64,000 nt of DNA, taken from assembly GCA_963662965.1 (NCBI GenBank), contig OY759970.1, forward strand, positions 3,904,524 to 3,968,523, read 5' to 3'. Both the position numbers and the translations under genes were made by a program. This stretch comes from Vicinamibacterales bacterium. GTDB taxonomy: Bacteria; Acidobacteriota; Vicinamibacteria; Vicinamibacterales; UBA8438. How positions within the stretch are numbered: position 1 is the stretch's first letter; every line of letters starts with the position of its first letter. This document shows positions 1-64,000 of the stretch, in pieces. Under the pieces are notes generated by a model. It saw nothing but the letters and a program-made list of their open reading frames with translations. It did not search any database and had not been told where the DNA came from.

Positions 1-71
1 TCAAAGGGGTGCAGGCGGTGGCGATGAAGGCGTGGTTGGACCGAGTATCCTGACCGCGAGACCCTCGAACG

Positions 72-2039
72 ATGTCCACGTTCTATCTCACCACAGCGAT
101 CGACTTCGTCAACAGCCGGCCCCACCTGGGGACGGCCTACGAGAAGATCGCGGCCGACGTCATTGCTCGCTACAAGCGCTTGTGCGGCGTCGAGACCCGC
201 TTCTTGATGGGGAACGATGAGCACTCGCAAAACGTGTTTCAGCGTGCGCGAGAGCTTGGGACGGAGCCGCTGTCGTACTGCGATGAGATGGAAACGGCGT
301 TCCGCGACGTCTGGGCCCGGTTGGATATTTCCTTCGACGACTTCATTCGCACGACGGAGCCGCGTCACCGCACCGCGGTGACGCGGCTCGTGTCTCGGCT
401 CGCGGACGCGGGTGACATCTACGAGGGCTTCTACGAGGGCTGGTACTGCGTGTCGTGCGAGGCGTTCAAGCAGGAAAAGGACCTGGTTGAGGGCAATTGC
501 CCGGTGCACCAGAAGCCGCCGGCCTGGATCAAGGAGAAGAACCACTTCTTCCGGTTGTCGACGTATCGCCAACGTCTGCTGGACCACTACGCCTCGCATC
601 CGCACTTTCTCGAACCGGAGATCCGGCGCAACGAGGTCTTGCGGCTGCTGGAAGCCGGGCTCGACGACATCTCCATCAGTCGTGCGGGGCAGTCGTGGGG
701 GATTCCGGTGCCGACGGATCCAGACAGCGTCGTCTACGTCTGGATCGATGCGCTGATCAACTACGCATCCGGCGTCGGGTACGGCACCGACGACCGGTTG
801 TTCGAGAAGTGGTGGCCGGCCGATTTGCACGTGATCGGTAAGGACATCACACGCTTTCATTGCGTGGTGTGGCCCGCGATGCTGATGAGCGCCGGTGTCC
901 CGCTGCCCCGGCAGGTGTTCGGCCATGGCTGGGTGCACTGGCAAGGTCAGAAGATGAGCAAGTCGCTCGGGACGGTGGTCGACCCGCTGGAGACGGCGGA
1001 TCGTCTCGGTCCCGACCCGCTCCGGCTCTACCTGGTGAAGGAGATCGCCTTCGGCCAAGACGGCGACTTCACCTGGGACCGGTTCGCGGAGCGGTACAAC
1101 GTCGACTTGGCGAACAACTTCGGCAACCTCGTGTCACGCGTGGTGTCGATGGCACATCGCTACCGCCAGGGGCGTCTCGTCGCGCCGGCGCGGGAACCGG
1201 GACCGCTGGCGGCGGCCGCCGCGCAGGCGGTGACGGGGTATCGGGAGGCGATGGACCGCTACGCCTTGCACCACGGTGTGGCGGCGGCGTTCGGGCTCAT
1301 TGATGCGACCAATGCATACATCGCCGCCGTCGAGCCGTGGGCGGTGGCCAAGGACACCTCGCGCGCCGACGAGCTCGATCGACAGCTGTGCGACATGACC
1401 GAAGCGGTGCGGATCGCGGCGACGTTGCTGACGCCGGTGATGCCGCGCGCCTGCCGCGAGGTATTGACCCGGATCGGCGTCACGGGCGATGACGGCGCGG
1501 ATACCGACCTCCAACTCGAACGCGACGGCGTGTGGTCGATGCCCCCCGGCGCCGAGCGGCGTCTCGTCAAAGGCGCGGCGCTCTGGCCGCGGCTTGAAGA
1601 AGCAGAAGGAACCCCGACGATGAACGAAGAACGTGAACCGACGCCCGTCACCGCGCCGCCGACGGAGGCGCCGCCGGAGCCGTCATCGGCCACCGCCCCG
1701 GAGACGGCGCGTATTTCGATTGACGACTTCTTCAAAGTCGAGCTTCGGGTGGGGCGTATCGTCGCCGCCGAGGCGGTACCGAAGTCGAAGAAGCTGCTCC
1801 GGCTCGAGGTAGAGACCGGATCTGGCGTCCGGCAGATCGTCTCGGGTATCGCGAAGTCGTACGATCCGTCGGCGCTCGTCGGCCGACACGTCGTCTACGT
1901 GGCGAATCTCACGCCGGCGAAGCTGATGGGTATCGAGTCGGACGGCATGGTGCTGGCGGCGACCGATGCCGAGGGCAACGCGGTTCTGCTCCAGCCGGAC
2001 GATGCAGAGCGCGCCCCCGCAGGATCCGACGTACGGTGA
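72..2039 (+). CDS. metG: methionine--tRNA ligase with C-terminal EMAP/Trbp111-like tRNA-binding domain
   Basis: 655-aa ORF. Class I aaRS signatures are visible (RPHLGTAYEKI near the N-terminus, KMSKSLGT). It has a Cys knuckle CVSCEAF...CPVH and a C-terminal OB-fold tail KVELRVGRIVAAE...LTPAKLMGIESDGMVLAA. Confidence 0.95.
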   Translation: MSTFYLTTAIDFVNSRPHLGTAYEKIAADVIARYKRLCGVETRFLMGNDEHSQNVFQRARELGTEPLSYCDEMETAFRDVWARLDISFDDFIRTTEPRHRTAVTRLVSRLADAGDIYEGFYEGWYCVSCEAFKQEKDLVEGNCPVHQKPPAWIKEKNHFFRLSTYRQRLLDHYASHPHFLEPEIRRNEVLRLLEAGLDDISISRAGQSWGIPVPTDPDSVVYVWIDALINYASGVGYGTDDRLFEKWWPADLHVIGKDITRFHCVVWPAMLMSAGVPLPRQVFGHGWVHWQGQKMSKSLGTVVDPLETADRLGPDPLRLYLVKEIAFGQDGDFTWDRFAERYNVDLANNFGNLVSRVVSMAHRYRQGRLVAPAREPGPLAAAAAQAVTGYREAMDRYALHHGVAAAFGLIDATNAYIAAVEPWAVAKDTSRADELDRQLCDMTEAVRIAATLLTPVMPRACREVLTRIGVTGDDGADTDLQLERDGVWSMPPGAERRLVKGAALWPRLEEAEGTPTMNEEREPTPVTAPPTEAPPEPSSATAPETARISIDDFFKVELRVGRIVAAEAVPKSKKLLRLEVETGSGVRQIVSGIAKSYDPSALVGRHVVYVANLTPAKLMGIESDGMVLAATDAEGNAVLLQPDDAERAPAGSDVR

Positions 2040-2839
2040 TCGATTCGCACTGCCATTTGGCGGACGAGGCGTTCGCATCGGACGTGGCGGCCGTGGTCGA
2101 CCGGGCCCAGGCAGCCGGGGTTGCGCAGGCGCTCTGCATTATCGATGTCACCAACGACGCGGAGCAGCGCCGCGCCGATCGCGTCGGTGAGCTCTGGTCC
2201 GCGCTTCGGTTCGCGGCCGGTGTCCACCCGCACCAGGCAGGCCGGTTCGACGCCAACCTGGACGCCGTCGTACCGACCGTCACGAACGCGCTCGAGGGGC
2301 GCCCCCGCGCGTGCGCCGTGGGGGAGATCGGTCTCGACTACCATTACGATTTCGCGCCGCGCGCGACCCAAATCGAGGTGTTTCGACGACAGATCCGGCT
2401 GGCGCGCGAACGGCGCGATCCGATCGTCATCCACACGCGGGAGGCGGACGACGACACGGTCGATGCCGTACGGGCGGAGGGGCAGGGCGAGGTCGGTGGT
2501 GTCTTTCACTGCTTCACCGGCGATACCGCGCTGGCCCGCCGGGCGCTCGACCTCGGGTTCTACGTCTCCTTCTCGGGCATCGTGACCTTCAAGCGGGCCG
2601 AAAAGATTCGCGAAGCCGCCGCCTACGTGCCGGCCGATCGTTTATTGGTCGAGACCGATGCCCCGTACCTGGCCCCGGTGCCTCACCGGGGCCAGCGGAA
2701 CGAGCCGGCGTGGGTGGCGCGCGTCGTCGACGTCGTGGCCGACGTCCGTGGTGAGACCCCGGAACGGGTCGTTGACGCGGCGCGACGCTCGTTCGACCGG
2801 CTGTTCGTGGACCGAGTGTTAAGCGGAGAATGCTTCTAA
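2036..2839 (+). CDS. tatD: TatD-family metal-dependent hydrolase/DNase
   Basis: 267 aa with motifs IDSHCHL, GEIGLDYHYD, IVIHTREA, FHCFTG and LLVETDAPYLAP. A GTGA start/stop overlap couples it to metG. Confidence 0.9.
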   Translation: MIDSHCHLADEAFASDVAAVVDRAQAAGVAQALCIIDVTNDAEQRRADRVGELWSALRFAAGVHPHQAGRFDANLDAVVPTVTNALEGRPRACAVGEIGLDYHYDFAPRATQIEVFRRQIRLARERRDPIVIHTREADDDTVDAVRAEGQGEVGGVFHCFTGDTALARRALDLGFYVSFSGIVTFKRAEKIREAAAYVPADRLLVETDAPYLAPVPHRGQRNEPAWVARVVDVVADVRGETPERVVDAARRSFDRLFVDRVLSGECF

Positions 2840-2851
2840 AGGCTTGGCACG

Positions 2852-5940
<3,089 letters not shown>

Positions 5941-5947
5941 TACGACG

Positions 5948-7318
5948 ATGAGGCATCGGATATTGGTCATCGACGACGAAAACGCGATTCGCGACTCGCT
6001 GAAGATGATTCTCGAGTATGTTGGCTACGAATGCCTGCTGGCGCCGAGTGGCCAGGACGGATTGACCCGGGTCGAACGCGATGAGCCCGACCTCGTGTTT
6101 CTCGACATCAAGATGCCAGGGATGGACGGCCTCGAGGTACTGCGGAAGCTCCGGGAGATGGACGAACTCCTTCCCGTGGTGATCATTTCTGGCCACGGCA
6201 CGGTGAGCACCGCGGTCGAGGCGACGAAGCTCGGCGCCTTCGACTTTCTCGAGAAGCCGTTTTCAGAAGACCGGGTCAAGCTGAGCATCCGCAACGCGTT
6301 GAACCAACGCCGGCTAGGTGACGAAAATCGTGGTTGGCGACGTGCTGCGGAGGTCAAGCACGAGATGATCGGCGACAGCGCGGCGCTCAGAACCATGACC
6401 GAGGAAATCGGGCGGGCGGCGCCGGTGCGGAGTGCGGTGCTGATTCAAGGCGAGAGCGGCGTCGGGAAAGAGCTGGTGGCGCGCGCGATTCACCGGAACA
6501 GCCCGCGCGCGCGCGATCGATTCGTGCAGGTCAACTGCGCCGCGATTCCTGATGACCTAATCGAATCGGAGCTATTCGGCCACGAAAAAGGCTCGTTCAC
6601 TGGGGCGACGGAGAAACAGGTTGGCAAGTTCGAGCAGGCCGACCGTGGCTCGATCTTTCTCGACGAGATCGGCGACATGACGCTCAAGACGCAGGCGAAG
6701 GTCTTGCGGGTGTTACAGGAAGGCGAGGTGGAGCGTCTCGGATCGGCACGGACGATGAAGGTGGACGTGCGGGTGCTGGCGGCCACCAACAAGAACCTTG
6801 AGGAGGCGATCGAAGCGGGCGAGTTTCGAGAGGATCTGTTCTTTCGCCTCAGCGTGATCCCGATTCAGGTGCCGCCGTTGCGCGAGCGAGCGGATGACAT
6901 TCCGGCGTTGATTCGCCATTTCGCCAAGTTGTTTTGCCGGGAAAACAACCTCAAGGCCAAGCCGTTTGACGATGCAGCGCTCGACGCCCTGTCGCAGCAC
7001 CACTGGCGCGGGAACATTCGAGAGCTCCGGAACTCGGTCGAGCGCCTGCTGGTGATGGTGCCCGGACGCTCCGTGGACCTCGCCGACGTCCGTTCCGTGT
7101 TGCGCCTCGGCGACCGGCCGGCGGCGGCCGCTCGGTCGGCGGCCACCGCCAGTACGCTGCGTGAGTTCAAGGAGACGAGTGAACGTTCGTTCCTGGTCGC
7201 CAAGCTGCGCGAGCTTGGCTGGAACATCTCCAAGACGGCAGAGGAGATCGATACGCCGCGTAGTAACCTGTACAAGAAGCTCGAGCAGTACCGCATCAGC
7301 CAGGAGACTGACGGCTAG
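5948..7318 (+). CDS. sigma-54-dependent response regulator (NtrC family)
   Basis: 456 aa. Receiver domain (ILVIDDE...DLVFLDIKMPGMDG), AAA+ core (GESGVGKE, a GSFTGA variant of GAFTGA, RGNIRELRN) and a C-terminal Fis-type HTH (NISKTAEEIDTPRSNLYKKL). Confidence 0.9.
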   Translation: MRHRILVIDDENAIRDSLKMILEYVGYECLLAPSGQDGLTRVERDEPDLVFLDIKMPGMDGLEVLRKLREMDELLPVVIISGHGTVSTAVEATKLGAFDFLEKPFSEDRVKLSIRNALNQRRLGDENRGWRRAAEVKHEMIGDSAALRTMTEEIGRAAPVRSAVLIQGESGVGKELVARAIHRNSPRARDRFVQVNCAAIPDDLIESELFGHEKGSFTGATEKQVGKFEQADRGSIFLDEIGDMTLKTQAKVLRVLQEGEVERLGSARTMKVDVRVLAATNKNLEEAIEAGEFREDLFFRLSVIPIQVPPLRERADDIPALIRHFAKLFCRENNLKAKPFDDAALDALSQHHWRGNIRELRNSVERLLVMVPGRSVDLADVRSVLRLGDRPAAAARSAATASTLREFKETSERSFLVAKLRELGWNISKTAEEIDTPRSNLYKKLEQYRISQETDG

Positions 7319-7347
7319 CGGGCGAGCACGCTCTTTGACATTCCGTC

Positions 7348-7800
7348 GTAGCTGGCTAGACGACCGCTGCGCTTGCGTCGCCTCCGTGCGGCGTGGGCGG
7401 AGAGGAAAGTCCGAACTCCGCAGGGCGATGCGCCGGGTAACACCCGGTCAGGGTGACCTGAAGGAAAGTGGCACAGAAAAGACACCGCCCGCCTTCGCGT
7501 GCGACGTACGCTTCGGCGAGGCAAGCCTAGGCATGCTTCGCCGTAGCCCGTCAGGGCGAAGGCGAGTAAGGGTGAAAAGGTGCGGTAAGAGCGCACCGCA
7601 TCGGCCGCAAGGTCGATGGCAGGCTAAACCCCGCATGGAGCAAGACCAAATAGGGAGGCGTGAGCAGGGCTGCCCGCCCGAGGCCTCCGGGTAGGTCGCA
7701 CGATCCTGTCAGCGATGGCAGGGCTAGAGGAATGGTCGTCACCGCGCGGCCGCGAGCGATCGCGACGCACGGCACAGAATTCGGCTTACGGCCAGACTGC
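7348..7800 (+). ncRNA. rnpB: RNase P RNA, bacterial type A
   Basis: All universally conserved regions can be read directly: AGAGGAAAGTCCGAAC, GGCACAGAAAAGACACCGCC, GTAAGGGTGAAAAGGTGCGGTAAGAGCGCACCGC, GCTAAACCCCGCATGGAGCAAGACCAAATAGG and CACAGAATTCGGCTTAC. P1 can form between about 7348-7356 and 7791-7800. End positions are good to a few nt. Confidence 0.93.
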
Positions 7801-7847
7801 GGCGGAATCTTTATCAGGGGCTACAGAGCGAGCGCAGTGGAGGCACG

Positions 7848-8996
7848 ATGACCCGACGATGGAGCACCCTGGCCGGGATCCTTCTGATCTTCGCGGCGAT
7901 CGTGTCTGGCCTGACCGTGCTCGGGCAGGCGCAACGGTCGCGCGAACCGCGACCTGACGGGCCGAGCCTCAGTGTCGAGGATTACGTGCCGCGCTCCACG
8001 CTCGTGGTCGATGGCCAACCCGTTCCTCGCGCCAAGTTTCCGGTCATTGACGTGCACAGCCATCACCGGCCCGGTGTTTCCACGTCGCGGTGGAACGAGA
8101 TCGTGGGCGAGATGGACGCGCTGAATCTGCAGGTGTTGGTGAATCTCAGTGGCGGCTCGGGGGGCTCCCTTGCGCGCGGCGTCGAGACGATTGCACAAAG
8201 CTCCCATCCCGGGCGGATGGTGTTTTTCGCCAACCTCGACTTCCGCGGTGGCGTCGGACCCGGGTTTGGCGAGCGCGCGGCGGCGCAGCTGGAGCGCGAC
8301 GTCGAGGCGGGGGCGGTCGGCCTGAAATTCTTCAAGAACTTCGGCATTGACGTACGGGATCACGATGGGACGCGCGTCCCGGTCGATCACCCCGAGCTCG
8401 ACCCGGTCTTCGAGACCGCCGGACGACTAGGGATCCCGGTGCTCATGCACGTCGGCGAGCCGTCATCCTTCTACGATCCGGTTGATCAATACAACGAACG
8501 GTGGCTCGAGTTGACGCTGCTCCCGGGTCGCCGCATGCCCGCCGACCGGTATCCGAGTTTCGATACGATGATGGCCGAGCGCGACCGTCGGTTCGCCCGT
8601 CATCCGAGCACCCGGTTCATCGCTGCGCACATGGGGTGGCATGCGAACGACCTGGGCCGATTGGCGGAGCTCCTCGACCGGCTACCGAACGTCTACGCCG
8701 AAACCGCGGCGATTCTCTATGAGCTCGGGCGGCAACCATGGACCGCGCGTGAGTTCTTCATGACCTATCAGGACCGCATCCTGTTCGGGAAAGACCGATT
8801 TGCCCCCGACGAGTTCCCGTACTACTGGCGCACGTTCGAAACACGCGACGAGTACTTCGACTACTACCGTCGGTATCATGCCTTCTGGAAGCTGTACGGG
8901 ATGAACCTGCCCGATGAGGTGCTCCGCAAGGTCTACTACCAGAACGCGCTCGACGTCATTACCGGCATCGATCGGTCGCAGTTTCCCGCGCCGTAA
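7848..8996 (+). CDS. membrane-anchored or secreted amidohydrolase-family protein
   Basis: 382 aa with an N-terminal hydrophobic anchor. Metal-ligand-like motifs PVIDVHSHH, VLMHVGEP and AAHMGW are typical of amidohydrolase_2-type TIM barrels. Confidence 0.7.
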   Translation: MTRRWSTLAGILLIFAAIVSGLTVLGQAQRSREPRPDGPSLSVEDYVPRSTLVVDGQPVPRAKFPVIDVHSHHRPGVSTSRWNEIVGEMDALNLQVLVNLSGGSGGSLARGVETIAQSSHPGRMVFFANLDFRGGVGPGFGERAAAQLERDVEAGAVGLKFFKNFGIDVRDHDGTRVPVDHPELDPVFETAGRLGIPVLMHVGEPSSFYDPVDQYNERWLELTLLPGRRMPADRYPSFDTMMAERDRRFARHPSTRFIAAHMGWHANDLGRLAELLDRLPNVYAETAAILYELGRQPWTAREFFMTYQDRILFGKDRFAPDEFPYYWRTFETRDEYFDYYRRYHAFWKLYGMNLPDEVLRKVYYQNALDVITGIDRSQFPAP

Positions 8997-9004
8997 CGTT
9001 TCGG

Positions 9005-9955
9005 ATGTCCCGCTATCTCGTCACCGGCGGCGCCGGCTTCATCGGGTCCCACGTGGTTGATGCGCTCGTATCTCGAGGCGAGTCGGTCCGGGTGGTCGAC
9101 GATCTCTCGACAGGTTCCCGCGGCAATGTGGCGTCGAGCGCCCGGGTCGAGTTTGTCGAAGGCGACCTGGCCGGTCCGGGTGTCGCGGCGGCGGCGGTCG
9201 CCGAGATGGAGTGGGTGATTCATCTCGCGGCGATCCCGTCCGTCCCGCGGTCCGTCCTCGAGCCGGCACGGCTGCACCGCGCGAATGTCGAGGCGACGCA
9301 TACGCTCTTGCTCGCGGCGCGCGACGCCGAGGTCCGCCGGGTAGTGCAAGCAAGCTCGTCGTCGGTGTACGGCGAGTCTCGGACGCTTCCCAAGCACGAG
9401 GCGATGCCGCCGTCGCCGCTGTCTCCCTACGCCTTGCACAAGCTGATTGCTGAGCAGTACGGCGCGCTCTTTGCGCAGCTGTACGGGCTCGAGACGGTGT
9501 CGTTGCGCTTTTTTAACGTCTTTGGCCCGCGTCAGTCGCCGAGCTCCCAGTACTCCGGCGTCATCTCCCTCTTCACCGCCGCGCTTCTGGCCGGACAGGC
9601 GCCGACAATCTACGGCGATGGCGAGCAGACCCGCGACTTCACCTACGTCAGCGACGTGGCCGGCGGCATCATCAAAGCGTTGACCGCGCCCGGCGTGTCA
9701 GGCCGCACCATCAACGTCGCGTGCGGCGGGCGGACGTCGATCAATGACTTGTACGGCATGCTGCAGCGCGTCACCGGCACGACCCTCGACCCCCGGTACG
9801 ACGAACCGCGTGCGGGCGACATCCGGGACTCACAAGCGGACGTCTCGCTCGCGCGCGAGTTGCTCGGGTTTGAGCCAGACGTGTCGATCGAGGAGGGACT
9901 CCGCCGAACCGTCGAATGGCAGAGAGCAGCGGTGAGTAGCCAGAACTGCGGGTAA
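9005..9955 (+). CDS. NAD-dependent sugar-nucleotide epimerase/dehydratase (SDR family)
   Basis: 316 aa with the Rossmann motif VTGGAGFIGSH, the catalytic YxxxK (SPYALHKLIAE) and the C-terminal RAGDIRDSQADVS typical of UDP-sugar epimerases/decarboxylases. Confidence 0.85.
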   Translation: MSRYLVTGGAGFIGSHVVDALVSRGESVRVVDDLSTGSRGNVASSARVEFVEGDLAGPGVAAAAVAEMEWVIHLAAIPSVPRSVLEPARLHRANVEATHTLLLAARDAEVRRVVQASSSSVYGESRTLPKHEAMPPSPLSPYALHKLIAEQYGALFAQLYGLETVSLRFFNVFGPRQSPSSQYSGVISLFTAALLAGQAPTIYGDGEQTRDFTYVSDVAGGIIKALTAPGVSGRTINVACGGRTSINDLYGMLQRVTGTTLDPRYDEPRAGDIRDSQADVSLARELLGFEPDVSIEEGLRRTVEWQRAAVSSQNCG

Positions 9956-9972
9956 CCGCTGCCAGTTCAAGG

Positions 9973-10410
9973 TCAATGTTCAGGGTTCAAGGTTCCCTCT
10001 ACGACGCGGCGGACGCGTAGGACCAAGCCTTTCGCGCCGACCACTTCGACGTCGGCGTGCCGGTCGATCGGCTCCCCGTCGTCGGTTTCTGCACGCCACA
10101 ACTCGCCGCCGATGCGGACGTAGCCGCATGGCGCGAGCGGCTCGACCGGGCGGCCGCGCGAACCGATGAGTCGCTCGACGGGCGGCGTATCGGTCGCGTC
10201 GTAAGCCGTTCGCAGTAGCGGATAGAGCGCCATGTCCTTGACGAACCAGAACGCCGGCAATCCCGCCGCGGCCCATGCCGGTACGTCCATCGACCGGTAC
10301 AGCCACCAGCCGGCTGTTGCTGCGAGCACCCACCCCGGGATCTGGAAGGCGGTATAGCGCCAGAACGGCGACCGGCGTGCTGGCACTAGCCTGACCCCCA
10401 TGCCAGCCAA
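9973..10410 (-). CDS. NfeD-like membrane protein (C-terminal OB-fold)
   Basis: 145 aa with two or three N-terminal TM helices, then GYVRIGGELWRAETDDGEPI...VEVVGAKGLVLRV, which is typical of the NfeD C-terminal domain. Confidence 0.6.
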   Translation of the reverse strand: MAGMGVRLVPARRSPFWRYTAFQIPGWVLAATAGWWLYRSMDVPAWAAAGLPAFWFVKDMALYPLLRTAYDATDTPPVERLIGSRGRPVEPLAPCGYVRIGGELWRAETDDGEPIDRHADVEVVGAKGLVLRVRRVVEGTLNPEH

Positions 10411-11177
10411 CGCCCGTCTCGGCGTTCCAGCTTCAGCGGGACTCCGAAGCAGCGCGACAGCAGATCGGCCGTTAGCGTCTCGCCAATGCGTCCGTGTGCC
10501 ACCGGGCGTCCCTCGGCGAGCAAGAGAACATGCGTGAATCCAGGTGGGATCTCGTCGACGTGATGCGTCACGAGAACCACGCCGCGCACGCGCGGGTCGT
10601 CGGCGACACCGCCGAGGAGCGCGACCAACTGTTCGCGCCCGGCGAGGTCGAGGCCGGCCGTCGGCTCATCGAGGATCAACAGCGGCGGATTGCCTATCAG
10701 CGCGCGGGCGAGCAACACGCGCTGCCGCTCGCCCGCTGACAAGGTGGCATAGCGTGCGCCTGAGAGCGCGCCACACGCGAATCGCGCCAGAAGCGCGTCG
10801 GCGCGCTCACGGTCGGCGTCGCTGTATTCGTGCCACCATGGCGCCAGGGCGGCGTTTCGCCCGGTCATCACGATGTCGCGAGCTGACAAGGCCGGTCGCA
10901 TCATGTCGGCAAGCGCTTGGCTGGTCATCCCGAGCTGCGTGCGCAGCGCGCGCACGTCGGTGCGGCCGAGCCGTTCTCCGAGGACATCGACGTGGCCCCG
11001 CGTGGGGTGCAGATACAGTCCGGCGACGCGGCAAAGCGTCGTCTTGCCTGAGCCGTTCGGTCCGAGCACGACCCAGCGTTCTCCAGAAGCCACACGCCAG
11101 TCGATGGCGTCGAGGATGGTCCGGCCATTCCGCACGAGCGTGACGTCGGAGAAGGTGAGGACCGGGGTCGAGGGCAT
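10386..11177 (-). CDS. orphan ABC transporter ATP-binding protein (YlmA/ModF-like)
   Basis: Walker A GPNGSGKTTL, signature LSAGERQRV, Walker B LLILDEPTAGLD and H-loop LVTHH. I moved the start to the internal ATG (MPSTPVLTF) because the first 11 codons of the 10386..11210 ORF lie inside a repeat element. No permease gene is adjacent. Confidence 0.85.
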   Translation of the reverse strand: MPSTPVLTFSDVTLVRNGRTILDAIDWRVASGERWVVLGPNGSGKTTLCRVAGLYLHPTRGHVDVLGERLGRTDVRALRTQLGMTSQALADMMRPALSARDIVMTGRNAALAPWWHEYSDADRERADALLARFACGALSGARYATLSAGERQRVLLARALIGNPPLLILDEPTAGLDLAGREQLVALLGGVADDPRVRGVVLVTHHVDEIPPGFTHVLLLAEGRPVAHGRIGETLTADLLSRCFGVPLKLERRDGRWLAWGSG

Positions 11178-11187
11178 GGGGCATAGT

Positions 11188-11313
11188 TTAGATGGGGCTG
11201 ACTGCCCCAAGCCCCGTCGCGGGCACTCGCAGGGACTTCAGATGCCCCGCTCCGTGCCCGCCCTGGTCCCTATTCGGGCGACCGAGTGGCGTGGGGCGTC
11301 GGGGCCCCACTAA
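11188..11313 (+). repeat. intergenic structured repeat, full-length copy (about 126 bp)
   Basis: It starts TTAGATGGGGCTGACTGCCCCAAGCCCCGTCGCGGGCACTCGC... and ends ...GGGGCCCCACTAA. It has the same length and imperfect terminal inverted repeats as the copy at 55035-55160. Confidence 0.7.
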
Positions 11314-11398
11314 CGAGGGAGCCAGGGGGTCTGTGGAAAGCGCGCGAAACTTGGGCACATACCCGAGCGCAATATTCCTCCAGTCTAAGCTTGGTCGG

Positions 11399-12427
11399 AT
11401 GCCGCAAGATCAGCACGTGACCAACGGCGGCGGACCGGATCGGGTCCTGCACATCCGCGACTTGACCGTGACGTTTCCTGACGGGGTGCGGGCCGTCGAC
11501 CGCGTCACGCTCCGAGCTCCGCGCCGGCTAGACACTCGCGCTCGTCGGTGAAAGCGGGAGCGACAAGAGCATGCTGGTGCATGCGGTGCTCGGTGTCATT
11601 CCGCCGCCCGGTCGGATTGCCTCCGGCGAGCTGTGGATCCGCGTCGGTGACGGTCCGGCGCCGGTGGTCGACCTGGCCCGGCTCGATCCATTAAGCGAGG
11701 CGATGCGGGCGGTGCGCGGCCGACATCTCGGCATGGTGTTCCAGAACGCGCTCGCCAGTCTCACTCCCACGCTGACGATTGGCAGTCAACTGACCGAGCT
11801 GATTCGGTTGTATCGCCCGAGCGAGACGGATGAGATCGCCGTCGACACATTGGTCCGAGTTGGGATTCCTGATCCACGACGTATCTTTGCCGCCTACCCG
11901 TATCAGCTCTCCGGCGGGCTCGCGCAACGGGCGATGATCGCTCTGGCGATCTGTTGCCGACCACGGGTGCTGTTTGCCGACGAGCCGACGACGGCCCTCG
12001 ATCCGATTCGACGTGATGAGGTATTGGAGTTGATCGCCGAACTGCAGCGGGAGCTGGGGATGGCGGTGCTGCACATCGGGCATGACGTGTCGACCGTGGC
12101 GGCATTCGCCGACAGGCTCGCGGTGATGTACGCGGGACGCGTCGTGGAAACGGGGCTGGCCGCCGCGGTCGTCGCCCCCCGCAGCATCCGTATATGCGCC
12201 GGCTGCTCGCGGCGGAGCCACGTCTCGGGCGGCCCGCGGATGCGTTCGTGTCGATTCCAGGAGTCGTGCCGCGCGACCGCTCTCGCTGGCGGCGCTGGGC
12301 ATTTGCCGAGCGGTGCGACGACGCGGTCGCGGGGACGTGCGACGTCGCGACTCCCGCGCTGGTGGTCGCCGGCGACGACCGAGCGGTTCGCTGCTTTCTC
12401 CAGAGCGAGGCGACGGAGCCGATGTGA
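11399..12427 (+). pseudogene. decayed oligopeptide/dipeptide ABC ATPase (DppD/OppD-like)
   Basis: The N-terminus LHIRDLTVTFPDGVRAVDRVTL is followed by four lesions. There is a +1 shift near 11513. An in-frame TAG at 11529-11531 sits where the Glu of ELRAGETLALVGESG is expected. Walker A is mutated to GESGSDKS. A further shift occurs in a C6 run (12175-12180) before HPYMRRLLAA. Signature YQLSGGLAQR and Walker B LFADEPTTALD are still readable. Confidence 0.8.
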
Positions 12428-12888
12428 GCCCGCCGCCGTTCTTGCGGACCGACGGCCTGCGAAAGGAGTATCGGGCGCGCGTCGTAGACGGGGGTGATAC
12501 GGTCGTGCGCGCGCTCGACGGCGTCACCCTGACCACGGACCGGCTCGATGCGCATCCCGACGAGCTGAGCGGCGGCGAGCGTCAGCGGGTCGGTATTGCG
12601 CGAGCCATCGCCACAAGACCGCGCTTCGTCGTCGCCGATGAGCCGGTCGCCGCACTCGACGCGCCAATCCAAGGCCGCATCCTCAATTGCTTGCGGGAGC
12701 TCCGGCGCGAACTGTCGCTGACTATGCTGTTCGTCTCGCATGATCTTGCCGTGGTCAGCCGGATGGCCGACCGCGTTGCGGTGATGGACGCGGGCTGCAT
12801 CGTTGAGGCGGGGTCGACCGCGGCGGTGTTTACCCACCCCGAACATCCGCAAACACGACGTCTGCTTGCGCGCACGCAGCGTCTATAA
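12424..12888 (+). pseudogene. internally deleted DppF/OppF-like ABC ATPase remnant
   Basis: 154 codons. LRTDGLRKEY...VRALDGVTL runs directly into ...LDAHPDELSGGERQRVGIARA, so Walker A and the Q-loop are missing. Walker B VVADEPVAALD, the H-loop FVSHD and the C-terminal HPEHPQTRRLL are retained. Confidence 0.7.
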
Positions 12889-12950
12889 TCGACTAGCTGT
12901 TTCATGCCGCGTTTCGTGCTGCTGACTTTCGCCCTGCGCCGTTTGCGATA

Positions 12951-13280
12951 ATGGGACGCCAGCACATTCACCGAGCGGCACGATTTGTGCTCGCGGTGCC
13001 CGCGCGATATCGACTACCGCGCCGGTCGGTCTGGACCGACGTGTGCATCATCAACCTGAGTGACACCGGCGTCATGTTTCGGACTCCCGAGCCGATCCAG
13101 AACGGGACGTTGTTCGAGATGGTCGTTCAGACGCCGATGCAGCTCGGCAACATCGCCCCCGGTCGTTTTGGCTGCCTCGCGCGCATTACTCGCACCGAGC
13201 CAGCGCGGTTGCCCGAAGACGGGTACCCGGTCGGAGCCGAGTTCGTCGAATTCCGGCTCGACCAGGATGAATCCTCCTAG
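12951..13280 (+). CDS. PilZ-domain protein (putative c-di-GMP receptor)
   Basis: 109 aa with the N-terminal Arg motif RQHIHRAARF and the D/NxSxxG motif INLSDTGVMF. Confidence 0.65.
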   Translation: MGRQHIHRAARFVLAVPARYRLPRRSVWTDVCIINLSDTGVMFRTPEPIQNGTLFEMVVQTPMQLGNIAPGRFGCLARITRTEPARLPEDGYPVGAEFVEFRLDQDESS

Positions 13281-13286
13281 GAGCCC

Positions 13287-14360
13287 GTGGTGCTCGCGCG
13301 AATTTTCGTTCGCCTTCCCAACTGGGTCGGCGACATCATGATGGCGCGTCCCGCGCTGCACGCGATCCGCGCCCATTGGCCAGACGCGCGACTCATCGGG
13401 ATGGCGCGTGCGGCCCATCGGCCGCTCGCCGAGCGCCTCGGACTGTTCGACGACCTGCTCACCGCTCCCGAAGGCGCCGGCCTGGCTCTGGCGGCGACGG
13501 TTTGGTCGGCGGCTCGCAGGGTGCGTGAACGTCGTCCCGACGCCGCCGTCGTCATGGCGCCATCGTTCGAGGCCGCCTTGACGACGCGGCTCGCCGGTGT
13601 GCGGACGCGGATTGCGCACGACACCGACCACCGCGGTTTGCTGCTGACCTGCGCGGTGCCGCTTCGCATCCAGGTCCATCGTGCTGACGCGCTTCGTGAC
13701 CTCGCACGCGCCCTGGGGACCGACACGGAAGCGCCCGTACCGCCGCTGGCGTTGACGGTGGCTGACCGCGCCTACGCCGCACGCCTCTTTCACGCCATGC
13801 GGTGGTCCGACGAGACCCGCCCGATCTTTCTCAACCCGGCCGCGGCCAAAACGCCGCGTGCATGGTCGTCCGATCGTTTTCGGATCCTGGCCGAACAGCT
13901 GACCACGGGCTCTGACGCGCGACGCCTCGTCGTGCATGCGCGCGATCCCTTCGTGGCAACGCCGGAGTGGGGACGCGCACATGGGATCGCCTTGGTCGAC
14001 GATGCGTCTCTGCCCGAGCTCGCGGCGCTTCTCGAGCGATGTGCGTTGTACGTCGGTAACGACAGCGGGCCTGCGCACCTCGCGGAGGCGGCCGGCATCC
14101 CCACGGTCACGATCTTCGGTCCTTCGACGCCGGCACGCAGTGGCCCCGGCGCCTCCAGGTCGGCGACCGCGTCGTCGGCGCGCGACCCACATCAGGCGGT
14201 CTCGGCGTCGTTCGCCTGTTCTCCGTGTCGGGAACGGTTCTTCGACGAGTGCCCATCGCCGCCGTCCGACGACGGCCGCCCGCCGTGTCTCGACGCCGTG
14301 ACGGTCGACACCGTGGTTGCGCGCGTCGAGCAGTCGCTCAGTAACATTAGTCGGGGCTGA
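13287..14360 (+). CDS. glycosyltransferase family 9 (LPS heptosyltransferase-like)
   Basis: 357 aa with RIFVRLPNWVGDIMMARPALHAIR at the N-terminus and YVGNDSGPAHLAEAAGIPTVTIFGPS near the C-terminus. The last codons and the TGA stop are supplied by a repeat fragment (TTAGTCGGGGCTGA). Confidence 0.85.
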   Translation: MVLARIFVRLPNWVGDIMMARPALHAIRAHWPDARLIGMARAAHRPLAERLGLFDDLLTAPEGAGLALAATVWSAARRVRERRPDAAVVMAPSFEAALTTRLAGVRTRIAHDTDHRGLLLTCAVPLRIQVHRADALRDLARALGTDTEAPVPPLALTVADRAYAARLFHAMRWSDETRPIFLNPAAAKTPRAWSSDRFRILAEQLTTGSDARRLVVHARDPFVATPEWGRAHGIALVDDASLPELAALLERCALYVGNDSGPAHLAEAAGIPTVTIFGPSTPARSGPGASRSATASSARDPHQAVSASFACSPCRERFFDECPSPPSDDGRPPCLDAVTVDTVVARVEQSLSNISRG

Positions 14361-14398
14361 CGCGCCCTAGAGTGTTTTGCACCTTGGTGTCGCCGCTC

Positions 14399-14571
14399 GG
14401 TCGGCAGATGAGCAGGTTCGAACGGTATCGCCGAGCGAGCGGCCCAGCACTGGTCTCTCTCGGAATCCGCGTCGTCACGGCGGCAGAGGTGCCACTTTCA
14501 GGAGCCGAGTGGCGGTTCCTCCGACGGATTCCTCTGAGAGACCAGCTCATGAGCCGCCCGAACCTGCGCCG
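14399..14571. repeat. 173-bp imperfect palindromic element flanked by 10-bp direct repeats (MITE-like or structured RNA)
   Basis: Four Watson-Crick stem pairs are nested: 14412-14420/14559-14567 (9 bp), 14439-14443/14553-14557 (5 bp), 14450-14459/14536-14545 (10 bp) and 14462-14469/14525-14532 (8 bp). An exact direct repeat GTCGCCGCTC lies at 14389-14398 and 14572-14581. Confidence 0.5.
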
Positions 14572-14931
14572 GTCGCCGCTCTGAGGACCGGACAGACTCG
14601 AACGTGTAGGCGCGGTCGGGGGGTCACGGAGGACGCCATGAGGCACGCCGACGACCGCGGGGCTGAAAACGTCGCCGGAGCCGCCAGCGGACGAGCCTGT
14701 ACCCTGTGATCCGTGCCGGTCGAAGAACCCGGGCTGCAGGTTGCAGTGGCACGCGCCGCCCCTGATCAGCTATTGCTCGCCGTGTGAGGCGTTTTGCGTG
14801 CGGCGCAGTCGACGTTTTCCGGCGGGCCGATCTGGCGTCCGGAGTGAGCCCCGGCCGTGGCTGCCACACGCGTGCCCCAGGGCAACACGTGCGCGCAACG
14901 CACTAACGAAACTAACGAAACGCGCTACAGC

Positions 14932-15960
14932 CTAGCCTTCGAGCTTGGCTTTGAGGGCGTCGAGCTCCTCCCGGAGCTGGGCGAGCTCTTGCCTCATCTT
15001 TGGCAGACGTCCGAGGTGGGCCTGCTGGCGCTTGATGTCCTTGAGGGGGCGTGCCGGCGTGCCCCAGAACACCTGGCCTGCCGGGATCCGCTTCCGTGAC
15101 GGGACGCCGCATTGGGCGCCCACCATGCCGCGGTCGTCGATACGGCAGAAGTCGGCGATCCCAACCTGTCCGCCGATGATCGCTTCGCGCCCGATGGTCG
15201 AGCTACCGGCGATGCCAGTCTGCGAGGAGATGATCGCGTGCGTCCCAATACGGACGTTGTGCGCGATCTGACAGAGGTTGTCGATCTTGACGCCGTCCTC
15301 AATCACGGTTTCGTCGAACTTGCCGCGATCGATACAGCTATTTGCCCCGATCTCGGCATCCGACTCAATCCGAACGTGACCCACCTGAGGAATCTTGACG
15401 TGTCGCTCGCCATCGAAGACGAAGCCAAACCCATCGGCGCCAATGACGACGCCGGCGTGAATGATCACACGGTCGCCGATCGCCGTGTCTGAATAGAGCA
15501 CGACTCTCGGATACAGGATGCACTGCGTCCCGAGGCGGCAGCCGGCGCCGATATATCCCCCTGGGAAGATCGTGGTCCCCGCGCCGACGACGGCACCCGA
15601 CTCGACAATGGTCCAGGCGCCTATCGAGACGTCCGCCCCAATCGTGGCGTCGGGGGCGACGAGAGCGGTCTCGTGGATGCCCGCGGCCGGGAGGGTCGGC
15701 GGGACCAGCCACTGCGCGGCGCGCGCGAATGCGACGCTTGGATTGTCGACGACGATCACGGTGCGTTCAGGCACCTCGCCATTCGGAATCAGAATGCACG
15801 AGGCGCGAGCCGTCGCCACCTGCGAGAGGTGTTTGGCTTCCGCATACGCCAACTCGCCGGTCGTCGCTCGTTCGAGGCTCCCGACCGACTGAATCTCGAC
15901 GCCGCCGTCGCCGTGCAGCGTCCCCCCAACGTAGTTCGCTATTTCCTGCGCTGTCTTCAT
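14932..15960 (-). CDS. lpxD: UDP-3-O-acylglucosamine N-acyltransferase
   Basis: 342 aa. The N-terminal domain [19 protein letters not shown]...ELAYAE is followed by a long left-handed beta-helix of hexapeptide repeats and a C-terminal coiled tail. Confidence 0.93.
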
Positions 15961-16099
15961 CGCGTCTCCCGGATGTGCAATCGCGCCTGATCATACCGGG
16001 CGTCTGTCCGTGTTCTAATAACCTAATAAATCAGTTAACAGGCCAGCCCTGGGTCGGCTACAGTGGTGTCTTAAGTTCTTAGGAGTTAATGCTCTCAGC

Positions 16100-16486
16100 A
16101 TGCCGCGAGCGAAGTCGCCGACCCTGACGGACGGAGAGCTACGATTGATGCGTGTCTTGTGGGATGCCGGGCGCGCCAGCGTCGGTGAAGTGCGTTCCGC
16201 GCTGCCGCGGAAGGGGCGCCCTGCCTACAACAGCGTCTTGACCCTCATGCGCATCCTCGAACAGAAGGGGTATGTCCGTCACGATCGGGACGGGCGGGCG
16301 TTCGTCTATATTCCGATTGTCGGTCGCGCGCGCGCGCAGCGCAAGGCGGTGCAGCGTCTCGTCAGCCAGTTGTTCGACGGCTCCCCAGGGTCCCTTGCCG
16401 TGAATCTCCTCGAGCATGAGCAGATGGACGAGTCAGAGCTCGCTCGCATCCGGTCGTTGTTGGGTGATCAACCCGCCTCGGGATGA
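16100..16486 (+). CDS. BlaI/MecI/CopY-family transcriptional repressor
   Basis: 128 aa with the winged-helix N-terminus LTDGELRLMRVLWDAGRASVGEV...YNSVLTLMRILEQKGYV. An ATGA overlap couples it to the downstream M56 gene. Confidence 0.85.
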   Translation: MPRAKSPTLTDGELRLMRVLWDAGRASVGEVRSALPRKGRPAYNSVLTLMRILEQKGYVRHDRDGRAFVYIPIVGRARAQRKAVQRLVSQLFDGSPGSLAVNLLEHEQMDESELARIRSLLGDQPASG

Positions 16487-17636
16487 CGACGGTGGAAGTG
16501 CTGGCGACCTGGCTCTGGCAAGGGATCGTGGTGGCACCCGGCGTGAGTGCTGCCACACGCTACGCGACCTGGTGGACCGCAATGTTGGGCGTGCTGCTGA
16601 TTCCGCTCATCGGTGTGGCCACGCGGGCCGCGGCATCGGCACCCGACGGAAGCCCAGACGGGAGCGGAGTCCCTGGACCGACCTCGCTCTCGGCTGCGCC
16701 CTCGGTCGCGCCAGTGGTCTTGCCATCGCCGGCGCCCAGTGTCGAGCCCGGCCTCGCGTGGCTCTGGTTCGCGTTGGTCGTCGTTGGGCTGGGACGGCTC
16801 GGGCGTGACCTCTATCAATTGCGTCGGTGGAAGGCGCGGGCGCGTCCGATGCCGGCCGAGCGCGAGCGCGGCCTGTCGCTGTGGCGCGCGATGAAAACGC
16901 GAGGGCGTGGAGTGCGCCTGGCCATCACTGACGACGTGCCGGTCGCGTCGGCGCTAGGCTTCCGCTCGCCAGCGATTCTGGTGCCGCGCACCTCCTTGAG
17001 ACCCTGAGTGACGCAGAGTTCGACTAGGTGGTCGCGCACGAGCAGGCGCACGTTGAACGACGCGACGATTGGGCCAATCTGCTTCAAGTCGTCATGGCCA
17101 TCTTTTGGGGGTTGCATCCGGCCGTGTGGCTGATCAACCGCGAGCTCCGACGCGAGCACGAGATGGCCGCCGACGATTGGGTGGCGTACCGGTCGGTGAG
17201 CGCGCGACGCTACGCGGAGTGTCTCGGCAAAGTCGTCGGTCTGCTGGCGGCGCAACGGCCGCCGCCCCTTGCGTCCGGCGCCAGTGGCGTCCCGGGCGAT
17301 CTCGCGCGCCGCGTCGCGCGGCTGCTCGATGCCGGTCGCAACGGCGCCATACGACCCGCGCGAAGCGCGCTCACGTTCGCCGGACCGATGGCCACACTCG
17401 GCGTGGTCTGGCTCTCGGGGTTGGCCCCGCTCGTGACCTTTGCCGCGGCGAGCGGCGAGCCGCTCGTGGGGAGTCGGTCGCCGAGTATTCAGGCGGCGGC
17501 CAGAGTCCGAACCTTGGCCCGGGACGTCGTGCCGGAGTGGGTACCGATCGTGAGCACGGAAGACCGTCAGCAAGCGCCGTCAGGTCGGTCCGAGCCGCCG
17601 GCCGATATGCCGCCTCGTTATCGCTGGTGCCGCTGA
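16483..17636 (+). pseudogene. disrupted BlaR1-like M56 sensor metalloprotease
   Basis: The TM-rich N-terminal ORF 16483..17007 is followed by a -1 frameshift near 16989 (AILVPR then HLLETLSDAEFD). An in-frame TAG at 17025-17027 sits directly before the HExxH site VVAHEQAHVERRD (ORF 17028..17636). The region 17640-17950 may hold further frame-shifted C-terminal remnants. Confidence 0.75.
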
Positions 17637-18058
17637 TTCGGCCCCTGCGGCTCCCCGCGCCGCGCGGGTGGGATATCATCCCACTGGCCGCTCGTGAGGT
17701 CGTAAGTCAGGAATTACTCGGCGTGGTACCGGCGATTGTGTCCGGCGCGCCTTCGACCGTCGGGGTGTACGCGGCCGCTCTCCGCCGGTCGCGCGCCGAA
17801 TCGACGGACGATTCCCCGACCGGCTGGCGAGCCGTGTCCCGCTTCGGGACCTCAGTTTGGGTCGTGGTTCAGCGAGGGTGGCCGGCAGACAGCGGAGGCT
17901 TTTGTTGGCGTCGGCTCCGCGTTCAAACGTACGTTCACGGGGCCGTAAGCCCTGTAAGCTTAGACGCGGTCAATTACTGTTACGAAACGCGCGGCGACGA
18001 TGCAACTATGGGCGTCGCCGGTAGTGAGATAGCATATTAGAGAAGGAGAGAACTCGTA

Positions 18059-19597
18059 GTGCGCGTCCATATTGTCAACCCCAGTCATTTTTCCTTCGGG
18101 ACAGGTTTCATTACCCCGCGCTGGATGTATGTGCTTGCCGCGGCTACACCCTCCAAGTGGGGTGATCCCATCTTGAGCGACGAGTCACTTGAGCCGTTCG
18201 ATACAGACCAGCTTGAGAAGAGGGACGTCATTGGTATCGGGCTCCACACGGGTAATGCTCTGGTCGGTTATGAGCTAGGGCGGCGTGCCCGGGCGCGCGG
18301 TGCATCGGTGGTTTACGGTGGCAGCCACCCTACCTTATTTCCAGAAGAAGCGTTTGAGCGGGGCGGTGCGCATGCCGTGGTGAAGGGCGACGGCGATGTC
18401 GCCTGGGGCGAAGCGATCGAAGACTGCGTCAACGGAGTGCCTAAACGGATCTACAACGGTGGGCGAGTTGACGCCGGGACATTCCGAAAAGCGCGTTGGG
18501 ATCTGATTGACCGCAAGAAATATGCTTGGGCGTCGGTGCAGACTGTGCGTGGGTGTCCCAAGCATTGCTCGTTTTGCTCGGTGTGGCGTACCGATGGCCA
18601 AGAGCCTCGGCAGCGCGGAGTCGACGTGGTGCTCGAAGAGATCGTCGAACTACGGCGAATGGGCTTCCGGTGCATCGCCTTGGCTGACGATAATTTCTAT
18701 CCGGTCACGCTTGACGACCTCAAGATGGCCAGTCGTCGTAAGGACAAGACCAGGTACAACGAACTCAAGGCGCTTCGCGACGAACGGTTTGAGCTAATGG
18801 CTCTAATGGCGCAGCTGCCGAACGATTTGAATTTCTTCACGCAGATCACTATGGAGTCCGCCGAGGATCCGGAGTTTCTGGATGCGATGAGAGCAGCTCG
18901 TATCAGAGGTGCTCTCGTCGGTATTGAGGCGGTCACGCCGGAAGGGTTGAAGGACGTCTACAAGGACTTCAACCTTGCGGGTGAGGAGCTCGTTGAGCGT
19001 CTTCAGACGTTCCGGAAACACGGTGTCTACATTCTCGGCTCGTTCATCTTCGGTCTTCCAAGTGATCGTCCCGACACCTTCTACGCGACAGCTGAGTTGG
19101 CCAAGCGGGCCGACATCGCCTTCGCGCAATTCGTGACACTCACGCCGTTCCCGGGAACACTGGACTTCGAAAAATGGGAGCGCGAGCAGGGTGACGATAT
19201 GTCGACGGTTGACGGTATCCCGGTGTCGCGTCACTGGCTAATACCTCAGGCGAAGCGGCCCAAATTGCTGACCCCGCACCCGGTGATGTCGGGTGAGGAG
19301 ATCCGACAGGGAACCCAGAATGTCTGGAACGACTTCTATAGCTTGAAGGCGTCTTGGAAACGGTCCGACTTCCTGAAGGCATTCAGGAACCGTGTCGCGT
19401 TCGTGATATGTTCGAAGGTGATGCTTCAGGCGTTCGGTAACACGGGTCTGTCGACCGACAGTGCACGTGCGTCCCGCGCTACCAAACTTGGGGGGATTGG
19501 TTTCTCTCTTCTGAGGAAAATATTCGCTGCCGCACCGATGCCAGATCTTGAGGTGCCGAGGCCAGTGGAGATGTCGGACGCCTCGGTTCAAATTTAG
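18059..19597 (+). CDS. B12-binding-domain radical SAM enzyme
   Basis: 512 aa with an N-terminal cobalamin-binding-like Rossmann region (VIGIGLHTGNA...VVYGGSHPT) and the radical SAM cluster motif RGCPKHCSFCS. A good RBS (AAGGAGAG) lies upstream of the GTG start. The G+C content is visibly lower than in the flanking DNA. Confidence 0.85.
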   Translation: MRVHIVNPSHFSFGTGFITPRWMYVLAAATPSKWGDPILSDESLEPFDTDQLEKRDVIGIGLHTGNALVGYELGRRARARGASVVYGGSHPTLFPEEAFERGGAHAVVKGDGDVAWGEAIEDCVNGVPKRIYNGGRVDAGTFRKARWDLIDRKKYAWASVQTVRGCPKHCSFCSVWRTDGQEPRQRGVDVVLEEIVELRRMGFRCIALADDNFYPVTLDDLKMASRRKDKTRYNELKALRDERFELMALMAQLPNDLNFFTQITMESAEDPEFLDAMRAARIRGALVGIEAVTPEGLKDVYKDFNLAGEELVERLQTFRKHGVYILGSFIFGLPSDRPDTFYATAELAKRADIAFAQFVTLTPFPGTLDFEKWEREQGDDMSTVDGIPVSRHWLIPQAKRPKLLTPHPVMSGEEIRQGTQNVWNDFYSLKASWKRSDFLKAFRNRVAFVICSKVMLQAFGNTGLSTDSARASRATKLGGIGFSLLRKIFAAAPMPDLEVPRPVEMSDASVQI

Positions 19598-20574
19598 CTG
19601 CGCACACGGAAATCAGCGACCTGGATCTCGTCTCCGAAATCCGCGTAGTCGCCGTCGGCTCGTGCCCGTCGAAACGCTCCCCAGTTGATCGTGCGGTAGC
19701 GCGGTGCGTCGCCGTCAGGCATTGGCAGCGGTGCGTAGTCGGTGTCGTAGCCGGGATTGAAGAAGAACGGAATGCTGTAGCGCGGTCGGGTAGTGACCGG
19801 TCGTACGCGGTGTAGCGCGGCCGTGAACCGATCATTCGACCAGACCTGCATCATGTCACCGATGTTGACGACCACGGTGCCCGCAATCGGCGACACGTCC
19901 TGCCACCCGTCAGAGCCCTGCACCTGCAGTCCGCCGACATCGTCCTGGAGGAGGAGCGTCAACGCGCCGGCGTCGGCGTGGTGATGCAGCGCCTGGTCGC
20001 CGAGCGCCGCCGCCTCGGCCGTCGCGTCTGAGTCAAGCGGATCCTCCAGCGGGTAGTAGTTCAGCCGGACGAAACTGGTATGCGCGGGGGAGAAGTGCCG
20101 CGTCAGCGTCTCGGTCTCGCCGACAAGCGCCGCGGTGAGGAGCGCCAGGATGTCAAACGCAAGTCGCTCACAGGCCCGGAAGTACTCCTGCATCGCGGGG
20201 CGGAGCGCCGGTCGCGACACCGGCCACTGGTTTACGCCATCGACCGCCGCGACGCCGTCGCGACCGAAGTCGAAGACCTCCTTGAGGTCACGTCGGTTCT
20301 TGGTGAGCTCCCGGTCGTAATACCCACGCGGATTCGACTTCGTCCGCATCAGGGCCAGCTTCTCGGCGCGCGGGAGGGCGAAGAGCGCGTGCGTCTCCTG
20401 CCAGACCCGATCGACCAGGGTCTGCGTGATTCCGTGGGTCGTGACGTAGAAAAATCCCCAGTCGCACGCGGCCGCGCGCACGGCCGACACGAGCGTGGTC
20501 GGGGGCGCCGCGCGCCGCGCGCCGCTTCGCGTGAAACCGCTCAGGTCGATGGTCGGGATGCCCTCGGGCGTCAT
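19594..20574 (-). CDS. 2-oxoglutarate/Fe(II)-dependent oxygenase (isopenicillin N synthase-like)
   Basis: 326 aa with the N-terminal IPTIDLSGF. The facial triad and 2OG-binding region read HHHADAGALTLLLQD...GGLQV...VVNIGDMMQVWSNDRFTAALHRV. Confidence 0.85.
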   Translation of the reverse strand: MTPEGIPTIDLSGFTRSGARRAAPPTTLVSAVRAAACDWGFFYVTTHGITQTLVDRVWQETHALFALPRAEKLALMRTKSNPRGYYDRELTKNRRDLKEVFDFGRDGVAAVDGVNQWPVSRPALRPAMQEYFRACERLAFDILALLTAALVGETETLTRHFSPAHTSFVRLNYYPLEDPLDSDATAEAAALGDQALHHHADAGALTLLLQDDVGGLQVQGSDGWQDVSPIAGTVVVNIGDMMQVWSNDRFTAALHRVRPVTTRPRYSIPFFFNPGYDTDYAPLPMPDGDAPRYRTINWGAFRRARADGDYADFGDEIQVADFRVRS

Positions 20575-20655
20575 CTATCGACGGAGGCTGCGCGTCCGAC
20601 CCCCCCCGTCGCTAGCCGGGGCCCGATGCCCGTCGCCCGTGGCGGCGGGAGGGTC
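20575..20655 (+). repeat. degenerate copy of the intergenic structured repeat
   Basis: CTATCGACGGAGGCTGCGCGTCCGACCCCCCCCGTCGCTAGCCGGGGCCCGATGCCCGTCGCCC aligns with the consensus TAGACGGGGCTGACTGCCCCGAACCCCGTCGCGGTCACTCCGGGGCCCCATGCCCCGCTCC. Confidence 0.4.
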
Positions 20656-20666
20656 GCCACGAGTTC

Positions 20667-21341
20667 CTAGTCCCGGCCAAGGGTGAGTTCGCTCGTGGTC
20701 GCGTCGATCGTCACCGCGTGCCGCGACCGCTCCGCTCCGGCATGAACGACCGCGGTATAGCTCCCGGGCACGACATGGTCGAAGGTGAAGTGCCCCTCGC
20801 GGTCGGCGACCGTCGCATACGGGGACGAGGCGATCACGACGCTGGCGCCCATTTGCGGGTGGATGTCGCACGAGACACGATACGTGCCGGCGGTGTCAAA
20901 GCGATGCTCGTAGGTTCCGCCGATCGGCGTCGAGATGTTGAACGCCGTCTCCTTCGTCTTGATGTTATAGACGCGGACGTTGTGGAGCACATCCTCGCCG
21001 TTGTGGAAGTGCACGGGCTGCCCGACGTTCGCGAGCAATACGGGCGGCAGGAACTCCTGCCCGATCTGATCCATCTGCACCGCCGCGTTCGGGGGCTCGA
21101 CCGTCGTCGGCGACTGCGGCTCCAAGACGATAACGGTGAGTGAGCCATCCCGTGACGTCGGCGCCGTGCCGGTGATTTGCCGACCGTTGCCGGCGTCGGC
21201 CGTGGCGGCAGGTGCGGCCGGGACCGCGGCTTCTTCGGCGTCGCTCCCGCAGCCGATCGCACCGAGCCCGCACGCGAGAGCGAAACCCACAGTAATCGCG
21301 ACGTACGGCTTGCGGTGGCGGGGGGGGGCAAGGTACGTCAT
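20667..21341 (-). CDS. cupredoxin-like (type-1 copper) lipoprotein with C-terminal CarboxypepD_reg-like domain
   Basis: 224 aa with a lipobox-like GLGAIGCGS and the type-1 Cu ligand pattern HFHNGEDVLHN...SCDIHPQM (C-x2-H-x2-M). The C-terminus DREGHFTFDHVVPGSYTAVV is beta-sandwich-like. Confidence 0.6.
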   Translation of the reverse strand: MTYLAPPRHRKPYVAITVGFALACGLGAIGCGSDAEEAAVPAAPAATADAGNGRQITGTAPTSRDGSLTVIVLEPQSPTTVEPPNAAVQMDQIGQEFLPPVLLANVGQPVHFHNGEDVLHNVRVYNIKTKETAFNISTPIGGTYEHRFDTAGTYRVSCDIHPQMGASVVIASSPYATVADREGHFTFDHVVPGSYTAVVHAGAERSRHAVTIDATTSELTLGRD

Positions 21342-21432
21342 CTCGATTTGCGGTGCTCGCCGCTCATTATAGAGGGACCGCGCGGTTGATCCCCTTTCTC
21401 GTTGGCGTTACAGTAGCCAGGTGAGATTTATT

Positions 21433-21448
21433 CTGATTTTGAAATCAG
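21433..21448. promoter_or_regulatory. candidate operator: perfect AT-rich palindrome CTGATTTTGAAATCAG
   Basis: A 7-2-7 perfect inverted repeat lies in the divergent promoter region, about 30 nt upstream of the ATG at 21480. It is conspicuous against the GC-rich background. No known regulator consensus was recognised. Confidence 0.3.
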
Positions 21449-21479
21449 CAGGTATTCATCTCGTCTTGGAGGTGTTCTG

Positions 21480-22745
21480 ATGAAGAAAACCATACTTGCG
21501 TTGGTCGTGATTGCGGCCACGGCTGTGGTGATGCAGCCTGGCAGCGCTGCGGCGCAATCGAGCGACGTGACGTTCCACAAGGACGTCGAGCCGATTCTGC
21601 AGCGGTCGTGTCAGGTGTGCCATCGGCCCGACAACATGGCGCCGATGTCGCTGATGAGCTATCAGGAGGCTCGTCCATGGGCGCGGTCGATCAAGAATAA
21701 AGTGGTTGCGCGCGAGATGCCGCCGTGGCATATCGATCCCAACGTTGGTGTCCAGGACTTCAAGCAAGACCGCTCGCTGAGCAACGCCGAGATCGAGTTG
21801 ATCGCGACCTGGGTCGATGCGGGCGCCCCGCGCGGCAATCCGGCTGATGCCCCGCCGCCGGCTGTGCTCCCTGACTTCGGCGCGTGGGAGGTCGAGCCTG
21901 ACCTGATCGTCACCTCGCCGCCACACACCGTCCCCGCCGAGGCGGGTGACTGGTGGGGTGATTACATCGTCGAGTCTGGCGTCACCGAGGACCGCTACAT
22001 ACAGGCGATCCAGACGAAGGCCGGTGACCTGCGCGTGGTGCACCACGCGCTGACCTATGCGGTCACCGACCCCGAGGCGCCGGCGGATGACAGCTCGAAC
22101 GACTTCTTCCTCAACGAGTACGCGGTCGGCAAGAACGCCGACAAGTACCCCGAAGGCACCGGAAAAATGTTGGAGGCGAACTCTCGAATCCGTTTTAGCT
22201 TTCACTACCACTCGGTCGGTGAGGAAGTGGTCGACCGAACCGAGGTTGGCATGGTGCTCTATCCGGAGGGCGAGGAGCCCGACAAGGTGCTCTACTCGCG
22301 GCAACTCGCCCAGGCCGGTGAGCTCGACATTCCGGCCGGCCAGATCACGCGGCACGACGGCTATGCCACCATGTATCTGCCGGGCCGTTTGACCGGCTTT
22401 CAGCCGCACATGCACTTCCTCGGCAAGCGGCAGTGTCTCGAGCTCATCTATCCCGACTCGTCGACCGAGATGGTCAGCTGCGCCAACTTCGACTTCAACT
22501 GGCACATCGTCTACAACTACGACGACGACGCTCAGCCGATCTATCCGGCCGGCACCAAGCTTCACGTCATCAGCTACCACGACAACACCGAGGCGCATCG
22601 TGGCAATAAAGACGCGCTCAACTGGACCGGTGGCGGCAGCCGCACGATCGACGAGATGGCGTTCGGCTGGATTAGCTGGTACGACTTGAGCGAGGAAGAA
22701 TACGCGGAGGAGTTGGAGACTCGCGCGGCCGACAACAACAACTAG
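21480..22745 (+). CDS. secreted heme c / copper type II monooxygenase-like fusion protein
   Basis: 421 aa with a signal peptide and the N-terminal c-type heme motif FHKDVEPILQRSCQVCH. His clusters VVHHALTY, FSFHYH and FQPHMHFLG resemble the CuH/CuM sites of PHM/DBH-type monooxygenases. Confidence 0.65.
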   Translation: MKKTILALVVIAATAVVMQPGSAAAQSSDVTFHKDVEPILQRSCQVCHRPDNMAPMSLMSYQEARPWARSIKNKVVAREMPPWHIDPNVGVQDFKQDRSLSNAEIELIATWVDAGAPRGNPADAPPPAVLPDFGAWEVEPDLIVTSPPHTVPAEAGDWWGDYIVESGVTEDRYIQAIQTKAGDLRVVHHALTYAVTDPEAPADDSSNDFFLNEYAVGKNADKYPEGTGKMLEANSRIRFSFHYHSVGEEVVDRTEVGMVLYPEGEEPDKVLYSRQLAQAGELDIPAGQITRHDGYATMYLPGRLTGFQPHMHFLGKRQCLELIYPDSSTEMVSCANFDFNWHIVYNYDDDAQPIYPAGTKLHVISYHDNTEAHRGNKDALNWTGGGSRTIDEMAFGWISWYDLSEEEYAEELETRAADNNN

Positions 22746-22775
22746 GTCCGTCGCAATTGTAGGTTCGCAGACTGG

Positions 22776-22809
22776 GGCACTCTGCGGAGGCTTTCCTCTG
22801 TAGAGTGCC
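22776..22809 (+). terminator. stem-loop downstream of the 21480..22745 gene (possible terminator or attenuator)
   Basis: GGCACTCT(22776-22783)/AGAGTGCC(22802-22809) encloses an inner GGAGG/CCTC helix. It is followed by TTGTTCGT, which is only a weak U-tract, and the next gene is co-directional. Confidence 0.3.
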
Positions 22810-22855
22810 TTGTTCGTATAGGGCAAGAAACAGGAATGTATCGTGAGAGGTCAGC

Positions 22856-23881
22856 ATGAAGGTTGATTCCCGATGGGTCGTGGTTGCTGCGACTGTGGTC
22901 GTGATCGGTGGCGCGTCACGCGCCGCCCAGGCGCAAGTCAACCCGCGCGACGTGCCGATTGTGACCCAGCCGCAGCAGCGCTTTGACGCCGGACAAGACG
23001 TACAGCCGATCTTCGAAGGGTGGACGCGGAACGACGATGGCAGCTATCTGTTCCACTTTGGGTACATGAATCGGAACTATCGTGAACAGCCGAGCGTTCC
23101 GATTGGGCCCGATAATCACTTCACCCCCGGAGACGAGGACCGTGGTCAGCCCGCCTATTTCTTTCCTCGCACGCAACGGTACCAATTCACGACACGCATG
23201 CCGGCGGACACCGGAACCAGCCCGGAGGACGGTATCGTCTGGCACCTGAGGGTGAACGGCAGCGAGCAGTTCGCCTACGGTTGGCTGCAGCCAGAGTGGG
23301 AGATAGACGTGAACACGATCACGTCGAACGGCCGCACCGGTTTTGGGCGCTCGAAGGACGAGATCTTTGCGAACCGTGCGCCGTCGGTCACCGCGTCGGT
23401 GGACCAGACGACGGCGCGTGTCGGTGAACCGGTCACGCTGACGGCGTCGCTCACCGACGACGACCTTCCTTCGGAGCTCGCGCCGCGGAAGCCGCGCACA
23501 CGGCTGCCGGCCTTGGTCGCGCCGGACGGCGCCCCGAAGTCGCCAGATAACATCCGTTCTTATCGTAAGCCACGGGCGCCACGCAACGGGCTGTCGCTGT
23601 TGTGGATCGTCTATCGGGGCCCCGCGGACGCCACCTTTGAGCCTGGCGGCTACCAGCGCGCGGTGTCCGAGGAAGAAGGAGAAGAGCCGCTCCCGGGGCG
23701 AGCTGGCGCCACGAGCGGTCCCGAAAGCAACGAGTCGACATCTCTCGAAGGCGACGGCTGGACGGCAGCGAAGTTCGAGGCGACGGTGACATTCGCCGAG
23801 CCGGGGACGTATACGCTGCGGGCGTGGGCGAGCGACGCGATGCTGCTGGTGCCGGCCGACGTGACGATCACCGTGCAGTAG
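22856..23881 (+). CDS. secreted hypothetical protein
   Basis: 341 aa with a signal peptide ending AAQAQ. No motif was recognised. The C-terminal about 90 aa look Ig/PKD-like (FEATVTFAEPGTYTLRAWASD). Confidence 0.55.
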   Translation: MKVDSRWVVVAATVVVIGGASRAAQAQVNPRDVPIVTQPQQRFDAGQDVQPIFEGWTRNDDGSYLFHFGYMNRNYREQPSVPIGPDNHFTPGDEDRGQPAYFFPRTQRYQFTTRMPADTGTSPEDGIVWHLRVNGSEQFAYGWLQPEWEIDVNTITSNGRTGFGRSKDEIFANRAPSVTASVDQTTARVGEPVTLTASLTDDDLPSELAPRKPRTRLPALVAPDGAPKSPDNIRSYRKPRAPRNGLSLLWIVYRGPADATFEPGGYQRAVSEEEGEEPLPGRAGATSGPESNESTSLEGDGWTAAKFEATVTFAEPGTYTLRAWASDAMLLVPADVTITVQ

Positions 23882-23948
23882 CAGACCGACCGTTCGAGAC
23901 GCACCCCGAGGTCATACGAGCGGAAGGACCGATCCGGGACCGGGCGCG

Positions 23949-24419
23949 TTATCGCTTCGGGCGGCGGTGGCCGGCGTCCCCGCGCTCTGATCCGCTGGTC
24001 CTGGCGAGCTGGAAGACCGCCACCAGCAGGCACGCGGCGCCGAGTGGGACGAGCGCGATGCCGATGCCCGGGTCACCGCTGTAGAACGACACGCCGCCGA
24101 GAAAGAACCCGCCCGGCAACAACACGCTCGCGCCGATGAGAGCGCCGGACATGAGTGGGCACCGCGACCGCGCGATGTCGGGGAAGGTGCGCAGCACGAG
24201 CGCGGTGACGACGTGGACGACGCCGAGCAGTGCGCCGTGGGCGTGCGCCAGCGTCCACATCAGTCGTCGCGTCGCGTTCGTCACGTCGAGGTAGAAGCCG
24301 ACCTTGAAGCCGTGTAGCGTCTCGAGCGCGAGGCCGAGGATCAGGAACACGAACAGCGACCACCAGCCGAACCTGAGGTGGCGGCCAACATAGTTAGGCG
24401 AGGCGGTTGGCGCCGGCAC
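23949..24419 (-). CDS. four-TM membrane protein with His cluster (unknown family)
   Basis: 156 aa with four predicted hydrophobic helices and His residues in ETLHGF and TLAHAHGALLGVVH. It lies 3 nt downstream of the octaheme cytochrome gene. Confidence 0.55.
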   Translation of the reverse strand: MPAPTASPNYVGRHLRFGWWSLFVFLILGLALETLHGFKVGFYLDVTNATRRLMWTLAHAHGALLGVVHVVTALVLRTFPDIARSRCPLMSGALIGASVLLPGGFFLGGVSFYSGDPGIGIALVPLGAACLLVAVFQLARTSGSERGDAGHRRPKR

Positions 24420-24422
24420 ACG

Positions 24423-26360
24423 CTACTCGCGGAGGAAGAGCGGACGCGTGTCGCGCTCGTCGAAGAGTCGCCGCAGCGCGGCGGTATCCAAGATGCCGTC
24501 GGCGTCGAAGAAGAGTTGGCGATCGCGACGGACCCGCGACGCTGTGCTGTTGCGCCAGGTGGTGAGCGCGTCGATCGCCGCGGCCCGGCGGCCGTCTCCG
24601 TCGCCGACGAAGTCGTAGTCGAGGCCTTCGTATCCGGGAATCGTTCGCAACGCGCCGGCGGCGATGTACCGGACCGTGTCGTACGGGTCGCCGAGCAGCT
24701 GACCGAGATAGGGCACCATCCAGCTCGTGCCCGACGCCGACTGCGCCGGCGTCCAGCCGTAGCTCCACGCGGTGATGGCGCGGAGCCCCGCATCGCCCTT
24801 CAAGAGCCAGAGAATCGAGCCGGCGACCGCCTGCTCATCTGGGTCGAGCGTGGGGGCTGACGTGTCATACCAGTCGGTCAGTCGCTCCGCGGTCCACGCG
24901 AGCGTCTGGTCCAGATGGCAGAGGTTGCAGGCGTTCGGGCGACCGACCTCCACGCTCTCCTGCACCGACGGGCTTGTGATCGTGTGGCTGCGAACCGCAC
25001 TCATTAGGCCGTACGAGGTGTACGGCATGTGGCAGTTGTAACAGCGACTGCCGAACGAATCCCCGTCGTGATGCGTGTGCGCGGTCAGGTCGGATGCGAT
25101 CCCATCGTGGCACTGAGCGCACGCCAGGTTGCCGTCCATACCGGCCGATACTTGATGCGTATCGGCCCACACGTCGACGGGGCGCGGGTCGTCAGGCGTC
25201 AGGTGCAGAGTGTGGCACGAGAAGCACGTGAGTGTCCGCTCGGGCGTGTCGGCGTTCTGAAAGCAGGGTGAATCGAGGAGGCCGTTATACTCCCGTCCCG
25301 ACACGCGGACGATCCCGTCTGCCCAGAACGACCCGCGAACGAACTCGGGGTCGGTGGCGAGCAGCGCCTGCATCTCCGGGGTGTCACCGTTCGTCGTGGG
25401 CTGCGCCACGAAGCGTGTGTCCCTCAGCGCATCGCCCGGCCGATAGGGGAGGCCGTCGGCATTGGCGGCGCGCTCGTCGTCGGTGTCGTAGAACTCCCAG
25501 ATGCTGTGGCATTGACCGCAGACCTGCGACGACCGCGCGGGGTCGAGCCGTATCGGATCCACGATCGTTGGATCCGGCCCACCCGAGAGGTGCAGCGCGT
25601 AGCGGCGCCAGGGACTCCTGTTGGCCTCGACGTGCTCCTCGCCCGGACCGTGGCACGACTCGCACGCAATCCCGAACTCGACGGCGGTGGTGTCGACGGC
25701 CTGGTCGGCAATCGGCTCTGACCCGTAGGGCGTGTCGAACTGCGTCTTACCCAGCGTGGTGTGGCACACGATACAGATCGCGTTCCAGTGTCCATTTGTC
25801 ATGGCCAGGCGTTGCCCAGGCGGATGGAGCACGACGGCGCTGCGTGGCGCCCACCGCCCTTCTTCGAGCAAAAAGACCGCGGGGAGGACGTTGAGCGCTC
25901 GGTCATGCTCGGTGGCGTACCAATAGATGTTCTGATGATGCGAGCCGGTGATCATCACCACCTGGCGGGTGATCCGCGGGCGCTCGCTGGGCGGTCCGTC
26001 CCACCCCGGGTCGTCGAACTCGGCCCAGAACTCGTCGCCCCGTCGCTCGAGCCGCATCGGCGCGCCGTGAACCGCATCGACGACTACACCGTCGAACTCG
26101 GCCCGCACCGTGTCCGGTGCCGCCACTTGCGTCATCGTGCGATGGAACGAGTCGTACCACGTCTCGTACGGTGACGGATGACACGCCCGGCAGGTCCGTG
26201 ACGAGACATAGCCGTCGCCCTCGACCGCTATGGGCCGGTGTGTGATCTCGTGCTCCGGGACGTCGGCGCCAAGCGAGGCTGCGACCACGGCCCCCAGTAC
26301 CAGGGCGCTGGCGAGGAGTGTGAGGACGGGAAGGGGAACGTGCCGCGGCGGCTGAGTCAT
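24423..26360 (-). CDS. octaheme c-type cytochrome with C-terminal HEAT-like helical repeats
   Basis: Eight CxxCH motifs are present (CRACH, CIVCH, CESCH, CGQCH, CFSCH, CAQCH, CYNCH, CNLCH). The signal/anchor is MTQPPRHVPLPVLTLLASALVLGAVVA. I placed the start at Met11 of the 24423..26390 ORF because the first 10 codons lie in a repeat copy. Confidence 0.85.
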   Translation of the reverse strand: MTQPPRHVPLPVLTLLASALVLGAVVAASLGADVPEHEITHRPIAVEGDGYVSSRTCRACHPSPYETWYDSFHRTMTQVAAPDTVRAEFDGVVVDAVHGAPMRLERRGDEFWAEFDDPGWDGPPSERPRITRQVVMITGSHHQNIYWYATEHDRALNVLPAVFLLEEGRWAPRSAVVLHPPGQRLAMTNGHWNAICIVCHTTLGKTQFDTPYGSEPIADQAVDTTAVEFGIACESCHGPGEEHVEANRSPWRRYALHLSGGPDPTIVDPIRLDPARSSQVCGQCHSIWEFYDTDDERAANADGLPYRPGDALRDTRFVAQPTTNGDTPEMQALLATDPEFVRGSFWADGIVRVSGREYNGLLDSPCFQNADTPERTLTCFSCHTLHLTPDDPRPVDVWADTHQVSAGMDGNLACAQCHDGIASDLTAHTHHDGDSFGSRCYNCHMPYTSYGLMSAVRSHTITSPSVQESVEVGRPNACNLCHLDQTLAWTAERLTDWYDTSAPTLDPDEQAVAGSILWLLKGDAGLRAITAWSYGWTPAQSASGTSWMVPYLGQLLGDPYDTVRYIAAGALRTIPGYEGLDYDFVGDGDGRRAAAIDALTTWRNSTASRVRRDRQLFFDADGILDTAALRRLFDERDTRPLFLRE

Positions 26361-26379
26361 CGTCCAGACGTCATCGGCC

Positions 26380-26472
26380 ACGGCGCGCACGTGCGCGCCC
26401 CGCGGCCGCGGCGTGGGGCATTCGGGGTCCCCGCGAAGCGGCAGCGTGGGGTTCGGGCGAAGCCCCGACTAA
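26380..26472 (-). repeat. copy of the intergenic structured repeat (inverted orientation)
   Basis: GGCGCGCACGTGCGCGCCCC...GGGGCATTCGGGGTCCCC...GCGTGGGGTTCGGGCGAAGCCCCGACTAA is the reverse complement of the consensus. It ends CCCCGACTAA at about 26472. Confidence 0.55.
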
Positions 26473-26473
26473 G

Positions 26474-27118
26474 TCAGTTCGTCGCGAAGCAGTAGTAGAA
26501 GCCGTTGCCGCCCGTTCCCTGGAGATCGGACTGCCCGCATCCACGCGACCCGTGCGCCGAGTTCCACGAACTCGGATTGGCGCCGCCACCCTGCCGGTCG
26601 TGATGACCGACCAGCGCGCTGCCATCGGCGCCGTTCTTGGTCCAGTTGCCGCACGTAGAGTCGTCGTTGCCGCTCATCATCGTGCCGTCGAGCTGCGAGC
26701 CGGTCAGGATGTCGTGCATGTTCGGGTCATCCCCACGGCCATTGACGATCTGTCCCATTTCGTTCAGCTGCGTTTCTTTCGTCAGGTTGTTGTTGTCGCT
26801 GTGCAGATTGGCGACGCTCGAGGCGATCTCGACGCTGTTGTAGTTGTGCCAGGGACCGCTCCCGATGCGGTCGCGGGCGTTGACGCCGCCCGCACCGGTC
26901 GTGCTGAGGTAGGCGCGCCAGGTCTTGCCGCCGGCGTCAGCCGCTTGCGCCAGCATCTGGCAATGCCGGTCGGCGCCGTCGATCCCACCGAGGTTGGCCC
27001 CGTCACCGGGCCCGGCGCTCGTGATGAAGAAACTGATGTTGGACGCTTGCGTCGCCGCCGGAACGGTCATCGCGATGGCCAAGAGCAGAGCGACACCAAA
27101 CAAGCGTGTGCGAGTCAT
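26474..27118 (-). CDS. secreted endostatin-like / C-type-lectin-fold protein (paralog 1)
   Basis: 214 aa with a signal peptide. Motifs FFITSAGPGDGANLGGIDGADRHCQMLAQAADAGGKTWRAYLST, STCGNWTKNG and FYYCFATN parallel the collagen XVIII endostatin pattern ([44 protein letters not shown]), including four Cys. The endostatin sequence was recalled from memory. Confidence 0.6.
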   Translation of the reverse strand: MTRTRLFGVALLLAIAMTVPAATQASNISFFITSAGPGDGANLGGIDGADRHCQMLAQAADAGGKTWRAYLSTTGAGGVNARDRIGSGPWHNYNSVEIASSVANLHSDNNNLTKETQLNEMGQIVNGRGDDPNMHDILTGSQLDGTMMSGNDDSTCGNWTKNGADGSALVGHHDRQGGGANPSSWNSAHGSRGCGQSDLQGTGGNGFYYCFATN

Positions 27119-27248
27119 GAGGCATCTTCCTTCCCGCCGGCCTACGCCCGGCGTTCGTTATCACTGGTGACGGGGGAGTGTACCCCAACCTCGGGCTGAA
27201 TTCATCTGGGACATGCGGACCGGGACCTAGCGTAGCATTAGGCCACGA

Positions 27249-27926
27249 ATGGCCACGACGACGCGGCGCTCCCACCGGCTGCTTGCCGCTGTCTGTGGCG
27301 CAAGTCTCATCACCCTCCTGGTGCTCGGCGACTCGCTGACATTAGACGCGCAGAGTCCGCGCGCCCTTCTCGACCAGGCGATCGATGACTTCGAAGCCGG
27401 CCGCCTGAGCGACGCGGTCGCTGGATTCGACGAGGTCGCGGCGCTCGTGCCTTCTTCGGCGCCGCAGCTCTGGCAGCGCGGAATCGCGCTGTACTACGTT
27501 GCCCGCTACCAGGACTGCCGTGAGATGTTCGAATCACATCGGACCGTGAATCCGAATGACGTCGAGAACGCCACCTGGCACTTTCTGTGTGTGGCTCGGC
27601 AGGAATCACCGGCGGCGGCGCGCGCGGCACTCTTGCCGGTCGGCCCCGACGGCCGTCCGCCGATGAGGGAGATCTACCAGATGTTTCGAGGCGATCTGAC
27701 GCCAGACGAGGTGATGGCGGTGGCCGAGCGTGTCGCCGGCGGCGCCCGCTCGCAGGCGCTCTTTTACGCTCACCTCTACGTCGGACTCTACTACGAGGCC
27801 ACCGGCGACGAGGCGGCGGCGCGCGAGCACATCACCGCGGCTGCCGACCAAGACTACGCGCGAGCCGGTGGCTACATGCACATGGTGGCCCGCGTGCACG
27901 TCGACCAGCTGGAAAACGGACAGTAG
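27249..27926 (+). CDS. exported helical-repeat (TPR-like) hypothetical protein
   Basis: 225 aa with an N-terminal hydrophobic segment. The Ala/Leu-rich helical pattern includes YYVARYQDCREMFE and LYVGLYYEATGDEAAAREH. Confidence 0.45.
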   Translation: MATTTRRSHRLLAAVCGASLITLLVLGDSLTLDAQSPRALLDQAIDDFEAGRLSDAVAGFDEVAALVPSSAPQLWQRGIALYYVARYQDCREMFESHRTVNPNDVENATWHFLCVARQESPAAARAALLPVGPDGRPPMREIYQMFRGDLTPDEVMAVAERVAGGARSQALFYAHLYVGLYYEATGDEAAAREHITAAADQDYARAGGYMHMVARVHVDQLENGQ

Positions 27927-28018
27927 GAAAAGAAACATCGGGCGTAGCGTGCCATCGGTGGCTCCGATTATAGTGTCTTCTGTCCGGCCCACAGTTCCTT
28001 GACGGGGAGGCGACCCAG

Positions 28019-30181
28019 ATGCGAACCAGCACTGTCTACCGAATCGGTTTCGTCGCGGTATTGGGGGCTGCCCTCGCGGCCGCCTCGTTCGTCGCTGTCG
28101 ATGCGCGCCAGAGCGTCGCGATCGACGCCGATGACATCGGCGGGGTGGTGACCGGTCCCAATGGGCCGGAGGCGGGGGTATGGGTCATCGCCGAGACGAC
28201 TGACCTGCCAACTCGCTTCAACCGGATCGTCGTGACCGATGATCGCGGCCGTTATGTCCTGCCAGATCTACCGCAGGCGACCTACGACGTCTGGGTGCGC
28301 GGGTACGGTCTCGTCGACTCGCAGAAGGTGAGCGCTACGCCAGGCGCCTCGCTCGACTTGACCGCGGTCGTCGCACCTGACGCCGCGGCCGCCGCGCAGT
28401 ATTACCCGGCCGGCTACTGGCTGTCGTTGATCGAGGTGCCCGATCGCGATCAATTCCCCGGCACCGGCCCGGACGGCAACGGCATTTCGCCCAATGTGCA
28501 GAGCCAGGCCCAGTGGATTCGGACGGTGAAGTCGGGCGGCTGCACCGCCTGCCATGCGCTCGGCAACAAGGCGACGCGCGAGATCCCCGCCGCGCTCGGC
28601 GAATTCGACTCGATGGTGGCGGCGTGGGACCGCCGTATCCAGTCAGGACAGGCCGGTGGCTCGATGTCCGGCGGCCTCGACCGGATGGGCCGGCGCGCCG
28701 CGCTCGAGATGTTTGCCGACTGGACCGACCGCATCGTCGCGGGCGAGCTCCCAGAGGCGCCGCCGCGACCGCAGGGCGTCGAACGGAACGTCGTGGTGAC
28801 GCAGTGGGATTGGGCCGACCCGAAGGCGTATCTCCATGACGAGATTGCGACCGACAAGCGCAACCCGACGGTGAACGCGAACGGTCCGATCTACGGCGCG
28901 CTCGAGGCGAGCGCCGACTACGTGCCGGTCCTCGACCCGGTTCGTCACGAGGCGAGGCAGGTGCCGGTGCCGGTGCGGGACGTGAATACGCCGGTCGCCG
29001 CCGGGCCGCCGCTGGCGCCGTCGCCGTACTGGGGCGATGAGGCGATCTGGACCAGTCAGTCGAACGTTCACAACCCGATGCTCGACCAAGATGGGCGCGT
29101 CTGGCTGACGTCACGTGTGCGTGGACCCGACAACCCGGCGATGTGTCAGGAAGGCTCGGCCCATCCGTCGGCCCGTGCGTTTCCGGTCGGACGTTCCGGC
29201 CGGCACCTCGCGGTCTGGGATCCGTCGCGTGAGGAGATGACGCTGATTGGCACATGCTTTAGCACGCACCATCTCGTCTTCGCCGAGGACGCCAACAACA
29301 CAATCTGGACGAGTGGCGGCGGGCAGGTCATCGGCTGGCTCGATACCAAGATGTTCCTCGAGACCGGCGACGAGGAGCGGTCGCAAGGGTGGACGGCGCT
29401 GGTGCTCGACACCAACGGGAATGGCCGCCGCGACGGCTACACCGAGCCCGACGAGGCGATTGATCCAGCGATGGACCACCGGGTGACAAGCGGCTTCTAC
29501 GGCGTCGCGGTCAATCCGGCCGACGGCACGATCTGGGGCTCCTCGCTCGGCTTCCCGGGCGCCATCATCAGACTCGACCCCGGTGACGACCCGTCGACCA
29601 CCGCGTTGACCGAGGTGTACGAGGTGCCCTGGGACAATCCGCGGGCATCGGTGCAGGGCTATTCGCCGCGCGGCATGGACATCGACCGGAACGGCGTGGT
29701 CTGGACACCGCTCGCGAGCGGGCACATGGCGAGCTTCGACCGGAGCAAGTGCACCGGGTCGCTCAATGGACCGGAGGCCACCGGCCAGCACTGTCCGGAG
29801 GGGTGGACGCTCTACGAGGAGCCGCTGCCGCAGTTCAAAGGGGTCAGCGATTCCGGCAGTGCCGAGGGCAGCTACTACACCTGGGTCGACCAGTTCGACA
29901 CGTTCGGCCTTGGGGAGAACGTCCCGATCAATACCGGGAATGCGTCTGAAGCGCTGCTCGCGCTGAGAGACGGCGAATGGGTCGTCATTCGTGTGCCGTA
30001 TCCGCTCGGCTTCTACACGAAATGGATGGACGGCCGGATCGACGACCCGAACACCGGTTGGAAGGGCAAGGGGCTGTGGGCCACCTACGGCACGCGCGCG
30101 CCGTTCCACACCGAGACCGGCAAGGGTACGCGGAGCAAGGTGGTGCACTTCCAGCTCCGACCGGATCCGCTCGCGAAGTAA
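28019..30181 (+). CDS. secreted CarboxypepD_reg-like + monoheme cytochrome c + large C-terminal (beta-propeller-like) protein (paralog 1)
   Basis: 720 aa. The motifs are GGVVTGPNGPEAGVWVIAETTDLPTRFNRIVVTDDRGRYVLPDLP and a single heme motif SGGCTACH. It ends VVHFQLRPDPLAK. It is a clear paralog of 51660..53768. Confidence 0.75.
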   Translation: MRTSTVYRIGFVAVLGAALAAASFVAVDARQSVAIDADDIGGVVTGPNGPEAGVWVIAETTDLPTRFNRIVVTDDRGRYVLPDLPQATYDVWVRGYGLVDSQKVSATPGASLDLTAVVAPDAAAAAQYYPAGYWLSLIEVPDRDQFPGTGPDGNGISPNVQSQAQWIRTVKSGGCTACHALGNKATREIPAALGEFDSMVAAWDRRIQSGQAGGSMSGGLDRMGRRAALEMFADWTDRIVAGELPEAPPRPQGVERNVVVTQWDWADPKAYLHDEIATDKRNPTVNANGPIYGALEASADYVPVLDPVRHEARQVPVPVRDVNTPVAAGPPLAPSPYWGDEAIWTSQSNVHNPMLDQDGRVWLTSRVRGPDNPAMCQEGSAHPSARAFPVGRSGRHLAVWDPSREEMTLIGTCFSTHHLVFAEDANNTIWTSGGGQVIGWLDTKMFLETGDEERSQGWTALVLDTNGNGRRDGYTEPDEAIDPAMDHRVTSGFYGVAVNPADGTIWGSSLGFPGAIIRLDPGDDPSTTALTEVYEVPWDNPRASVQGYSPRGMDIDRNGVVWTPLASGHMASFDRSKCTGSLNGPEATGQHCPEGWTLYEEPLPQFKGVSDSGSAEGSYYTWVDQFDTFGLGENVPINTGNASEALLALRDGEWVVIRVPYPLGFYTKWMDGRIDDPNTGWKGKGLWATYGTRAPFHTETGKGTRSKVVHFQLRPDPLAK

Positions 30182-30213
30182 CGTCCGCGTCGATTAGCCG
30201 GGGAGGGAACTCC

Positions 30214-32205
30214 ATGAGGTTCACGCGCACTCTGTTGGTGGCGCTGGTCGTGCTGGCGGTGGTGGGCCCTGCCCGCGCCGAGGTCATACAGGTGATCGTC
30301 GACTCGCGCACCCCGTTCGCGGCGGACGTCCCGGATAAGGTCGGCCCCTACGAGCGCATTCGCGGCCGAGTGGTGTATGCGCTCGACCCCGACCACGAGG
30401 CGAATCGCGCCGTCGTCGATCTGTCGCTGGCGGCGATGAACGGCGACGGCAAGGTGGAGTTCTACGCCGACTTCGAGATCATCGCCCCGGTAGATCGCCG
30501 TCTGGCACAGCGGACGGTCCTCTACGACGTCAACAACCGTGGACGTCGCCGGTGGGGGACGCAGCCCTTCTTCCTGCGGCGCGGCTATGTGACGGTGTCG
30601 AGCGGCTGGATCGCCGAAGTGCCGGTTGACGCTACCTTAATGCGTGTCGAGGCGCCGGTGGCGCTTGGCGAGGACGGCGTCCCGATCGTCGGCACGGTCC
30701 GGGCCGAGCTGTCGACCGACGCCGCGACCAACCGGCTCAATCTCGCGAGTCGCGGCGCGTTGGCGTTCGAGCCGGTGGTCAACGAGCTCCGGAACGCCAA
30801 GCTCACCAAGCGCCGGCGTGAGCGTGATGCGCCCGAGCTGATCCCCCGTGACCAGTGGGAGTTCCTGCTGATCACGGGACCGCAGGAGGAGGGGAGCGGC
30901 CTCATCGAAGGTGCCATCGAGCTCACCGAGGGCTTTGAGCCAGGCCTGCTCTATGACCTGATCTACGACGCGCGCGGCGCGGTCGTGCAGGGCGTCGGGT
31001 TCGCGGCGATCCGCGACTTCGTCTCGTTCCTCAAGCATGATGCGTCGTCGATGAATCCGCTCCGCGACACGGATGGCCGTCCGCTCGCCGCGCGGGTGAT
31101 CGGCGAGGGCCGTTCACAGAGCGGGCGGGCGCTTCGGATGTTTCTCTACGACGGGTTCAACACCGACGAGCAGGGGCGGCCGGTGTTCGAGGGTGCGATG
31201 CCGGTCATCTCCGGCGGGGGCCGAGGGTTCTTCAATCATCGCTTCGCGTCGCCGACGCGGACCGCCAACGAGCACACCGGTCACCTGTATCCGGTCGACG
31301 TCTTCCCGTTCACCTACGGCGACGAAACCGACCCGTTCACCGAGCGGACCGACAGCATTCTGCGTCGCGCGCGCGACGAGGGCACCGCGCCGAAGCTGAT
31401 GCACCTCGACACGACGTCGGAGTACTGGCATCGCGCAGCGTCGCTCGTGCTCACCGATCCGGCGGGGACGCGCGACACGGTGATTCCGGATGACGTCCGC
31501 ATCTACGTCTTTGGCGGCTCACAGCACGGCCCCTCGAGCCGGCCATCGGAGCGGGGACAGCTGCCACCGAATCCGAACGTCTATCAGCCGTTTCTCGAGA
31601 CGCTGTTCGTGGCGATGGACCGCTGGATCACCGACGGGACGGCTCCGCCGCGAAGTGTCCATCCGACGATTGCGCAAGGCACGCTCGTCGGCTGGAGGGC
31701 CGACAAGGCGGGGTGGACGCCGCTGCCCGGCGTCACCTACCCGACGACCATCCAACAGCCGGAGCCGGTCGACTACGGAAAATCGTTCGACTCGGCGCGT
31801 CGGATCGACCACCATCCCCCGAAGCGGACCGACGCACGCTACGGCGTCCGCGTCCCGGCGCTCGACGGCGACAACAACGAGCGCGGCGCGCTCCGGATGC
31901 CGGCGGTGTCGGTCCCGGTGGCCACCTACACCGGTTGGAACCTACGGAACCCCGCCATTGGTGTTCCGGATGCGCTGCTTGGTCTCGCCGGTGGCTATCT
32001 CGTGTTTCCGAAGACGGAGGCAGAGCGGACCGCGTCCGGTGACCCGCGCCGGTCGATCGCGGAGCGGTACAGCAGCTTCGAGAACTACCTGACCAAAACG
32101 ATGCGCGCCGCCGACACGCTCATTCTGACCGGCTATCTGCTGGACGAGCACCGCGCCGGGATCAAGGCGGTGGCCGAGTCGCATCGCCTGCTGTTTGCAG
32201 AGTAG
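30214..32205 (+). CDS. secreted hypothetical protein, possibly alpha/beta-hydrolase-like
   Basis: The start was chosen at the ATG preceded by GGGAGGG (MRFTRTLLVALVVLAVVGPARA signal peptide), not at the overlapping 29977 extension. A GRSQSG element could be a nucleophile elbow. The family assignment is tentative. Confidence 0.5.
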   Translation: MRFTRTLLVALVVLAVVGPARAEVIQVIVDSRTPFAADVPDKVGPYERIRGRVVYALDPDHEANRAVVDLSLAAMNGDGKVEFYADFEIIAPVDRRLAQRTVLYDVNNRGRRRWGTQPFFLRRGYVTVSSGWIAEVPVDATLMRVEAPVALGEDGVPIVGTVRAELSTDAATNRLNLASRGALAFEPVVNELRNAKLTKRRRERDAPELIPRDQWEFLLITGPQEEGSGLIEGAIELTEGFEPGLLYDLIYDARGAVVQGVGFAAIRDFVSFLKHDASSMNPLRDTDGRPLAARVIGEGRSQSGRALRMFLYDGFNTDEQGRPVFEGAMPVISGGGRGFFNHRFASPTRTANEHTGHLYPVDVFPFTYGDETDPFTERTDSILRRARDEGTAPKLMHLDTTSEYWHRAASLVLTDPAGTRDTVIPDDVRIYVFGGSQHGPSSRPSERGQLPPNPNVYQPFLETLFVAMDRWITDGTAPPRSVHPTIAQGTLVGWRADKAGWTPLPGVTYPTTIQQPEPVDYGKSFDSARRIDHHPPKRTDARYGVRVPALDGDNNERGALRMPAVSVPVATYTGWNLRNPAIGVPDALLGLAGGYLVFPKTEAERTASGDPRRSIAERYSSFENYLTKTMRAADTLILTGYLLDEHRAGIKAVAESHRLLFAE

Positions 32206-32292
32206 GCGCCCCTGCGCCCCGTAGCGGCTAGTCCGTGTCGCACGTGCAATGTCGCGAGAGCCTGGGTAGAAGTGTGCAAATATAGTTGTCGC

Positions 32293-33662
32293 ATGCGTCG
32301 TATCACGTTCGTGATTGTCCTCGGGCTCACCCTCTCGGTCGCAACTAACCCTCTCACTGCCGAAGACTGGCCGCAGTGGCGCGGGGCGGAGCGCCTCGCC
32401 ATCTGGGACGAGACCGGCATCGTCGATGAGCTCCCCGACGCGCTGAAGGTGACGTGGCGCGTGCCGATCCGCGGCGGCTATGCTGGTCAGGCGGTCGCCG
32501 GCGGGCGGGTGTTCGTCACCGATTGGGTCGAAGATCCCGCCTCGCGAACGAGGGACGGCACCGAGCGTTTGCTCGCGCTCGACGAGGAGACCGGCGCGGT
32601 TCTCTGGACCCACGAATGGTCCGCCACCTACCGGATGCTGATGGCGTCGTACGCCATCGGGCCGCGCGCGACGCCGACAGTCGACGGCGACCGGGTCTAC
32701 GTTCTCGGCGCCACCGCCACCGGACGGCTCTTCTGCGTCGATGTTGACGACGGCGTCGTCATCTGGCAGAAGGACTACGCCGCCGACTACGACAGCAGCA
32801 TTCCGACCTGGGGGACGAGCAGCCCGCCGCTGGTCGATGGCGACCGGCTGATCGCGGTCGTCGGCGGGAAGCCGGACGCGATGGTCGTCGCGTTCGACAA
32901 GCAGACCGGCGATGAGGTCTGGCGCTCGATCGAGACGGCGGGCGAGATGGGCTACAGCCCGCCGATCATCTTCGAAGCGGGCGGGGTGCGGCAGCTGTTC
33001 AGCTGGCACCCGTCGGCGCTCGCGTCACGCGATCCCGAGACCGGCGCGTTCCACTGGTCGCAGGCGTGGGAGGCGGGCGCCGGGATGGCGATTGCGATGC
33101 CGTTCAAGAGCGGCGACTACCTGCTGGTGTCGCAGCTCTACAACGGGTCGATGATGATGCGGCTCAATCAGGACCGTCCCGCCGCGACGATGCTCTGGAA
33201 GGGGAAGGGGCGGAGCCCGGACGCGCCGAGGAGGCTGCATTCGGCGATCATGACACCGCTCGTCATCGGCGACTCGATCTACGGCCTCGACGTAAACGGC
33301 GAGCTCCGGATGCTCGACGCACGGACCGGCGAACAGGTGTGGGAAGACCTCGGATGACCGCCGCGGCGCGAAACGAATGGGGCGTGCCGCGGTGGGCAAC
33401 CGCGTTTCTCGTCAAGCAGGGCGACCGGTACTTCGCCAACACCGACGACGGGTATCTCGTGACCGCTCGTTTTACGCCCGACCGGTACGAGGAGCTTGGC
33501 CGCGTCCGATTGATCGCGCCGACGCATGCCAACAGGCTCGGCGCCCGCCGGGAGTGGGACCGGATCGTCAACTGGACGCACGCCGCCTACGCCAATCGTC
33601 ACATCGTGCAGCGCAACGACGAGGAGATCATTCGCGCCTCGCTTGCGGCCGCTGATTATTAG
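32293..33662 (+). pseudogene. PQQ-like beta-propeller repeat protein, frameshifted (paralog 1)
   Basis: The N-terminal 354 codons (AEDWPQWRGAERLAIW...) end at 33357. The C-terminal 100 aa (PRMTAAARNEW...HIVQRNDEEIIRASLAAADY) continue in another frame. A -1 shift lies near 33348 by comparison with the intact paralog 60621..61973. Confidence 0.8.
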
Positions 33663-33792
33663 GAGCCCGTGGTGAACGTCTCACGCCACGGGCGACAGGG
33701 CGCGCACGGCGCGCCCCACGGGAACGGAGCGGGGCACGGCCCCCCCCGGGCGAGTGACCGCGACGGGGTTCGGCGCAGTCAGCCCCGTCTAG
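33659..33792 (-). repeat. copy of the intergenic structured repeat (inverted orientation)
   Basis: GACAGGGCGCGCACGGCGCGCCCCACGGGAACGGAGCGGGGCACGGCCCCCCCCGGGCGAGTGACCGCGACGGGGTTCGGCGCAGTCAGCCCCGTCTAG is the reverse complement of the consensus. It lies between the PQQ stop and the recQ start. Confidence 0.7.
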
Positions 33793-33803
33793 GCTAGGAA
33801 CCC

Positions 33804-35681
33804 GTGCTCACCGACATCCTCACGCGCTACTGGGGCTACGAGACCTTTCGCCCGTTGCAGCGCGACGCCATCCGGGCCAATCTCGCGGACCGCGATAGCT
33901 TGGTCGTGCTCCCGACCGGGGGCGGGAAGTCGCTCTGCTTTCAGCTCCCGACGTTGGTCGAAGAGCGGAGTGGCTCGCTCGGACTCGTCGTCTCGCCGCT
34001 GCTGTCCCTGATGAAGGACCAGGTCGACGGCCTGGTCGCCAGCGGAATCCCGGCGGCCGCGCTCAACAGCACGTTGAGTATGGACGAGCGCGAGGCGGTG
34101 CTCGAGGGGCTCGATGCGGGGCAGTACCGACTGCTCTACGTCACGCCCGAGCGGCTCGCCGGTGACGGCAGCGAAGCCTTTCAGGTGCGACTCGAGCGCT
34201 GGAACGTCGCGTTCGTCGCCGTGGATGAGGCGCACTGCATCAGCCAATGGGGCCACGAGTTCCGCCCGGAGTATCGTCAGCTTGGTCGCGTGAAGTCGGC
34301 CTTGCCGGCGACCGCCTGGCACGCCTTCACAGCCACCGCGACCGAGCGGGTTCGCGACGACATTGTGTCGCAGCTGGCGCTGCAAGACCCGGTGCGGCTG
34401 GTCGGATCGTTCGATCGTCCCAATCTCGCGTATCGCGTGGTGCCGCGCGTTGGGTTAAAGGATCAGATCCTGCGGGTCGTCGAACGGCATCCCCACGAGG
34501 CCGGTATCATCTATTGCATTTCGAGACGCGAGGTCGAGAGCATCGCCGCATGGCTCGACGCTCTCGGCCACCGCGCGCTGCCGTACCACGCCGGACTTCC
34601 GGACGACGTGCGCAAAGCACACCAAGAGCAGTTCCTCGAGGAGCGCGTCGACATCATGGTGGCGACCGTGGCCTTCGGGATGGGAATTGACCGGTCGAAC
34701 GTCCGATTTGTGATGCACGCCGGTGCGCCACGCTCGCTTGAGCATTATCAGCAGGAGTCTGGACGCGCCGGCCGCGATGGCCTCGACGCCGAATGCGTCC
34801 TCGCCTATTCACCCGCCGACTTCGCCAAATGGCGGCAGATGCTCGAATCGAGCGGTGAGCTCTCCCAGAGCGCCCGCTCGCTGCTGCGCGACATGGAGCG
34901 ATACGCCGGCGGCACGCGGTGTCGTCATCGGATGCTGGTCGAGCACTTCGGGCAGCGTCACGAGGGGACGAGTTGCGACGCGTGCGACTGGTGTCTCCAC
35001 GAGTTGGAGCCGGTCGACGATGCGGCGACGTTGGCGCAGAAGATCCTATCGGCCGTGGCGCGTCTCCGGCAGCGGTGGGGCGTCGGACACGTGATCGACG
35101 TGCTCCGTGGACGCGAGACCGAGCGGATCACGGCCCGTAAGCACGACCAGCTCAGCACATTCGGATTGTTGTCCGAGACACCGCTCGCCGAGCTGCGCGG
35201 CTACGTCGATCAGCTGACGGCGCAGGGATTCCTGATGCAGACGGGCGACCAGTATCCCGTGCTCCGGCTGACCGATGACGGACTGGCGGCGCTCCGCGCC
35301 GAACGAACGCTGATGCTCTTCCGGCAGCCGCGTCCCGTCCGGCGCCGCGACCGGAGGCGCGGCGGCGAGGGGACATCGGCGTCTGCATCTGCGTCGGCGT
35401 TGTCTTGGGAGGGAGTCGATACCGGGTTGTTCGAGGCGTTGCGCGCGTGCCGACTCGAGATTGCGCGCGCCCGCGGCGTGCCGCCGTACGTCGTGTTTCA
35501 CGACACAACGTTGCGCGAACTGGCCCGCCGTCGTCCATCGACGCCGGCGCAACTCCTAGGCATCCACGGGATCGGGACGCGCAAAGCGGAGGACCTGGGT
35601 CCGCCGGTGCTTGAGGTCATCCGCGACTACTGCGCCGGTCACGATCTCGCGCTCGACGCGCGAGCGGAGGCGGGCGCATGA
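33804..35681 (+). CDS. recQ: ATP-dependent DNA helicase RecQ
   Basis: 625 aa with YWGYETFRPLQRDAI, LPTGGGKS and the DEAH box VAVDEAHCISQWGHEFRPEY. It has RecQ-Ct Zn cysteines (CRHRML...CDACDWC) and a C-terminal HRDC domain (PPYVVFHDTTLRELA...IHGIGTRKAEDLG). Confidence 0.95.
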   Translation: MLTDILTRYWGYETFRPLQRDAIRANLADRDSLVVLPTGGGKSLCFQLPTLVEERSGSLGLVVSPLLSLMKDQVDGLVASGIPAAALNSTLSMDEREAVLEGLDAGQYRLLYVTPERLAGDGSEAFQVRLERWNVAFVAVDEAHCISQWGHEFRPEYRQLGRVKSALPATAWHAFTATATERVRDDIVSQLALQDPVRLVGSFDRPNLAYRVVPRVGLKDQILRVVERHPHEAGIIYCISRREVESIAAWLDALGHRALPYHAGLPDDVRKAHQEQFLEERVDIMVATVAFGMGIDRSNVRFVMHAGAPRSLEHYQQESGRAGRDGLDAECVLAYSPADFAKWRQMLESSGELSQSARSLLRDMERYAGGTRCRHRMLVEHFGQRHEGTSCDACDWCLHELEPVDDAATLAQKILSAVARLRQRWGVGHVIDVLRGRETERITARKHDQLSTFGLLSETPLAELRGYVDQLTAQGFLMQTGDQYPVLRLTDDGLAALRAERTLMLFRQPRPVRRRDRRRGGEGTSASASASALSWEGVDTGLFEALRACRLEIARARGVPPYVVFHDTTLRELARRRPSTPAQLLGIHGIGTRKAEDLGPPVLEVIRDYCAGHDLALDARAEAGA

Positions 35682-36196
35682 CGGTCCGGCCGGTGTTCGC
35701 CCTGGTCATCCTCGCGCTTGGCCAGGGGCTGCTCGCACCGTCCGTATGGGCGCAACTCGACGTTAGCGGCGCGCACGTCACGATGAACGACGGCGAGGTT
35801 GCGTCGCGTTTCGACGCGCCGCGGAACGAGACGACCGTCACGCTCGCGCTTCGTCCGGAAGGGCCGTACGGGGTGGCGCTGATGTTCTTCCTGAATACGT
35901 ACGATGGCCGGCGTCCGATCGAGAACCCGACGGTCATCCAAATCTATGCCTATCTCCACACCGTCAACCCCACGCAGATGCGTCGGCCGATGTTCGTGGT
36001 CGACCTCGACCGCGACCTCGACACCGCCGATCAGATTGATTTGAGCGCCACTCTGCAACAGCCGCGCACGCCAGCGGGTGAGCTGCTCGACGGGGTCGTC
36101 GAGATGGCCCTGGTCGATTTCTCCCGTCCGCTACGCGCGACGACCGTGACGGCGAATCTCTTTGGTCTCGATTTTCCGATCCGCGCCGACCAGTAG
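35678..36196 (+). CDS. secreted hypothetical protein
   Basis: 172 aa with the signal peptide MTVRPVFALVILALGQGLLAPSVWAQ. An ATGA overlap couples it to the recQ stop. No motif was recognised. Confidence 0.5.
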   Translation: MTVRPVFALVILALGQGLLAPSVWAQLDVSGAHVTMNDGEVASRFDAPRNETTVTLALRPEGPYGVALMFFLNTYDGRRPIENPTVIQIYAYLHTVNPTQMRRPMFVVDLDRDLDTADQIDLSATLQQPRTPAGELLDGVVEMALVDFSRPLRATTVTANLFGLDFPIRADQ

Positions 36197-36357
36197 GAGG
36201 CGCTGTGGGCGTTTGCGGTGCAGGTCCTGCCGGAGAGCGCCCGGTAACGTGACCGCGCCGGTCGAATGCCGTGGGACTTTCACCACGGGTTCCTGGCCCG
36301 CTACAATTCACCGAGTATCCGAGCGCGGTCCGTTCGCGCGGGAGTAGGAGAGTGCAG

Positions 36358-37371
36358 ATGCGACCACGATTCGTGACGTTGCTCAGCGTTGTCGCCCTTG
36401 TTGCCGTCGTGGCGCTCGCCGCCCCGACGACGGCGAGCGCGCAGGACGACAACTGGACCTTGCCGCGGACGGCCGACGGACATCCCGACCTACAGGGGGT
36501 CTGGGCCAACAACAACGTGACGCCGCTCGAGCGGCCTCCCGAGTGGGCCGACAAGGAGACGTTGACCGACGAGGAATTGGCCGCATTGCAGGTTGCCGCG
36601 GCGCAGGCGGTCGATGACGGCGACGCGCTCTTCGGCGACCAGCTCGTGCTGGCGGCGATCAAGCAGACGCAAGCCGAGTCGTATGACCCGACCACCGGCA
36701 ATTACAACCAGTTCTGGATCGCGGATCGCGACTTCAGCAACCGGACGTCGCTCGTGGTCGAGCCGCCCGATGGCCGCATTCCGGACATGACGTCGTCCGG
36801 CAAGGCCCGTCAGCAGATGCTCCGTGATCACCGGAGCGCGCATCCTGCCGATACCTACGCCGACCGTCCGTTGAGCGAGCGCTGTGTCACCTACGGCCAT
36901 CCGCGTTTGGGCGCCGGCTACAACAGCTACTACCAGGTATTCCAGAGCCGCGACCACGTGGTCATCTACATGGAGATGAACCACGACGCGCGCGTCATTC
37001 CGATCGATGGCACGCCATTGCTCGACGACGACGTCCGCTTGTGGCACGGCGACTCGCGCGGACACTGGGACGGCGACACGCTGGTGGTGGAGACGAAGAA
37101 CTATTCGGCGAACGCGACGTTCCGTGGCCTCACCGCCGAGAACATGGTGGTGACCGAGCGCCTGACGCGGGTCGGGCCGCAGACACTCAACTACGAAGTC
37201 ATTATTGACGATTCGACGACGTACTCCGCGCCGTGGACGGTGATGATTCCGCTCATGGGGACCACCGACGCGGTGTATGAGTACGCCTGTCACGAAGGCA
37301 ATATCGGCATGGACGGCATTCTCGCTGGCCACCGCGCCGAGGAGCGAGAGGCGGCAACCGGTTCGAAGTAA
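36358..37371 (+). CDS. secreted protein of an uncharacterised 'YEYACHEGN' family (paralog 1)
   Basis: The start was chosen at the ATG after GGAGTAGGAGAG. It has a signal peptide, then PRTADGHPDLQGVW, NYNQFW, PPDGRIP, WHGDSRGHWDGDTLVVETKNY and YEYACHEGNIGMDGILAGHR. Paralogs are at 58439..59434 and 59466..60587. Confidence 0.7.
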   Translation: MRPRFVTLLSVVALVAVVALAAPTTASAQDDNWTLPRTADGHPDLQGVWANNNVTPLERPPEWADKETLTDEELAALQVAAAQAVDDGDALFGDQLVLAAIKQTQAESYDPTTGNYNQFWIADRDFSNRTSLVVEPPDGRIPDMTSSGKARQQMLRDHRSAHPADTYADRPLSERCVTYGHPRLGAGYNSYYQVFQSRDHVVIYMEMNHDARVIPIDGTPLLDDDVRLWHGDSRGHWDGDTLVVETKNYSANATFRGLTAENMVVTERLTRVGPQTLNYEVIIDDSTTYSAPWTVMIPLMGTTDAVYEYACHEGNIGMDGILAGHRAEEREAATGSK

Positions 37372-37501
37372 CGCGCGCTGCTCCCGCAGTGCTGTTCGTC
37401 ACCCGGCGCACCCACGGCCGACCGTGGTCTGTGGGTGAGTCGTGTCCTTTCCCTGCCGCGTTCCGCGAGGGTGCTACCCGTAGCGTCGTGAGGACTCATC
37501 G

Positions 37502-37835
37502 ATGAAGGTTTGTGTGGTCGGGGCGCGGGCGATTGGCGGCTATATAGCCGTGCGGATCGCCGAGGTCCGAGGTGGGACATGACGTCTCGGTCATCGCGCG
37601 TCGGCTGCATCTGGCGGCTATTCGCGCCAAAGGGATGAAGCTGATCGAGGACGAACCGGAGTTGGTGGCGAGCACCCTGACGGCGACCGACCGGATTCGG
37701 GATCTCGGACCGCAGGATGTCGTCCTCCTCGCGCTCATGGCACATCAGATCGAGGCGGTGGTCAGTGGTTCCACACCAGAGGCCGGATATCTTGCTGCAC
37801 CCAATCTGGTGGCTGTTCCGCCGTCGCTCACTTGA
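37502..37835 (+). pseudogene. N-terminal fragment of 2-dehydropantoate 2-reductase (PanE/ApbA-like), frameshifted
   Basis: MKVCVVGARAIGGYIAVRIAE has a Rossmann GxGxxG degraded to GARAIG. After a frame change it reads GHDVSVIARRLHLAAIRAKGMKLIE...ATDRIRDLGPQDVVLLALMAHQIEAVV. It is truncated after about 110 codons. Confidence 0.55.
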
Positions 37836-37851
37836 CCCCGGGAGGAGTCCA

Positions 37852-38128
37852 TATATTTCTGGAGGGGGATGTGCGCGACCGGCGTCGGTCGGGGCATACT
37901 GCGCCGGCAGCAGCGACACCTGATGCCCGCAGCGGCGCGCGACCCGTCCCCAGTGATGCGCCATGCCACACGCGTCCATGACGACGTGACTGGCCGCCTG
38001 CGTGCGGCAGAACCGTTCGAACTGGCGGCGCGTGAAGCGATGATGAGCCTGGAGGCACCCCGCCGGTCGGCGACAGCGACTTCGAAGACACTCTTTGCGA
38101 GATCAACCGCGACGGTCGTAGGACGCAT
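37852..38128 (-). mobile_element. IS110-family transposase N-terminal remnant (frameshifted, truncated)
   Basis: An RBS (GGAGAGGAG) precedes ATG MRPTTVAVDLAKSVFEVAVADRRG. In a second frame it reads AHHRFTRRQFERFCRTQAASHVVMDACGMAHHWGRVARRCGHQVSLLPAQY, the DEDD N-domain pattern. There is no C-terminal domain. A 14-bp direct repeat CCGGGAGGAGTCCA lies at 37838-37851 and 38195-38208. Confidence 0.7.
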
Positions 38129-38323
38129 GATGGTCTCCTCTCCGGTTTGTGGTTTCCGGTCCGCTTGCCACGGCCATGATGCCGCAACAAAGGACCGGGA
38201 GGAGTCCAGTCCATGACCGGCTCGCCTCGAGGAGCATCCGGCACTCGGAGTAACGGGAGGCGTCGTCTCGCCAAAGGCAGACGGTTTCTTCCAGGATATG
38301 CCCGACCGGCGCCGAGGATTCAG

Positions 38324-38400
38324 CGACCGCGACGGGGTCCGGGGCGGTAAGCCCCGGTTGAGAGAAGCCGCCGGCGGGGTGCGCCGTGCGCGCCCTGTCT
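38324..38400. repeat. rearranged copy of the intergenic structured repeat
   Basis: The left module is inverted (GACCGCGACGGGGTCCGGGGCGGTAAGCCCCGGTTGA). It is directly followed by the right module in forward orientation (CGGCGGGGTGCGCCGTGCGCGCCCTGTCT). Confidence 0.45.
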
Positions 38401-39308
38401 TACAGGTGCTCTGGGGTAAACATGACGTCGCCGACGGCGGTGTCGTTCGGGTCGATCACGATCAGGCCGGTGTCGTCGCGGCCGTCGTCGGCGAGATTGA
38501 ACCCGTCGATACAATTGGTTACCGGCTCCACACAGAAGAAGTCGCGCCCGGGCGGCGTGTAGACGACCAAGCAGCTGTAGACCGGCTCGGCGTCGATGCG
38601 GAGGCGGGCGTTCCACTCCGGCCAGTCGACGACCGCGTGGCCCCCGAACTGAACGAAGTTGTTGTCGAGCGGTATGGCGTCGGGGTTGAGACCGTTGCCG
38701 TCGAGCGCCAACTGTGGCGGCGGCGACACGAGCGCGTCCGGCATCGAGTCGGCGTCGGCGCGCCACATCGAGCCGACGTCGGCGCGCACCGTGGCGCGCG
38801 ATGTTCTGACGAAGTACGGGTGCAAGCCAAAGCCGACCGGCATCGCCTCCGATGACTCGTTGGTGACGGCGAAGCGAACCGCGAGACGCTCGGGCGTCAG
38901 CGTGAATGTCTGCTCCGCTCGATAGGACCACGGCCACCGATCGGCGGGATGCCGATACGCGAGCGTGAGGCTGGCGTGGGACCGGTTGACGACGTCCCAC
39001 GCCCGCCGCCACGCATGTCCATGAATCGCGTGCGGCTCGGGCTGAAAGTTCTGCTCGAGCCGGACGACGCGGCCACGGAAGCGGAACCTCGCGTCACGGA
39101 TACGATTGGAAAACGGCACCAGCGGAAAGCTCGCGGTGTTTCCCGCCGACCGATTCAGCAGCGCCTCCTCGGAGGCGGGGCGCATCCACTCGAACGTGCG
39201 GCCGGCGCGTGCGGATGTGTATCGAGTGATCGATCCGCCCACGGCGGGTGCCACGGAGAGGCGCACCGTGTCGGCACGCAGCGTAATGATCTCGGGCAAC
39301 CCTTGCAT
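38400..39308 (-). CDS. aldose 1-epimerase family protein
   Basis: 302 aa from the internal ATG (MQGLPEIITL...). Motifs are FPLVPFSNRI, HGHAW, GFGLHPYF and FFCVEPV. The upstream part of the 38400..39530 ORF looks non-coding. Confidence 0.8.
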   Translation of the reverse strand: MQGLPEIITLRADTVRLSVAPAVGGSITRYTSARAGRTFEWMRPASEEALLNRSAGNTASFPLVPFSNRIRDARFRFRGRVVRLEQNFQPEPHAIHGHAWRRAWDVVNRSHASLTLAYRHPADRWPWSYRAEQTFTLTPERLAVRFAVTNESSEAMPVGFGLHPYFVRTSRATVRADVGSMWRADADSMPDALVSPPPQLALDGNGLNPDAIPLDNNFVQFGGHAVVDWPEWNARLRIDAEPVYSCLVVYTPPGRDFFCVEPVTNCIDGFNLADDGRDDTGLIVIDPNDTAVGDVMFTPEHL

Positions 39309-39420
39309 GATGACGGCCTCATCGTATGCTGACCGAGCCGGTCGGAGTGAGGCCACGGTAAAAAACTGGTACCTTCGAGGGTGGACGCCGTGGTCTCGGA
39401 CGCAGTCACGAGGTGGACGC

Positions 39421-41565
39421 ATGAACACAAACGCGAAGCTGATGGGCGCGCTGGTCGTGGCTCTGGGTGTCGGTTGCTCGTCGGGTGGTGACGACGCGTC
39501 GGAGGAGGTGGCCGCGATGAGCGACGACAATCCGTTCTACACCGAGAGCACGTTGCCGTATCAGCTGCCACCGTTCGAGCAGATCGACGAGTCGCACTTC
39601 CTCCCGGCGTTCGAGCGCGGCATGGCGGAGCAGCTCGAGGAAGTCGGCGCGATTGCGAGTCAATCCGATCCGCCGACGTTCGAGAACACGTTCGTGCCGC
39701 TGGAGCGCTCGGGCGTGCTGTTGAATCGCGTCGCAGCGACGTTCTTCAACCTCTCTGGCGCCGACACGAACGACGCGCTTGACGAGATCCGGAGCGAGGT
39801 CGCGCCGAAGCTGGCGGCGCATACCGATCAGATCTTGCTGAACGGCGCGCTGTTTGACCGGGTGCGGACGCTGCGCGAGGCACGCGACACTCTAGGGCTC
39901 GACGATGAGGCGCGCCGTCTCATTGAACGCCATTACATCGACTTTGTTCGCGCCGGGGCGTTGCTGTCTGAAGACGCCCAAGAGCGGATGCAAGAGATCA
40001 ACGCCGAGCTGGCGACGCTGCAGACGACTTTCGGCCAGAACGTGCTCGACGAGGTGAACGCGTCGGCGGTCGTGGTCGAGAGCAAGGACGAGCTGGCGGG
40101 GCTGCCGGACGGGCAGATCGCCGCCGCCGCGGAAGCGGCCACGTCACGCGACCTCGACGGCAAGTATGTGGTCGCCCTGCTGAATACGAGCGGCCAGCCG
40201 CCGCTGGCGGCGCTCGAGAATCGCAAGCTGCGCGAGCGGATCATGCGCGAGTCGCTGGTGCGGGGCAGCCAGGGCGGGGAATACGACAACCGCGAGGTCA
40301 TCACGCGGATGGCGCGGCTGCGGGCCGAGCGGGCCGCCATGCTCGGTTATCCGAATCACGCGGCGTACATTCTCGAGGAGCAGACGGCGCAAACCGTCTC
40401 CGCGGTCAATGAGCGGCTCGCCAGTCTGGTCCCCCTGGCGGTCGCCAACGCGGAGCGTGAAGCGAAGGATTTGCAGGCGATGGCGAACGCCGACGGGGCT
40501 GACCTCGAGCTCGCGGCATGGGATTGGTCGTTCTATACCGAAAAGGTGCGCGCCGACCGCTACGACTTCGATGCCTCCGAGCTCCGGCCGTACTTCGAGA
40601 TCGACAACGTGATCGACAACGGTGTCTTCTACGCGGCGCATCAGCTGTACGGCGTGACGTTCGAGGCGCGCCCAGACCTGGCGGGCTATCACCCCGACGT
40701 GCGGGTGTGGGAGGTGTTCGACGCCGACGGCACCCCGCTCGGACTGTTTCTCGGCGACTACTACGCCCGCCCGTCGAAACGGGGCGGTGCCTGGATGAGC
40801 GCCTATGTCACCCAGTCGCATCTGCTCGACACGCGGCCGGTGCTCGCGAACCATCTGAACATCACGAAGCCGGTCGAGGGCGAACCGACCCTCCTGACGT
40901 TCGATGAGGTGGAGACGATGTTCCACGAGTTCGGGCATGCCCTCCACGGCTTCTTCTCCAACGTCGAGTATCCGTACTTCGCCGGGACGGCGGTGCCGCG
41001 GGACTTCGTCGAGTATCCGTCGCAGGTCAACGAGATGTGGGCCATCTGGCCCGAGGTGTTGACGAATTACGCTGTGCATCACGAGAGTGGTGAGCCGATG
41101 CCGCAGGAGCTGCTCGACAAGGTGTTGGCGACGGAGACGTTCAACCAGGGATTCGCGACCACGGAGTACCTCGCCGCGTCACTCCTCGACCAGGCGTGGC
41201 ATCAGCTGACGGCCGACGAAGTGCCGGCATCGGACGGCGTGGCCGCGTTCGAGGCGGCGGCGTTGGAGCAGGCGGGGGTCGCGGTGGATGCCGTGCCGCC
41301 GCGATACCGCAGTACCTATTTCTCCCACATTTGGAGTAGCGGGTACTCGGCCGGCTATTACTCCTACATCTGGGCCGAAGTGCTCGATGCCGATTCGGTC
41401 GAATGGTTCAAGGAGAATGGCGGCCTGCGCCGCGAGAACGGTGACCACTTCCGGCGCACGCTGCTCTCCAAGGGGGGGAGTGTCGACGCCATGGATCTCT
41501 TCCGAACGTTCCGGGGCGCGGAGCCGGATGTCCGTCCGCTCCTCGTGCGTCGCGGGTTGGAGTAG
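39421..41565 (+). CDS. dcp: peptidyl-dipeptidase Dcp / oligopeptidase (M3 family) lipoprotein
   Basis: 714 aa from the internal ATG. It has the lipobox LGVGCSS, the zinc site FHEFGHALHG and the downstream EYPSQVNE. Confidence 0.9.
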   Translation: MNTNAKLMGALVVALGVGCSSGGDDASEEVAAMSDDNPFYTESTLPYQLPPFEQIDESHFLPAFERGMAEQLEEVGAIASQSDPPTFENTFVPLERSGVLLNRVAATFFNLSGADTNDALDEIRSEVAPKLAAHTDQILLNGALFDRVRTLREARDTLGLDDEARRLIERHYIDFVRAGALLSEDAQERMQEINAELATLQTTFGQNVLDEVNASAVVVESKDELAGLPDGQIAAAAEAATSRDLDGKYVVALLNTSGQPPLAALENRKLRERIMRESLVRGSQGGEYDNREVITRMARLRAERAAMLGYPNHAAYILEEQTAQTVSAVNERLASLVPLAVANAEREAKDLQAMANADGADLELAAWDWSFYTEKVRADRYDFDASELRPYFEIDNVIDNGVFYAAHQLYGVTFEARPDLAGYHPDVRVWEVFDADGTPLGLFLGDYYARPSKRGGAWMSAYVTQSHLLDTRPVLANHLNITKPVEGEPTLLTFDEVETMFHEFGHALHGFFSNVEYPYFAGTAVPRDFVEYPSQVNEMWAIWPEVLTNYAVHHESGEPMPQELLDKVLATETFNQGFATTEYLAASLLDQAWHQLTADEVPASDGVAAFEAAALEQAGVAVDAVPPRYRSTYFSHIWSSGYSAGYYSYIWAEVLDADSVEWFKENGGLRRENGDHFRRTLLSKGGSVDAMDLFRTFRGAEPDVRPLLVRRGLE

Positions 41566-41585
41566 GAAGCGCCCGAGTCTCGTGG

Positions 41586-42020
41586 CTACGCACGAGGGCG
41601 ATATTCGCTCAGCATGAGCTGCACGCGCGCGGTGAGTCGCGCCCGCAGCTCGTCGCGGACGTCGACTCGCGGGCACGTCTCGGCGGCGTACGCCAGCCAA
41701 TTCTCCACGTAGTCGTGCAGCCAGACGGCGTACTCGCGGCACGCGTCGTCGTCCTTCACCACCGAGAGGCCCCGGCGGACCCACGTGTCGAAGCGGGCGA
41801 CCGCCAGCTCGAGCATCTGTGATCGGTAGCGGTCCGAATCGGTGGTGACCGTGGCGGTGCGGCTCAGTTGGTGGTCGTGACGGTCCAAGGCGCAGCGGGC
41901 GACGGTGGTCGCGTCCTCCCACAGACGGTGCCGTGGGTCGTCCGGCCCGAACGGGTTGCCGCCTTCCACCGGGTCGCGGTGCGACCATCGCGGGCGAGCC
42001 GTGCGCGCCCTGAGCATCAT
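41586..42020 (-). CDS. hypothetical cytoplasmic protein
   Basis: The ORF 41586..42119 was trimmed to Met34/35 to avoid overlap with the divergent DUF1592 gene. No motif was recognised, and coding status is supported only by length and codon style. Confidence 0.35.
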   Translation of the reverse strand: MMLRARTARPRWSHRDPVEGGNPFGPDDPRHRLWEDATTVARCALDRHDHQLSRTATVTTDSDRYRSQMLELAVARFDTWVRRGLSVVKDDDACREYAVWLHDYVENWLAYAAETCPRVDVRDELRARLTARVQLMLSEYRPRA

Positions 42021-42108
42021 TATCGCCCCGCGATTGTACGAGTACAATGCGCTGCCCGTCGTCGGTTCACACAGCCCTACGTTGACACGTTCAGGCACGC
42101 GCGGGAAA

Positions 42109-44625
42109 ATGGCCGTCATGAGAAGTGTGTTGGCCGTCGTGCTGGCCGCGCTGGCGCTCGTCCTCGTTTTCGCCGCCGCCGACCGCGTGACCGCGTCCGG
42201 GCTGCCGCCGGCTCAAGCGCGAGCTGAAGGTCAGCTCGAGCCGGACGCCCTCCTCGATCGCTACTGCACGACGTGTCACAACGAGCGGATGGCCGAGCAG
42301 GGGACGGTCCCCTTTGGTTTTGAGGAAGTCGAAGTCGAAGCTGGGGGCGGACTCGACGGGGCGAGTATCGGCGCGCACGCCGAGCTCTGGGAAAAGGTCG
42401 TCCGTAAACTGCGGCTCGGCATGATGCCGCCGGTCGGTCGTCCGCGGCCTGACGCGGAGACCGCGAATCGGTTCGTGACCTGGCTCGAGACCGAGCTCGA
42501 CCGCGCGTCGGCCGCTCGTCCGCAGCCTGGACGATCGGTGGTTCGTAGGCTGACCATCGCCGAGTACATCAACGCGGTCGAGAGCTTGATCGACCTCGAG
42601 CTCGATGAGCAGACGCTGCTCTTTCCGGCCGATGACGTCGATCAGCACGGCTTCGACACGAACGGCGAGGTGCTCTCGGTCTCGCCGGCGCTCTTCGACC
42701 GCTACCTCGCCGCCGCGAATCGCGTGAGTCGCCTCGCCGTCGGCGATCCGACCATCGGGCCGGGGTTCGCGGCCGTGACCTACGGGACCCATCGACTGCT
42801 GTATCAGGACGACCGGATGAGCGATGACCTGCCGTTTGGGTCCCGCGGCGGCCTGGCCATTCGCCACTACTTTCCGCTCGACGGCGACTACGAGCTGACG
42901 ATCCGACTTCGACGGATGATCTACGACTACATCGTCGGAATGGGTCGCACGCAGCAGATCGAAGTCCGTGTCGACGGCGAGCTGGTCGAGCGGTTCGAGG
43001 TGGGCGATGCCGATCGCTTGGGCTATCCGTCCGCCTACAGCTTCTTCGGGACCATTCGCGGCGATCCCGAGTGGGAGGATTACGTCTCCAATGAGGCCGA
43101 TGCCGGCTTGGTCGTGCGCTTTCCCGCTCGCGCCGGGATGCATGTCGTCGGCGTGTCGTTCGTCGACGCGCCGACGGAGCCGACCGGGATCCTCGAGCGC
43201 CGGCTGGCAGGCTTCTCGTTGAGCGGGCTCGGGTTCTACCACGGGAACGCGGCGGTCGACCGCGTCGAAATCGCCGGACCGTATGACGCCACGGGTCCCG
43301 GTGACACCCCGGCTCGTCGCGCGCTGTTCAGCTGCCGGCCGACCGGGTCTGAGGACGCCGATGCCGACGACGACAGCGCCGCCTGTGCGCGTGAGACGCT
43401 CACCGGGCTGGCCCGACGCGCGTATCGCCGACCGGTGACCGATGGCGACGTCGATACCCTGATGCGTTTTTATGATGCGGGCCGGGCCGACGGCGGCTTC
43501 GAGCGAGGCATTCAGAAGGCACTCGAGCGGCTGCTCGTCGCACCCGAGTTCCTCTTTCGAGTCGAGCGCGACCCGGTCGACATCGCGGCCGGCTCGGCCT
43601 ACACCCTGACCGACCTCGAGCTCGCGTCTCGGCTGTCGCTCTTCCTCTGGAGCAGCATTCCGGATGACGAGCTGCTGACCCTTGCCGAAGCCGACCAGCT
43701 GAGCGATCCCGCCACGCTCGAACGGCAGGTCCGGCGGATGCTCGACGACCCGCGCGCGCGCGCCTTGGTCGACAACTTTGCCAGTCAGTGGCTCCAGCTG
43801 CGGCGGATTCGCGGCGTGACGCCAGACGCCGACATCTTTTACGAGTTCGACGAAAACCTCCGCGCCGACATGGAGCGGGAGACGACGCTGTTTCTCGAGC
43901 ACCAGCTGCGCGCCGATCGGAGTCTGCTCGAGCTGCTGACCGCCGACTACACCTTCGTCAACGAGCGGCTGGCGCGGCACTACGGCATCTCGAATGTCTA
44001 CGGCGAGCGGTTCCGCCGCGTGGCTCTCGACGGCGGGGAGCGGGCCGGGCTCCTCGGCCACGCGAGCCTGCTGACGCTGACCGCCTATCCGACGCGGACG
44101 TCGCCGGTGCTGCGTGGCAAGTGGCTGCTGGACAACGTGCTTGGCGCGCCGCCGCCACCGCCCCCGGACGATGTGCCGCCGCTCGAAGAGAACCACGGCG
44201 GCCGCGAGGTGCTCTCGATACGGGAGCGGATGGAGCGGCATCGGGCGAATCCCGCGTGCGCCGTCTGTCATCGGGTCATGGATCCACCCGGCTTTGCGCT
44301 CGAGCACTACGATGCGATCGGGCGGTGGCGTGACCGGAGCGAGGACGGGGCGCAGGTCGATGCGTCCGGGACGCTCGCCGACGGCACAGCGGTGGATGGA
44401 CCGCTGACGATGCGCGAAGCGCTGCTCGCTCACGACGTCAGTTTCGTGCGAACGGTGACCGAAAAGCTGCTCGCGTATGCCATCGGTCGAGATATCAAAT
44501 ACTACGACCAGCCGGCCATTCGCCGGGTCGCCACCGCGGCGGCATCCGACGAGTATCGCTGGTCATCCGTTATCATTGGGATCGTCAAGAGTGCGCCGTT
44601 CCAGATGAGGAGTGCCGAGTCATGA
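42109..44625 (+). CDS. DUF1592/DUF1588/DUF1585-type exported protein with N-terminal heme c motif
   Basis: 838 aa from the internal ATG (MAVMRSVLAVVLAALALVLVF). Motifs are LLDRYCTTCHNERMAEQG, FASQWLQLRR, VLRGKWLLDNVLGAPPPPPP, ANPACAVCH and LLAYAIGR. This is the pattern of the Planctomycete/Acidobacteria DUF1592 family. Confidence 0.85.
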   Translation: MAVMRSVLAVVLAALALVLVFAAADRVTASGLPPAQARAEGQLEPDALLDRYCTTCHNERMAEQGTVPFGFEEVEVEAGGGLDGASIGAHAELWEKVVRKLRLGMMPPVGRPRPDAETANRFVTWLETELDRASAARPQPGRSVVRRLTIAEYINAVESLIDLELDEQTLLFPADDVDQHGFDTNGEVLSVSPALFDRYLAAANRVSRLAVGDPTIGPGFAAVTYGTHRLLYQDDRMSDDLPFGSRGGLAIRHYFPLDGDYELTIRLRRMIYDYIVGMGRTQQIEVRVDGELVERFEVGDADRLGYPSAYSFFGTIRGDPEWEDYVSNEADAGLVVRFPARAGMHVVGVSFVDAPTEPTGILERRLAGFSLSGLGFYHGNAAVDRVEIAGPYDATGPGDTPARRALFSCRPTGSEDADADDDSAACARETLTGLARRAYRRPVTDGDVDTLMRFYDAGRADGGFERGIQKALERLLVAPEFLFRVERDPVDIAAGSAYTLTDLELASRLSLFLWSSIPDDELLTLAEADQLSDPATLERQVRRMLDDPRARALVDNFASQWLQLRRIRGVTPDADIFYEFDENLRADMERETTLFLEHQLRADRSLLELLTADYTFVNERLARHYGISNVYGERFRRVALDGGERAGLLGHASLLTLTAYPTRTSPVLRGKWLLDNVLGAPPPPPPDDVPPLEENHGGREVLSIRERMERHRANPACAVCHRVMDPPGFALEHYDAIGRWRDRSEDGAQVDASGTLADGTAVDGPLTMREALLAHDVSFVRTVTEKLLAYAIGRDIKYYDQPAIRRVATAAASDEYRWSSVIIGIVKSAPFQMRSAES

Positions 44626-45977
44626 TCATTACCAAGAACGCGATCTCGCGCCGGACCGTGCTCCGTGGGATCGGAGCGACGCTCGGTCTGCCGCTGCTCG
44701 ACGGCATGGTGCCGGCGCTGACGGCGCTCGCCCAGACGCCGGCCAGGGCCGCCATCCGCTTCGGCGCGGTCTACGTGCCAAACGGGATGGTGATGCAGAA
44801 CTGGACGCCGGCGAGCGAGGGTGCCGCGTTCGAGCTGACGCCGACACTCCAGCCGCTGGCGCCGTATCGCGACCAGATGCTGGTGCTCTCCGGTCTCAAC
44901 AGCACCCCGCCGCCGGGGATACGGGGCGGCACCCACTCGCGCGCCTCGACGAAGTTCCTCACGGCCGAGCACCCCGGAGCCTGGAATCCAGACGCCATCT
45001 CGATAGACCAGATTGCGGCCAAGGCGCTGGGACGACAGACGCCGCTCGCGTCACTCGAGCTGGGGATGGAGGGGGCAAATTTCGCCGGCTCGTGCGACAG
45101 CGGCGGGTTCAGTTGCGCCTTCTCGTACACCATCTCGTGGGCCAGTGGCTCGACGCCGTTGCCGATGGAGCACAACCCGCGCGCGGTTTTCGAGCGCCTG
45201 TTCGGCGACAGCGATAGCACCGATCCCGCGGCCCGTCAGGCGCGTATGCGCGAGCAGCGAAGCATCCTCGACTCTCTGAGCGACGATGTCGCGCGTCTCG
45301 AGGCCAGTCTCGGCGCGAGCGACCGGCGGAAAGTCGGCGCGTACCTCGATGCCGTGCGTGACGTGGAGCGGCGGATCGAGATCGCCGAGCGGCGGGACGA
45401 CAGCGACCTCCCACTGCTTGAGCGTCCGATGGGGGTGCCGGCCGATTTCGCCGACCATGCGGAGCTGATGTACGACCTGCAGCTGCTCGCCTACCAAACC
45501 GATCGCACGCGCGTTATCTCGTTCATGTGCGGGCACGAGCTGAGTGGTCGCACGTATCGGGAGATCGGCGTTCCCGACGCGCACCACCCGCTCTCGCATC
45601 ATCGCAACGTGCCGGAGGCGCTTGCGAAGCTGACGAAAATCAACACGTATCACACGACCCTGCTGGCCTCGTTCCTCGAAAAGCTGCGTGCGACGCCGGA
45701 CGGCGACGGTTCGCTGCTCGACCATGTGATGATCATGTACGGCGCCGGCATGAGCGACAGCAACGCCCATTCGCCGTACAACCTGCCGATTCTCCTGCTC
45801 GGCGGCGGGGCGGGGCAGGTCGCGGGCGGACGCCACCTCGTCTATCCCGAGCGGACGCCGCTCGCCAATCTGCACGTCTCGCTGCTCGACAAGATCGGAG
45901 TCGATGTCGACCGGATCGGCGACAGCACCGGCGCGCTTCCGATGCTGGGAAACGCGGAGCGGTTGTCGGGAGTCTAG
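44622..45977 (+). CDS. DUF1552-domain protein (Tat-type signal)
   Basis: 451 aa with the N-terminal ISRRTVLRGIGATLGLPLLDGM. An ATGA overlap couples it to the DUF1592 gene, which is the canonical partner arrangement. Confidence 0.85.
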   Translation: MIITKNAISRRTVLRGIGATLGLPLLDGMVPALTALAQTPARAAIRFGAVYVPNGMVMQNWTPASEGAAFELTPTLQPLAPYRDQMLVLSGLNSTPPPGIRGGTHSRASTKFLTAEHPGAWNPDAISIDQIAAKALGRQTPLASLELGMEGANFAGSCDSGGFSCAFSYTISWASGSTPLPMEHNPRAVFERLFGDSDSTDPAARQARMREQRSILDSLSDDVARLEASLGASDRRKVGAYLDAVRDVERRIEIAERRDDSDLPLLERPMGVPADFADHAELMYDLQLLAYQTDRTRVISFMCGHELSGRTYREIGVPDAHHPLSHHRNVPEALAKLTKINTYHTTLLASFLEKLRATPDGDGSLLDHVMIMYGAGMSDSNAHSPYNLPILLLGGGAGQVAGGRHLVYPERTPLANLHVSLLDKIGVDVDRIGDSTGALPMLGNAERLSGV

Positions 45978-47506
45978 TGTCGCGCGTCTTGCTCATTGCT
46001 GTCGCGGCGCTCTCGCTAGGCTCGCCCGCCTTCGCCGAGGCTTCGGCGGGCGAGCCCAAGTCTGGCCAGGACGACGTTACGGCCGGGCGAAGGCTGGCGG
46101 ACGCCGTGAAGCGTCAGGACAGCAACACGATTGATGCCCTGCTGAGTGGCGCGGTCAACGTCAACACCCCGCAAGCGGACGGCGCCACGGCACTGCACTG
46201 GGCGGTCTACCACGACGACCTCGACATGGTGAACCGGCTCCATGGCGCCGGCGCCACCCCGAACGCGAGCAACACCCACGGGGTGACCCCGTTGGCGCTG
46301 GCGTGCACCAACGCCAACGCGCAGATGGTGCAGGTACTCTTGGCGGCCGGCGCCGACGCGAGTGTCGCGGCGGTCTCAGGTGTCACCCCGCTCATGGAGT
46401 GCGCCCGCACCGGCAACGTCGAGGCGGTCGAGGCGCTGCTTGCGACGGACGCAGACGTCAACGCCATCGAGTCGGAAGAGAAACAAACCGCGTTGATGTG
46501 GGCAGTGTCACAGCGGCACGCGTCGGTCGTCGCGGCGCTCATCGACGCGGGAGTCAGCGTTCCCCATCGGTCGAGTGAGCGCCGTCATGTGATCAGTCGA
46601 CGGCTGCAGTCCGAGCTGAAGTACGGCGAGCGTGGGCGACGCTACGGCACCGACGCGGAGGAAACGACGGTGGGCGGGTACACCGCGTTGCTGTTTGCCG
46701 CCCGACAAGGCGATGTCGACTCCGCGCGCCTGCTGCTCGCCGCGGGTGCCGACGCGAACGACACGGCGCCAGACGGAACGAGCGCGCTCCTGATCGCAGC
46801 GCAGAGTGGCCACGGGGCGTTCGCGCGCTTTCTCTTGAACGAGGGAGCGAATCCGAACGCGGCGGCCGGCGGCTACACGCCGCTTCATGCCGCGGTGCTG
46901 ACCGGCGACCTCGATGTGGTCGGCGCGCTGCTGGCGCACGGCGCGCGCCCCAACGCACAAGTGATTCAGGCGACGCGCGTCACGCGTAATGGCCAAGTTC
47001 TGATGCTCGGCGAGCATCTGCTGGGGGCGACGCCGTTCGCCTTGGCGGCTAAGTTCACGGAAGTCGACATCATGCGCGAGCTGTTGGCGGCCGAGGCGGA
47101 TCCGCTGTTGGGGTTGACCAATGGCTGGACGCCATTGATGCTGGCCTCCGGCGCGAGTTGGCGTTTCGGCGTCTGGGACCGCCGCGACCGGGCGCTCGCC
47201 CGGGACTTCGCGTTCCAGGCCCAGCACGCCGATGAGCAGGGCACGCTCGACGCCGTTCGGCTCGTGGTCGAGACGGGCGCCGACATCGATGCGGTTGATG
47301 AGGACGGCAACACCGCGTTGCACCACGTGGTCGACAAGGGCTTCGATCGCGTCGTTGAGTATCTGGTGGGCGGCGGGGCGGACGTCAATGCGTCAAATGG
47401 CCGCGGCCAGACGCCGCTCGACGTGCTCCGTCGGCGGAGCGCCAACCGCGAGGCGGCTGACGCGACGGCACGCCTGCTAGAGGATCTCGGCGCCCACACT
47501 CGGTAG
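45977..47506 (+). CDS. secreted ankyrin-repeat protein
   Basis: The GTG start overlaps the DUF1552 stop (TAGTG). The signal peptide is VSRVLLIAVAALSLGSPAFA. It has at least 8 ankyrin repeats (GATALHWAVYHDDLDMVNRLHGAGATPN, GVTPLALACTNANAQMVQVLLAAGAD, and others). Confidence 0.85.
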   Translation: MSRVLLIAVAALSLGSPAFAEASAGEPKSGQDDVTAGRRLADAVKRQDSNTIDALLSGAVNVNTPQADGATALHWAVYHDDLDMVNRLHGAGATPNASNTHGVTPLALACTNANAQMVQVLLAAGADASVAAVSGVTPLMECARTGNVEAVEALLATDADVNAIESEEKQTALMWAVSQRHASVVAALIDAGVSVPHRSSERRHVISRRLQSELKYGERGRRYGTDAEETTVGGYTALLFAARQGDVDSARLLLAAGADANDTAPDGTSALLIAAQSGHGAFARFLLNEGANPNAAAGGYTPLHAAVLTGDLDVVGALLAHGARPNAQVIQATRVTRNGQVLMLGEHLLGATPFALAAKFTEVDIMRELLAAEADPLLGLTNGWTPLMLASGASWRFGVWDRRDRALARDFAFQAQHADEQGTLDAVRLVVETGADIDAVDEDGNTALHHVVDKGFDRVVEYLVGGGADVNASNGRGQTPLDVLRRRSANREAADATARLLEDLGAHTR

Positions 47507-47532
47507 TCACCCGCCTGCCCCATAATTGCGCT

Positions 47533-48534
47533 GTGTCGGATCGGGTCAACATCACCTTTCTCGGCTGCGGGTACATCACCCGGGTCCACAGTCGGCATCT
47601 CACGCGGCTCCGGGACGAGATCACCCCGAGTTACGCCAGTCGCGATGCGGAGAAAGCCGAGGCTTATCGACGGGAGCACGTCGGCGCGCGGAGCTATGGC
47701 GCCTACCGGGCGGCCATCGAGGACCCGGCGGTTGATGCGGTGGTCGTCGCCGTCCCGCCGCGGTTCCACCTCGAGCTGACGCTCGAGGCGCTCGCCGCGG
47801 GGAAGCACGTCTTGGTGGAGAAGCCGGCCTTTCCGCGTCTCGCGGATTTCGGGCGGGCCCGCGCCGCCGCCGAGCGCGCCCAGCGCATCGTCCTCGTCGG
47901 TGAAAACGATCACTACAAGCCGCTTGCCGTCTGTTTGCGCCGACTGCTCGCGGACGGGGCGATCGGCGAGTTGGTGCTGGCGCATTTCACGACGCTCGTC
48001 AAGAAATTCAAACCGGCTGAGGACTGGCGCAACGATGAAGCGATGGCCGGTGGCGACGCGTTCTTCGAGGAAGGCATTCACTGGCTCCATCTCGCGAACG
48101 GTCTCGGCCCCACGATCACGTCGGCGCACGGGTATCGACCGCCGCCGGCGGCCGATCGGCCGGACCGTCGCGCCAAGAGCATGCTGGTGTCGTTTCGCTA
48201 CGACAACGGCGCCGCCGGGTCGCTCTACTACTCGCGTGAGGTGCCGTCGCTTCTGCGCGGCCTTCGGGTGTCGAAGCTGTTCGGACGCAACGGCATCATC
48301 ACGTTCGAGTCGAATGGCGGCTTCGTCCTCGTGCGGAACGCAGGCATGCCGGAGCTGTTGTTTCCCGGGTTTCGCGACATCCGGGGGTACCAGGCGATGT
48401 ATCGCGACTTCGTGGTCGCGATCCGAGACGGCCGCCCGCCGGAGATGAGCCTCGACGCGGCGATCGTCGACCAGCGAGTCATGGACCAAATCTACGCCAC
48501 CGCCGACGCTGGCGACGAGATCGATGGCGTCTGA
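47533..48534 (+). CDS. Gfo/Idh/MocA-family oxidoreductase
   Basis: 333 aa with the N-terminal Rossmann VNITFLGCGYITRVH and the family motif GKHVLVEKP. No signal peptide is visible. Confidence 0.85.
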   Translation: MSDRVNITFLGCGYITRVHSRHLTRLRDEITPSYASRDAEKAEAYRREHVGARSYGAYRAAIEDPAVDAVVVAVPPRFHLELTLEALAAGKHVLVEKPAFPRLADFGRARAAAERAQRIVLVGENDHYKPLAVCLRRLLADGAIGELVLAHFTTLVKKFKPAEDWRNDEAMAGGDAFFEEGIHWLHLANGLGPTITSAHGYRPPPAADRPDRRAKSMLVSFRYDNGAAGSLYYSREVPSLLRGLRVSKLFGRNGIITFESNGGFVLVRNAGMPELLFPGFRDIRGYQAMYRDFVVAIRDGRPPEMSLDAAIVDQRVMDQIYATADAGDEIDGV

Positions 48535-48547
48535 TGTCTGATGCCTC

Positions 48548-50098
48548 ATGACTGATGCCTACGACGTCATCGTCATCGGAACCGGCGCCGGCGGCGGCAC
48601 GGTGGCGCAGGCGCTGGCCCCGACCGGCGCACGCATGCTCTTGCTCGAGCGTGGCGACTTCGTTCCACAAGAGCCTGAGAACTGGGATCCGACGGCGGTC
48701 TGGAAACATCGGCGGTACCGGACCGACGAACACTGGGTCGACCGCCTCGGTCTGGAGTTTCAGCCGTACATCCACTACTGCGTCGGCGGCAACACGAAAT
48801 TCTGGGGAAGCGTCCTCTACCGGCTTCGTAAGCAGGACTTCGGCGAGGTCGAGCATGTCGATGGGATCTCGCCGGCATGGCCGATCGAGTACGCCACGCT
48901 CGAGCCGTACTACGAACGGGCTGAGCAGCTGTACGAAGTGCACGGCCAGCACGGCGTCGACCCAACCGAGCCTGAGCGCGGGCCGTATCCCTACCCCCCG
49001 ATCCCGCATTCGGCCGAGATCGCCGACACGGTGGCGCGACTCAAGGAGCAGGGGCTCACGCCGTCGCCGCTCCCGCTCGGATTACGTGGCCCGGGGACTT
49101 CAGACGGCTGCATCCTGTGTGACACCTGTAATTCGTTCCCGTGCCAACGGCACGCAAAGAGCGACGCCGACGTCTGCTGTGTCCGCCCAACGCTGTCGTA
49201 CGACAACGTCACGTTGTGGACGCAGGCGACCGCGCGGCGATTGATCACCGCTCCAAGCGGGCGCCGGCTGGAGGGCGTTGACGTCGAGCGAGCGGGCAAG
49301 ACGACGCGTGTTGAAGCCCCACTCGTCGTCGTCTCGTGCGGCGCCGCCAATTCGGCCGCGCTGCTCCTGCGGTCGGCAAACGACAAACACCCGAACGGAT
49401 TGGCCAACTCGTCGGGTCTGGTCGGGAGGCGCTACATGGCGCACCTGGCCACGATGATGCAAGCCTTCCATCCGTTCCGGAAGAACCACACGGTGTTTCA
49501 GAAGACCGTGGCGATCAATGACTTCTACTTTCGAGGACCTGAAACGAGCTACCCGCTCGGGCACATCCAATCGCAAGGACGCACGCACGGCGTGATGGTG
49601 CCGGCCGGCGTCCGCGAGTCACGGATGCGAGGCAAGATCGCACCCTTGATCCCGATGTGGGCGTACAACGCCTGGGTCGCGCGCGGCGTCGACTGGCTGG
49701 CGATGTCCGAGGATCTGCCGCGGCCAGACAACTGCGTCACGCTAGAGGACGATGGCCGCATCCGTCTGTCATACCGTCCGACGAATCTGTATGCCCACCA
49801 ACAGCTCGTGTCCGAGATGACGCGCATCCTCCGCGCGCTCGGCTCTTGGAAGGTGTGGGTGCACTCGCACCAGGAGCGGAACACCACACACCAATGCGGG
49901 ACCCTCTGCTTCGGCAGCGATTCGAAGAGTTCCGTGCTCGATCCCTACTGCCGGTCGCATGACATCGAGAACCTCTTTGTCGTCGATGCATCGTTCTTTC
50001 CGTCGTCGGGGGCGGTCAATCCTGGGCTGACGATTGCGGCGCAAGCGCTCCGCGTCGCCGACCACATCGCCGAAACCGAATTCAGGAGCACGCCGTGA
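48548..50098 (+). CDS. GMC-family FAD oxidoreductase
   Basis: 516 aa. The FAD fold YDVIVIGTGAGGGTVAQAL...LLLERG starts at residue 5, so there is no signal peptide. The C-terminus HQCGTLCFG...LFVVDASFFPSS is typical of GMC enzymes. Confidence 0.9.
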   Translation: MTDAYDVIVIGTGAGGGTVAQALAPTGARMLLLERGDFVPQEPENWDPTAVWKHRRYRTDEHWVDRLGLEFQPYIHYCVGGNTKFWGSVLYRLRKQDFGEVEHVDGISPAWPIEYATLEPYYERAEQLYEVHGQHGVDPTEPERGPYPYPPIPHSAEIADTVARLKEQGLTPSPLPLGLRGPGTSDGCILCDTCNSFPCQRHAKSDADVCCVRPTLSYDNVTLWTQATARRLITAPSGRRLEGVDVERAGKTTRVEAPLVVVSCGAANSAALLLRSANDKHPNGLANSSGLVGRRYMAHLATMMQAFHPFRKNHTVFQKTVAINDFYFRGPETSYPLGHIQSQGRTHGVMVPAGVRESRMRGKIAPLIPMWAYNAWVARGVDWLAMSEDLPRPDNCVTLEDDGRIRLSYRPTNLYAHQQLVSEMTRILRALGSWKVWVHSHQERNTTHQCGTLCFGSDSKSSVLDPYCRSHDIENLFVVDASFFPSSGAVNPGLTIAAQALRVADHIAETEFRSTP

Positions 50099-50622
50099 AA
50101 GCACGATCCTTCAGCCACGTCGGGATCACCGTGTCTAACTTCAACGCCGCGGTGAAGTTCTACTGGGATGTGTTTCGGTGCCCGCTCGTCGGCGTCGCCG
50201 ACCAGCCCTCGGAGCGCGTGCGACAGGCGTTCGGGATCGACGCCGAGGCGCCGACCTGCAAGGTCGGCTGGATCCGCGTGCCAGGCGGCGCCGTGCTCGA
50301 GATCTTCGAGTTTCAGCCCAACCACCCGGCCATCGACGTCCCGTGGAACCGTGTCGGCCTGACGCATTTCTCCTTCAACGTGCGCAATACCCATAAGTGG
50401 CACGACTACCTCGTCCGAAAGGGGGTGGAAATCGTCAGCAAGCCGGAGCAGTCGCCGCGTGGCCATTGGTTCTTCTTTGTGAAGGATATGGACGGCAATC
50501 TGATCGAGCTGATGGACCTCGGGATGATGCACTACGTCGTCGCCTACCTCGCTGTGCTCGCCGGTGGACCGGTCGGCGAGTTTCTGCTCAGACGCGGTCG
50601 GTACAAGCAGTACTACGAGTAA
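50095..50622 (+). CDS. VOC/glyoxalase-family protein with C-terminal hydrophobic helix
   Basis: 175 aa with FSHVGITVSNFNAAVKFYWDVFRCPLVG and FFFVKDMDGNLIELMD. A C-terminal hydrophobic stretch reads MMHYVVAYLAVLAGGPVG. A GTGA overlap couples it to the GMC gene. Confidence 0.75.
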   Translation: MKARSFSHVGITVSNFNAAVKFYWDVFRCPLVGVADQPSERVRQAFGIDAEAPTCKVGWIRVPGGAVLEIFEFQPNHPAIDVPWNRVGLTHFSFNVRNTHKWHDYLVRKGVEIVSKPEQSPRGHWFFFVKDMDGNLIELMDLGMMHYVVAYLAVLAGGPVGEFLLRRGRYKQYYE

Positions 50623-50630
50623 GATGACGC

Positions 50631-51641
50631 ATGTCTGACCACGTCCTTCTGACGCGCCGGTCGTTTCTCGGCTCCCTGGCCGTCGCGGCGGCAGTGCCAT
50701 CGGCATTCGCGCAGGGTGGGCCTCCGATACCGGTGAGGGCCTGGAACCATATGACCCTCAGCGTCACCGACATCGAGCAATCGCTCGACTTCTATCAAGG
50801 GCTCTTTGGGCTGACGATCGCGGCCCGGCAGGCGCAGACGCTGATCCTGCGCATCGGGAACGGCCCGCAGTTCATGGCGCTCGGCGGCGGCCGGCCCGAC
50901 GTGACGCCGCGCATCAGCCACTTCTGTCTGACGGTCAACGGGTTCGATGGCGAGCGGTTGGTCCGCATCCTTGGCGACCATGGCGTCGAGCACGCCGAGC
51001 AGTCCGGACCGAGGCAGGTCCGGATACGGATGCGAGGGGCTGAATTCGGCGGCGCTCCCGAAGGGACGCCAGAGCTCTACATCGGCGACCCCGACGGCGT
51101 GGTCGTCCAGCTGCAAGATACGACCTACTGCGGAGGCGAGGGGGTGTGGGGCGAGCTCTGTCAGACGCCCGAAGCGTCGTCGCGACGTGGGCTCATCGCT
51201 GTCCGCGACATCAATCATTTCACCGCGTTCGTCACCGACCAGCCGCGCTCGATGGCGTGGTATCAGGAGCTGTTCGGCATGCCGGTGACCAGGTCACAGG
51301 GCGCCTTACCGCTGCTGTCGGTCGGCAAGGGGCGGCAGTTCCTCGCGCTCGCGCAGACGCCAGGCCCGCCGCGTATCCATCATGCGTGTCTGACGACGCA
51401 GAACTTCCAGCATGAGCAGGTGCTCGACACGCTCGAGTCGTACGGGATCCGCCGTCGGGCGGAGGGCGCACAAGGGCCGCCCGGTCCACTCGAATGCTAT
51501 GTCACGATGCGGATGCCCGACCGCGGCGGCGCACCTGAGGGGACGCCGGAGCTGTACTTCACCGATCCAGACGGCATTCTGATTCAATTGCAGGACACGA
51601 CCTACTGCGGCGGCGCCGGGTACCTCGGCGACGTCTGCTAG
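50631..51641 (+). CDS. Tat-signal tandem VOC/glyoxalase-domain protein
   Basis: 336 aa with the twin-arginine signal LTRRSFLGSLAVAAAVPSAFAQG. Two VOC halves each end in EGTPELY(I/F)xDPDG(V/I)xxQLQDTTYCGG...C. Confidence 0.75.
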   Translation: MSDHVLLTRRSFLGSLAVAAAVPSAFAQGGPPIPVRAWNHMTLSVTDIEQSLDFYQGLFGLTIAARQAQTLILRIGNGPQFMALGGGRPDVTPRISHFCLTVNGFDGERLVRILGDHGVEHAEQSGPRQVRIRMRGAEFGGAPEGTPELYIGDPDGVVVQLQDTTYCGGEGVWGELCQTPEASSRRGLIAVRDINHFTAFVTDQPRSMAWYQELFGMPVTRSQGALPLLSVGKGRQFLALAQTPGPPRIHHACLTTQNFQHEQVLDTLESYGIRRRAEGAQGPPGPLECYVTMRMPDRGGAPEGTPELYFTDPDGILIQLQDTTYCGGAGYLGDVC

Positions 51642-51659
51642 CGAACAGACGCGGCGGCG

Positions 51660-53768
51660 GTGGAGGTGATGCCGATGAATCACGCGCACAGACACGGACG
51701 AGTGCTCGCCACGGCAGGTCTCATCGCCTGCTCGTGGGGCTGGCTGAGCGCGCAAGGCGCGGTCATCATCGACGGTGACGACATCGGCGGCGTCGTCACG
51801 AGCGCCAACGGTCCCGAGGCTGGCGTCTGGGTCATCGCCGAGACGAACGACCTGCCGACGAAGCTGGCCCGCATCGTCGTCACCGATGAGCAGGGACGCT
51901 ACGTCGTCCCTGACCTGCCGAACGGTGCCTACGAGGTGTTCGTCCGTGGCTACGGGCTGGTCGACTCCGCTCGCGTGTCTGCACGACCTGGCCAGCAGCT
52001 GAATCTGCAGGCGACCGTGGCGCCAGACGCGAGGGCGGCGGCGCAGGTCTATCCGGCGGCCTGGTGGCTGACGATGATCGAGCCGCCGGCGTCCGAAGAG
52101 GCCCAGCTCGATTTTGCCTTGACGATGAAGCAGTGCTACGACTGCCATCAGGTCGGCAACAAGGCGACCCGCGAGATCCTCCCGGTGATCCGCGGTCGCA
52201 GTGGGTCGTCGCTCGACATTTGGATCCGGCGCACCGCCGTCGGACCGTCCGGGCCGGGGATGGCGACGCAGTTCCGGAACCTCGGCGACATGCGCCAGGC
52301 GCTCGCCGACTGGAGCGATCGCGTCGCCAACGGCGCGGCGCCGACCGAGCCTCCGCCGCGGCCGCGCGGCGTCGAGCGGAACCTCGTCATCACGCTCTGG
52401 GACTGGGGGTCCGAGATCGACGGCCGGACCGACATGGCCGCGGCCGACATCCGCGACGGCACCGTGAACGCGAATGGCCTCGTCTTCGGCGTGGCGGAGA
52501 TGACCGATTCGCTGACCATCCTCGACCCGGTGGCGCATCGCGCGTCAGTCGTCACGGTGCCGTCCGACGCCTCGCCGTTGGTCGGTGGGTTCAATGCCTC
52601 GCCGACCCGCTCGCCGCACTACGGTGACGACGTCTGGGCGCGCCGCGCCGACGTCCGCAGCTCGGCGGTCGACGCCACGGGCCGCGTCTGGATGGCGTCA
52701 CGCGTGCGCGACCGCGACGACCAGCCGTCGTTTTGCAGCTCGTCGGAGAATGCGTTTGGCGCGTACTACCCGCTGGAGGTGGCGAACCGGCAGGTCTCGA
52801 TCTACGACCCGGCGACCGAGGAGTTCGAGCAGATCAATACCTGCTTCAGCGCCGACCACAACCAGATGAGCGACGACAACTTTCTCTACTTTGGCCAGAA
52901 CGGGGCGGTCGGCTGGGTCGACATGGATGTGTGGGACGAGACGCATGACGCCGAGGCGTCGCAAGGCTGGTGTCCAGCCGTGATCGACACGAACGGTGAC
53001 GGGCGCATCACTGAGTGGACCGAGCCGGACGAGCCGATCCGTCCAAACATGGACCACCGGATCAACTTCGGCTGCTATTCGGTGGCGGTCAGCCACAGCG
53101 ACGGCAGCCTCTGGTGCTCCGGCATCGGCCGTGGCGACAAGCGCTTGGTGCGTATCGAGAAGGGCGACAACCCGCCCGAGACCTGCAAGGCGGAATACTA
53201 CGAGCCGCCGCCCGACCGGATGCCGGACGTCGTCGGGTCAGGCGGAGTCGAGGTTGACGCGGCCGGTATCGCATGGCAGAACTGGCGCGTCAGCGGGCAC
53301 TACTCGGGCTTCGACCGGACGCTGTGCGATTCGACCGCCGACCCGCAGGCGACGGGGCAGAGCTGCCCCGAAGGATGGTCGTATCAACGGAAGGATGATC
53401 CGACCTATGGCCGTAGCTTTTATCACGCCAACGAAAGCTACCTGGCGCATATGGACTTCCACGACACGCTCGGCCTTGGCGCCGACGCTCCCATTTATGG
53501 CTCGGTGAACACCGATGCGATGGAAGTGATCTCGCCGAATCTCGGCCAGTACGTGACGCTGCGTGTCCCATACCCGCTCGGGTTCTTTCCCCGCTCCGGC
53601 AACGGCCGTATCGATGATGCGAACGCCGGCTGGAAGGGCAAGGGTTATTGGGCAAGCTTCTCGACGTACGCCACCTGGCACATTGAGGGTGGTCGCGGGG
53701 AGGGCGGTTCTGGCGTTCGACCAAAAGCGGTGAAGTTCCAGTTTCGACCCGATCCGCTCGCGAAGTAA
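51660..53768 (+). CDS. secreted CarboxypepD_reg-like + monoheme cytochrome c + large C-terminal domain protein (paralog 2)
   Basis: 702 aa with GGVVTSANGPEAGVWVIAETNDLPTKLARIVVTDEQGRYVVPDLP and the heme motif MKQCYDCH. It ends AVKFQFRPDPLAK. The start could be GTG 51660 or a downstream ATG. Confidence 0.75.
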   Translation: MEVMPMNHAHRHGRVLATAGLIACSWGWLSAQGAVIIDGDDIGGVVTSANGPEAGVWVIAETNDLPTKLARIVVTDEQGRYVVPDLPNGAYEVFVRGYGLVDSARVSARPGQQLNLQATVAPDARAAAQVYPAAWWLTMIEPPASEEAQLDFALTMKQCYDCHQVGNKATREILPVIRGRSGSSLDIWIRRTAVGPSGPGMATQFRNLGDMRQALADWSDRVANGAAPTEPPPRPRGVERNLVITLWDWGSEIDGRTDMAAADIRDGTVNANGLVFGVAEMTDSLTILDPVAHRASVVTVPSDASPLVGGFNASPTRSPHYGDDVWARRADVRSSAVDATGRVWMASRVRDRDDQPSFCSSSENAFGAYYPLEVANRQVSIYDPATEEFEQINTCFSADHNQMSDDNFLYFGQNGAVGWVDMDVWDETHDAEASQGWCPAVIDTNGDGRITEWTEPDEPIRPNMDHRINFGCYSVAVSHSDGSLWCSGIGRGDKRLVRIEKGDNPPETCKAEYYEPPPDRMPDVVGSGGVEVDAAGIAWQNWRVSGHYSGFDRTLCDSTADPQATGQSCPEGWSYQRKDDPTYGRSFYHANESYLAHMDFHDTLGLGADAPIYGSVNTDAMEVISPNLGQYVTLRVPYPLGFFPRSGNGRIDDANAGWKGKGYWASFSTYATWHIEGGRGEGGSGVRPKAVKFQFRPDPLAK

Positions 53769-53824
53769 GCACGGAGTGGCGCAGCGGCGTCATTCGAGAC
53801 ACCGATGACTATCAGGAGGACCAC

Positions 53825-54505
53825 ATGAGCAAGCAGCACCTTTGGGCACTCGCAGTGGCGGCCGCAGTTGCGTCAGCGGCGGTCATGTCGACGGCAGTCG
53901 TGGCGCAGCAGCCACCTCCGCAGCCGATGTCGTTTTTCATCACGAGCGTCGGACTCGGCGATGGCGCCAACCTCGGTGGTCTCGAGGGTGCCGATGCGCA
54001 CTGCCAGTCGCTAGCTGCCGCCGCCGGCCGCGGTGACTCGACCTGGCGGGCCTATCTGAGCACGCAGGGAGCAAACGCGGTCAACGCGCGCGATCGAATC
54101 GGCAGCGGGCCGTGGTACGCCCATGGGGGTCGCCGGCAGATCGCGGCCGACCAAGGATGGCTGCACGGCGACACGCTCGACCAGGCGCGGCTCGGCAACG
54201 CCATCGGAAAGATGATCGCGCTGACCGAAGAGGGCAACCCGGTCAACGGGCTTGGCGATTCACCGAACCAGCACGACATTCTGACGGGAACGATGCCCGA
54301 CGGACGCGCCTACACCGACGGGGATGACCATACCTGCGGCAGCTGGACCAGCAACGGCGACGGGTCGGCGCGGGTCGGCCATTCCGATACCCACGGCGGC
54401 GGCAACAGCTCGTGGAACTCGGCGCACGCGAGCCGCGGCTGCAGCCAGGAGAATCTGGTCAGCACCGGCGGGGCCGGGTATTTCTATTGCTTTACGGTGA
54501 ATTGA
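53825..54505 (+). CDS. secreted endostatin-like / C-type-lectin-fold protein (paralog 2)
   Basis: 226 aa with FFITSVGLGDGANLGGLEGADAHCQSLAAAAGRGDSTWRAYLST, HTCGSWTSNG and YFYCFTVN. It is a clear paralog of 26474..27118. Confidence 0.6.
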   Translation: MSKQHLWALAVAAAVASAAVMSTAVVAQQPPPQPMSFFITSVGLGDGANLGGLEGADAHCQSLAAAAGRGDSTWRAYLSTQGANAVNARDRIGSGPWYAHGGRRQIAADQGWLHGDTLDQARLGNAIGKMIALTEEGNPVNGLGDSPNQHDILTGTMPDGRAYTDGDDHTCGSWTSNGDGSARVGHSDTHGGGNSSWNSAHASRGCSQENLVSTGGAGYFYCFTVN

Positions 54506-54539
54506 TTAGCCGAGGCGTTGCGAGGATTGTGAGGACAGC

Positions 54540-55034
54540 ATGAGAAATAGCATGATGATGTTTGTCGCCGGTGTGTTGGTTGCGGCCGGGCTCGCCTGGG
54601 TTTGGTCGCCGGTACCGCGCGGTGCCGAGATGGCGCTGAGTGGGGCCGACTACGCCGAGATCGAGCGGCTCTACGGTCTCTACAACCAGGGCAGCGACTT
54701 CAGGGACGCCGAGTTGTTTCTCTCGGCATTCGCCGAAGACGCTGTCTTCAACACAGGAGCCGGCGAGACGCGCGGGATGGCCGCCTTGCGGGCCCAGCGC
54801 GAGGAGCGGTACCAGGGCGCGACCGGTGACAACGGACGCCGTCATTACAACTCGAGCTTCGTCATCACGCCGACGGCCGACGGCGCCAAGGGTCGTGCCT
54901 ATTGGGTGGTGAACGACGTCAGCGGCGCGGAGCCGATGCCGGTCGCATCCGGCTACTACGACGACACGTTCGTGAAGACGCCGGACGGCTGGAAGATCAA
55001 GACCCGGACGCTCTCACGCGACCCGGTCCAATAG
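54540..55034 (+). CDS. exported SnoaL/NTF2-like fold protein
   Basis: 164 aa with an N-terminal hydrophobic segment. The segments ADYAEIERLYGLYNQGSDFRDAELFLSAFAEDAVF and GYYDDTFVKTPDGWKIKTRTL are typical of SnoaL-like/NTF2-like domains. The assignment is tentative. Confidence 0.5.
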   Translation: MRNSMMMFVAGVLVAAGLAWVWSPVPRGAEMALSGADYAEIERLYGLYNQGSDFRDAELFLSAFAEDAVFNTGAGETRGMAALRAQREERYQGATGDNGRRHYNSSFVITPTADGAKGRAYWVVNDVSGAEPMPVASGYYDDTFVKTPDGWKIKTRTLSRDPVQ

Positions 55035-55160
55035 TTAGTCGGGGCTGATTGCCCCCGAACCCCGTCGCCGGCACTCGCGGGGCCCCCCGTGCCCCGCTCC
55101 GTGCCGGCGGGGGCGCGCGGTGCGCGCACTGGCTCCTCAGCGGCGGCAGACCCCATCTAA
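55035..55160 (+). repeat. intergenic structured repeat, full-length copy (about 126 bp)
   Basis: TTAGTCGGGGCTGATTGCCCCCGAACCCCGTCGCCGGCACTCGCGGGGCCCCCCGTGCCCCGCTCCGTGCCGGCGGGGGCGCGCGGTGCGCGCACTGGC...GACCCCATCTAA. An extra solitary end CCCCGTCTAA lies at about 55167-55176. Confidence 0.75.
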
Positions 55161-55376
55161 CTACAGGCCCCGTCTAATTAAAAGAACACGACAACGCAGT
55201 AGACGAGCGCGCCGATCACGATGCATCCGCCGCAGCACAGTAGTTTCAATATCTGCAGCCCTCCCCGTCGAGTCGTGGTCTGTTCGACGTCGTTCGACTC
55301 CGAACGGTTCACTATAAGTTAACAAAACTCATAGAATATAGTGACACTTCCCACGGAAACGACTACACTCCGGTGC

Positions 55377-55565
55377 ATGGGCAATCCCGCTGGAGTGACG
55401 CGTGATTTCAAGGCGCTGGAGCGTCGGCGGATGCAGACCGCCCGACTCTTGGACAAGGGGTACACGGAAGCCGAAGTCGCCCGACGCGTGGGGGTGCATC
55501 GGCAGTCGGTCAATCGCTGGGCGACACAGTGGGCGACGGGGGGCCGGGCGTCGCTGAAGCGCGCG
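55377..55565 (+). mobile_element. IS630/Tc1-like transposase N-terminal HTH fragment
   Basis: [65 protein letters not shown] is a helix-turn-helix pattern of IS630-type OrfA. No DDE domain follows. The 3' boundary cannot be resolved because the same DNA reads as ybjQ on the other strand. Confidence 0.5.
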
Positions 55566-55772
55566 GGCCGCCTCTTGAACTTCCTGCGTGGCGATGGCGC
55601 GTGCTTTCGCCAGCTCCTTTTCGTACGCGGCCGAGTGTCCGCCGACGATGTCGCGGATGCCGGCAAAGAAGTCTTTGAAGATATTCGCACCGACAATCGC
55701 CTCGCCGGTGACGATACCGTGGCACTGGCGAATCGACTTGCCCTCGATGCTCGGGGTGGTGGTCAGAATCAT
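55555..55772 (-). pseudogene. ybjQ: 5' fragment of a YbjQ (UPF0145) family gene
   Basis: [69 protein letters not shown] matches the YbjQ family pattern for about 70 residues and then degenerates. The RBS (GGAG) and an AT-rich upstream region are retained. Confidence 0.75.
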
Positions 55773-55845
55773 CTATCAGTCTCCGTTATTGATTATTCGA
55801 CGAAATCGTCGGCGTGGAGTTCCTTTATTCTTAGCTCAAGACGGC

Positions 55846-56466
55846 CTATCGGTTCGTGCCGAACATCGCACGCCAGAATTCTGGATCCCGCGCGATCCAT
55901 TCTTCTGCGGGGAAGCTCCACGCCGGACGCACCGCGAAGACCCGCGCTTCCGGATCGGTACTCGCGGCCGCGTCGGCCGCTTCCCGTGTGTCCGCCGGCC
56001 TCAGGATGAACCGCATCTCGTCGTCGGTGACGAACACCGTGCCGTCGACGGCGCGGTCGCCGGTCATCACTGTAATGACCAGGAATCGACCGACGCCCAG
56101 CGTCCACGGCGTGCCGACCCTCGAATTTGGCCGATAGGTGGCAAAGCAGTTGGTTTGCTGCTGCGTCAGGCGAGCTTTCCGCTCGCTGTTATGGGCGAGC
56201 GCCACCATGAGCCGCGGGTTCTTTTTGTAGGCGTCGACCACCTGCTGCGGCTCATCCGCCGACGCGTAGCCGTTGAAGTACCAGACCTCTTTCTCGCCGG
56301 TGAGCGACTCAAGGGCGAGGTAGGGGTGCGGGCAGCCGAGTTGCGCGCAGAATTGAGCGGTTTCGCGTTCGATCGCCCCGTAGGACTCTTCACGTCCAGG
56401 CTTCACCGTTTCCCGATGAATCTGCAGGATCGCGGGTGTGGGCGCGGACGCGGTGGCCGGCGGCAT
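55846..56466 (-). CDS. hypothetical protein
   Basis: 206-aa ORF lying 11 nt downstream of the 56478..58343 gene. No motif was recognised and there is no obvious RBS. Confidence 0.45.
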   Translation of the reverse strand: MPPATASAPTPAILQIHRETVKPGREESYGAIERETAQFCAQLGCPHPYLALESLTGEKEVWYFNGYASADEPQQVVDAYKKNPRLMVALAHNSERKARLTQQQTNCFATYRPNSRVGTPWTLGVGRFLVITVMTGDRAVDGTVFVTDDEMRFILRPADTREAADAAASTDPEARVFAVRPAWSFPAEEWIARDPEFWRAMFGTNR

Positions 56467-56477
56467 TCGTATACGGA

Positions 56478-58343
56478 CTACGCCGAGCAGCAGGGACAGG
56501 TCGGTCCGCCAGGCGTGTAGCTCGTCGTCGCGTTCCGGGGATTCTGCCTCCGGCGACTGGATGCCGACAGTCCAGCGGCCGTAGCGGCTGCCGTTGGCGA
56601 CGTTTCCGACGCCTCCGCCGAGCTCCCATCACGATGGTCGCGTCGGTTCGCGTCATCCCGTCGAGCGGCCTGCGCGTTCGATCCGCGATACCCGGTAAGA
56701 ATCTGATAGTGACGCTGCTCGATCTTGCCGTCGAGCCTGATGCTATTCGCCCCGTCGACGGCGTAGCGGCGGAACGGCTCGCCGTCGCACAGGATGAACA
56801 CCTCATCGGTGTTCGACAGGTTGGTGACGCGCCAGCTCGTGTCGAGACCGCGCCGGTCGGGTGCGGCGGCATACGTGCCGACATGGAGCGTGCCGCTGTC
56901 GACGTCGTTCCACGCCTGGTAGATGCCGAGCGCGGGGAAGTCGACCCCTTCGACCGTCGGCGCGTCATACTTGTCTAGGTGTGGTGCGTCGAACGCGCGG
57001 TACCAAGCGTCGCCGGTGCCGACCTCAGACACCATCATGCTCGCGCTTCGCTGACCGCGCGGATACGCCTCGTTCAGGCCGAACCACCAGCCGAATTTCT
57101 CGTTCTGCTCGCCGAAGAAGCGCGGGTCGTAATCGCGCTCTGCCGCGGCCTGCAGTCTAGCCACTGCCGTGTGGTCGCCGAGCTCGCGCGCCATGACGAG
57201 GCCGGTCGCCGAGGCCAGAATCTCGACACGGGGATCGTTCCAGCCGAGGGCGTTGGCCGCCGATTCGTACAGAAACGTCGCCAGCTCGCGGTCCTGCGGC
57301 AACAACAGGAACGCATTGCCGACGCCGGCTGCGGGACCGCCGTTCGCCTTGTGGTTCACGATCGGGTCGTAGTAGCTGGTGACGGTCTGCAGCTTCCCGT
57401 CGGTCCCGATCTCCATGAAGTTCTCGCGCGCGTATTCGAGCCACCCCTCGACCGGGCGGTGCGTGTGGCGGCCGTTGAGTCTGTCGTAGAAGTACATCCC
57501 GAGCCCGGCGGCGGCGTTGCACGGAAACCAGATCTTCGTGTTCTCGCATTGCGGCCCCTCGGGATGGTCGCGATACTGACGCTCGAGCAGCTCGGCGATC
57601 CGATGCTGGTCCCACTGGAAGACCTGGTCGCCGTAGCCGGTCACGTCGAACGACCGCTCGTACTTGTCGTCGCCCGAGATGTATTTGTAGATACCGAGGA
57701 CGAGATTGAACCATCCGCGGAAGAACAGATTGCCGTCCGAGCCGATCGGATCAGACGACAGACCCCACGGTTCGATCCCGTTCGCGGTCCACCCGATGCG
57801 GTTGTAGTTGCCGCGGAGCCGCTCTGGAATCCCGGCCATCACGCGGTCGGGATAGTTCGCGCGCCGCGGATCGTCGCCGATCTGCGTGAGCCAGTCGATG
57901 GCGCCCCAGTAGGTCGGATACCGGCTCGCCAGTCCGTCGGCGATCGCCGTGTACGCCTCCCGCCACGCCGGTGTCTGATCGGCCATCAGCAGCAGGGCGT
58001 ACGACGAATTGTGCAAGTCGAAGCGCCCGTAGCTGGTGACGACCGGATTCGAGTAGCGGTCCCACCACATGTGCGGCACGCCGTCGGCGTTCCAGTCGTC
58101 CGGGGTCGTCGCTTTTTCCCAGAGGAAGCGGAGCCAGCCGCGAGTGCGCCGGTTGAGCGTCGGATGGATTGACTGGGGGGTCTCGACCGGGAGCTCGGGA
58201 CTCTGAACCTGCCCCCCGGCTTCTCCCGCTTCCGCTCCGCCTATCAATGTTCCGGACGAGAAGGCGGCCGCCCCCGTCGCGCCGAACTGCTTCACGAAGG
58301 TGCGTCGAGAGTGTCCCTTGTCGCTCGCCATCGAATCCCCCAA
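56478..58343 (-). CDS. Tat-exported hypothetical protein (about 620 aa)
   Basis: It has the canonical twin-arginine signal SRRTFVKQFGATGAAAF and a Trp/Tyr-rich body (WWDRYSNPVV, YPTYWGAIDWLTQ). The last about 70 aa are a low-complexity Arg/Ser/Ala tail. I could not assign a family by eye. Confidence 0.65.
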   Translation of the reverse strand: MGDSMASDKGHSRRTFVKQFGATGAAAFSSGTLIGGAEAGEAGGQVQSPELPVETPQSIHPTLNRRTRGWLRFLWEKATTPDDWNADGVPHMWWDRYSNPVVTSYGRFDLHNSSYALLLMADQTPAWREAYTAIADGLASRYPTYWGAIDWLTQIGDDPRRANYPDRVMAGIPERLRGNYNRIGWTANGIEPWGLSSDPIGSDGNLFFRGWFNLVLGIYKYISGDDKYERSFDVTGYGDQVFQWDQHRIAELLERQYRDHPEGPQCENTKIWFPCNAAAGLGMYFYDRLNGRHTHRPVEGWLEYARENFMEIGTDGKLQTVTSYYDPIVNHKANGGPAAGVGNAFLLLPQDRELATFLYESAANALGWNDPRVEILASATGLVMARELGDHTAVARLQAAAERDYDPRFFGEQNEKFGWWFGLNEAYPRGQRSASMMVSEVGTGDAWYRAFDAPHLDKYDAPTVEGVDFPALGIYQAWNDVDSGTLHVGTYAAAPDRRGLDTSWRVTNLSNTDEVFILCDGEPFRRYAVDGANSIRLDGKIEQRHYQILTGYRGSNAQAARRDDANRRDHRDGSSAEASETSPTAAATAAGLSASSRRRQNPRNATTSYTPGGPTCPCCSA

Positions 58344-58438
58344 ACCTCCACGCCTCGCACTCTAGCGCGGATCGAGCGGGAGCGGTTAGGATGGTGCAGC
58401 GAGGCCTTGGATTTTCGCGCTTTGAAAGGGAGGTCCGT

Positions 58439-59434
58439 GTGACCGGTCGAATGAAAGTGGCGTCGGTGGTCGTGATGGCGGCGGTGCTTCTCGGCGGACC
58501 GGTGGCACAGGCGCAGGAGACGCCTCGCACGGCATGGGGCGATCCCGACCTGAATGGCGTCTGGGACTTCCGCACGTTGACGCCGTTCGAGCGGCCGGAA
58601 GAGCTGGCCGAGCAAGAGTTTTTCACCGAGGAAGAGGCGGCGACCTTCGAGGCGAACAAGCTCGCCGAGTTCGCGGTCCGCGATGACCAGGAGCCGGCCG
58701 ACATCGTCGGCAACTACAACCAGTTCTGGTTCGACCCGGGCGAGACCGTCAGCGCCACCAACCAGACGTCGATCGTGATCGATCCGCCGAATGGCCGCGT
58801 CCCGCGGCTAGCGGCCGTGGCGCAAGCGAAGGCCGACGCGCTGCTCGAGCATCGCCAGGGGATCAATCGCCACGTGCCGACCTACGGCGGCTTCGTCGAC
58901 GACCTCGGCGGTGGGATGTTCGCGGTCCGCTGCATCCTCGGGTTCAACTCCGGACCGCCGATGACCCCGGGCGGCTACAACCAGAACGTCCAGGTGTTTC
59001 AGACGCCCGACCATGTGGTGCTGTTGAACGAGATGGTCCATAGCTCGCGTGTGATTCCCATCGACGGTCGTGGGCATTTACCGGACGACGTTCGGCAGTG
59101 GATGGGCGATTCGCGCGGTCATTGGGAGGGCGACACGCTGGTGGTCGAGACGACCAATTTCCTCCGCGAGACGAGCTTCCGCGGTGGCGTCACGACGGCG
59201 GACCTCCGGCTCACCGAGCGCTTTACGCGGGTGTCCGACGGGACGCTGATGTATGACGTGACCGTCGAGGATCCGAGCGCGTGGGACCGTCCCTGGTCGT
59301 ATCGGATTCCGATGCAGAAGAACGCGATGCCGATCTTCGAGTACGCGTGTCACGAGGGGAACTACGGGTTGTTCAACATCCTCGCGGGGGCGCGTGAGAA
59401 AGAAGCGGTGATGGATGCGGCGGCCGGTCGGTAG
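58439..59434 (+). CDS. secreted 'YEYACHEGN' family protein (paralog 2)
   Basis: A GTG start lies 5 nt after GGGAGG (alternative ATG at 58451). Motifs are the signal peptide MKVASVVVMAAVLLGGPVAQA, PRTAWGDPDLNGVW, NYNQFW, PPNGRVP, WMGDSRGHWEGDTLVVETTNF and FEYACHEGNYGLFNILAGAR. Confidence 0.7.
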   Translation: MTGRMKVASVVVMAAVLLGGPVAQAQETPRTAWGDPDLNGVWDFRTLTPFERPEELAEQEFFTEEEAATFEANKLAEFAVRDDQEPADIVGNYNQFWFDPGETVSATNQTSIVIDPPNGRVPRLAAVAQAKADALLEHRQGINRHVPTYGGFVDDLGGGMFAVRCILGFNSGPPMTPGGYNQNVQVFQTPDHVVLLNEMVHSSRVIPIDGRGHLPDDVRQWMGDSRGHWEGDTLVVETTNFLRETSFRGGVTTADLRLTERFTRVSDGTLMYDVTVEDPSAWDRPWSYRIPMQKNAMPIFEYACHEGNYGLFNILAGAREKEAVMDAAAGR

Positions 59435-59465
59435 TGTGGCTGGGTCGATCTTGATGGCGGGCGTG

Positions 59466-60587
59466 ATGCGGAATCGCATGATCGCGGTCGTGTGTGCCTC
59501 ACTGTTGCTGGTCCCGGCGCTGTCGTCGGCGCAGGACGAGATTCCGCGCACGGCCAGCGGCCGACCGGACCTGTCCGGCACCTATGACACGGCCACGCTG
59601 ACACCGCTGCAGCGGCCCCAAGGATTCGGGGATCGCGGCACGCTAACCGAGGAAGAGGCGGCGCTGGTCCAGACCAACCCTGAAGAGCTCCGCCGGCTCT
59701 ACAGCATTGGGCCGAGCGGATCGGATGAGCGGCGCGCGGCTCGCGTCCAGGAGACAGGTCAGGCCGAGGAGACGGGCGTGGTGCCCCCGGCCGGCGGTGA
59801 TGGTTCGGGTGGCGCCGCCGGCAATGTCGGCGGCTACAACACCTTCTGGATTGATCGCGGTAGCGGCGTGTTCCAAATCGACGGTCAAGTACCGACGTCA
59901 ATCATCACCGACCCCGCCAACGGCCGTCGTCCGCCGATGACCGACGACGCCCGTGCCGCGGCGCGGCAGCGCGCGGCCTTCTTCCGTTCGAATACCGGCA
60001 CGGCGTGGTGGCTCGAAGACAATCTCAAAGCGCCCGGTCCATATGACCACCCTGAGATTCGTCCGCTCGCGGAGCGGTGTTTGCTCGGCTTCGGGTCGAC
60101 CGCCGGGCCGCCGATGTTGCCGGTCCTCTACAACAACCTGAAGAGAATCGTGCAGACGGACGACCACTTGATGATCTTGGTCGAGATGGTGCACGACGCG
60201 CGCATCGTACGGATGAACCAGGACCATGCGCCCGACGCGATTCGAAGCTGGCTCGGCGATTCGGTTGGTCACTGGGACGGCGACACGCTCGTCGTCGACA
60301 CCACCAACTTCAACGACTCGCCGGCGCTCGGCGGTGCGTCGCGGAACCTGCACGTCGTCGAGCACTTCACGCGAATCGGTCCCGAGGGGCTGCTCTACGA
60401 GTTCACGGTCGAGGATCCGACGATCTGGACCGAGCCGTGGAGCGGTGAATACGTCTGGCCGGCTACCGATACGCGCGTCTACGAGTACGCCTGTCACGAG
60501 GCGAACTACTCGTTCCGCGGCATTCTCGGCGGCGCCCGCATCTTGGAACAGGATGTACGGGAGGCAGCCGGGCGGCCGCGTAATTGA
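59466..60587 (+). CDS. secreted 'YEYACHEGN' family protein (paralog 3)
   Basis: The start was chosen at MRNRMIAVVCASLLLVPALSSAQ. Motifs are PRTASGRPDLSGTY, GYNTFW, PANGRRP, WLGDSVGHWDGDTLVVDTTNF and YEYACHEANYSFRGILGGAR. Confidence 0.7.
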   Translation: MRNRMIAVVCASLLLVPALSSAQDEIPRTASGRPDLSGTYDTATLTPLQRPQGFGDRGTLTEEEAALVQTNPEELRRLYSIGPSGSDERRAARVQETGQAEETGVVPPAGGDGSGGAAGNVGGYNTFWIDRGSGVFQIDGQVPTSIITDPANGRRPPMTDDARAAARQRAAFFRSNTGTAWWLEDNLKAPGPYDHPEIRPLAERCLLGFGSTAGPPMLPVLYNNLKRIVQTDDHLMILVEMVHDARIVRMNQDHAPDAIRSWLGDSVGHWDGDTLVVDTTNFNDSPALGGASRNLHVVEHFTRIGPEGLLYEFTVEDPTIWTEPWSGEYVWPATDTRVYEYACHEANYSFRGILGGARILEQDVREAAGRPRN

Positions 60588-60620
60588 GCCGCGCGACTAA
60601 TTCTCCCAGGAGGTTTCACC

Positions 60621-61973
60621 GTGCGTATTCGTATTGCGCCACTTCTGTGTTCGGCGGTTGTTCTCTCGACCGTCGCGGTGACGGCCGAAGACTGGGCACA
60701 GTGGCGCGGGCCCGACCGCCTCGCCATCTGGCACGAGGCCGGAATCGTCGGTGAGCTGCCCAACGAGCTGCTGGAGAAGTGGAGCACGACGATTCGCTCG
60801 GGATACTCCGGTCCTGCCGTAGCCGACGGCCGGATCTTCATCACTGATTGGTTCGAGGACCCGGAATCACGCACGCTCGACGGCACCGAGCGCGCTCTCG
60901 CGCTCGACGAAGAGACCGGCGAGATTCTCTGGACCCACGAGTGGCAAACGAGCTACCGGATGCTGTCGGTTAGCTACGCCGTCGGTCCGCGTGCGACACC
61001 GACCGTCGACGGCGACCGGGTTTATGTCGTGGGCGGAACCGGACGGTTGTTCTGCTTCAACGTCGAGACCGGCGACGTGCTCTGGGAGAAGGACTACGTC
61101 ACCGAGTACGACACGAGCGTGCCGGTTTGGGGGATCGTCAGCGGGCCGCTCATCGATGGCGACCGGCTGATCACGCTCGTCGGCGGCGAGCCCGATGCCG
61201 GTGTCGTCGCGTTCGACAAATACACTGGCGAGGAGATCTGGCGGGCGATCGAGGTCAGCTCCGAGATGGGCTACGCGCAGCCGGTCATCTACGAGGCTGG
61301 CGGCGTCCGGCAGCTGATCATCTGGCATCCGCTGGCGTTGGCGTCGCTCAACCCGGTGACGGGCGAGCAGTACTGGGAAGAGCGGTGGGACGTGTCAATG
61401 GGCGTCACGGTCGCGACCCCCGTGCGGAGTGGCGACTACCTTCTCGTCTCGCAGTTCTTCAATGGCTCGATGATGATGCGGCTCAACAGCGATCGTCCTG
61501 ACGCGACGATGCTCTGGAAAGGGCAGAGTCGGAGCGAGCTGCCTGGCGAGACCGACACCATCCACGCGATGGTGACGACGCCGCTCATCATCGGCGACTA
61601 CGTCTACGGGGTCGATAGCTACGGGGAGCTGCGCGGTCTCGACGCCGAGACGGGCGAGCGCATCTGGATGAGCCCGGAGATGACGGCGCAGGCGCGGTGG
61701 AGCACCGCGTTTCTCGTGCGCCACGGCGACCGGTACCTCGTCAACAACGACGAGGGATACCTCATCTCGGCCCAGTTCACGCCGTCCGGTTACGTCGAGC
61801 TGAGCCGCACACGCCTGATCGAGCCGACCGCCAGCTCCGGCACCCGTACCCCGCACGGCCGGATCGCCGAGCGGATCGTCAACTGGTCGCACCCGGCCTA
61901 CGCCAACGGACACATCGTGCACCGCAACGACGAGAAGATCATCCGCGCGTCTTTACGTGCCGTTGACTATTAG
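60621..61973 (+). CDS. PQQ-like beta-propeller repeat protein (paralog 2, intact)
   Basis: 450 aa with a GTG start after AGGAGG and a signal peptide. Motifs are AEDWAQWRGPDRLAIW, repeated DGDR(V/L)Y/I blades and the C-terminal HIVHRNDEKIIRASLRAVDY. Confidence 0.8.
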   Translation: MRIRIAPLLCSAVVLSTVAVTAEDWAQWRGPDRLAIWHEAGIVGELPNELLEKWSTTIRSGYSGPAVADGRIFITDWFEDPESRTLDGTERALALDEETGEILWTHEWQTSYRMLSVSYAVGPRATPTVDGDRVYVVGGTGRLFCFNVETGDVLWEKDYVTEYDTSVPVWGIVSGPLIDGDRLITLVGGEPDAGVVAFDKYTGEEIWRAIEVSSEMGYAQPVIYEAGGVRQLIIWHPLALASLNPVTGEQYWEERWDVSMGVTVATPVRSGDYLLVSQFFNGSMMMRLNSDRPDATMLWKGQSRSELPGETDTIHAMVTTPLIIGDYVYGVDSYGELRGLDAETGERIWMSPEMTAQARWSTAFLVRHGDRYLVNNDEGYLISAQFTPSGYVELSRTRLIEPTASSGTRTPHGRIAERIVNWSHPAYANGHIVHRNDEKIIRASLRAVDY

Positions 61974-62025
61974 ATCGCGCTTGAACGCGTAGCCGCGAGG
62001 TCACTCCGGCTGCAGCGATGCGCAC

Positions 62026-62520
62026 TCAGTGCACCCGAGACGTTTCCGCTGAAGTGTTGGGTGGCTGCTGCTCCTGTGTGCGTGGCTCCCAGAGCACGCT
62101 GATCGCCCAGTCTTCGTCCAGCCGTTCTCCATGCCATTGGGGCTGCGGTGGGACCGCGGGGAGCAGCCGGCCGTCCGGCCGGAAGAACCGCGCTTCCCCG
62201 TTCGTGTCGACTTGGAGGGTGAACCCCTTTTCGTGCACCGCCCGGTGGTGATGCCGGCAGAGGAGCACGAGGTTGTCGAGCCTCGTCGTCCCACCGTCGG
62301 CCCAATGGCGGACGTGATGAGCGTCGTAGTGGCGAGCTGCGCAGCCGGAGAACTGGCAGTGGTGGTCCCGCGCGGTGAGTGCCCGTCGGATTGCTGGAGA
62401 GATCGTCCGGGTCTTGCGTCCGACGTCGAGCACGCGGCCGTCTGGGGCGTGTCGCATGACCAGGGTCGATGCGTCGCACGCCATGCGTCGGGACGTTTCA
62501 GCTGAAACGTGCAGACCGTC
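62026..62520 (-). pseudogene. C-terminal fragment of a DUF222-type HNH endonuclease
   Basis: ISPAIRRALTARDHHCQFSGCAARHYDAHHVRHWADGGTTRLDNLVLLCRHHHRAVHEKGF is an HNH motif. The expected 250-300-aa N-terminal domain is absent. The apparent ORF N-terminus is encoded by the adjacent repeat copy. Confidence 0.8.
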
Positions 62521-62525
62521 TACTT

Positions 62526-62622
62526 CTAGACGGGGCTGACTGCCCCGAACCCCGTCGCGGTCACTCCGGGGCCCCATGCCCCGCTCCGTTCCCGCGGGGC
62601 GCGCCGTGCGCGCCCCCTGTCC
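62526..62622 (+). repeat. copy of the intergenic structured repeat
   Basis: CTAGACGGGGCTGACTGCCCCGAACCCCGTCGCGGTCACTCCGGGGCCCCATGCCCCGCTCCGTTCCCGCGGGGCGCGCCGTGCGCGCCCCCTGTCC. The right end is uncertain. A further 9-bp-stem hairpin CCTGTCCGA...TCGGACAGG follows at about 62616-62650. Confidence 0.75.
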
Positions 62623-62669
62623 GACGCGTGTCAGTGTTGCTCGGACAGGCTCCCAGCACTGACTGTCCG

Positions 62670-64000
62670 TCCGTGCTGTCGTGGCGGGTCGCTCCCTCTC
62701 GACTGCGGCAGGTGCTCAGGGCGTGTCTCCAGAAGGAACCGAAGGATCGAGTCCGAGACATTGGCGACGTTAGCGTGGCGATGAAGGGGACGTTCGAGAC
62801 TGTCGTCACCGCACCATCTGAACCGACCATCAGGCCTCGCCTTCACGTCTGGCAGCAACCGATCCCGGCTGTCGCCGCTGGCCTGACGTTGCTGGTCATC
62901 GGAGGGGTCGCGGTGTGGAGTCTGACCCTTCCCGCGCCACCCCGCGTGGCTCGCTTTCCGATTCCATTAGCCGCTGACCAGAACTTCAGCTTCACGGGCC
63001 GTCCCACGGTGGGGCGATCTCTCCCGACGGCTCTCACGTCGTTTACGTGGCGACGAGCAGCCTGTGGCTGCGCCCCGTCGATCTCAGTTGCCATCCAGGT
63101 GCCGGGTACCGAAGAGGAAGCGCGAGGGCCGTTCTTTTCGGCCGACGGGCAATCGATCGGGTTCTGGGCTGACGGACAGTTGAAGAAGGTCTCGGTGAGT
63201 GGGGGGGGCACCGGTGACTATCGCCGACGTGCCCACCTATGCCGGTGGGCCCAGTTGGGGTGCCGACGACATGATTCTCTCTGGCCAGCCAGACGGCATC
63301 TGGCAGGTGCCAGGCGCGAGCGGCACGCCGGAACTGCTGATTCCGGTCGAAGAGGGCGAAGTCATCCACCGGCCACAGATGCTGCCCGACGGCGAGTGGG
63401 TGCTGTTTACGGTGGCAGCGGCCTCGGTGTCCTGGGACGCGGCGCAGATTGTCGCCAAATACGTGACGACCGGCGAACGCACGGTGCTGATCGAGGGCGG
63501 CCGCGATGGGCGGTATGTCCGCACCGGCCATCGCGTCTACGTCTTGAACAACGTGCTGTACGCGGTGCCGTTCGATGTCGGCGGCCGCTAGGCCACCGGT
63601 GGGCCGGTCCCGCTCGTCGAAGGGGTGAGAACGGCCACCCGAGGGGCGGCCCAGTTCAGTGTGTTCGCCACCGGTTCGCTGGTCTATGTCCCCGGCTCGG
63701 CGGGAAGTGGCAACGTCTTCACGTTGACATGGGTGGGCCGCGACGGGAACGAAGAGAGTATCCCCGCCCCACCACGAGCGTATGGGCGTCCACGCGTGTC
63801 CCCGGATGGCAGTCGACATCAACGATGGGGACAATCGGGACATCTGGACCTGGGATCTGGCGCGGGAGACGCTGACACAGCTCACCTTCGATGAGGCGGA
63901 CGACAACTACGTGCTGTGGACGCCGGATAGCGCGCGGGTCGTGTTCGCCTCGACACGCGACGGCGGCGGGCTGTTCTGGAAAGCGGCCGAAGGCACGGGC
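62670..64000 (+). pseudogene. decayed C-terminal part of a Ser/Thr-kinase-associated TolB-like (PD40) beta-propeller protein
   Basis: It has only a kinase-tail-like segment (LRQVLRACLQKEPKDRVRDIGDV), then a TM helix, then propeller blades spread over three frames. Two compensating shifts lie near 63010-63090. One shift is in a G8 run (63201-63208). An in-frame TAG lies at 63589-63591 and another shift near 63810. The feature runs off the window end. Confidence 0.7.

Follow-up and report, generated by a model that had tools for sequence, protein, structure and literature searches.

A secreted fusion of heme c to a PHM/DBH-like two-copper core, encoded with a conserved partner: a probable periplasmic monooxygenase of an acidobacterium

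Animals use the PHM/DBH two-copper core for noradrenaline and amidated hormones. A gene within a 64,000-nucleotide stretch of contig OY759970.1 from a Vicinamibacterales bacterium (the window) raises the question of whether bacteria have joined the same core to a heme c, and if so with what partners such a protein would work. The earlier note on this DNA, whose coordinates and motifs for the enzyme, the adjacent cupredoxin and the 341-aa protein all proved correct on recheck, regarded the function of bacterial heme-Cu fusions as not established. This holds as far as the literature could be searched, and our search found no paper on a heme c-PHM/DBH-like enzyme family. A longer ORF (21456-22826, 456 aa) covers the gene on the opposite strand, and GC3 of the gene (0.83) together with homology identify the plus-strand gene as the real one. 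It encodes a Sec-type signal peptide (MKKTILALVVIAATAVVMQPGSAAAQ, aa 1-26), a mono-heme class I-type cytochrome c, a linker, a CuH domain, a CuM domain and a C-terminal helix, and contains the motifs FHKDVEPILQRSCQVCH, VVHHALTY, FSFHYH and FQPHMHFLG as well as TIDEMAF. The host is a marine/soil acidobacterium.

The window enzyme gives no match to Pfam Cu2_monooxygen or Cu2_monoox_C even at E up to 10, and none in a sequence search of the PDB, so that the homology rests on profiles and predicted fold. When the AF2 model (pLDDT 78) is compared with the PDB by Foldseek, PHM and DBH structures fill ranks 1-31 (E 9e-13 to 8e-10, probability 1.00), with a target TM of about 0.6 over about 300 aligned columns. 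A profile of 104 sequences aligned by hhalign to rat PHMcc (the sequence used being 100% identical to 4e4z_A) gives a probability of 95.5% and an E of 5e-9 over 276 columns, while a shallow 26-sequence alignment reaches a probability of only 11%. All six copper ligands align, H188/H189 with H107/H108 and H242 with H172 of PHM at the CuH site, and H310/H312 with H242/H244 and M393 with M314 at the CuM site; the His clusters are those in which the earlier note had seen the pattern of copper type II monooxygenases. The distant relative P0189 passes the Pfam Cu2_monoox_C threshold (25 bits vs 23) and matches Cu2_monooxygen at E 6e-4. Across 104 diverse relatives 13 residues are 100% invariant, ten of which are the six copper ligands and C44, C47, H48 and M80 of the heme domain. 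Fold search, profile alignment and invariant ligands thus bear out the fusion of heme c to a PHM/DBH-type copper core. The residues R240, N316 and Y318 with which PHM binds the carboxylate of peptidylglycine correspond to Q308, F395 and W397, positions that vary across the family, and because this triad is replaced the substrate is not peptidylglycine. The enzyme has four cysteines in total, compared with five disulfides in PHM; C319 and C334, a pair kept only within the close subfamily, probably form a disulfide in the CuM domain.

The heme domain reaches no Pfam cytochrome threshold, the match to Cytochrome_CBB3 being weak (E 0.0075, 17 bits, cutoff 27), and the stretch around its heme motif is similar to hydrazine synthase alpha and to a monoheme cytochrome c. 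The predicted model places helices at residues 32-43, 61-77 and 102-113, with low confidence around the CxxCH motif. Judged from the sequence, the invariant M80, which lies in an MPPW motif, is the probable sixth heme ligand.

Table 1. Positions of the features discussed, numbered from the first nucleotide of the window.
Feature	Coordinates	Strand	Details	Basis
Amicyanin-like cupredoxin, probable lipoprotein	20667..21341	-	224 aa	Pfam, NCBIfam, PDB sequence matches, ligand motif
AT-rich inverted repeat	21433..21448	.	CTGATTT-TG-AAATCAG (CTGATTTTGAAATCAG)	Sequence inspection
Secreted heme c-PHM/DBH-like fusion enzyme	21480..22745	+	421 aa	Motifs, fold, profile alignment, conservation
Heme c domain	21564..21824	+	aa ~29-115	C44-x-x-C47-H48 attachment, M80, three model helices
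PHM N-domain-like beta-sandwich	21903..22265	+	aa ~142-262; CuH-type ligands H188, H189, H242	hhalign, invariance, fold
PHM C-domain-like beta-sandwich	22284..22685	+	aa ~269-402; CuM-type ligands H310, H312, M393	hhalign, invariance
Intercistronic hairpin	22775..22810	+	16-bp uninterrupted stem, 4-nt loop, then TTGTTCGTAT	Centroid fold
Conserved secreted partner	22856..23881	+	341 aa; two Ig-like beta-sandwich domains	Signal peptide, tblastn, AF2 model
Four-TM membrane protein	23949..24419	-	156 aa; His36, His59, His61, His69 in/near membrane segments	Sequence
Octaheme c-type cytochrome	24423..26390	-	655 aa; 8 CxxCH	Motifs, Pfam, NCBIfam
Secreted 4-Cys protein, family unassigned	26474..27118	-	214 aa	Weak DUF1554 similarity

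What is conserved at this locus is a two-gene cassette, enzyme plus 341-aa partner, and not the pair of cupredoxin and palindrome. The earlier note had correctly placed the 341-aa protein after a stem-loop; its treatment as a mere follower did not stand, since the protein is the one tightly conserved partner, found by tblastn in 72 of 79 related loci and adjoining the enzyme gene in about 70 of them (64 downstream, about 6 upstream). Distances between enzymes and between partners are correlated (r = 0.89, with 0/999 permutations as high), and the partner diverges faster (0.58 vs 0.47). In a phylum sample of 201 genomes the enzyme is present in 19 of 20 partner-bearing genomes, while the partner is absent from 25 of the 44 enzyme-bearing genomes and is therefore not essential to the chemistry of the fold. 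In the window genome itself the enzyme occurs in at least 12 copies and the partner in 11-12, nearly all paired, giving about 11 cassettes; the window enzyme, its partner and the 12 full-length paralogues examined all carry signal peptides. That a single genome carries about eleven diverged cassettes implies a related enzyme family with differing substrates. The model of the partner is confident (pLDDT 86.8) and presents two beta-sandwiches, the second of which resembles PKD/Big domains and contains a disordered insert (aa ~205-245 and ~270-300). The Pfam PKD match and further Ig-like matches are weak, and comparison with the PDB returned no specific fold match (TM about 0.2) and no recognizable function. 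Domain 1 has invariant residues that include W56, D61, Y70, N72, N74, N87, Q98, F102 and W129, and the family alignment contains no conserved His, Cys or Met, hence no conserved metal ligands. We read the partner, lacking metal ligands and diverging faster than the enzyme, as a substrate-recognition or docking subunit.

The two genes are separated by a 110-nt spacer containing the stem-loop that the earlier note had placed at 22776-22809 and that folding confirmed (MFE -41.8 kcal/mol, z = -2.05 for the spacer taken as 121 nt); a simple terminator scan missed it because it has no clean T-run. Among 64 related cassettes, 23 have a spacer of 76-210 nt, and all of these spacers contain a stem of 8 bp or more; in the remaining 41 the two genes are tightly coupled or overlapping. 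The hairpin probably acts either in partial termination or as an element of mRNA stability/processing, setting the ratio of enzyme to partner.

Convergent with the cassette lies an octaheme cytochrome gene whose product matches Pfam Cytochrom_C552 and Cytochrome_C7 and has similarity to an NCBIfam decaheme family. Near the cassette, homologues of 56-75% identity occur in 10 loci, of which eight are orthologous (L001, L002, L004-L007, L009 and L046) and two, the distant L022 and L024, are rearranged and only about 55% identical. The gene of the four-TM protein, for which Pfam and NCBIfam searches gave no family match, has its start abutting the octaheme stop and is conserved together with it in 9 loci; the 214-aa 4-Cys protein is likewise co-conserved across the orthologous loci. 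The octaheme cytochrome is a candidate electron feeder, and the four-TM protein may provide the membrane or quinol connection of the same electron-input module.

From motifs and models we consider it likely that the enzyme is a periplasmic two-copper monooxygenase of the PHM/DBH type with a built-in reductant, acting as a unit with its 341-aa partner. The N-terminal heme, with His/Met ligation, would take single electrons from periplasmic carriers, for which the octaheme cytochrome with the four-TM protein and possibly the amicyanin-like cupredoxin are candidates here, and would pass them to the CuH site, from which they would move on to the CuM site. There O2 would be activated and a C-H bond of the bound substrate hydroxylated. 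A built-in heme c donor would thus stand in for the ascorbate and cytochrome b561 route of animals.

The same protein could instead serve in the periplasm as an oxidase or reductase removing O2, peroxide or superoxide, or as an electron sink, the partner then being structural. More distant relatives (P0134, P0214 and P0265) carry fused AhpC/TSA-redoxin and thioredoxin-like domains, which would fit a peroxide or thiol-linked role, and both the loss of the PHM substrate-binding residues and the lack of any conserved pathway genes around the cassette in related loci agree with an oxidase or reductase. However, about eleven diverged copies with faster-evolving partners are better explained by substrate diversification than by one detoxifying function, and the CuM His2Met site of PHM, DBH and TBH is a type specialized for C-H hydroxylation. 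Some paralogous loci (L010, L039, L048/L049, L066 and L073) have PAL-like NHL propellers immediately next to the cassette, a hint to its chemistry that would fit a hydroxylated product, although the window genome has about 31 matches to NHL and about 52 to PQQ-dehydrogenase, so that some neighbourhood associations may be chance. On balance an oxidase or reductase seems unlikely.

Still more doubtful, indeed improbable, is a dedicated three-part system in which the divergently encoded cupredoxin would serve as dedicated donor to the enzyme and a regulator bound to the palindrome would control both genes. The cupredoxin is, as the earlier note had it, a genuine type 1 (blue) copper protein; it is amicyanin-like and probably a lipoprotein. 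Its cupredoxin domain (aa ~90-170) has a complete site (H120, C158, H161, M164) that includes the C-x2-H-x2-M loop in SCDIHPQM, followed by a C-terminal CarboxypepD_reg/transthyretin-like beta-sandwich (Pfam CarboxypepD_reg, E 1.4e-5). For Pfam Copper-bind it reaches 21.3 bits (cutoff 21.2) and, for the NCBIfam amicyanin model, E 4.4e-5 with 23.8 bits, below the equivalog cutoff of 110; its best sequence matches in the PDB, with ligands aligned, are 5fc9, which is a blue copper domain protein, and amicyanins. In Paracoccus the electron acceptor of amicyanin is a c-type cytochrome, and the divergent arrangement across a 138-nt AT-rich spacer also suits a dedicated donor. The gene, whose conservation in orthologous loci the earlier note had made a test of its reading, adjoins the enzyme only in the two closest of the 79 related loci (L001 and L046). 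It was not found in the remaining orthologous loci at 74-77% identity (L002-L007 and L009), most of which retain the downstream octaheme block, nor beside any other cassette of the window genome. The cupredoxin is a local neighbour outside the conserved cassette. The palindrome, which lies 32-47 nt before the start codon of the enzyme gene, is not the perfect 16-nt element described earlier; it consists of two perfect 7-bp arms flanking a non-symmetric TG. Arms of equal length occur in 3.7% of shuffled 138-nt spacers (74/2000), and the repeat is therefore only marginally above chance. It is absent upstream of the L001 and L046 orthologues and in all 79 loci, is unique in the 5.2-Mb genome, and is missing upstream of the other paralogous cassettes, which have no motif in common; its proposed role as an operator is unsupported. 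That the partner is itself the substrate, the enzyme hydroxylating a residue of its cognate 341-aa protein, would suit the strict adjacency and one-to-one joint divergence of the two genes, the invariant surface-type residues without cofactor ligands and the near restriction of the partner family to enzyme-bearing genomes, but is very improbable given partner-only tandem copies in related genomes (three in a row in G073), an unpaired partner copy in the window genome (4267018-4267824) and no conserved C-terminal or loop motif like a modification site seen in the partner.

As a probable monooxygenase with its own heme donor, the enzyme has its closest counterpart in PHM, the catalytic core of PAM (1phm, 1sdw, 3mll, 4e4z), the top Foldseek match. 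The two have the same two-beta-sandwich core, are secreted or lumenal, and have in common VHH, HY, H-x-H-x-LGK and (S/T)xDEM motifs, with a similar ligand spacing, HH-x52-H-x67-HxH-x80-M in the enzyme and HH-x63-H-x69-HxH-x69-M in PHM. Sequence identity is about 14%, and a covalent N-terminal heme c takes the place of soluble ascorbate. Unlike PHM the enzyme is bacterial and has a dedicated partner encoded alongside; it carries no fused PAL, a PAL-like propeller gene being adjacent in some paralogous loci only. DBH, tyramine beta-hydroxylase and MOXD1 have the same core (4zel_A and 4zel_B rank 10 and 15 in Foldseek, E about 1e-11). DBH also carries an extra N-terminal domain ahead of it, which is however a DOMON beta-sandwich rather than a helical heme c, and differs further in its C-terminal dimerization domain, ascorbate reductant and phenylethylamine substrates. 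The 224-aa cupredoxin shares with amicyanin (1aac, 3c75, 1id2) the cupredoxin fold signature, with the same C-x2-H-x2-M loop and upstream His; unlike amicyanin it probably has a lipid anchor, and it contains a long linker and the extra CarboxypepD_reg-like domain, with no methylamine dehydrogenase genes nearby. The cytochrome domain of cellobiose dehydrogenase (CDH) gives single electrons from its heme to an extracellular copper oxygenase, LPMO. This is a functional analogy only, without homology, since LPMOs are mono-copper histidine-brace enzymes, and CDH carries a b-type heme, in a DOMON-like fold on a separate protein, whereas that of the enzyme is c-type and fused; a polysaccharide substrate for the enzyme would be pure speculation. 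Both the LPMO-type system and the present enzyme family have expanded to many paralogues in degraders.

The proposal of the earlier note that the window encodes a heme c domain fused to a PHM-type copper monooxygenase core is supported by Foldseek, by hhalign and by the invariance of the ligands, and all the peptide motifs it quoted are found in the window. An AlphaFold2 model of the 421-aa enzyme built from 26 relatives (pLDDT 78) retrieves exclusively PHM and DBH from the PDB at Foldseek ranks 1-31 (E 9e-13 to 8e-10, probability 1.00), each match covering ~300 columns, the whole PHM catalytic core, the next match being weaker by five to six orders of magnitude. The model thus predicts for the enzyme the two-domain β-sandwich catalytic core of the copper type II monooxygenases. 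With rat PHMcc as the reference (100% identical to PDB 4e4z_A and corresponding to PAM residues 45-356), hhalign of a 104-sequence alignment extended to distant representatives gives a probability of 95.5% (E 5e-9) over 276 columns, superseding the result from a shallow alignment of 26 sequences, in which the register was right and the probability just 11%.

The ligand residues of both copper sites are present in the enzyme. The CuH set of the N-domain, a His-His pair with a third histidine (H188/H189/H242), and the CuM set of the C-domain, an HxH motif with a methionine (H310/H312/M393), are each 100% invariant across the 104 relatives. Only 13 residues reach this level of conservation in the alignment, ten of which are C44/C47/H48 and Met80 of the heme domain together with the six copper ligands, the remaining three being P55, P81 and W111. 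The residues that bind the substrate carboxylate in PHM (R240, N316 and Y318) are replaced in the enzyme by Q308, F395 and W397 at positions that are variable across the family, so that the R240/Y318/N316 set of peptidylglycine-specific PHM proper is lacking. This replacement and variability argue that the enzyme would share the mechanism of PHM but not its substrate.

The relationship to the named families is less direct. The copper core matches neither PF01082 nor PF03712 in Pfam, even at E up to 10, the enzyme thus falling below the curated thresholds of the copper type II monooxygenase family, and an NCBIfam search of the core is likewise without a match. Searches of PDB sequences with the single enzyme or with P0189, a distant relative, return nothing, and the search with the enzyme-family profile yields a match limited to the stretch around the heme motif. 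P0189, which matches the family profile at E 1.7e-78, passes PF03712 (Cu2_monoox_C; 25 bits against a cutoff of 23) and reaches 20.5 bits against a cutoff of 30 on PF01082 (Cu2_monooxygen). As judged from these profiles, the Pfam link of the enzyme to PF01082/PF03712 is transitive only, through P0189. The family to which the enzyme belongs is unnamed and very large, with more than 5,262 matches in a word-indexed search and 16,700 representatives after clustering at 50% identity in an exhaustive profile search; the few names given by the sources are 'hypothetical protein' or 'cytochrome c family protein'.

The N-terminal domain presents the features of a class I c-type cytochrome, namely a CxxCH motif (C44-x-x-C47-H48), a signal peptide for export and a distal methionine, M80 of an MPPW motif, which is probably the sixth heme ligand. 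The match to the Pfam Cytochrome_CBB3 family is weak (E 0.0075, 17 bits against a cutoff of 27), and the relatives P0134 and P0147 reach 34-37 bits. The earlier note had pointed to the fused heme, rather than the ascorbate used by the eukaryotic enzymes, as an electron donor, and the presence of an invariant, covalently joined heme c domain does argue for a protein electron-transfer chain, not ascorbate, as the electron source. Domain additions occur elsewhere in the family: P0134, P0214 and P0265 carry N-terminal AhpC/TSA-redoxin or thioredoxin-like domains before the cytochrome c and PHM-like core, and in some of these distant members TPR, GAF or EF-hand domains are added at the C-terminus.

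Features of the window and of related loci.
Feature	Coordinates or residues	Strand	Correspondence	Site	Basis
B12-binding radical SAM protein gene (512 aa)	18059-19597	+			
2OG-Fe(II) oxygenase gene (326 aa)	19594-20574	-			
224-aa cupredoxin gene	20667-21341	-			ORF analysis
G9 run (C9 in coding sense)	21320-21328	+			
Inverted repeat	21433-21448				
456-aa antisense ORF	21456-22826	-			
421-aa enzyme gene	21480-22745	+			ORF analysis
Spacer hairpin	22775-22810				
341-aa partner gene	22856-23881	+			ORF analysis
Enzyme ligands	H188, H189		rat PHM H107, H108	CuH	hhalign
Enzyme ligand	H242		rat PHM H172	CuH	hhalign
Enzyme ligands	H310, H312		rat PHM H242, H244	CuM	hhalign
Enzyme ligand	M393		rat PHM M314	CuM	hhalign
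PAL-like NHL gene	L010:4626-5849				
PAL-like NHL gene	L039:3091-5354				
PAL-like NHL gene	L049:7429-8568				
PAL-like NHL gene	L066:9-704				
PAL-like NHL gene	L073:77-1003				
Distant enzyme paralogue, own genome	G000:C1:176230-177447	-			
Orphan partner copy, own genome	G000:C1:4267018-4267824				
Three partner-family genes, sister genome	G073:C1:676198-681285				

The 79 related loci that were compared come largely from Vicinamibacterales and further Acidobacteriota, together with a few bins of Acidimicrobiia and Chloroflexi. They show that the real unit is a cassette of the enzyme gene and the adjoining gene for the 341-aa secreted partner. One of the loci, L030, lies in a Luteitalea MAG, so that this cultured genus may possess the cassette. 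The co-occurrence of these two proteins is borne out, the partner being found in 72 of the 79 loci and abutting the enzyme gene in ~70; it follows that gene on the same strand in 64 and precedes it in about six. Pairwise distances of the two proteins correlate at r = 0.89, a value matched in 0 of 999 permutations, which shows co-inheritance without shuffling and does not prove interaction, because adjacent genes share their history anyway; the partner diverges faster than the enzyme (mean distance 0.58 vs 0.47). An even sample of 201 Acidobacteriota genomes contains the enzyme in 44, often in eight or more copies, and the partner in 20, of which 19 also have the enzyme. The other 25 enzyme-bearing genomes contain more distant relatives of the enzyme and no detectable partner.

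The cassette is heavily duplicated in the window's own genome, a single contig of 5.22 Mb that is 98% complete. It contains no fewer than 12 full-length copies of the enzyme gene and 11-12 of the partner gene, forming ten or eleven adjoining pairs. A signal peptide is found in each of the 12 full-length enzymes examined, and comparable or larger numbers occur in sister genomes. One distant enzyme paralogue contains an in-frame TGA, which may reflect a pseudogene, an error of sequencing or recoding of the codon. Partner-family genes also occur without an adjoining enzyme, as an orphan copy in the same genome and as three in a row in a sister genome.

The architecture of the cassette falls into two classes among the 64 examples in which the enzyme gene comes first. 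The two genes overlap or lie no more than ~40 nt apart in 41, and in the other 23 they are separated by a spacer of 76-210 nt, which in every case contains a long stem in which 8-27 pairs follow one another without interruption. The stem-loop noted earlier between the two genes of the window is confirmed as a hairpin with a 16-bp stem and belongs to this long-spacer class, its probable role being to set how much enzyme is made relative to partner. A scan of 20500-24500 for sigma-70 promoters returned none. An ORF antisense to the enzyme gene overlaps it and exceeds its 421 aa, and the genuine gene is the one on the plus strand, as judged by GC3 and homology. The antisense ORF is a typical artefact of high GC content that could mislead gene callers.

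A confident AF2 model of the partner, derived from 60 sequences translated from the loci (pLDDT 86.8), predicts two β-sandwich domains, the second of which is PKD/Big-like with disordered inserts. Foldseek comparison of this model with the PDB retrieves generic Ig-like tandem domains only (TM ~0.2), and the fold and family searches give no match to a DOMON, CBM or cupredoxin domain or to any family. The partner alignment contains no conserved His, Cys or Met, its invariant residues being aromatic or polar (W56, D61, Y70, N72, N74, N87, Q98, F102 and W129). These features suggest a binding or docking subunit. The most likely reading is that the enzyme would act as a cytochrome-fed periplasmic PHM-type hydroxylase with a specificity partner.

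The observation of the earlier note is confirmed and its core interpretation supported; the parts concerning the cupredoxin and the palindrome find no support. The 224-aa neighbour carries a type 1 copper domain, with the complete ligand set H120/C158/H161/M164 in the arrangement His...Cys-x2-His-x2-Met, a score of 21.3 bits against the Pfam Copper-bind cutoff of 21.2 and, as its best PDB matches, amicyanins and a blue-copper domain protein with the ligands aligned (E 3e-5 to 1e-4). It scores below the amicyanin equivalog cutoff and carries a CarboxypepD_reg-like domain C-terminal to the cupredoxin domain; a G9 run lies in codons 5-8 of its gene. As a conserved neighbour it fails, lying beside the enzyme in only two of the 79 loci, L001 and L046, two loci that are 85-86% identical. 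The cupredoxin is a plausible electron donor in its own lineage and lies outside the conserved system.

The spacer between the cupredoxin and enzyme genes contains CTGATTTTGAAATCAG, described as a perfect palindrome and a candidate operator. The two central bases differ from the reverse complement, making it a 7+2+7 inverted repeat. It is missing upstream of the enzyme in L001 and L046, where just the ribosome-binding site and start region align, and is absent from all 79 loci; it occurs once in the 5.2-Mb genome and is not common to the upstream regions of the other paralogues. When the spacer is shuffled, an inverted repeat just as strong appears in 3.7% of cases. Being without conservation, unique in the genome and near chance level, the sequence is rejected as an operator.

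In eight of ten orthologous loci the genes after the cassette encode an octaheme cytochrome (8 CxxCH), a His-bearing 4-TM protein and a 214-aa secreted protein, the octaheme cytochrome being missing only in L003; it is also found near the cassette in L022 and L024, two rearranged loci of only ~55% identity. PQQ dehydrogenases occur as neighbours in 12 of the 79 loci, which is about the chance rate given ~52 tblastn matches to the PQQ-dependent dehydrogenase propeller in the window's own genome, and no link is claimed. The wider window, with genes for LpxD, RecQ, a BamB-like protein, ABC transporter components and a hydrolase, is heterogeneous and gives no clue to a pathway. The genes for the radical SAM protein and the 2OG oxygenase, immediately upstream of the cupredoxin, are convergent with a 4-nt overlap; the former is found again close to the cassettes of L046 and L055 (two copies), the latter in none of the related loci.

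A further possible association is that with NHL β-propeller genes: in L010, L039 (two copies), L048/L049, L066 and L073 such a gene is the immediate same-strand neighbour of the cassette. A PAL-like NHL gene also adjoins a PHM-like cassette near 1,887,000 in the window's own genome, and none is present in the window. A profile of eight of these neighbours aligns with the PAL domain of PAM (3fvz) at E 8.5e-39 in one stretch over the whole propeller, and PAL is the best PDB match of the N-terminal half of an NHL neighbour. PAL itself is a six-bladed NHL propeller with R533, Y654 and R706 as catalytic residues and with histidines as Zn ligands. Of these, R533 and Y654 are kept in the latter alignment (IHR for FHR533 and SDGYxNxR for SDGY654CNSR). 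H690 and R706 are matched only by visual comparison of motifs (PH...DRGN vs PH690...DR706EN), the alignment of the L049 protein with PAL covering its N-terminal half, and H585 (HGIxVD vs HGLSID) and H786 are placed by motif position only. Chance would account for about one immediate adjacency among the 79 loci, and the number observed, counting roughly independent cases, is five; an association above chance is suggestive, not proven. The PAL-like propeller has ~31 tblastn matches in the window's own genome, which has an unusually large periplasmic oxidative set (~52 PQQ matches, ~31 PAL-like NHL matches and at least 12 heme-PHM-like enzymes).

It is possible, if rather unlikely, that the cassettes form a bacterial counterpart of PAM running off the respiratory chain: a large, diversified set of cytochrome-powered periplasmic copper hydroxylases, each with its specificity subunit and each acting on a different substrate (peptide, amine or polymer) by hydroxylating a carbon beside a heteroatom, with a PAL-like zinc lyase in some loci then cleaving the product in an oxidative dealkylation or amidation. 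Were this so, the cassettes would represent a route, not recognised before, by which Acidobacteriota scavenge or modify organic matter, and also the prokaryotic root of the PHM and PAL pairing.

PHM/DBH-type enzymes are known from textbooks as eukaryotic and ascorbate-driven. A review of metalloproteomes from 2020 lists PHM and DBM as cuproproteins confined to eukaryotes (PMC7435645). The enzyme is an uncharacterised bacterial form of this known kind, and a full-text literature search found no description of bacterial heme-PHM fusions, in agreement with the earlier statement that their role is not established. A very large bacterial family in which the PHM/DBH two-copper core is joined to a covalent heme c offers a bacterial system, with a built-in spectroscopic handle, for the long-debated electron transfer between the coppers, and points to an unexplored oxidative chemistry among soil and marine bacteria that are abundant and for the most part uncultured. 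The PAL-like neighbours in turn bear on the evolution of PAM and the origin of its PHM and PAL pairing; the pairing of PHM with PAL in the animal enzyme is echoed here by PAL-like NHL genes that lie beside PHM-like cassettes.

Follow-up and report, generated by a model that had tools for sequence, protein, structure and literature searches.

What is the structured sequence that begins at position 55035 of the 64,000-nucleotide (64-kb) stretch of DNA analyzed here (hereafter called the window), which comes from an uncultured acidobacterium of soil belonging to the order Vicinamibacterales, and why should similar sequences recur at other loci nearby? The initial annotation saw in it one member of a family of structured intergenic repeats, and weighed whether this family is of MITE or REP type, is expressed as a structured RNA, or consists of terminators. 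The repeat family is indeed real, it is non-coding, and its copies are dispersed between genes.

An nhmmer profile built from the copies finds five strong units in the window. The same five are recovered by a covariance model, R1, built from alignment A2, all with E ≤ 2e-6 in a search of the 64-kb window (bit scores quoted below are those of R1). Sequence shared between unrelated loci is also evident from an unbiased repeat search and from direct reading of the coordinates. Moreover, the end motif TAGWYGGGG occurs nine times in the window, compared with 0.9 occurrences expected; eight of the nine matches fall in the repeat family and the ninth, at 12485, lies in coding sequence. One might suppose that there is no true family and that G+C-rich hairpins merely resemble each other by chance, given that the genome is 66% G+C and that one claimed fragment (14650–14685) is at chance level. 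This supposition is refuted by the excess of end motifs, by E-values down to 1e-9 to 1e-10, and by identities of 80–96% across ~95 nt between unrelated loci, and we give it almost no weight.

As read from the aligned copies, the common unit is an asymmetric element of ~95–105 nt that is predicted to form three hairpins (H1 through H3). It begins with a 5′ foot, YTAG(A/T)(C/T). Across the alignment the feet read CTAG, TTAG, TCAG or TTGG, with a first base that is never G, and are followed by 2 nt and then by H1. H1 is a short G/C hairpin (GGGGC-loop-GCCCC), after which comes an unpaired and invariant linker, GAACCCC. H2 is a long bipartite hairpin with a 9-bp outer stem, an internal loop and a 5–6-bp inner stem, and its tip is a slippage-prone G/C homopolymer whose length varies between copies. 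H3 reads GGCGCGC-NGT-GCGCGCC, and the unit closes with a short 3′ tail, either YTGGYC or CTGTC. Alternative pairings are available in H1, where subfamily A can instead form the outer pairing GACGGGG/CCCCGTC, and also between H2 and H3. Three structural details reported previously hold on reading the sequence, namely the mutually exclusive pairings of the left hairpin, the central G/C run of variable length, and, in the copy at 62526 (c62526), the right hairpin with a 9-bp stem and a 3-nt loop. A tRNA-like origin of H1 was considered and rejected, as ARAGORN finds nothing.

Two subfamilies coexist in the window and differ from each other by 26–34%. Subfamily A, with four copies in the window, carries the H1 loop TGACT followed by CCCCGTCGC, and its copies at unrelated loci are 83–86% identical. 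Subfamily B carries the H1 given in the table for its window representative at 26382–26472, followed by CCCCACGC. The weaker copies and fragments were judged by local alignment against dinucleotide shuffles (n = 300).

Table. Units, modules and fragments of the repeat family in the 64-kb window.
Position	Strand	Feature	Evidence and remarks
11188..11313	+	Unit, subfamily A; H3 lost; ends in inverted left-end fragment CCCCACTAA	R1 match 11188–11284, 61.8 bits
14345..14368	+	Solo 14-nt left end with short H1-like hairpin	0/300 shuffles reach score
20573..20655	+	Degenerate copy, H1 and H2 regions	Alignment score 38 vs shuffle maximum 33; 0/300
26382..26472	-	Full unit, subfamily B; H1 = GGGGCTTCGCCC	R1 72.8 bits; also called c26472
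33699..33792	-	Full unit, subfamily A	R1 74.5 bits
38321..38361	-	Solo H1 module with linker	nhmmer E 1.5e-4; alignment score 50 vs shuffle maximum 30
38371..38399	+	Solo H3 module with CTGTC tail	Alignment score 41 vs shuffle maximum 31
41985..42012	+	Solo H3 remnant with CCTGA tail	Pattern match, 1 mismatch; weak R1 match at 41967–42009
55035..55128	+	Full unit, subfamily A	R1 81.5 bits; copy named in the initial annotation
55129..55178	-	Tail with two inverted left-end motifs	TTAGATGGGG at 55151–55160; TTAGACGGGGCC at 55167–55178
62511..62523	-	Inverted partial left-end motif GTAGACGGTCTGC	Direct reading; abuts left end of the 62526 unit
62526..62625	+	Full unit, subfamily A; order CTAG foot, H1, GAACCCC linker, H2, H3, CTGTC tail	R1 match 62526–62614, 85.9 bits, E 1e-9; DNA fold z = -3.75

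Most of the copies listed in the initial annotation are recovered at closely similar positions. Those placed at 33659–33792 (-), about 26380–26472 (-) and 62526–62622 (+) are all strong R1 matches, and the degenerate copy placed at 20575–20655 (+) exceeds its shuffles, even though it is missed in the window by both nhmmer and R1. The rearranged copy at 38324–38400 is likewise real and consists of an H1 module and an H3 module of opposite orientation, the latter abutting the stop codon of an aldose-epimerase gene. Among the short fragments proposed, 14347–14368 and 55167–55176 survive, the latter lying within an inverted left end (55167–55178) whose score is reached by 3 of 300 shuffles. By contrast, the fragment at 14650–14685 does not, as 92/300 and 217/300 shuffles reach its score. 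The orthologous contigs L096 and L097 show a further full copy ~0.5 kb past the end of the window. Five of eight copies in the window are on the plus strand and three on the minus strand, with no clear orientation bias relative to the direction of replication among these eight.

Several units are prolonged by additional structure. The 33699 unit, which is 92–98% complementary to the 62526 unit, occupies the gap between the stop codon of a PQQ-repeat gene (33660–33662) and the start of RecQ (33804), and is extended to ~33660 by an extra hairpin and a GGCTCCTAA tail. Extra local hairpins also lie 3′ of the 62526 unit, to ~62665. The region 55035–55177 folds as a whole with its ends paired (z = -3.0), and the motif at 62511–62523 is comparable to the inverted left ends at 55151–55178.

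These inverted ends bear on the earlier description of the element as a 126-bp repeat bounded by terminal inverted repeats (TIRs). That description suits the copies at 55035 and 11188, which end in the inverted left-end fragments CCCCATCTAA, GGCCCCGTCTAA and CCCCACTAA, but not the other units, which are asymmetric and ~95–105 nt long. An inverted right end is found in only two of the five full window units (55035 and 11188) and in none of the copies read in other genomes; specifically, a right-hand inverted repeat is missing from the 62526, 33699 and 26382 units and from L079a, L079b, L083, L087a and L087b. Contig L087 carries a full inverted pair, with one unit at 4129–4220 on the plus strand and another at 4316–4406 on the minus strand. 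Because one unit of such a pair could subsequently be truncated, the apparent TIRs of the 55035 and 11188 copies are explained by inverted partial units.

All three hairpins are maintained by compensatory substitutions across copies and genomes. RNAalifold recovers each of them. Covariation was assessed with alignment A3, which includes 12 copies from at least four Vicinamibacterales genomes. In A3, whose counts are biased toward structure because the alignment was fitted to the model, 93.9% of cells fall in standard pairs, compared with 37–52% when the 3′ partners are slid by one to three columns. Similarly, and with the same bias, changes on both sides are present in 9 of 27 pairs (0–3 in slid controls), the covariation score is 0.173 (≤ 0.062 when slid), and none of 500 shuffles reaches the observed values. 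Compensatory changes are visible by eye in the outer stem of H2 (CGCCGGCAC:GTGCCGGCG versus CGCGGCCGC:GCGGCCGCG), in the H3 of L087 (GACGCGC:GCGCGTC) and in the H1 of L083 (GGGGAGC:GCTCCCC). When folded as single-stranded DNA, the copies yield z-scores from -0.5 to -5.6, mostly between -3 and -5.6. G-T wobbles do not exceed A-C mismatches in the aligned copies (4 versus 7), and so there is no sign that one strand acts as a functional RNA. This absence of a strand signal is expected for DNA palindromes.

All copies in the window are intergenic, in agreement with the gene-boundary location noted at the outset. Their neighbors are housekeeping genes, including those for an ABC ATPase, a heptosyltransferase, LpxD, RecQ, a multihaem cytochrome, PQQ-propeller proteins and an aldose epimerase. 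Units occur as singletons, head-to-tail pairs and inverted pairs, and in both orientations. At 55035, 26472 and 14347 and in L079c, an upstream gene in sense orientation has its stop codon next to or within the left end, and these copies begin 0–2 nt from that codon. For example, c26472 lies between two co-directional genes and begins 2 nt past the upstream stop codon, and the solo left end at 14345–14368 provides the TGA stop codon of the heptosyltransferase gene, after which comes a T-rich stretch. At 11188, 33792 and L079a, the left end instead borders the start codon of a gene that points away from the unit. Flanking genes are convergent, co-directional or, in two cases (11188; L079a with L079b), divergent.

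This proximity to coding sequence has consequences for gene annotation. The donated stop codons and spurious N-terminal extensions that the initial annotation ascribed to these repeats do exist: gene calls in eight contigs place the start of the ABC ATPase at 11177, and therefore the 11-codon extension of this gene into the 11188 repeat is spurious. ORFs that overlap the units have no coding potential and match no protein family. The family is thus a recurrent annotation hazard in this lineage, as it generates spurious N-terminal extensions, donated stops and false small ORFs. Promoter-like and terminator-like patterns in the window are not above shuffles, and a terminator-like pattern is flagged solely at the solo fragment 14353–14368 and at no unit.

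A link between the repeat and the DUF222-HNH gene beside c62526 was also considered. It was rejected, as the gene is a truncated pseudogene and its homologue in a Luteitalea MAG (L098) has no repeat within the 12.8 kb examined. The product of 59415–60587, which is encoded near c62526, had no exact-protein record in a look-up for other strains. A six-frame query with peptides translated from the repeat returned two proteins: P0121, orthologous to the ORF that follows c62526, and P0122, through which the L087 inverted pair was found.

Sequences from the species represented by the window are also present in several soil metagenome assemblies and in the MAG GCA_047515085.1, and these permit copies to be compared among strains. 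Within the species, copies are more variable than their flanks. The 55035 copy is present in all five related contigs (L001 through L005), and yet its H2 in L002 and L004 is a multi-base variant that forms a perfect 14-bp palindrome stem. In L001, an IS630-family insertion sequence (IS) interrupts the TTAG foot of this copy, with TA duplication. This IS (DDE_3) is polymorphic in the population and is seen in L001, L090 and L094. At the 11188 site, a 20-bp deletion flanked by short direct repeats removes exactly the H3 palindrome. The deletion is shared by the window and five of the seven related strain contigs that cover the site, whereas L088 and L092 retain H3 and reach 86.9 bits with R1 rather than the 61.8 bits of the window copy. 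Thus, the units are a hotspot of micro-rearrangement by palindrome deletion, homopolymer slippage and IS insertion into the TTAG end.

The covariance model also finds the family beyond this species, in at least three other Vicinamibacterales genomes (three copies in L079, one in L083 and two in L087), with the assignment to Vicinamibacterales and Acidobacteriota resting on the names of RecQ homologues. Presence and absence differ between relatives at the site upstream of RecQ, a kind of comparison that the initial annotation had suggested: the window has one unit there, L079 (RecQ 78% identical) has two tandem units directly upstream and a short H1+H3 unit downstream of RecQ, and L080 through L082 (RecQ 77% identical) have none at this upstream site. 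Among the sites compared, no empty and filled pair is close enough to fix the exact ends or a target duplication. The subfamily B unit c26472 and L079a are 91% identical, although the RecQ proteins of the two genomes are only 78% identical.

If the family is a genuine set of structured DNA repeats, then how did its copies spread? A classical MITE would derive by deletion from a DDE transposon, such as one of IS630/Tc1-like type, and would move by cut-and-paste through its TIRs, duplicating a TA target. The sequences at 55035–55178 and 11188–11313 are bounded by inverted TTAGAYGGGG/CCCCRTCTAA with TA on both sides, and an active IS630-family IS of the population has inserted exactly in the TTAG of one copy. 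However, this TA also belongs to the inverted TTAG/CTAA ends themselves, a right-hand inverted repeat is missing from most units, and neither head-to-tail pairs nor solo H1 or H3 modules suit a TIR-defined unit. The apparent TIRs are accounted for by inverted partial units, as noted above. The IS630-family IS, which is the only transposon seen nearby, was rejected as a parent element given that its ends (AAGCGCTTTTCATGACC...) are unrelated to the repeat. We consider a MITE origin unlikely. An IS200/IS605 miniature element (PATE) would better accommodate the asymmetric ends, the subterminal hairpins, the lack of TIRs, the existence of a head-to-tail pair, and the conserved tetranucleotide YTAG directly 5′ of the unit; H1 and H3 would then be the subterminal end hairpins, and TnpA would insert the element 3′ of YTAG without duplication. 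However, IS200/IS605 ends carry similar hairpins that are bound by the same TnpA site (PMC6006769), whereas H1 resembles H3 in neither sequence nor shape. Furthermore, no TnpA or TnpB is found in the window and 87 loci, and this origin appears quite improbable.

Alternatively, the unit might function primarily as a host RNA, either as a co-transcribed 3′-UTR stabilizer, as a terminator or attenuator operating through its mutually exclusive hairpins, or as a small RNA, with its spread being secondary. Hairpins conserved by covariation, alternative pairings in H1 and between H2 and H3, the invariant unpaired linker, the many sense copies positioned so near to stop codons, and the 91% identity of subfamily B across genomes are all compatible with such a role. 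Several observations weigh against it. Units point either way with respect to the genes beside them, and at two sites they stand between divergent genes. Most strains tolerate the loss of H3, copies that are degenerate or reduced to solo modules are frequent, the wobble pairs show no bias toward either strand, and Rfam yields no match at a threshold as loose as E ≤ 10. A terminator in particular is disfavored because, except at one solo fragment, T-runs are absent 3′ of the hairpins, because terminator-like and promoter-like patterns are not enriched, and because two sites are between divergent genes. On balance a primary host-RNA function is doubtful, but the units may have an RNA role as a secondary effect.

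Of the options originally offered, a REP-type element is the best fit to the intergenic location of the units, their presence in either orientation, their arrangement singly or in tandem or inverted pairs, the compensatory changes in their hairpins, and the decay of individual loci. A classical MITE is a weak candidate by comparison, and a terminator is unsupported. Specifically, we propose that the family is probably, though far from certainly, a lineage-specific, selfish, non-coding and non-autonomous interspersed repeat of the REP/BIME type that would be mobilized in trans by a putative Y1/HUH transposase. We hypothesize that units are copied as single-stranded DNA, and that their hairpins and foot (or, in a narrower wording, the foot, H1 and linker) are recognized in trans by a HUH/Y1 enzyme (of the RAYT, TIRYT or class-3 type) whose single-copy gene would lie in another part of the genome. 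Insertion would take place beside TAG-containing sites at gene ends. Selection would act on how well a unit is copied and not on what it does for the host at a given locus, and any effects on neighboring transcripts, such as altered stability, read-through, or donated stop and start codons, would be secondary.

Hairpins that are preserved family-wide while individual loci decay are as expected if selection acts on the propagation of the element itself. Such decay is seen in place as palindrome deletion, truncation, degenerate copies and solo modules. The 91% cross-genome identity of subfamily B could also reflect constraint at the level of the host. The cognate transposase envisaged in the initial annotation did not emerge from the loci searched: a tblastn search with 11 RAYT/TIRYT sequences (supplement of PMC3733652) finds no Y1/HUH transposase in the window and 87 loci, and the sole IS seen has the unrelated ends described above. 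Discovery of the mobilizing enzyme would extend the range of substrates known for Y1/HUH transposases.

Might H1 belong to something more widespread than this lineage? A search pattern for H1 and its linker, GGGGCT N3-5 GCCCC N3-4 CCCCGTCGC, retrieves multi-copy intergenic repeats in unrelated taxa among the genome matches listed. Among Clostridia MAGs, at least 13 copies are present in Ca. Gallacutalibacter pullicola, at least seven in an Eubacteriales MAG and at least one in Merdibacter, and the core is also present in a Symbiobacteriaceae MAG, in a Treponema MAG (again among the matches listed) and in the metagenome contig L008. The same genome scan gave many probable chance matches in G+C-rich genomes. 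A scan of metagenomes with the pattern gave eight matches, and similarity extends past the pattern in L008 only. The common 27–28-nt core, GGGGC-loop-GCCCC-N3-4-CCCCGTCGC, is subject to ascertainment bias because it was the search pattern itself. Nevertheless, some likeness lies beyond the pattern, including the TGACT loop in L008, a TAGAT foot in L066 and an AAG linker in L031 and L046. In all of the retrieved repeats, the core is followed directly by an 8–9-bp hairpin of lineage-specific sequence, just as H2 follows H1.

The remainder of the element in Clostridia and other phyla is unrelated to the unit described here, such that the whole-unit model yields only 19–30 bits (E 0.1–4). An all-against-all comparison of ORFs near the Clostridia copies reveals no shared transposase or other protein, and the core pattern has no match in viral contigs. 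We entertain only as a tentative possibility that the H1 core is the recognition module of an undescribed, cross-phylum super-family of REP-like elements, of which the Vicinamibacterales unit would be one elaborate member. A conserved enzyme would serve such a super-family, much as RAYTs do for GTAG-REPs. If the core is real in this sense, REP-like elements would have a third 'tagged' super-family in addition to GTAG and CGTC. Alternatively, the shared core may reflect convergence of G/C hairpins.

The family was unrecognized when it was first noted, and this remains so for the collections searched. Rfam at its gathering threshold reports only RNase P in the whole window, and the region around the 62526 unit has no match in Rfam at E ≤ 10. 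Plasmid and viral collections have no match to the repeat, nor does the literature when searched with strings of repeat sequence. Because there is no database match, and because the repeat has neither the GT[AG]G tag nor the architecture of a CGTC-REP, it is filed as a new family of interspersed structured extragenic repeats.

The closest relatives in kind are the REPs of Proteobacteria, which are GTAG-tagged and moved by RAYT Y1 transposases (PMC3733652, PMC6006769). Like REPs, BIMEs and REPINs, the units are extragenic, G+C-rich and hairpin-forming, with a conserved short foot 5′ of the hairpin. They likewise appear as singletons, inverted pairs and clusters with a mosaic of modules, reside mostly between convergent or co-directional genes, and belong to families specific to a species or lineage. 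Extragenic copies are numerous (at least five full units plus fragments per 64 kb) and are found in pairs in L087 and L079. Unlike a REP, which is 20–40 nt long with one hairpin, the unit here is ~95–105 nt (3–4 times longer) with three distinct hairpins. It therefore departs from the short (~20–65 nt) single palindrome by which REPs are defined, although H1 alone would fit by size. The foot is YTAG, located 2 nt from the stem, rather than GT[AG]G, and no RAYT is found in the window and 87 loci. CGTC-type REPs have an unpaired CGTC at the end of the stem, an 8–9-bp stem starting with A/T, a 4–5-nt loop and a CCA tail (PMC3733652). By the description of Di Nocera et al. (2013), the resemblance of our unit to these is limited: CGTC is present inside CCCCGTCGC, but 6 nt from H1; the H1 stem has 5–7 G:C pairs; and there is no CCA tail.

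Two further groups, both with members in this phylum, are of interest. In Acidobacteria and Planctomycetes, atypical hairpins flank class-3 TnpA(Y1) genes and number ~600 copies in Solibacter usitatus (PMC6006769). TIRYT genes, one group of which is acidobacterial, have associated repeat families with the motif GGGG[AT][CG]A[CG] (PMC3733652). As in the present family, these are high-copy structured repeats that have no GTAG tag. The TIRYT motif agrees with the left end of subfamily A, GGGGCTGAC, at 7/8 positions when aligned as GGGCTGAC, with one extra base here, but the motif is absent from subfamily B. The published class-3 foot, CnGA, fits only the TCAG-footed copies, in a comparison made from the published description. 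Away from the Y1 transposases, the units differ from MITEs in that TIRs are not carried by every mobile unit, and from intrinsic terminators in that their hairpins are not followed by a T-run.

The pneumococcal BOX element, the enterobacterial ERIC/IRU sequence (~127 bp) and the Correia element of Neisseria are modular structured intergenic repeats. The present family resembles them in having a length of ~100–150 nt, several hairpin modules that can be missing or duplicated, a location at gene boundaries and possible effects on transcripts. It has no sequence similarity to them, however, and whereas ERIC and Correia are bounded by long TIRs, the unit described here is asymmetric. Together, these comparisons place it as an undescribed family of an ordinary kind, rather than a new kind of system. 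Regardless, a three-hairpin covarying family with two coexisting subfamilies, in a phylum where such elements are barely catalogued, should be useful for annotating these genomes and offers a reasonable entry to Y1-transposase biology in Acidobacteriota.

Comparison of the window with contigs of related strains reveals that the 11188 copy of the repeat carries a 20-bp deletion (CGCGGGGGCGCGCACGTGCG) that takes out exactly the H3 palindrome (window 11260-11262 versus positions 3896-3990 of contigs L088 and L092). The deletion is shared by the window and five other strain contigs, whereas H3 is intact in the two strains represented by L088 and L092, and it is a clean case of a palindrome lost between short direct repeats. 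The 55035 copy varies within H2. Specifically, strain contigs L002 and L004 (3540-3570) have CGAG in place of the CTCCG found at window 55080-55110, which makes H2 a perfect 14-bp palindrome (GGCACTCGCGGGGC / GCCCCGCGAGTGCC). This variant looks like a hairpin-templated correction. A small ORF adjoins the same copy, with a TAA stop that overlaps the right end of the element, and its predicted peptide (LKLLCCGGCIVIGALVYCVVVFF) is very hydrophobic and cysteine-rich.

The strains of this species also differ in the presence of an IS630-family (DDE_3) insertion sequence of ~1 kb, which has ends AAGCGCTTTTCATGACC... and a TA duplication. One copy has inserted into the 55035 repeat, within its TTAG foot, and others interrupt the ABC-transporter gene adjoining the 11188 repeat. 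In the window and most strains, a double-ABC_tran gene is split between two ORFs, but it is whole in strain contig L091 (438 aa), which points to a frameshift that is polymorphic among strains.

Because the 62526 copy is flanked by a truncated DUF222-HNH pseudogene and the remnant of a kinase-like gene, we place this copy at a rearrangement breakpoint. The pseudogene keeps HNH and only the last ~46 positions of DUF222, and most of its homologues from related MAGs are short or carry frameshifts (for example, positions 5547-6771 of L098, a Luteitalea MAG locus). Elsewhere, the window contains diverged paralogous gene blocks (70-83% DNA identity). They hold genes for CarboxypepD_reg-type proteins and PQQ propellers, along with three tandem genes of ~370-420 aa. 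Two of the PQQ paralogues have adjoining repeat copies, but these copies are oppositely oriented and differ in their distance from the gene; therefore, they were not copied together with the genes.

In L083, a contig from another Vicinamibacterales genome, the single repeat unit (about 640-700) adjoins the 3′ end of a tRNA. Long ORFs are nearly absent from the first 4,700 nucleotides (1-4700), which are probably an rRNA/tRNA operon, and an IS21-like element follows.

A pattern scan also yielded, among the matches listed, a multi-copy element, ~120 nt long and intergenic, that occurs in Clostridia as well as a small number of other taxa. Its order is a GGAACGCTTCGCGTTCC hairpin, GTGGGGGCTCCTCGCCCCCAC-ACCCCGTCGC, a AAGCTTTTGAAAAAGCTT hairpin and a GAGCAAAACTTTTATGTTTTGCTC hairpin. 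The 27-28-nt core that this element has in common with H1 of the window's repeat is the search pattern itself. In L046, from a Eubacteriales MAG, the core occurs in tandem arrays with a period of ~43 nt. The element has no match in Rfam, in the plasmid and viral collections, or in the literature searched.

Features of the window and of the compared loci
Feature	Location	Strand	Remark
DUF222-HNH endonuclease pseudogene, truncated	window 61970-62521	-	one flank of 62526 repeat
Ser/Thr-kinase-like gene, C-terminal remnant	window 62640-63875	+	other flank of 62526 repeat
Double-ABC_tran gene	window 11571-12888
Small ORF	window 55178-55249	-
Paralogous blocks	window 28019-33662 vs 51660-54118 and 60621-61973
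Paralogous blocks	window 36271-37371 vs 58169-60587
IS630-family copies	L001 3497-4523; L090 ~2536-3475; L094 ~654-1594
IS21-like element	L083 4736-7496		HTH_21, Mu-transpos_C_2, IstB
~120-nt element, Ca. Gallacutalibacter pullicola	L015, L020, L022, L028, L038, L039, L041, L043, L053, L055, L059, L061		among matches listed
~120-nt element, Eubacteriales MAG	L019, L031, L046, L064, L067, L072		among matches listed
~120-nt element, further loci	L042; L066; L065; L008		among matches listed
Long imperfect hairpin	window 14436-14558
RNase P RNA, bacterial class A	window 7348-7804		261 bits

Two other structured regions occur in the window. The 572-bp heptosyltransferase-LpxD spacer holds a long imperfect hairpin of ~120 nt (RNA fold -64.8 kcal/mol, z = -3.3) with no significant match in Rfam (best E = 0.78). 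The RNase P RNA spans 457 nt compared with the 367 positions of its model, and therefore carries insertions.
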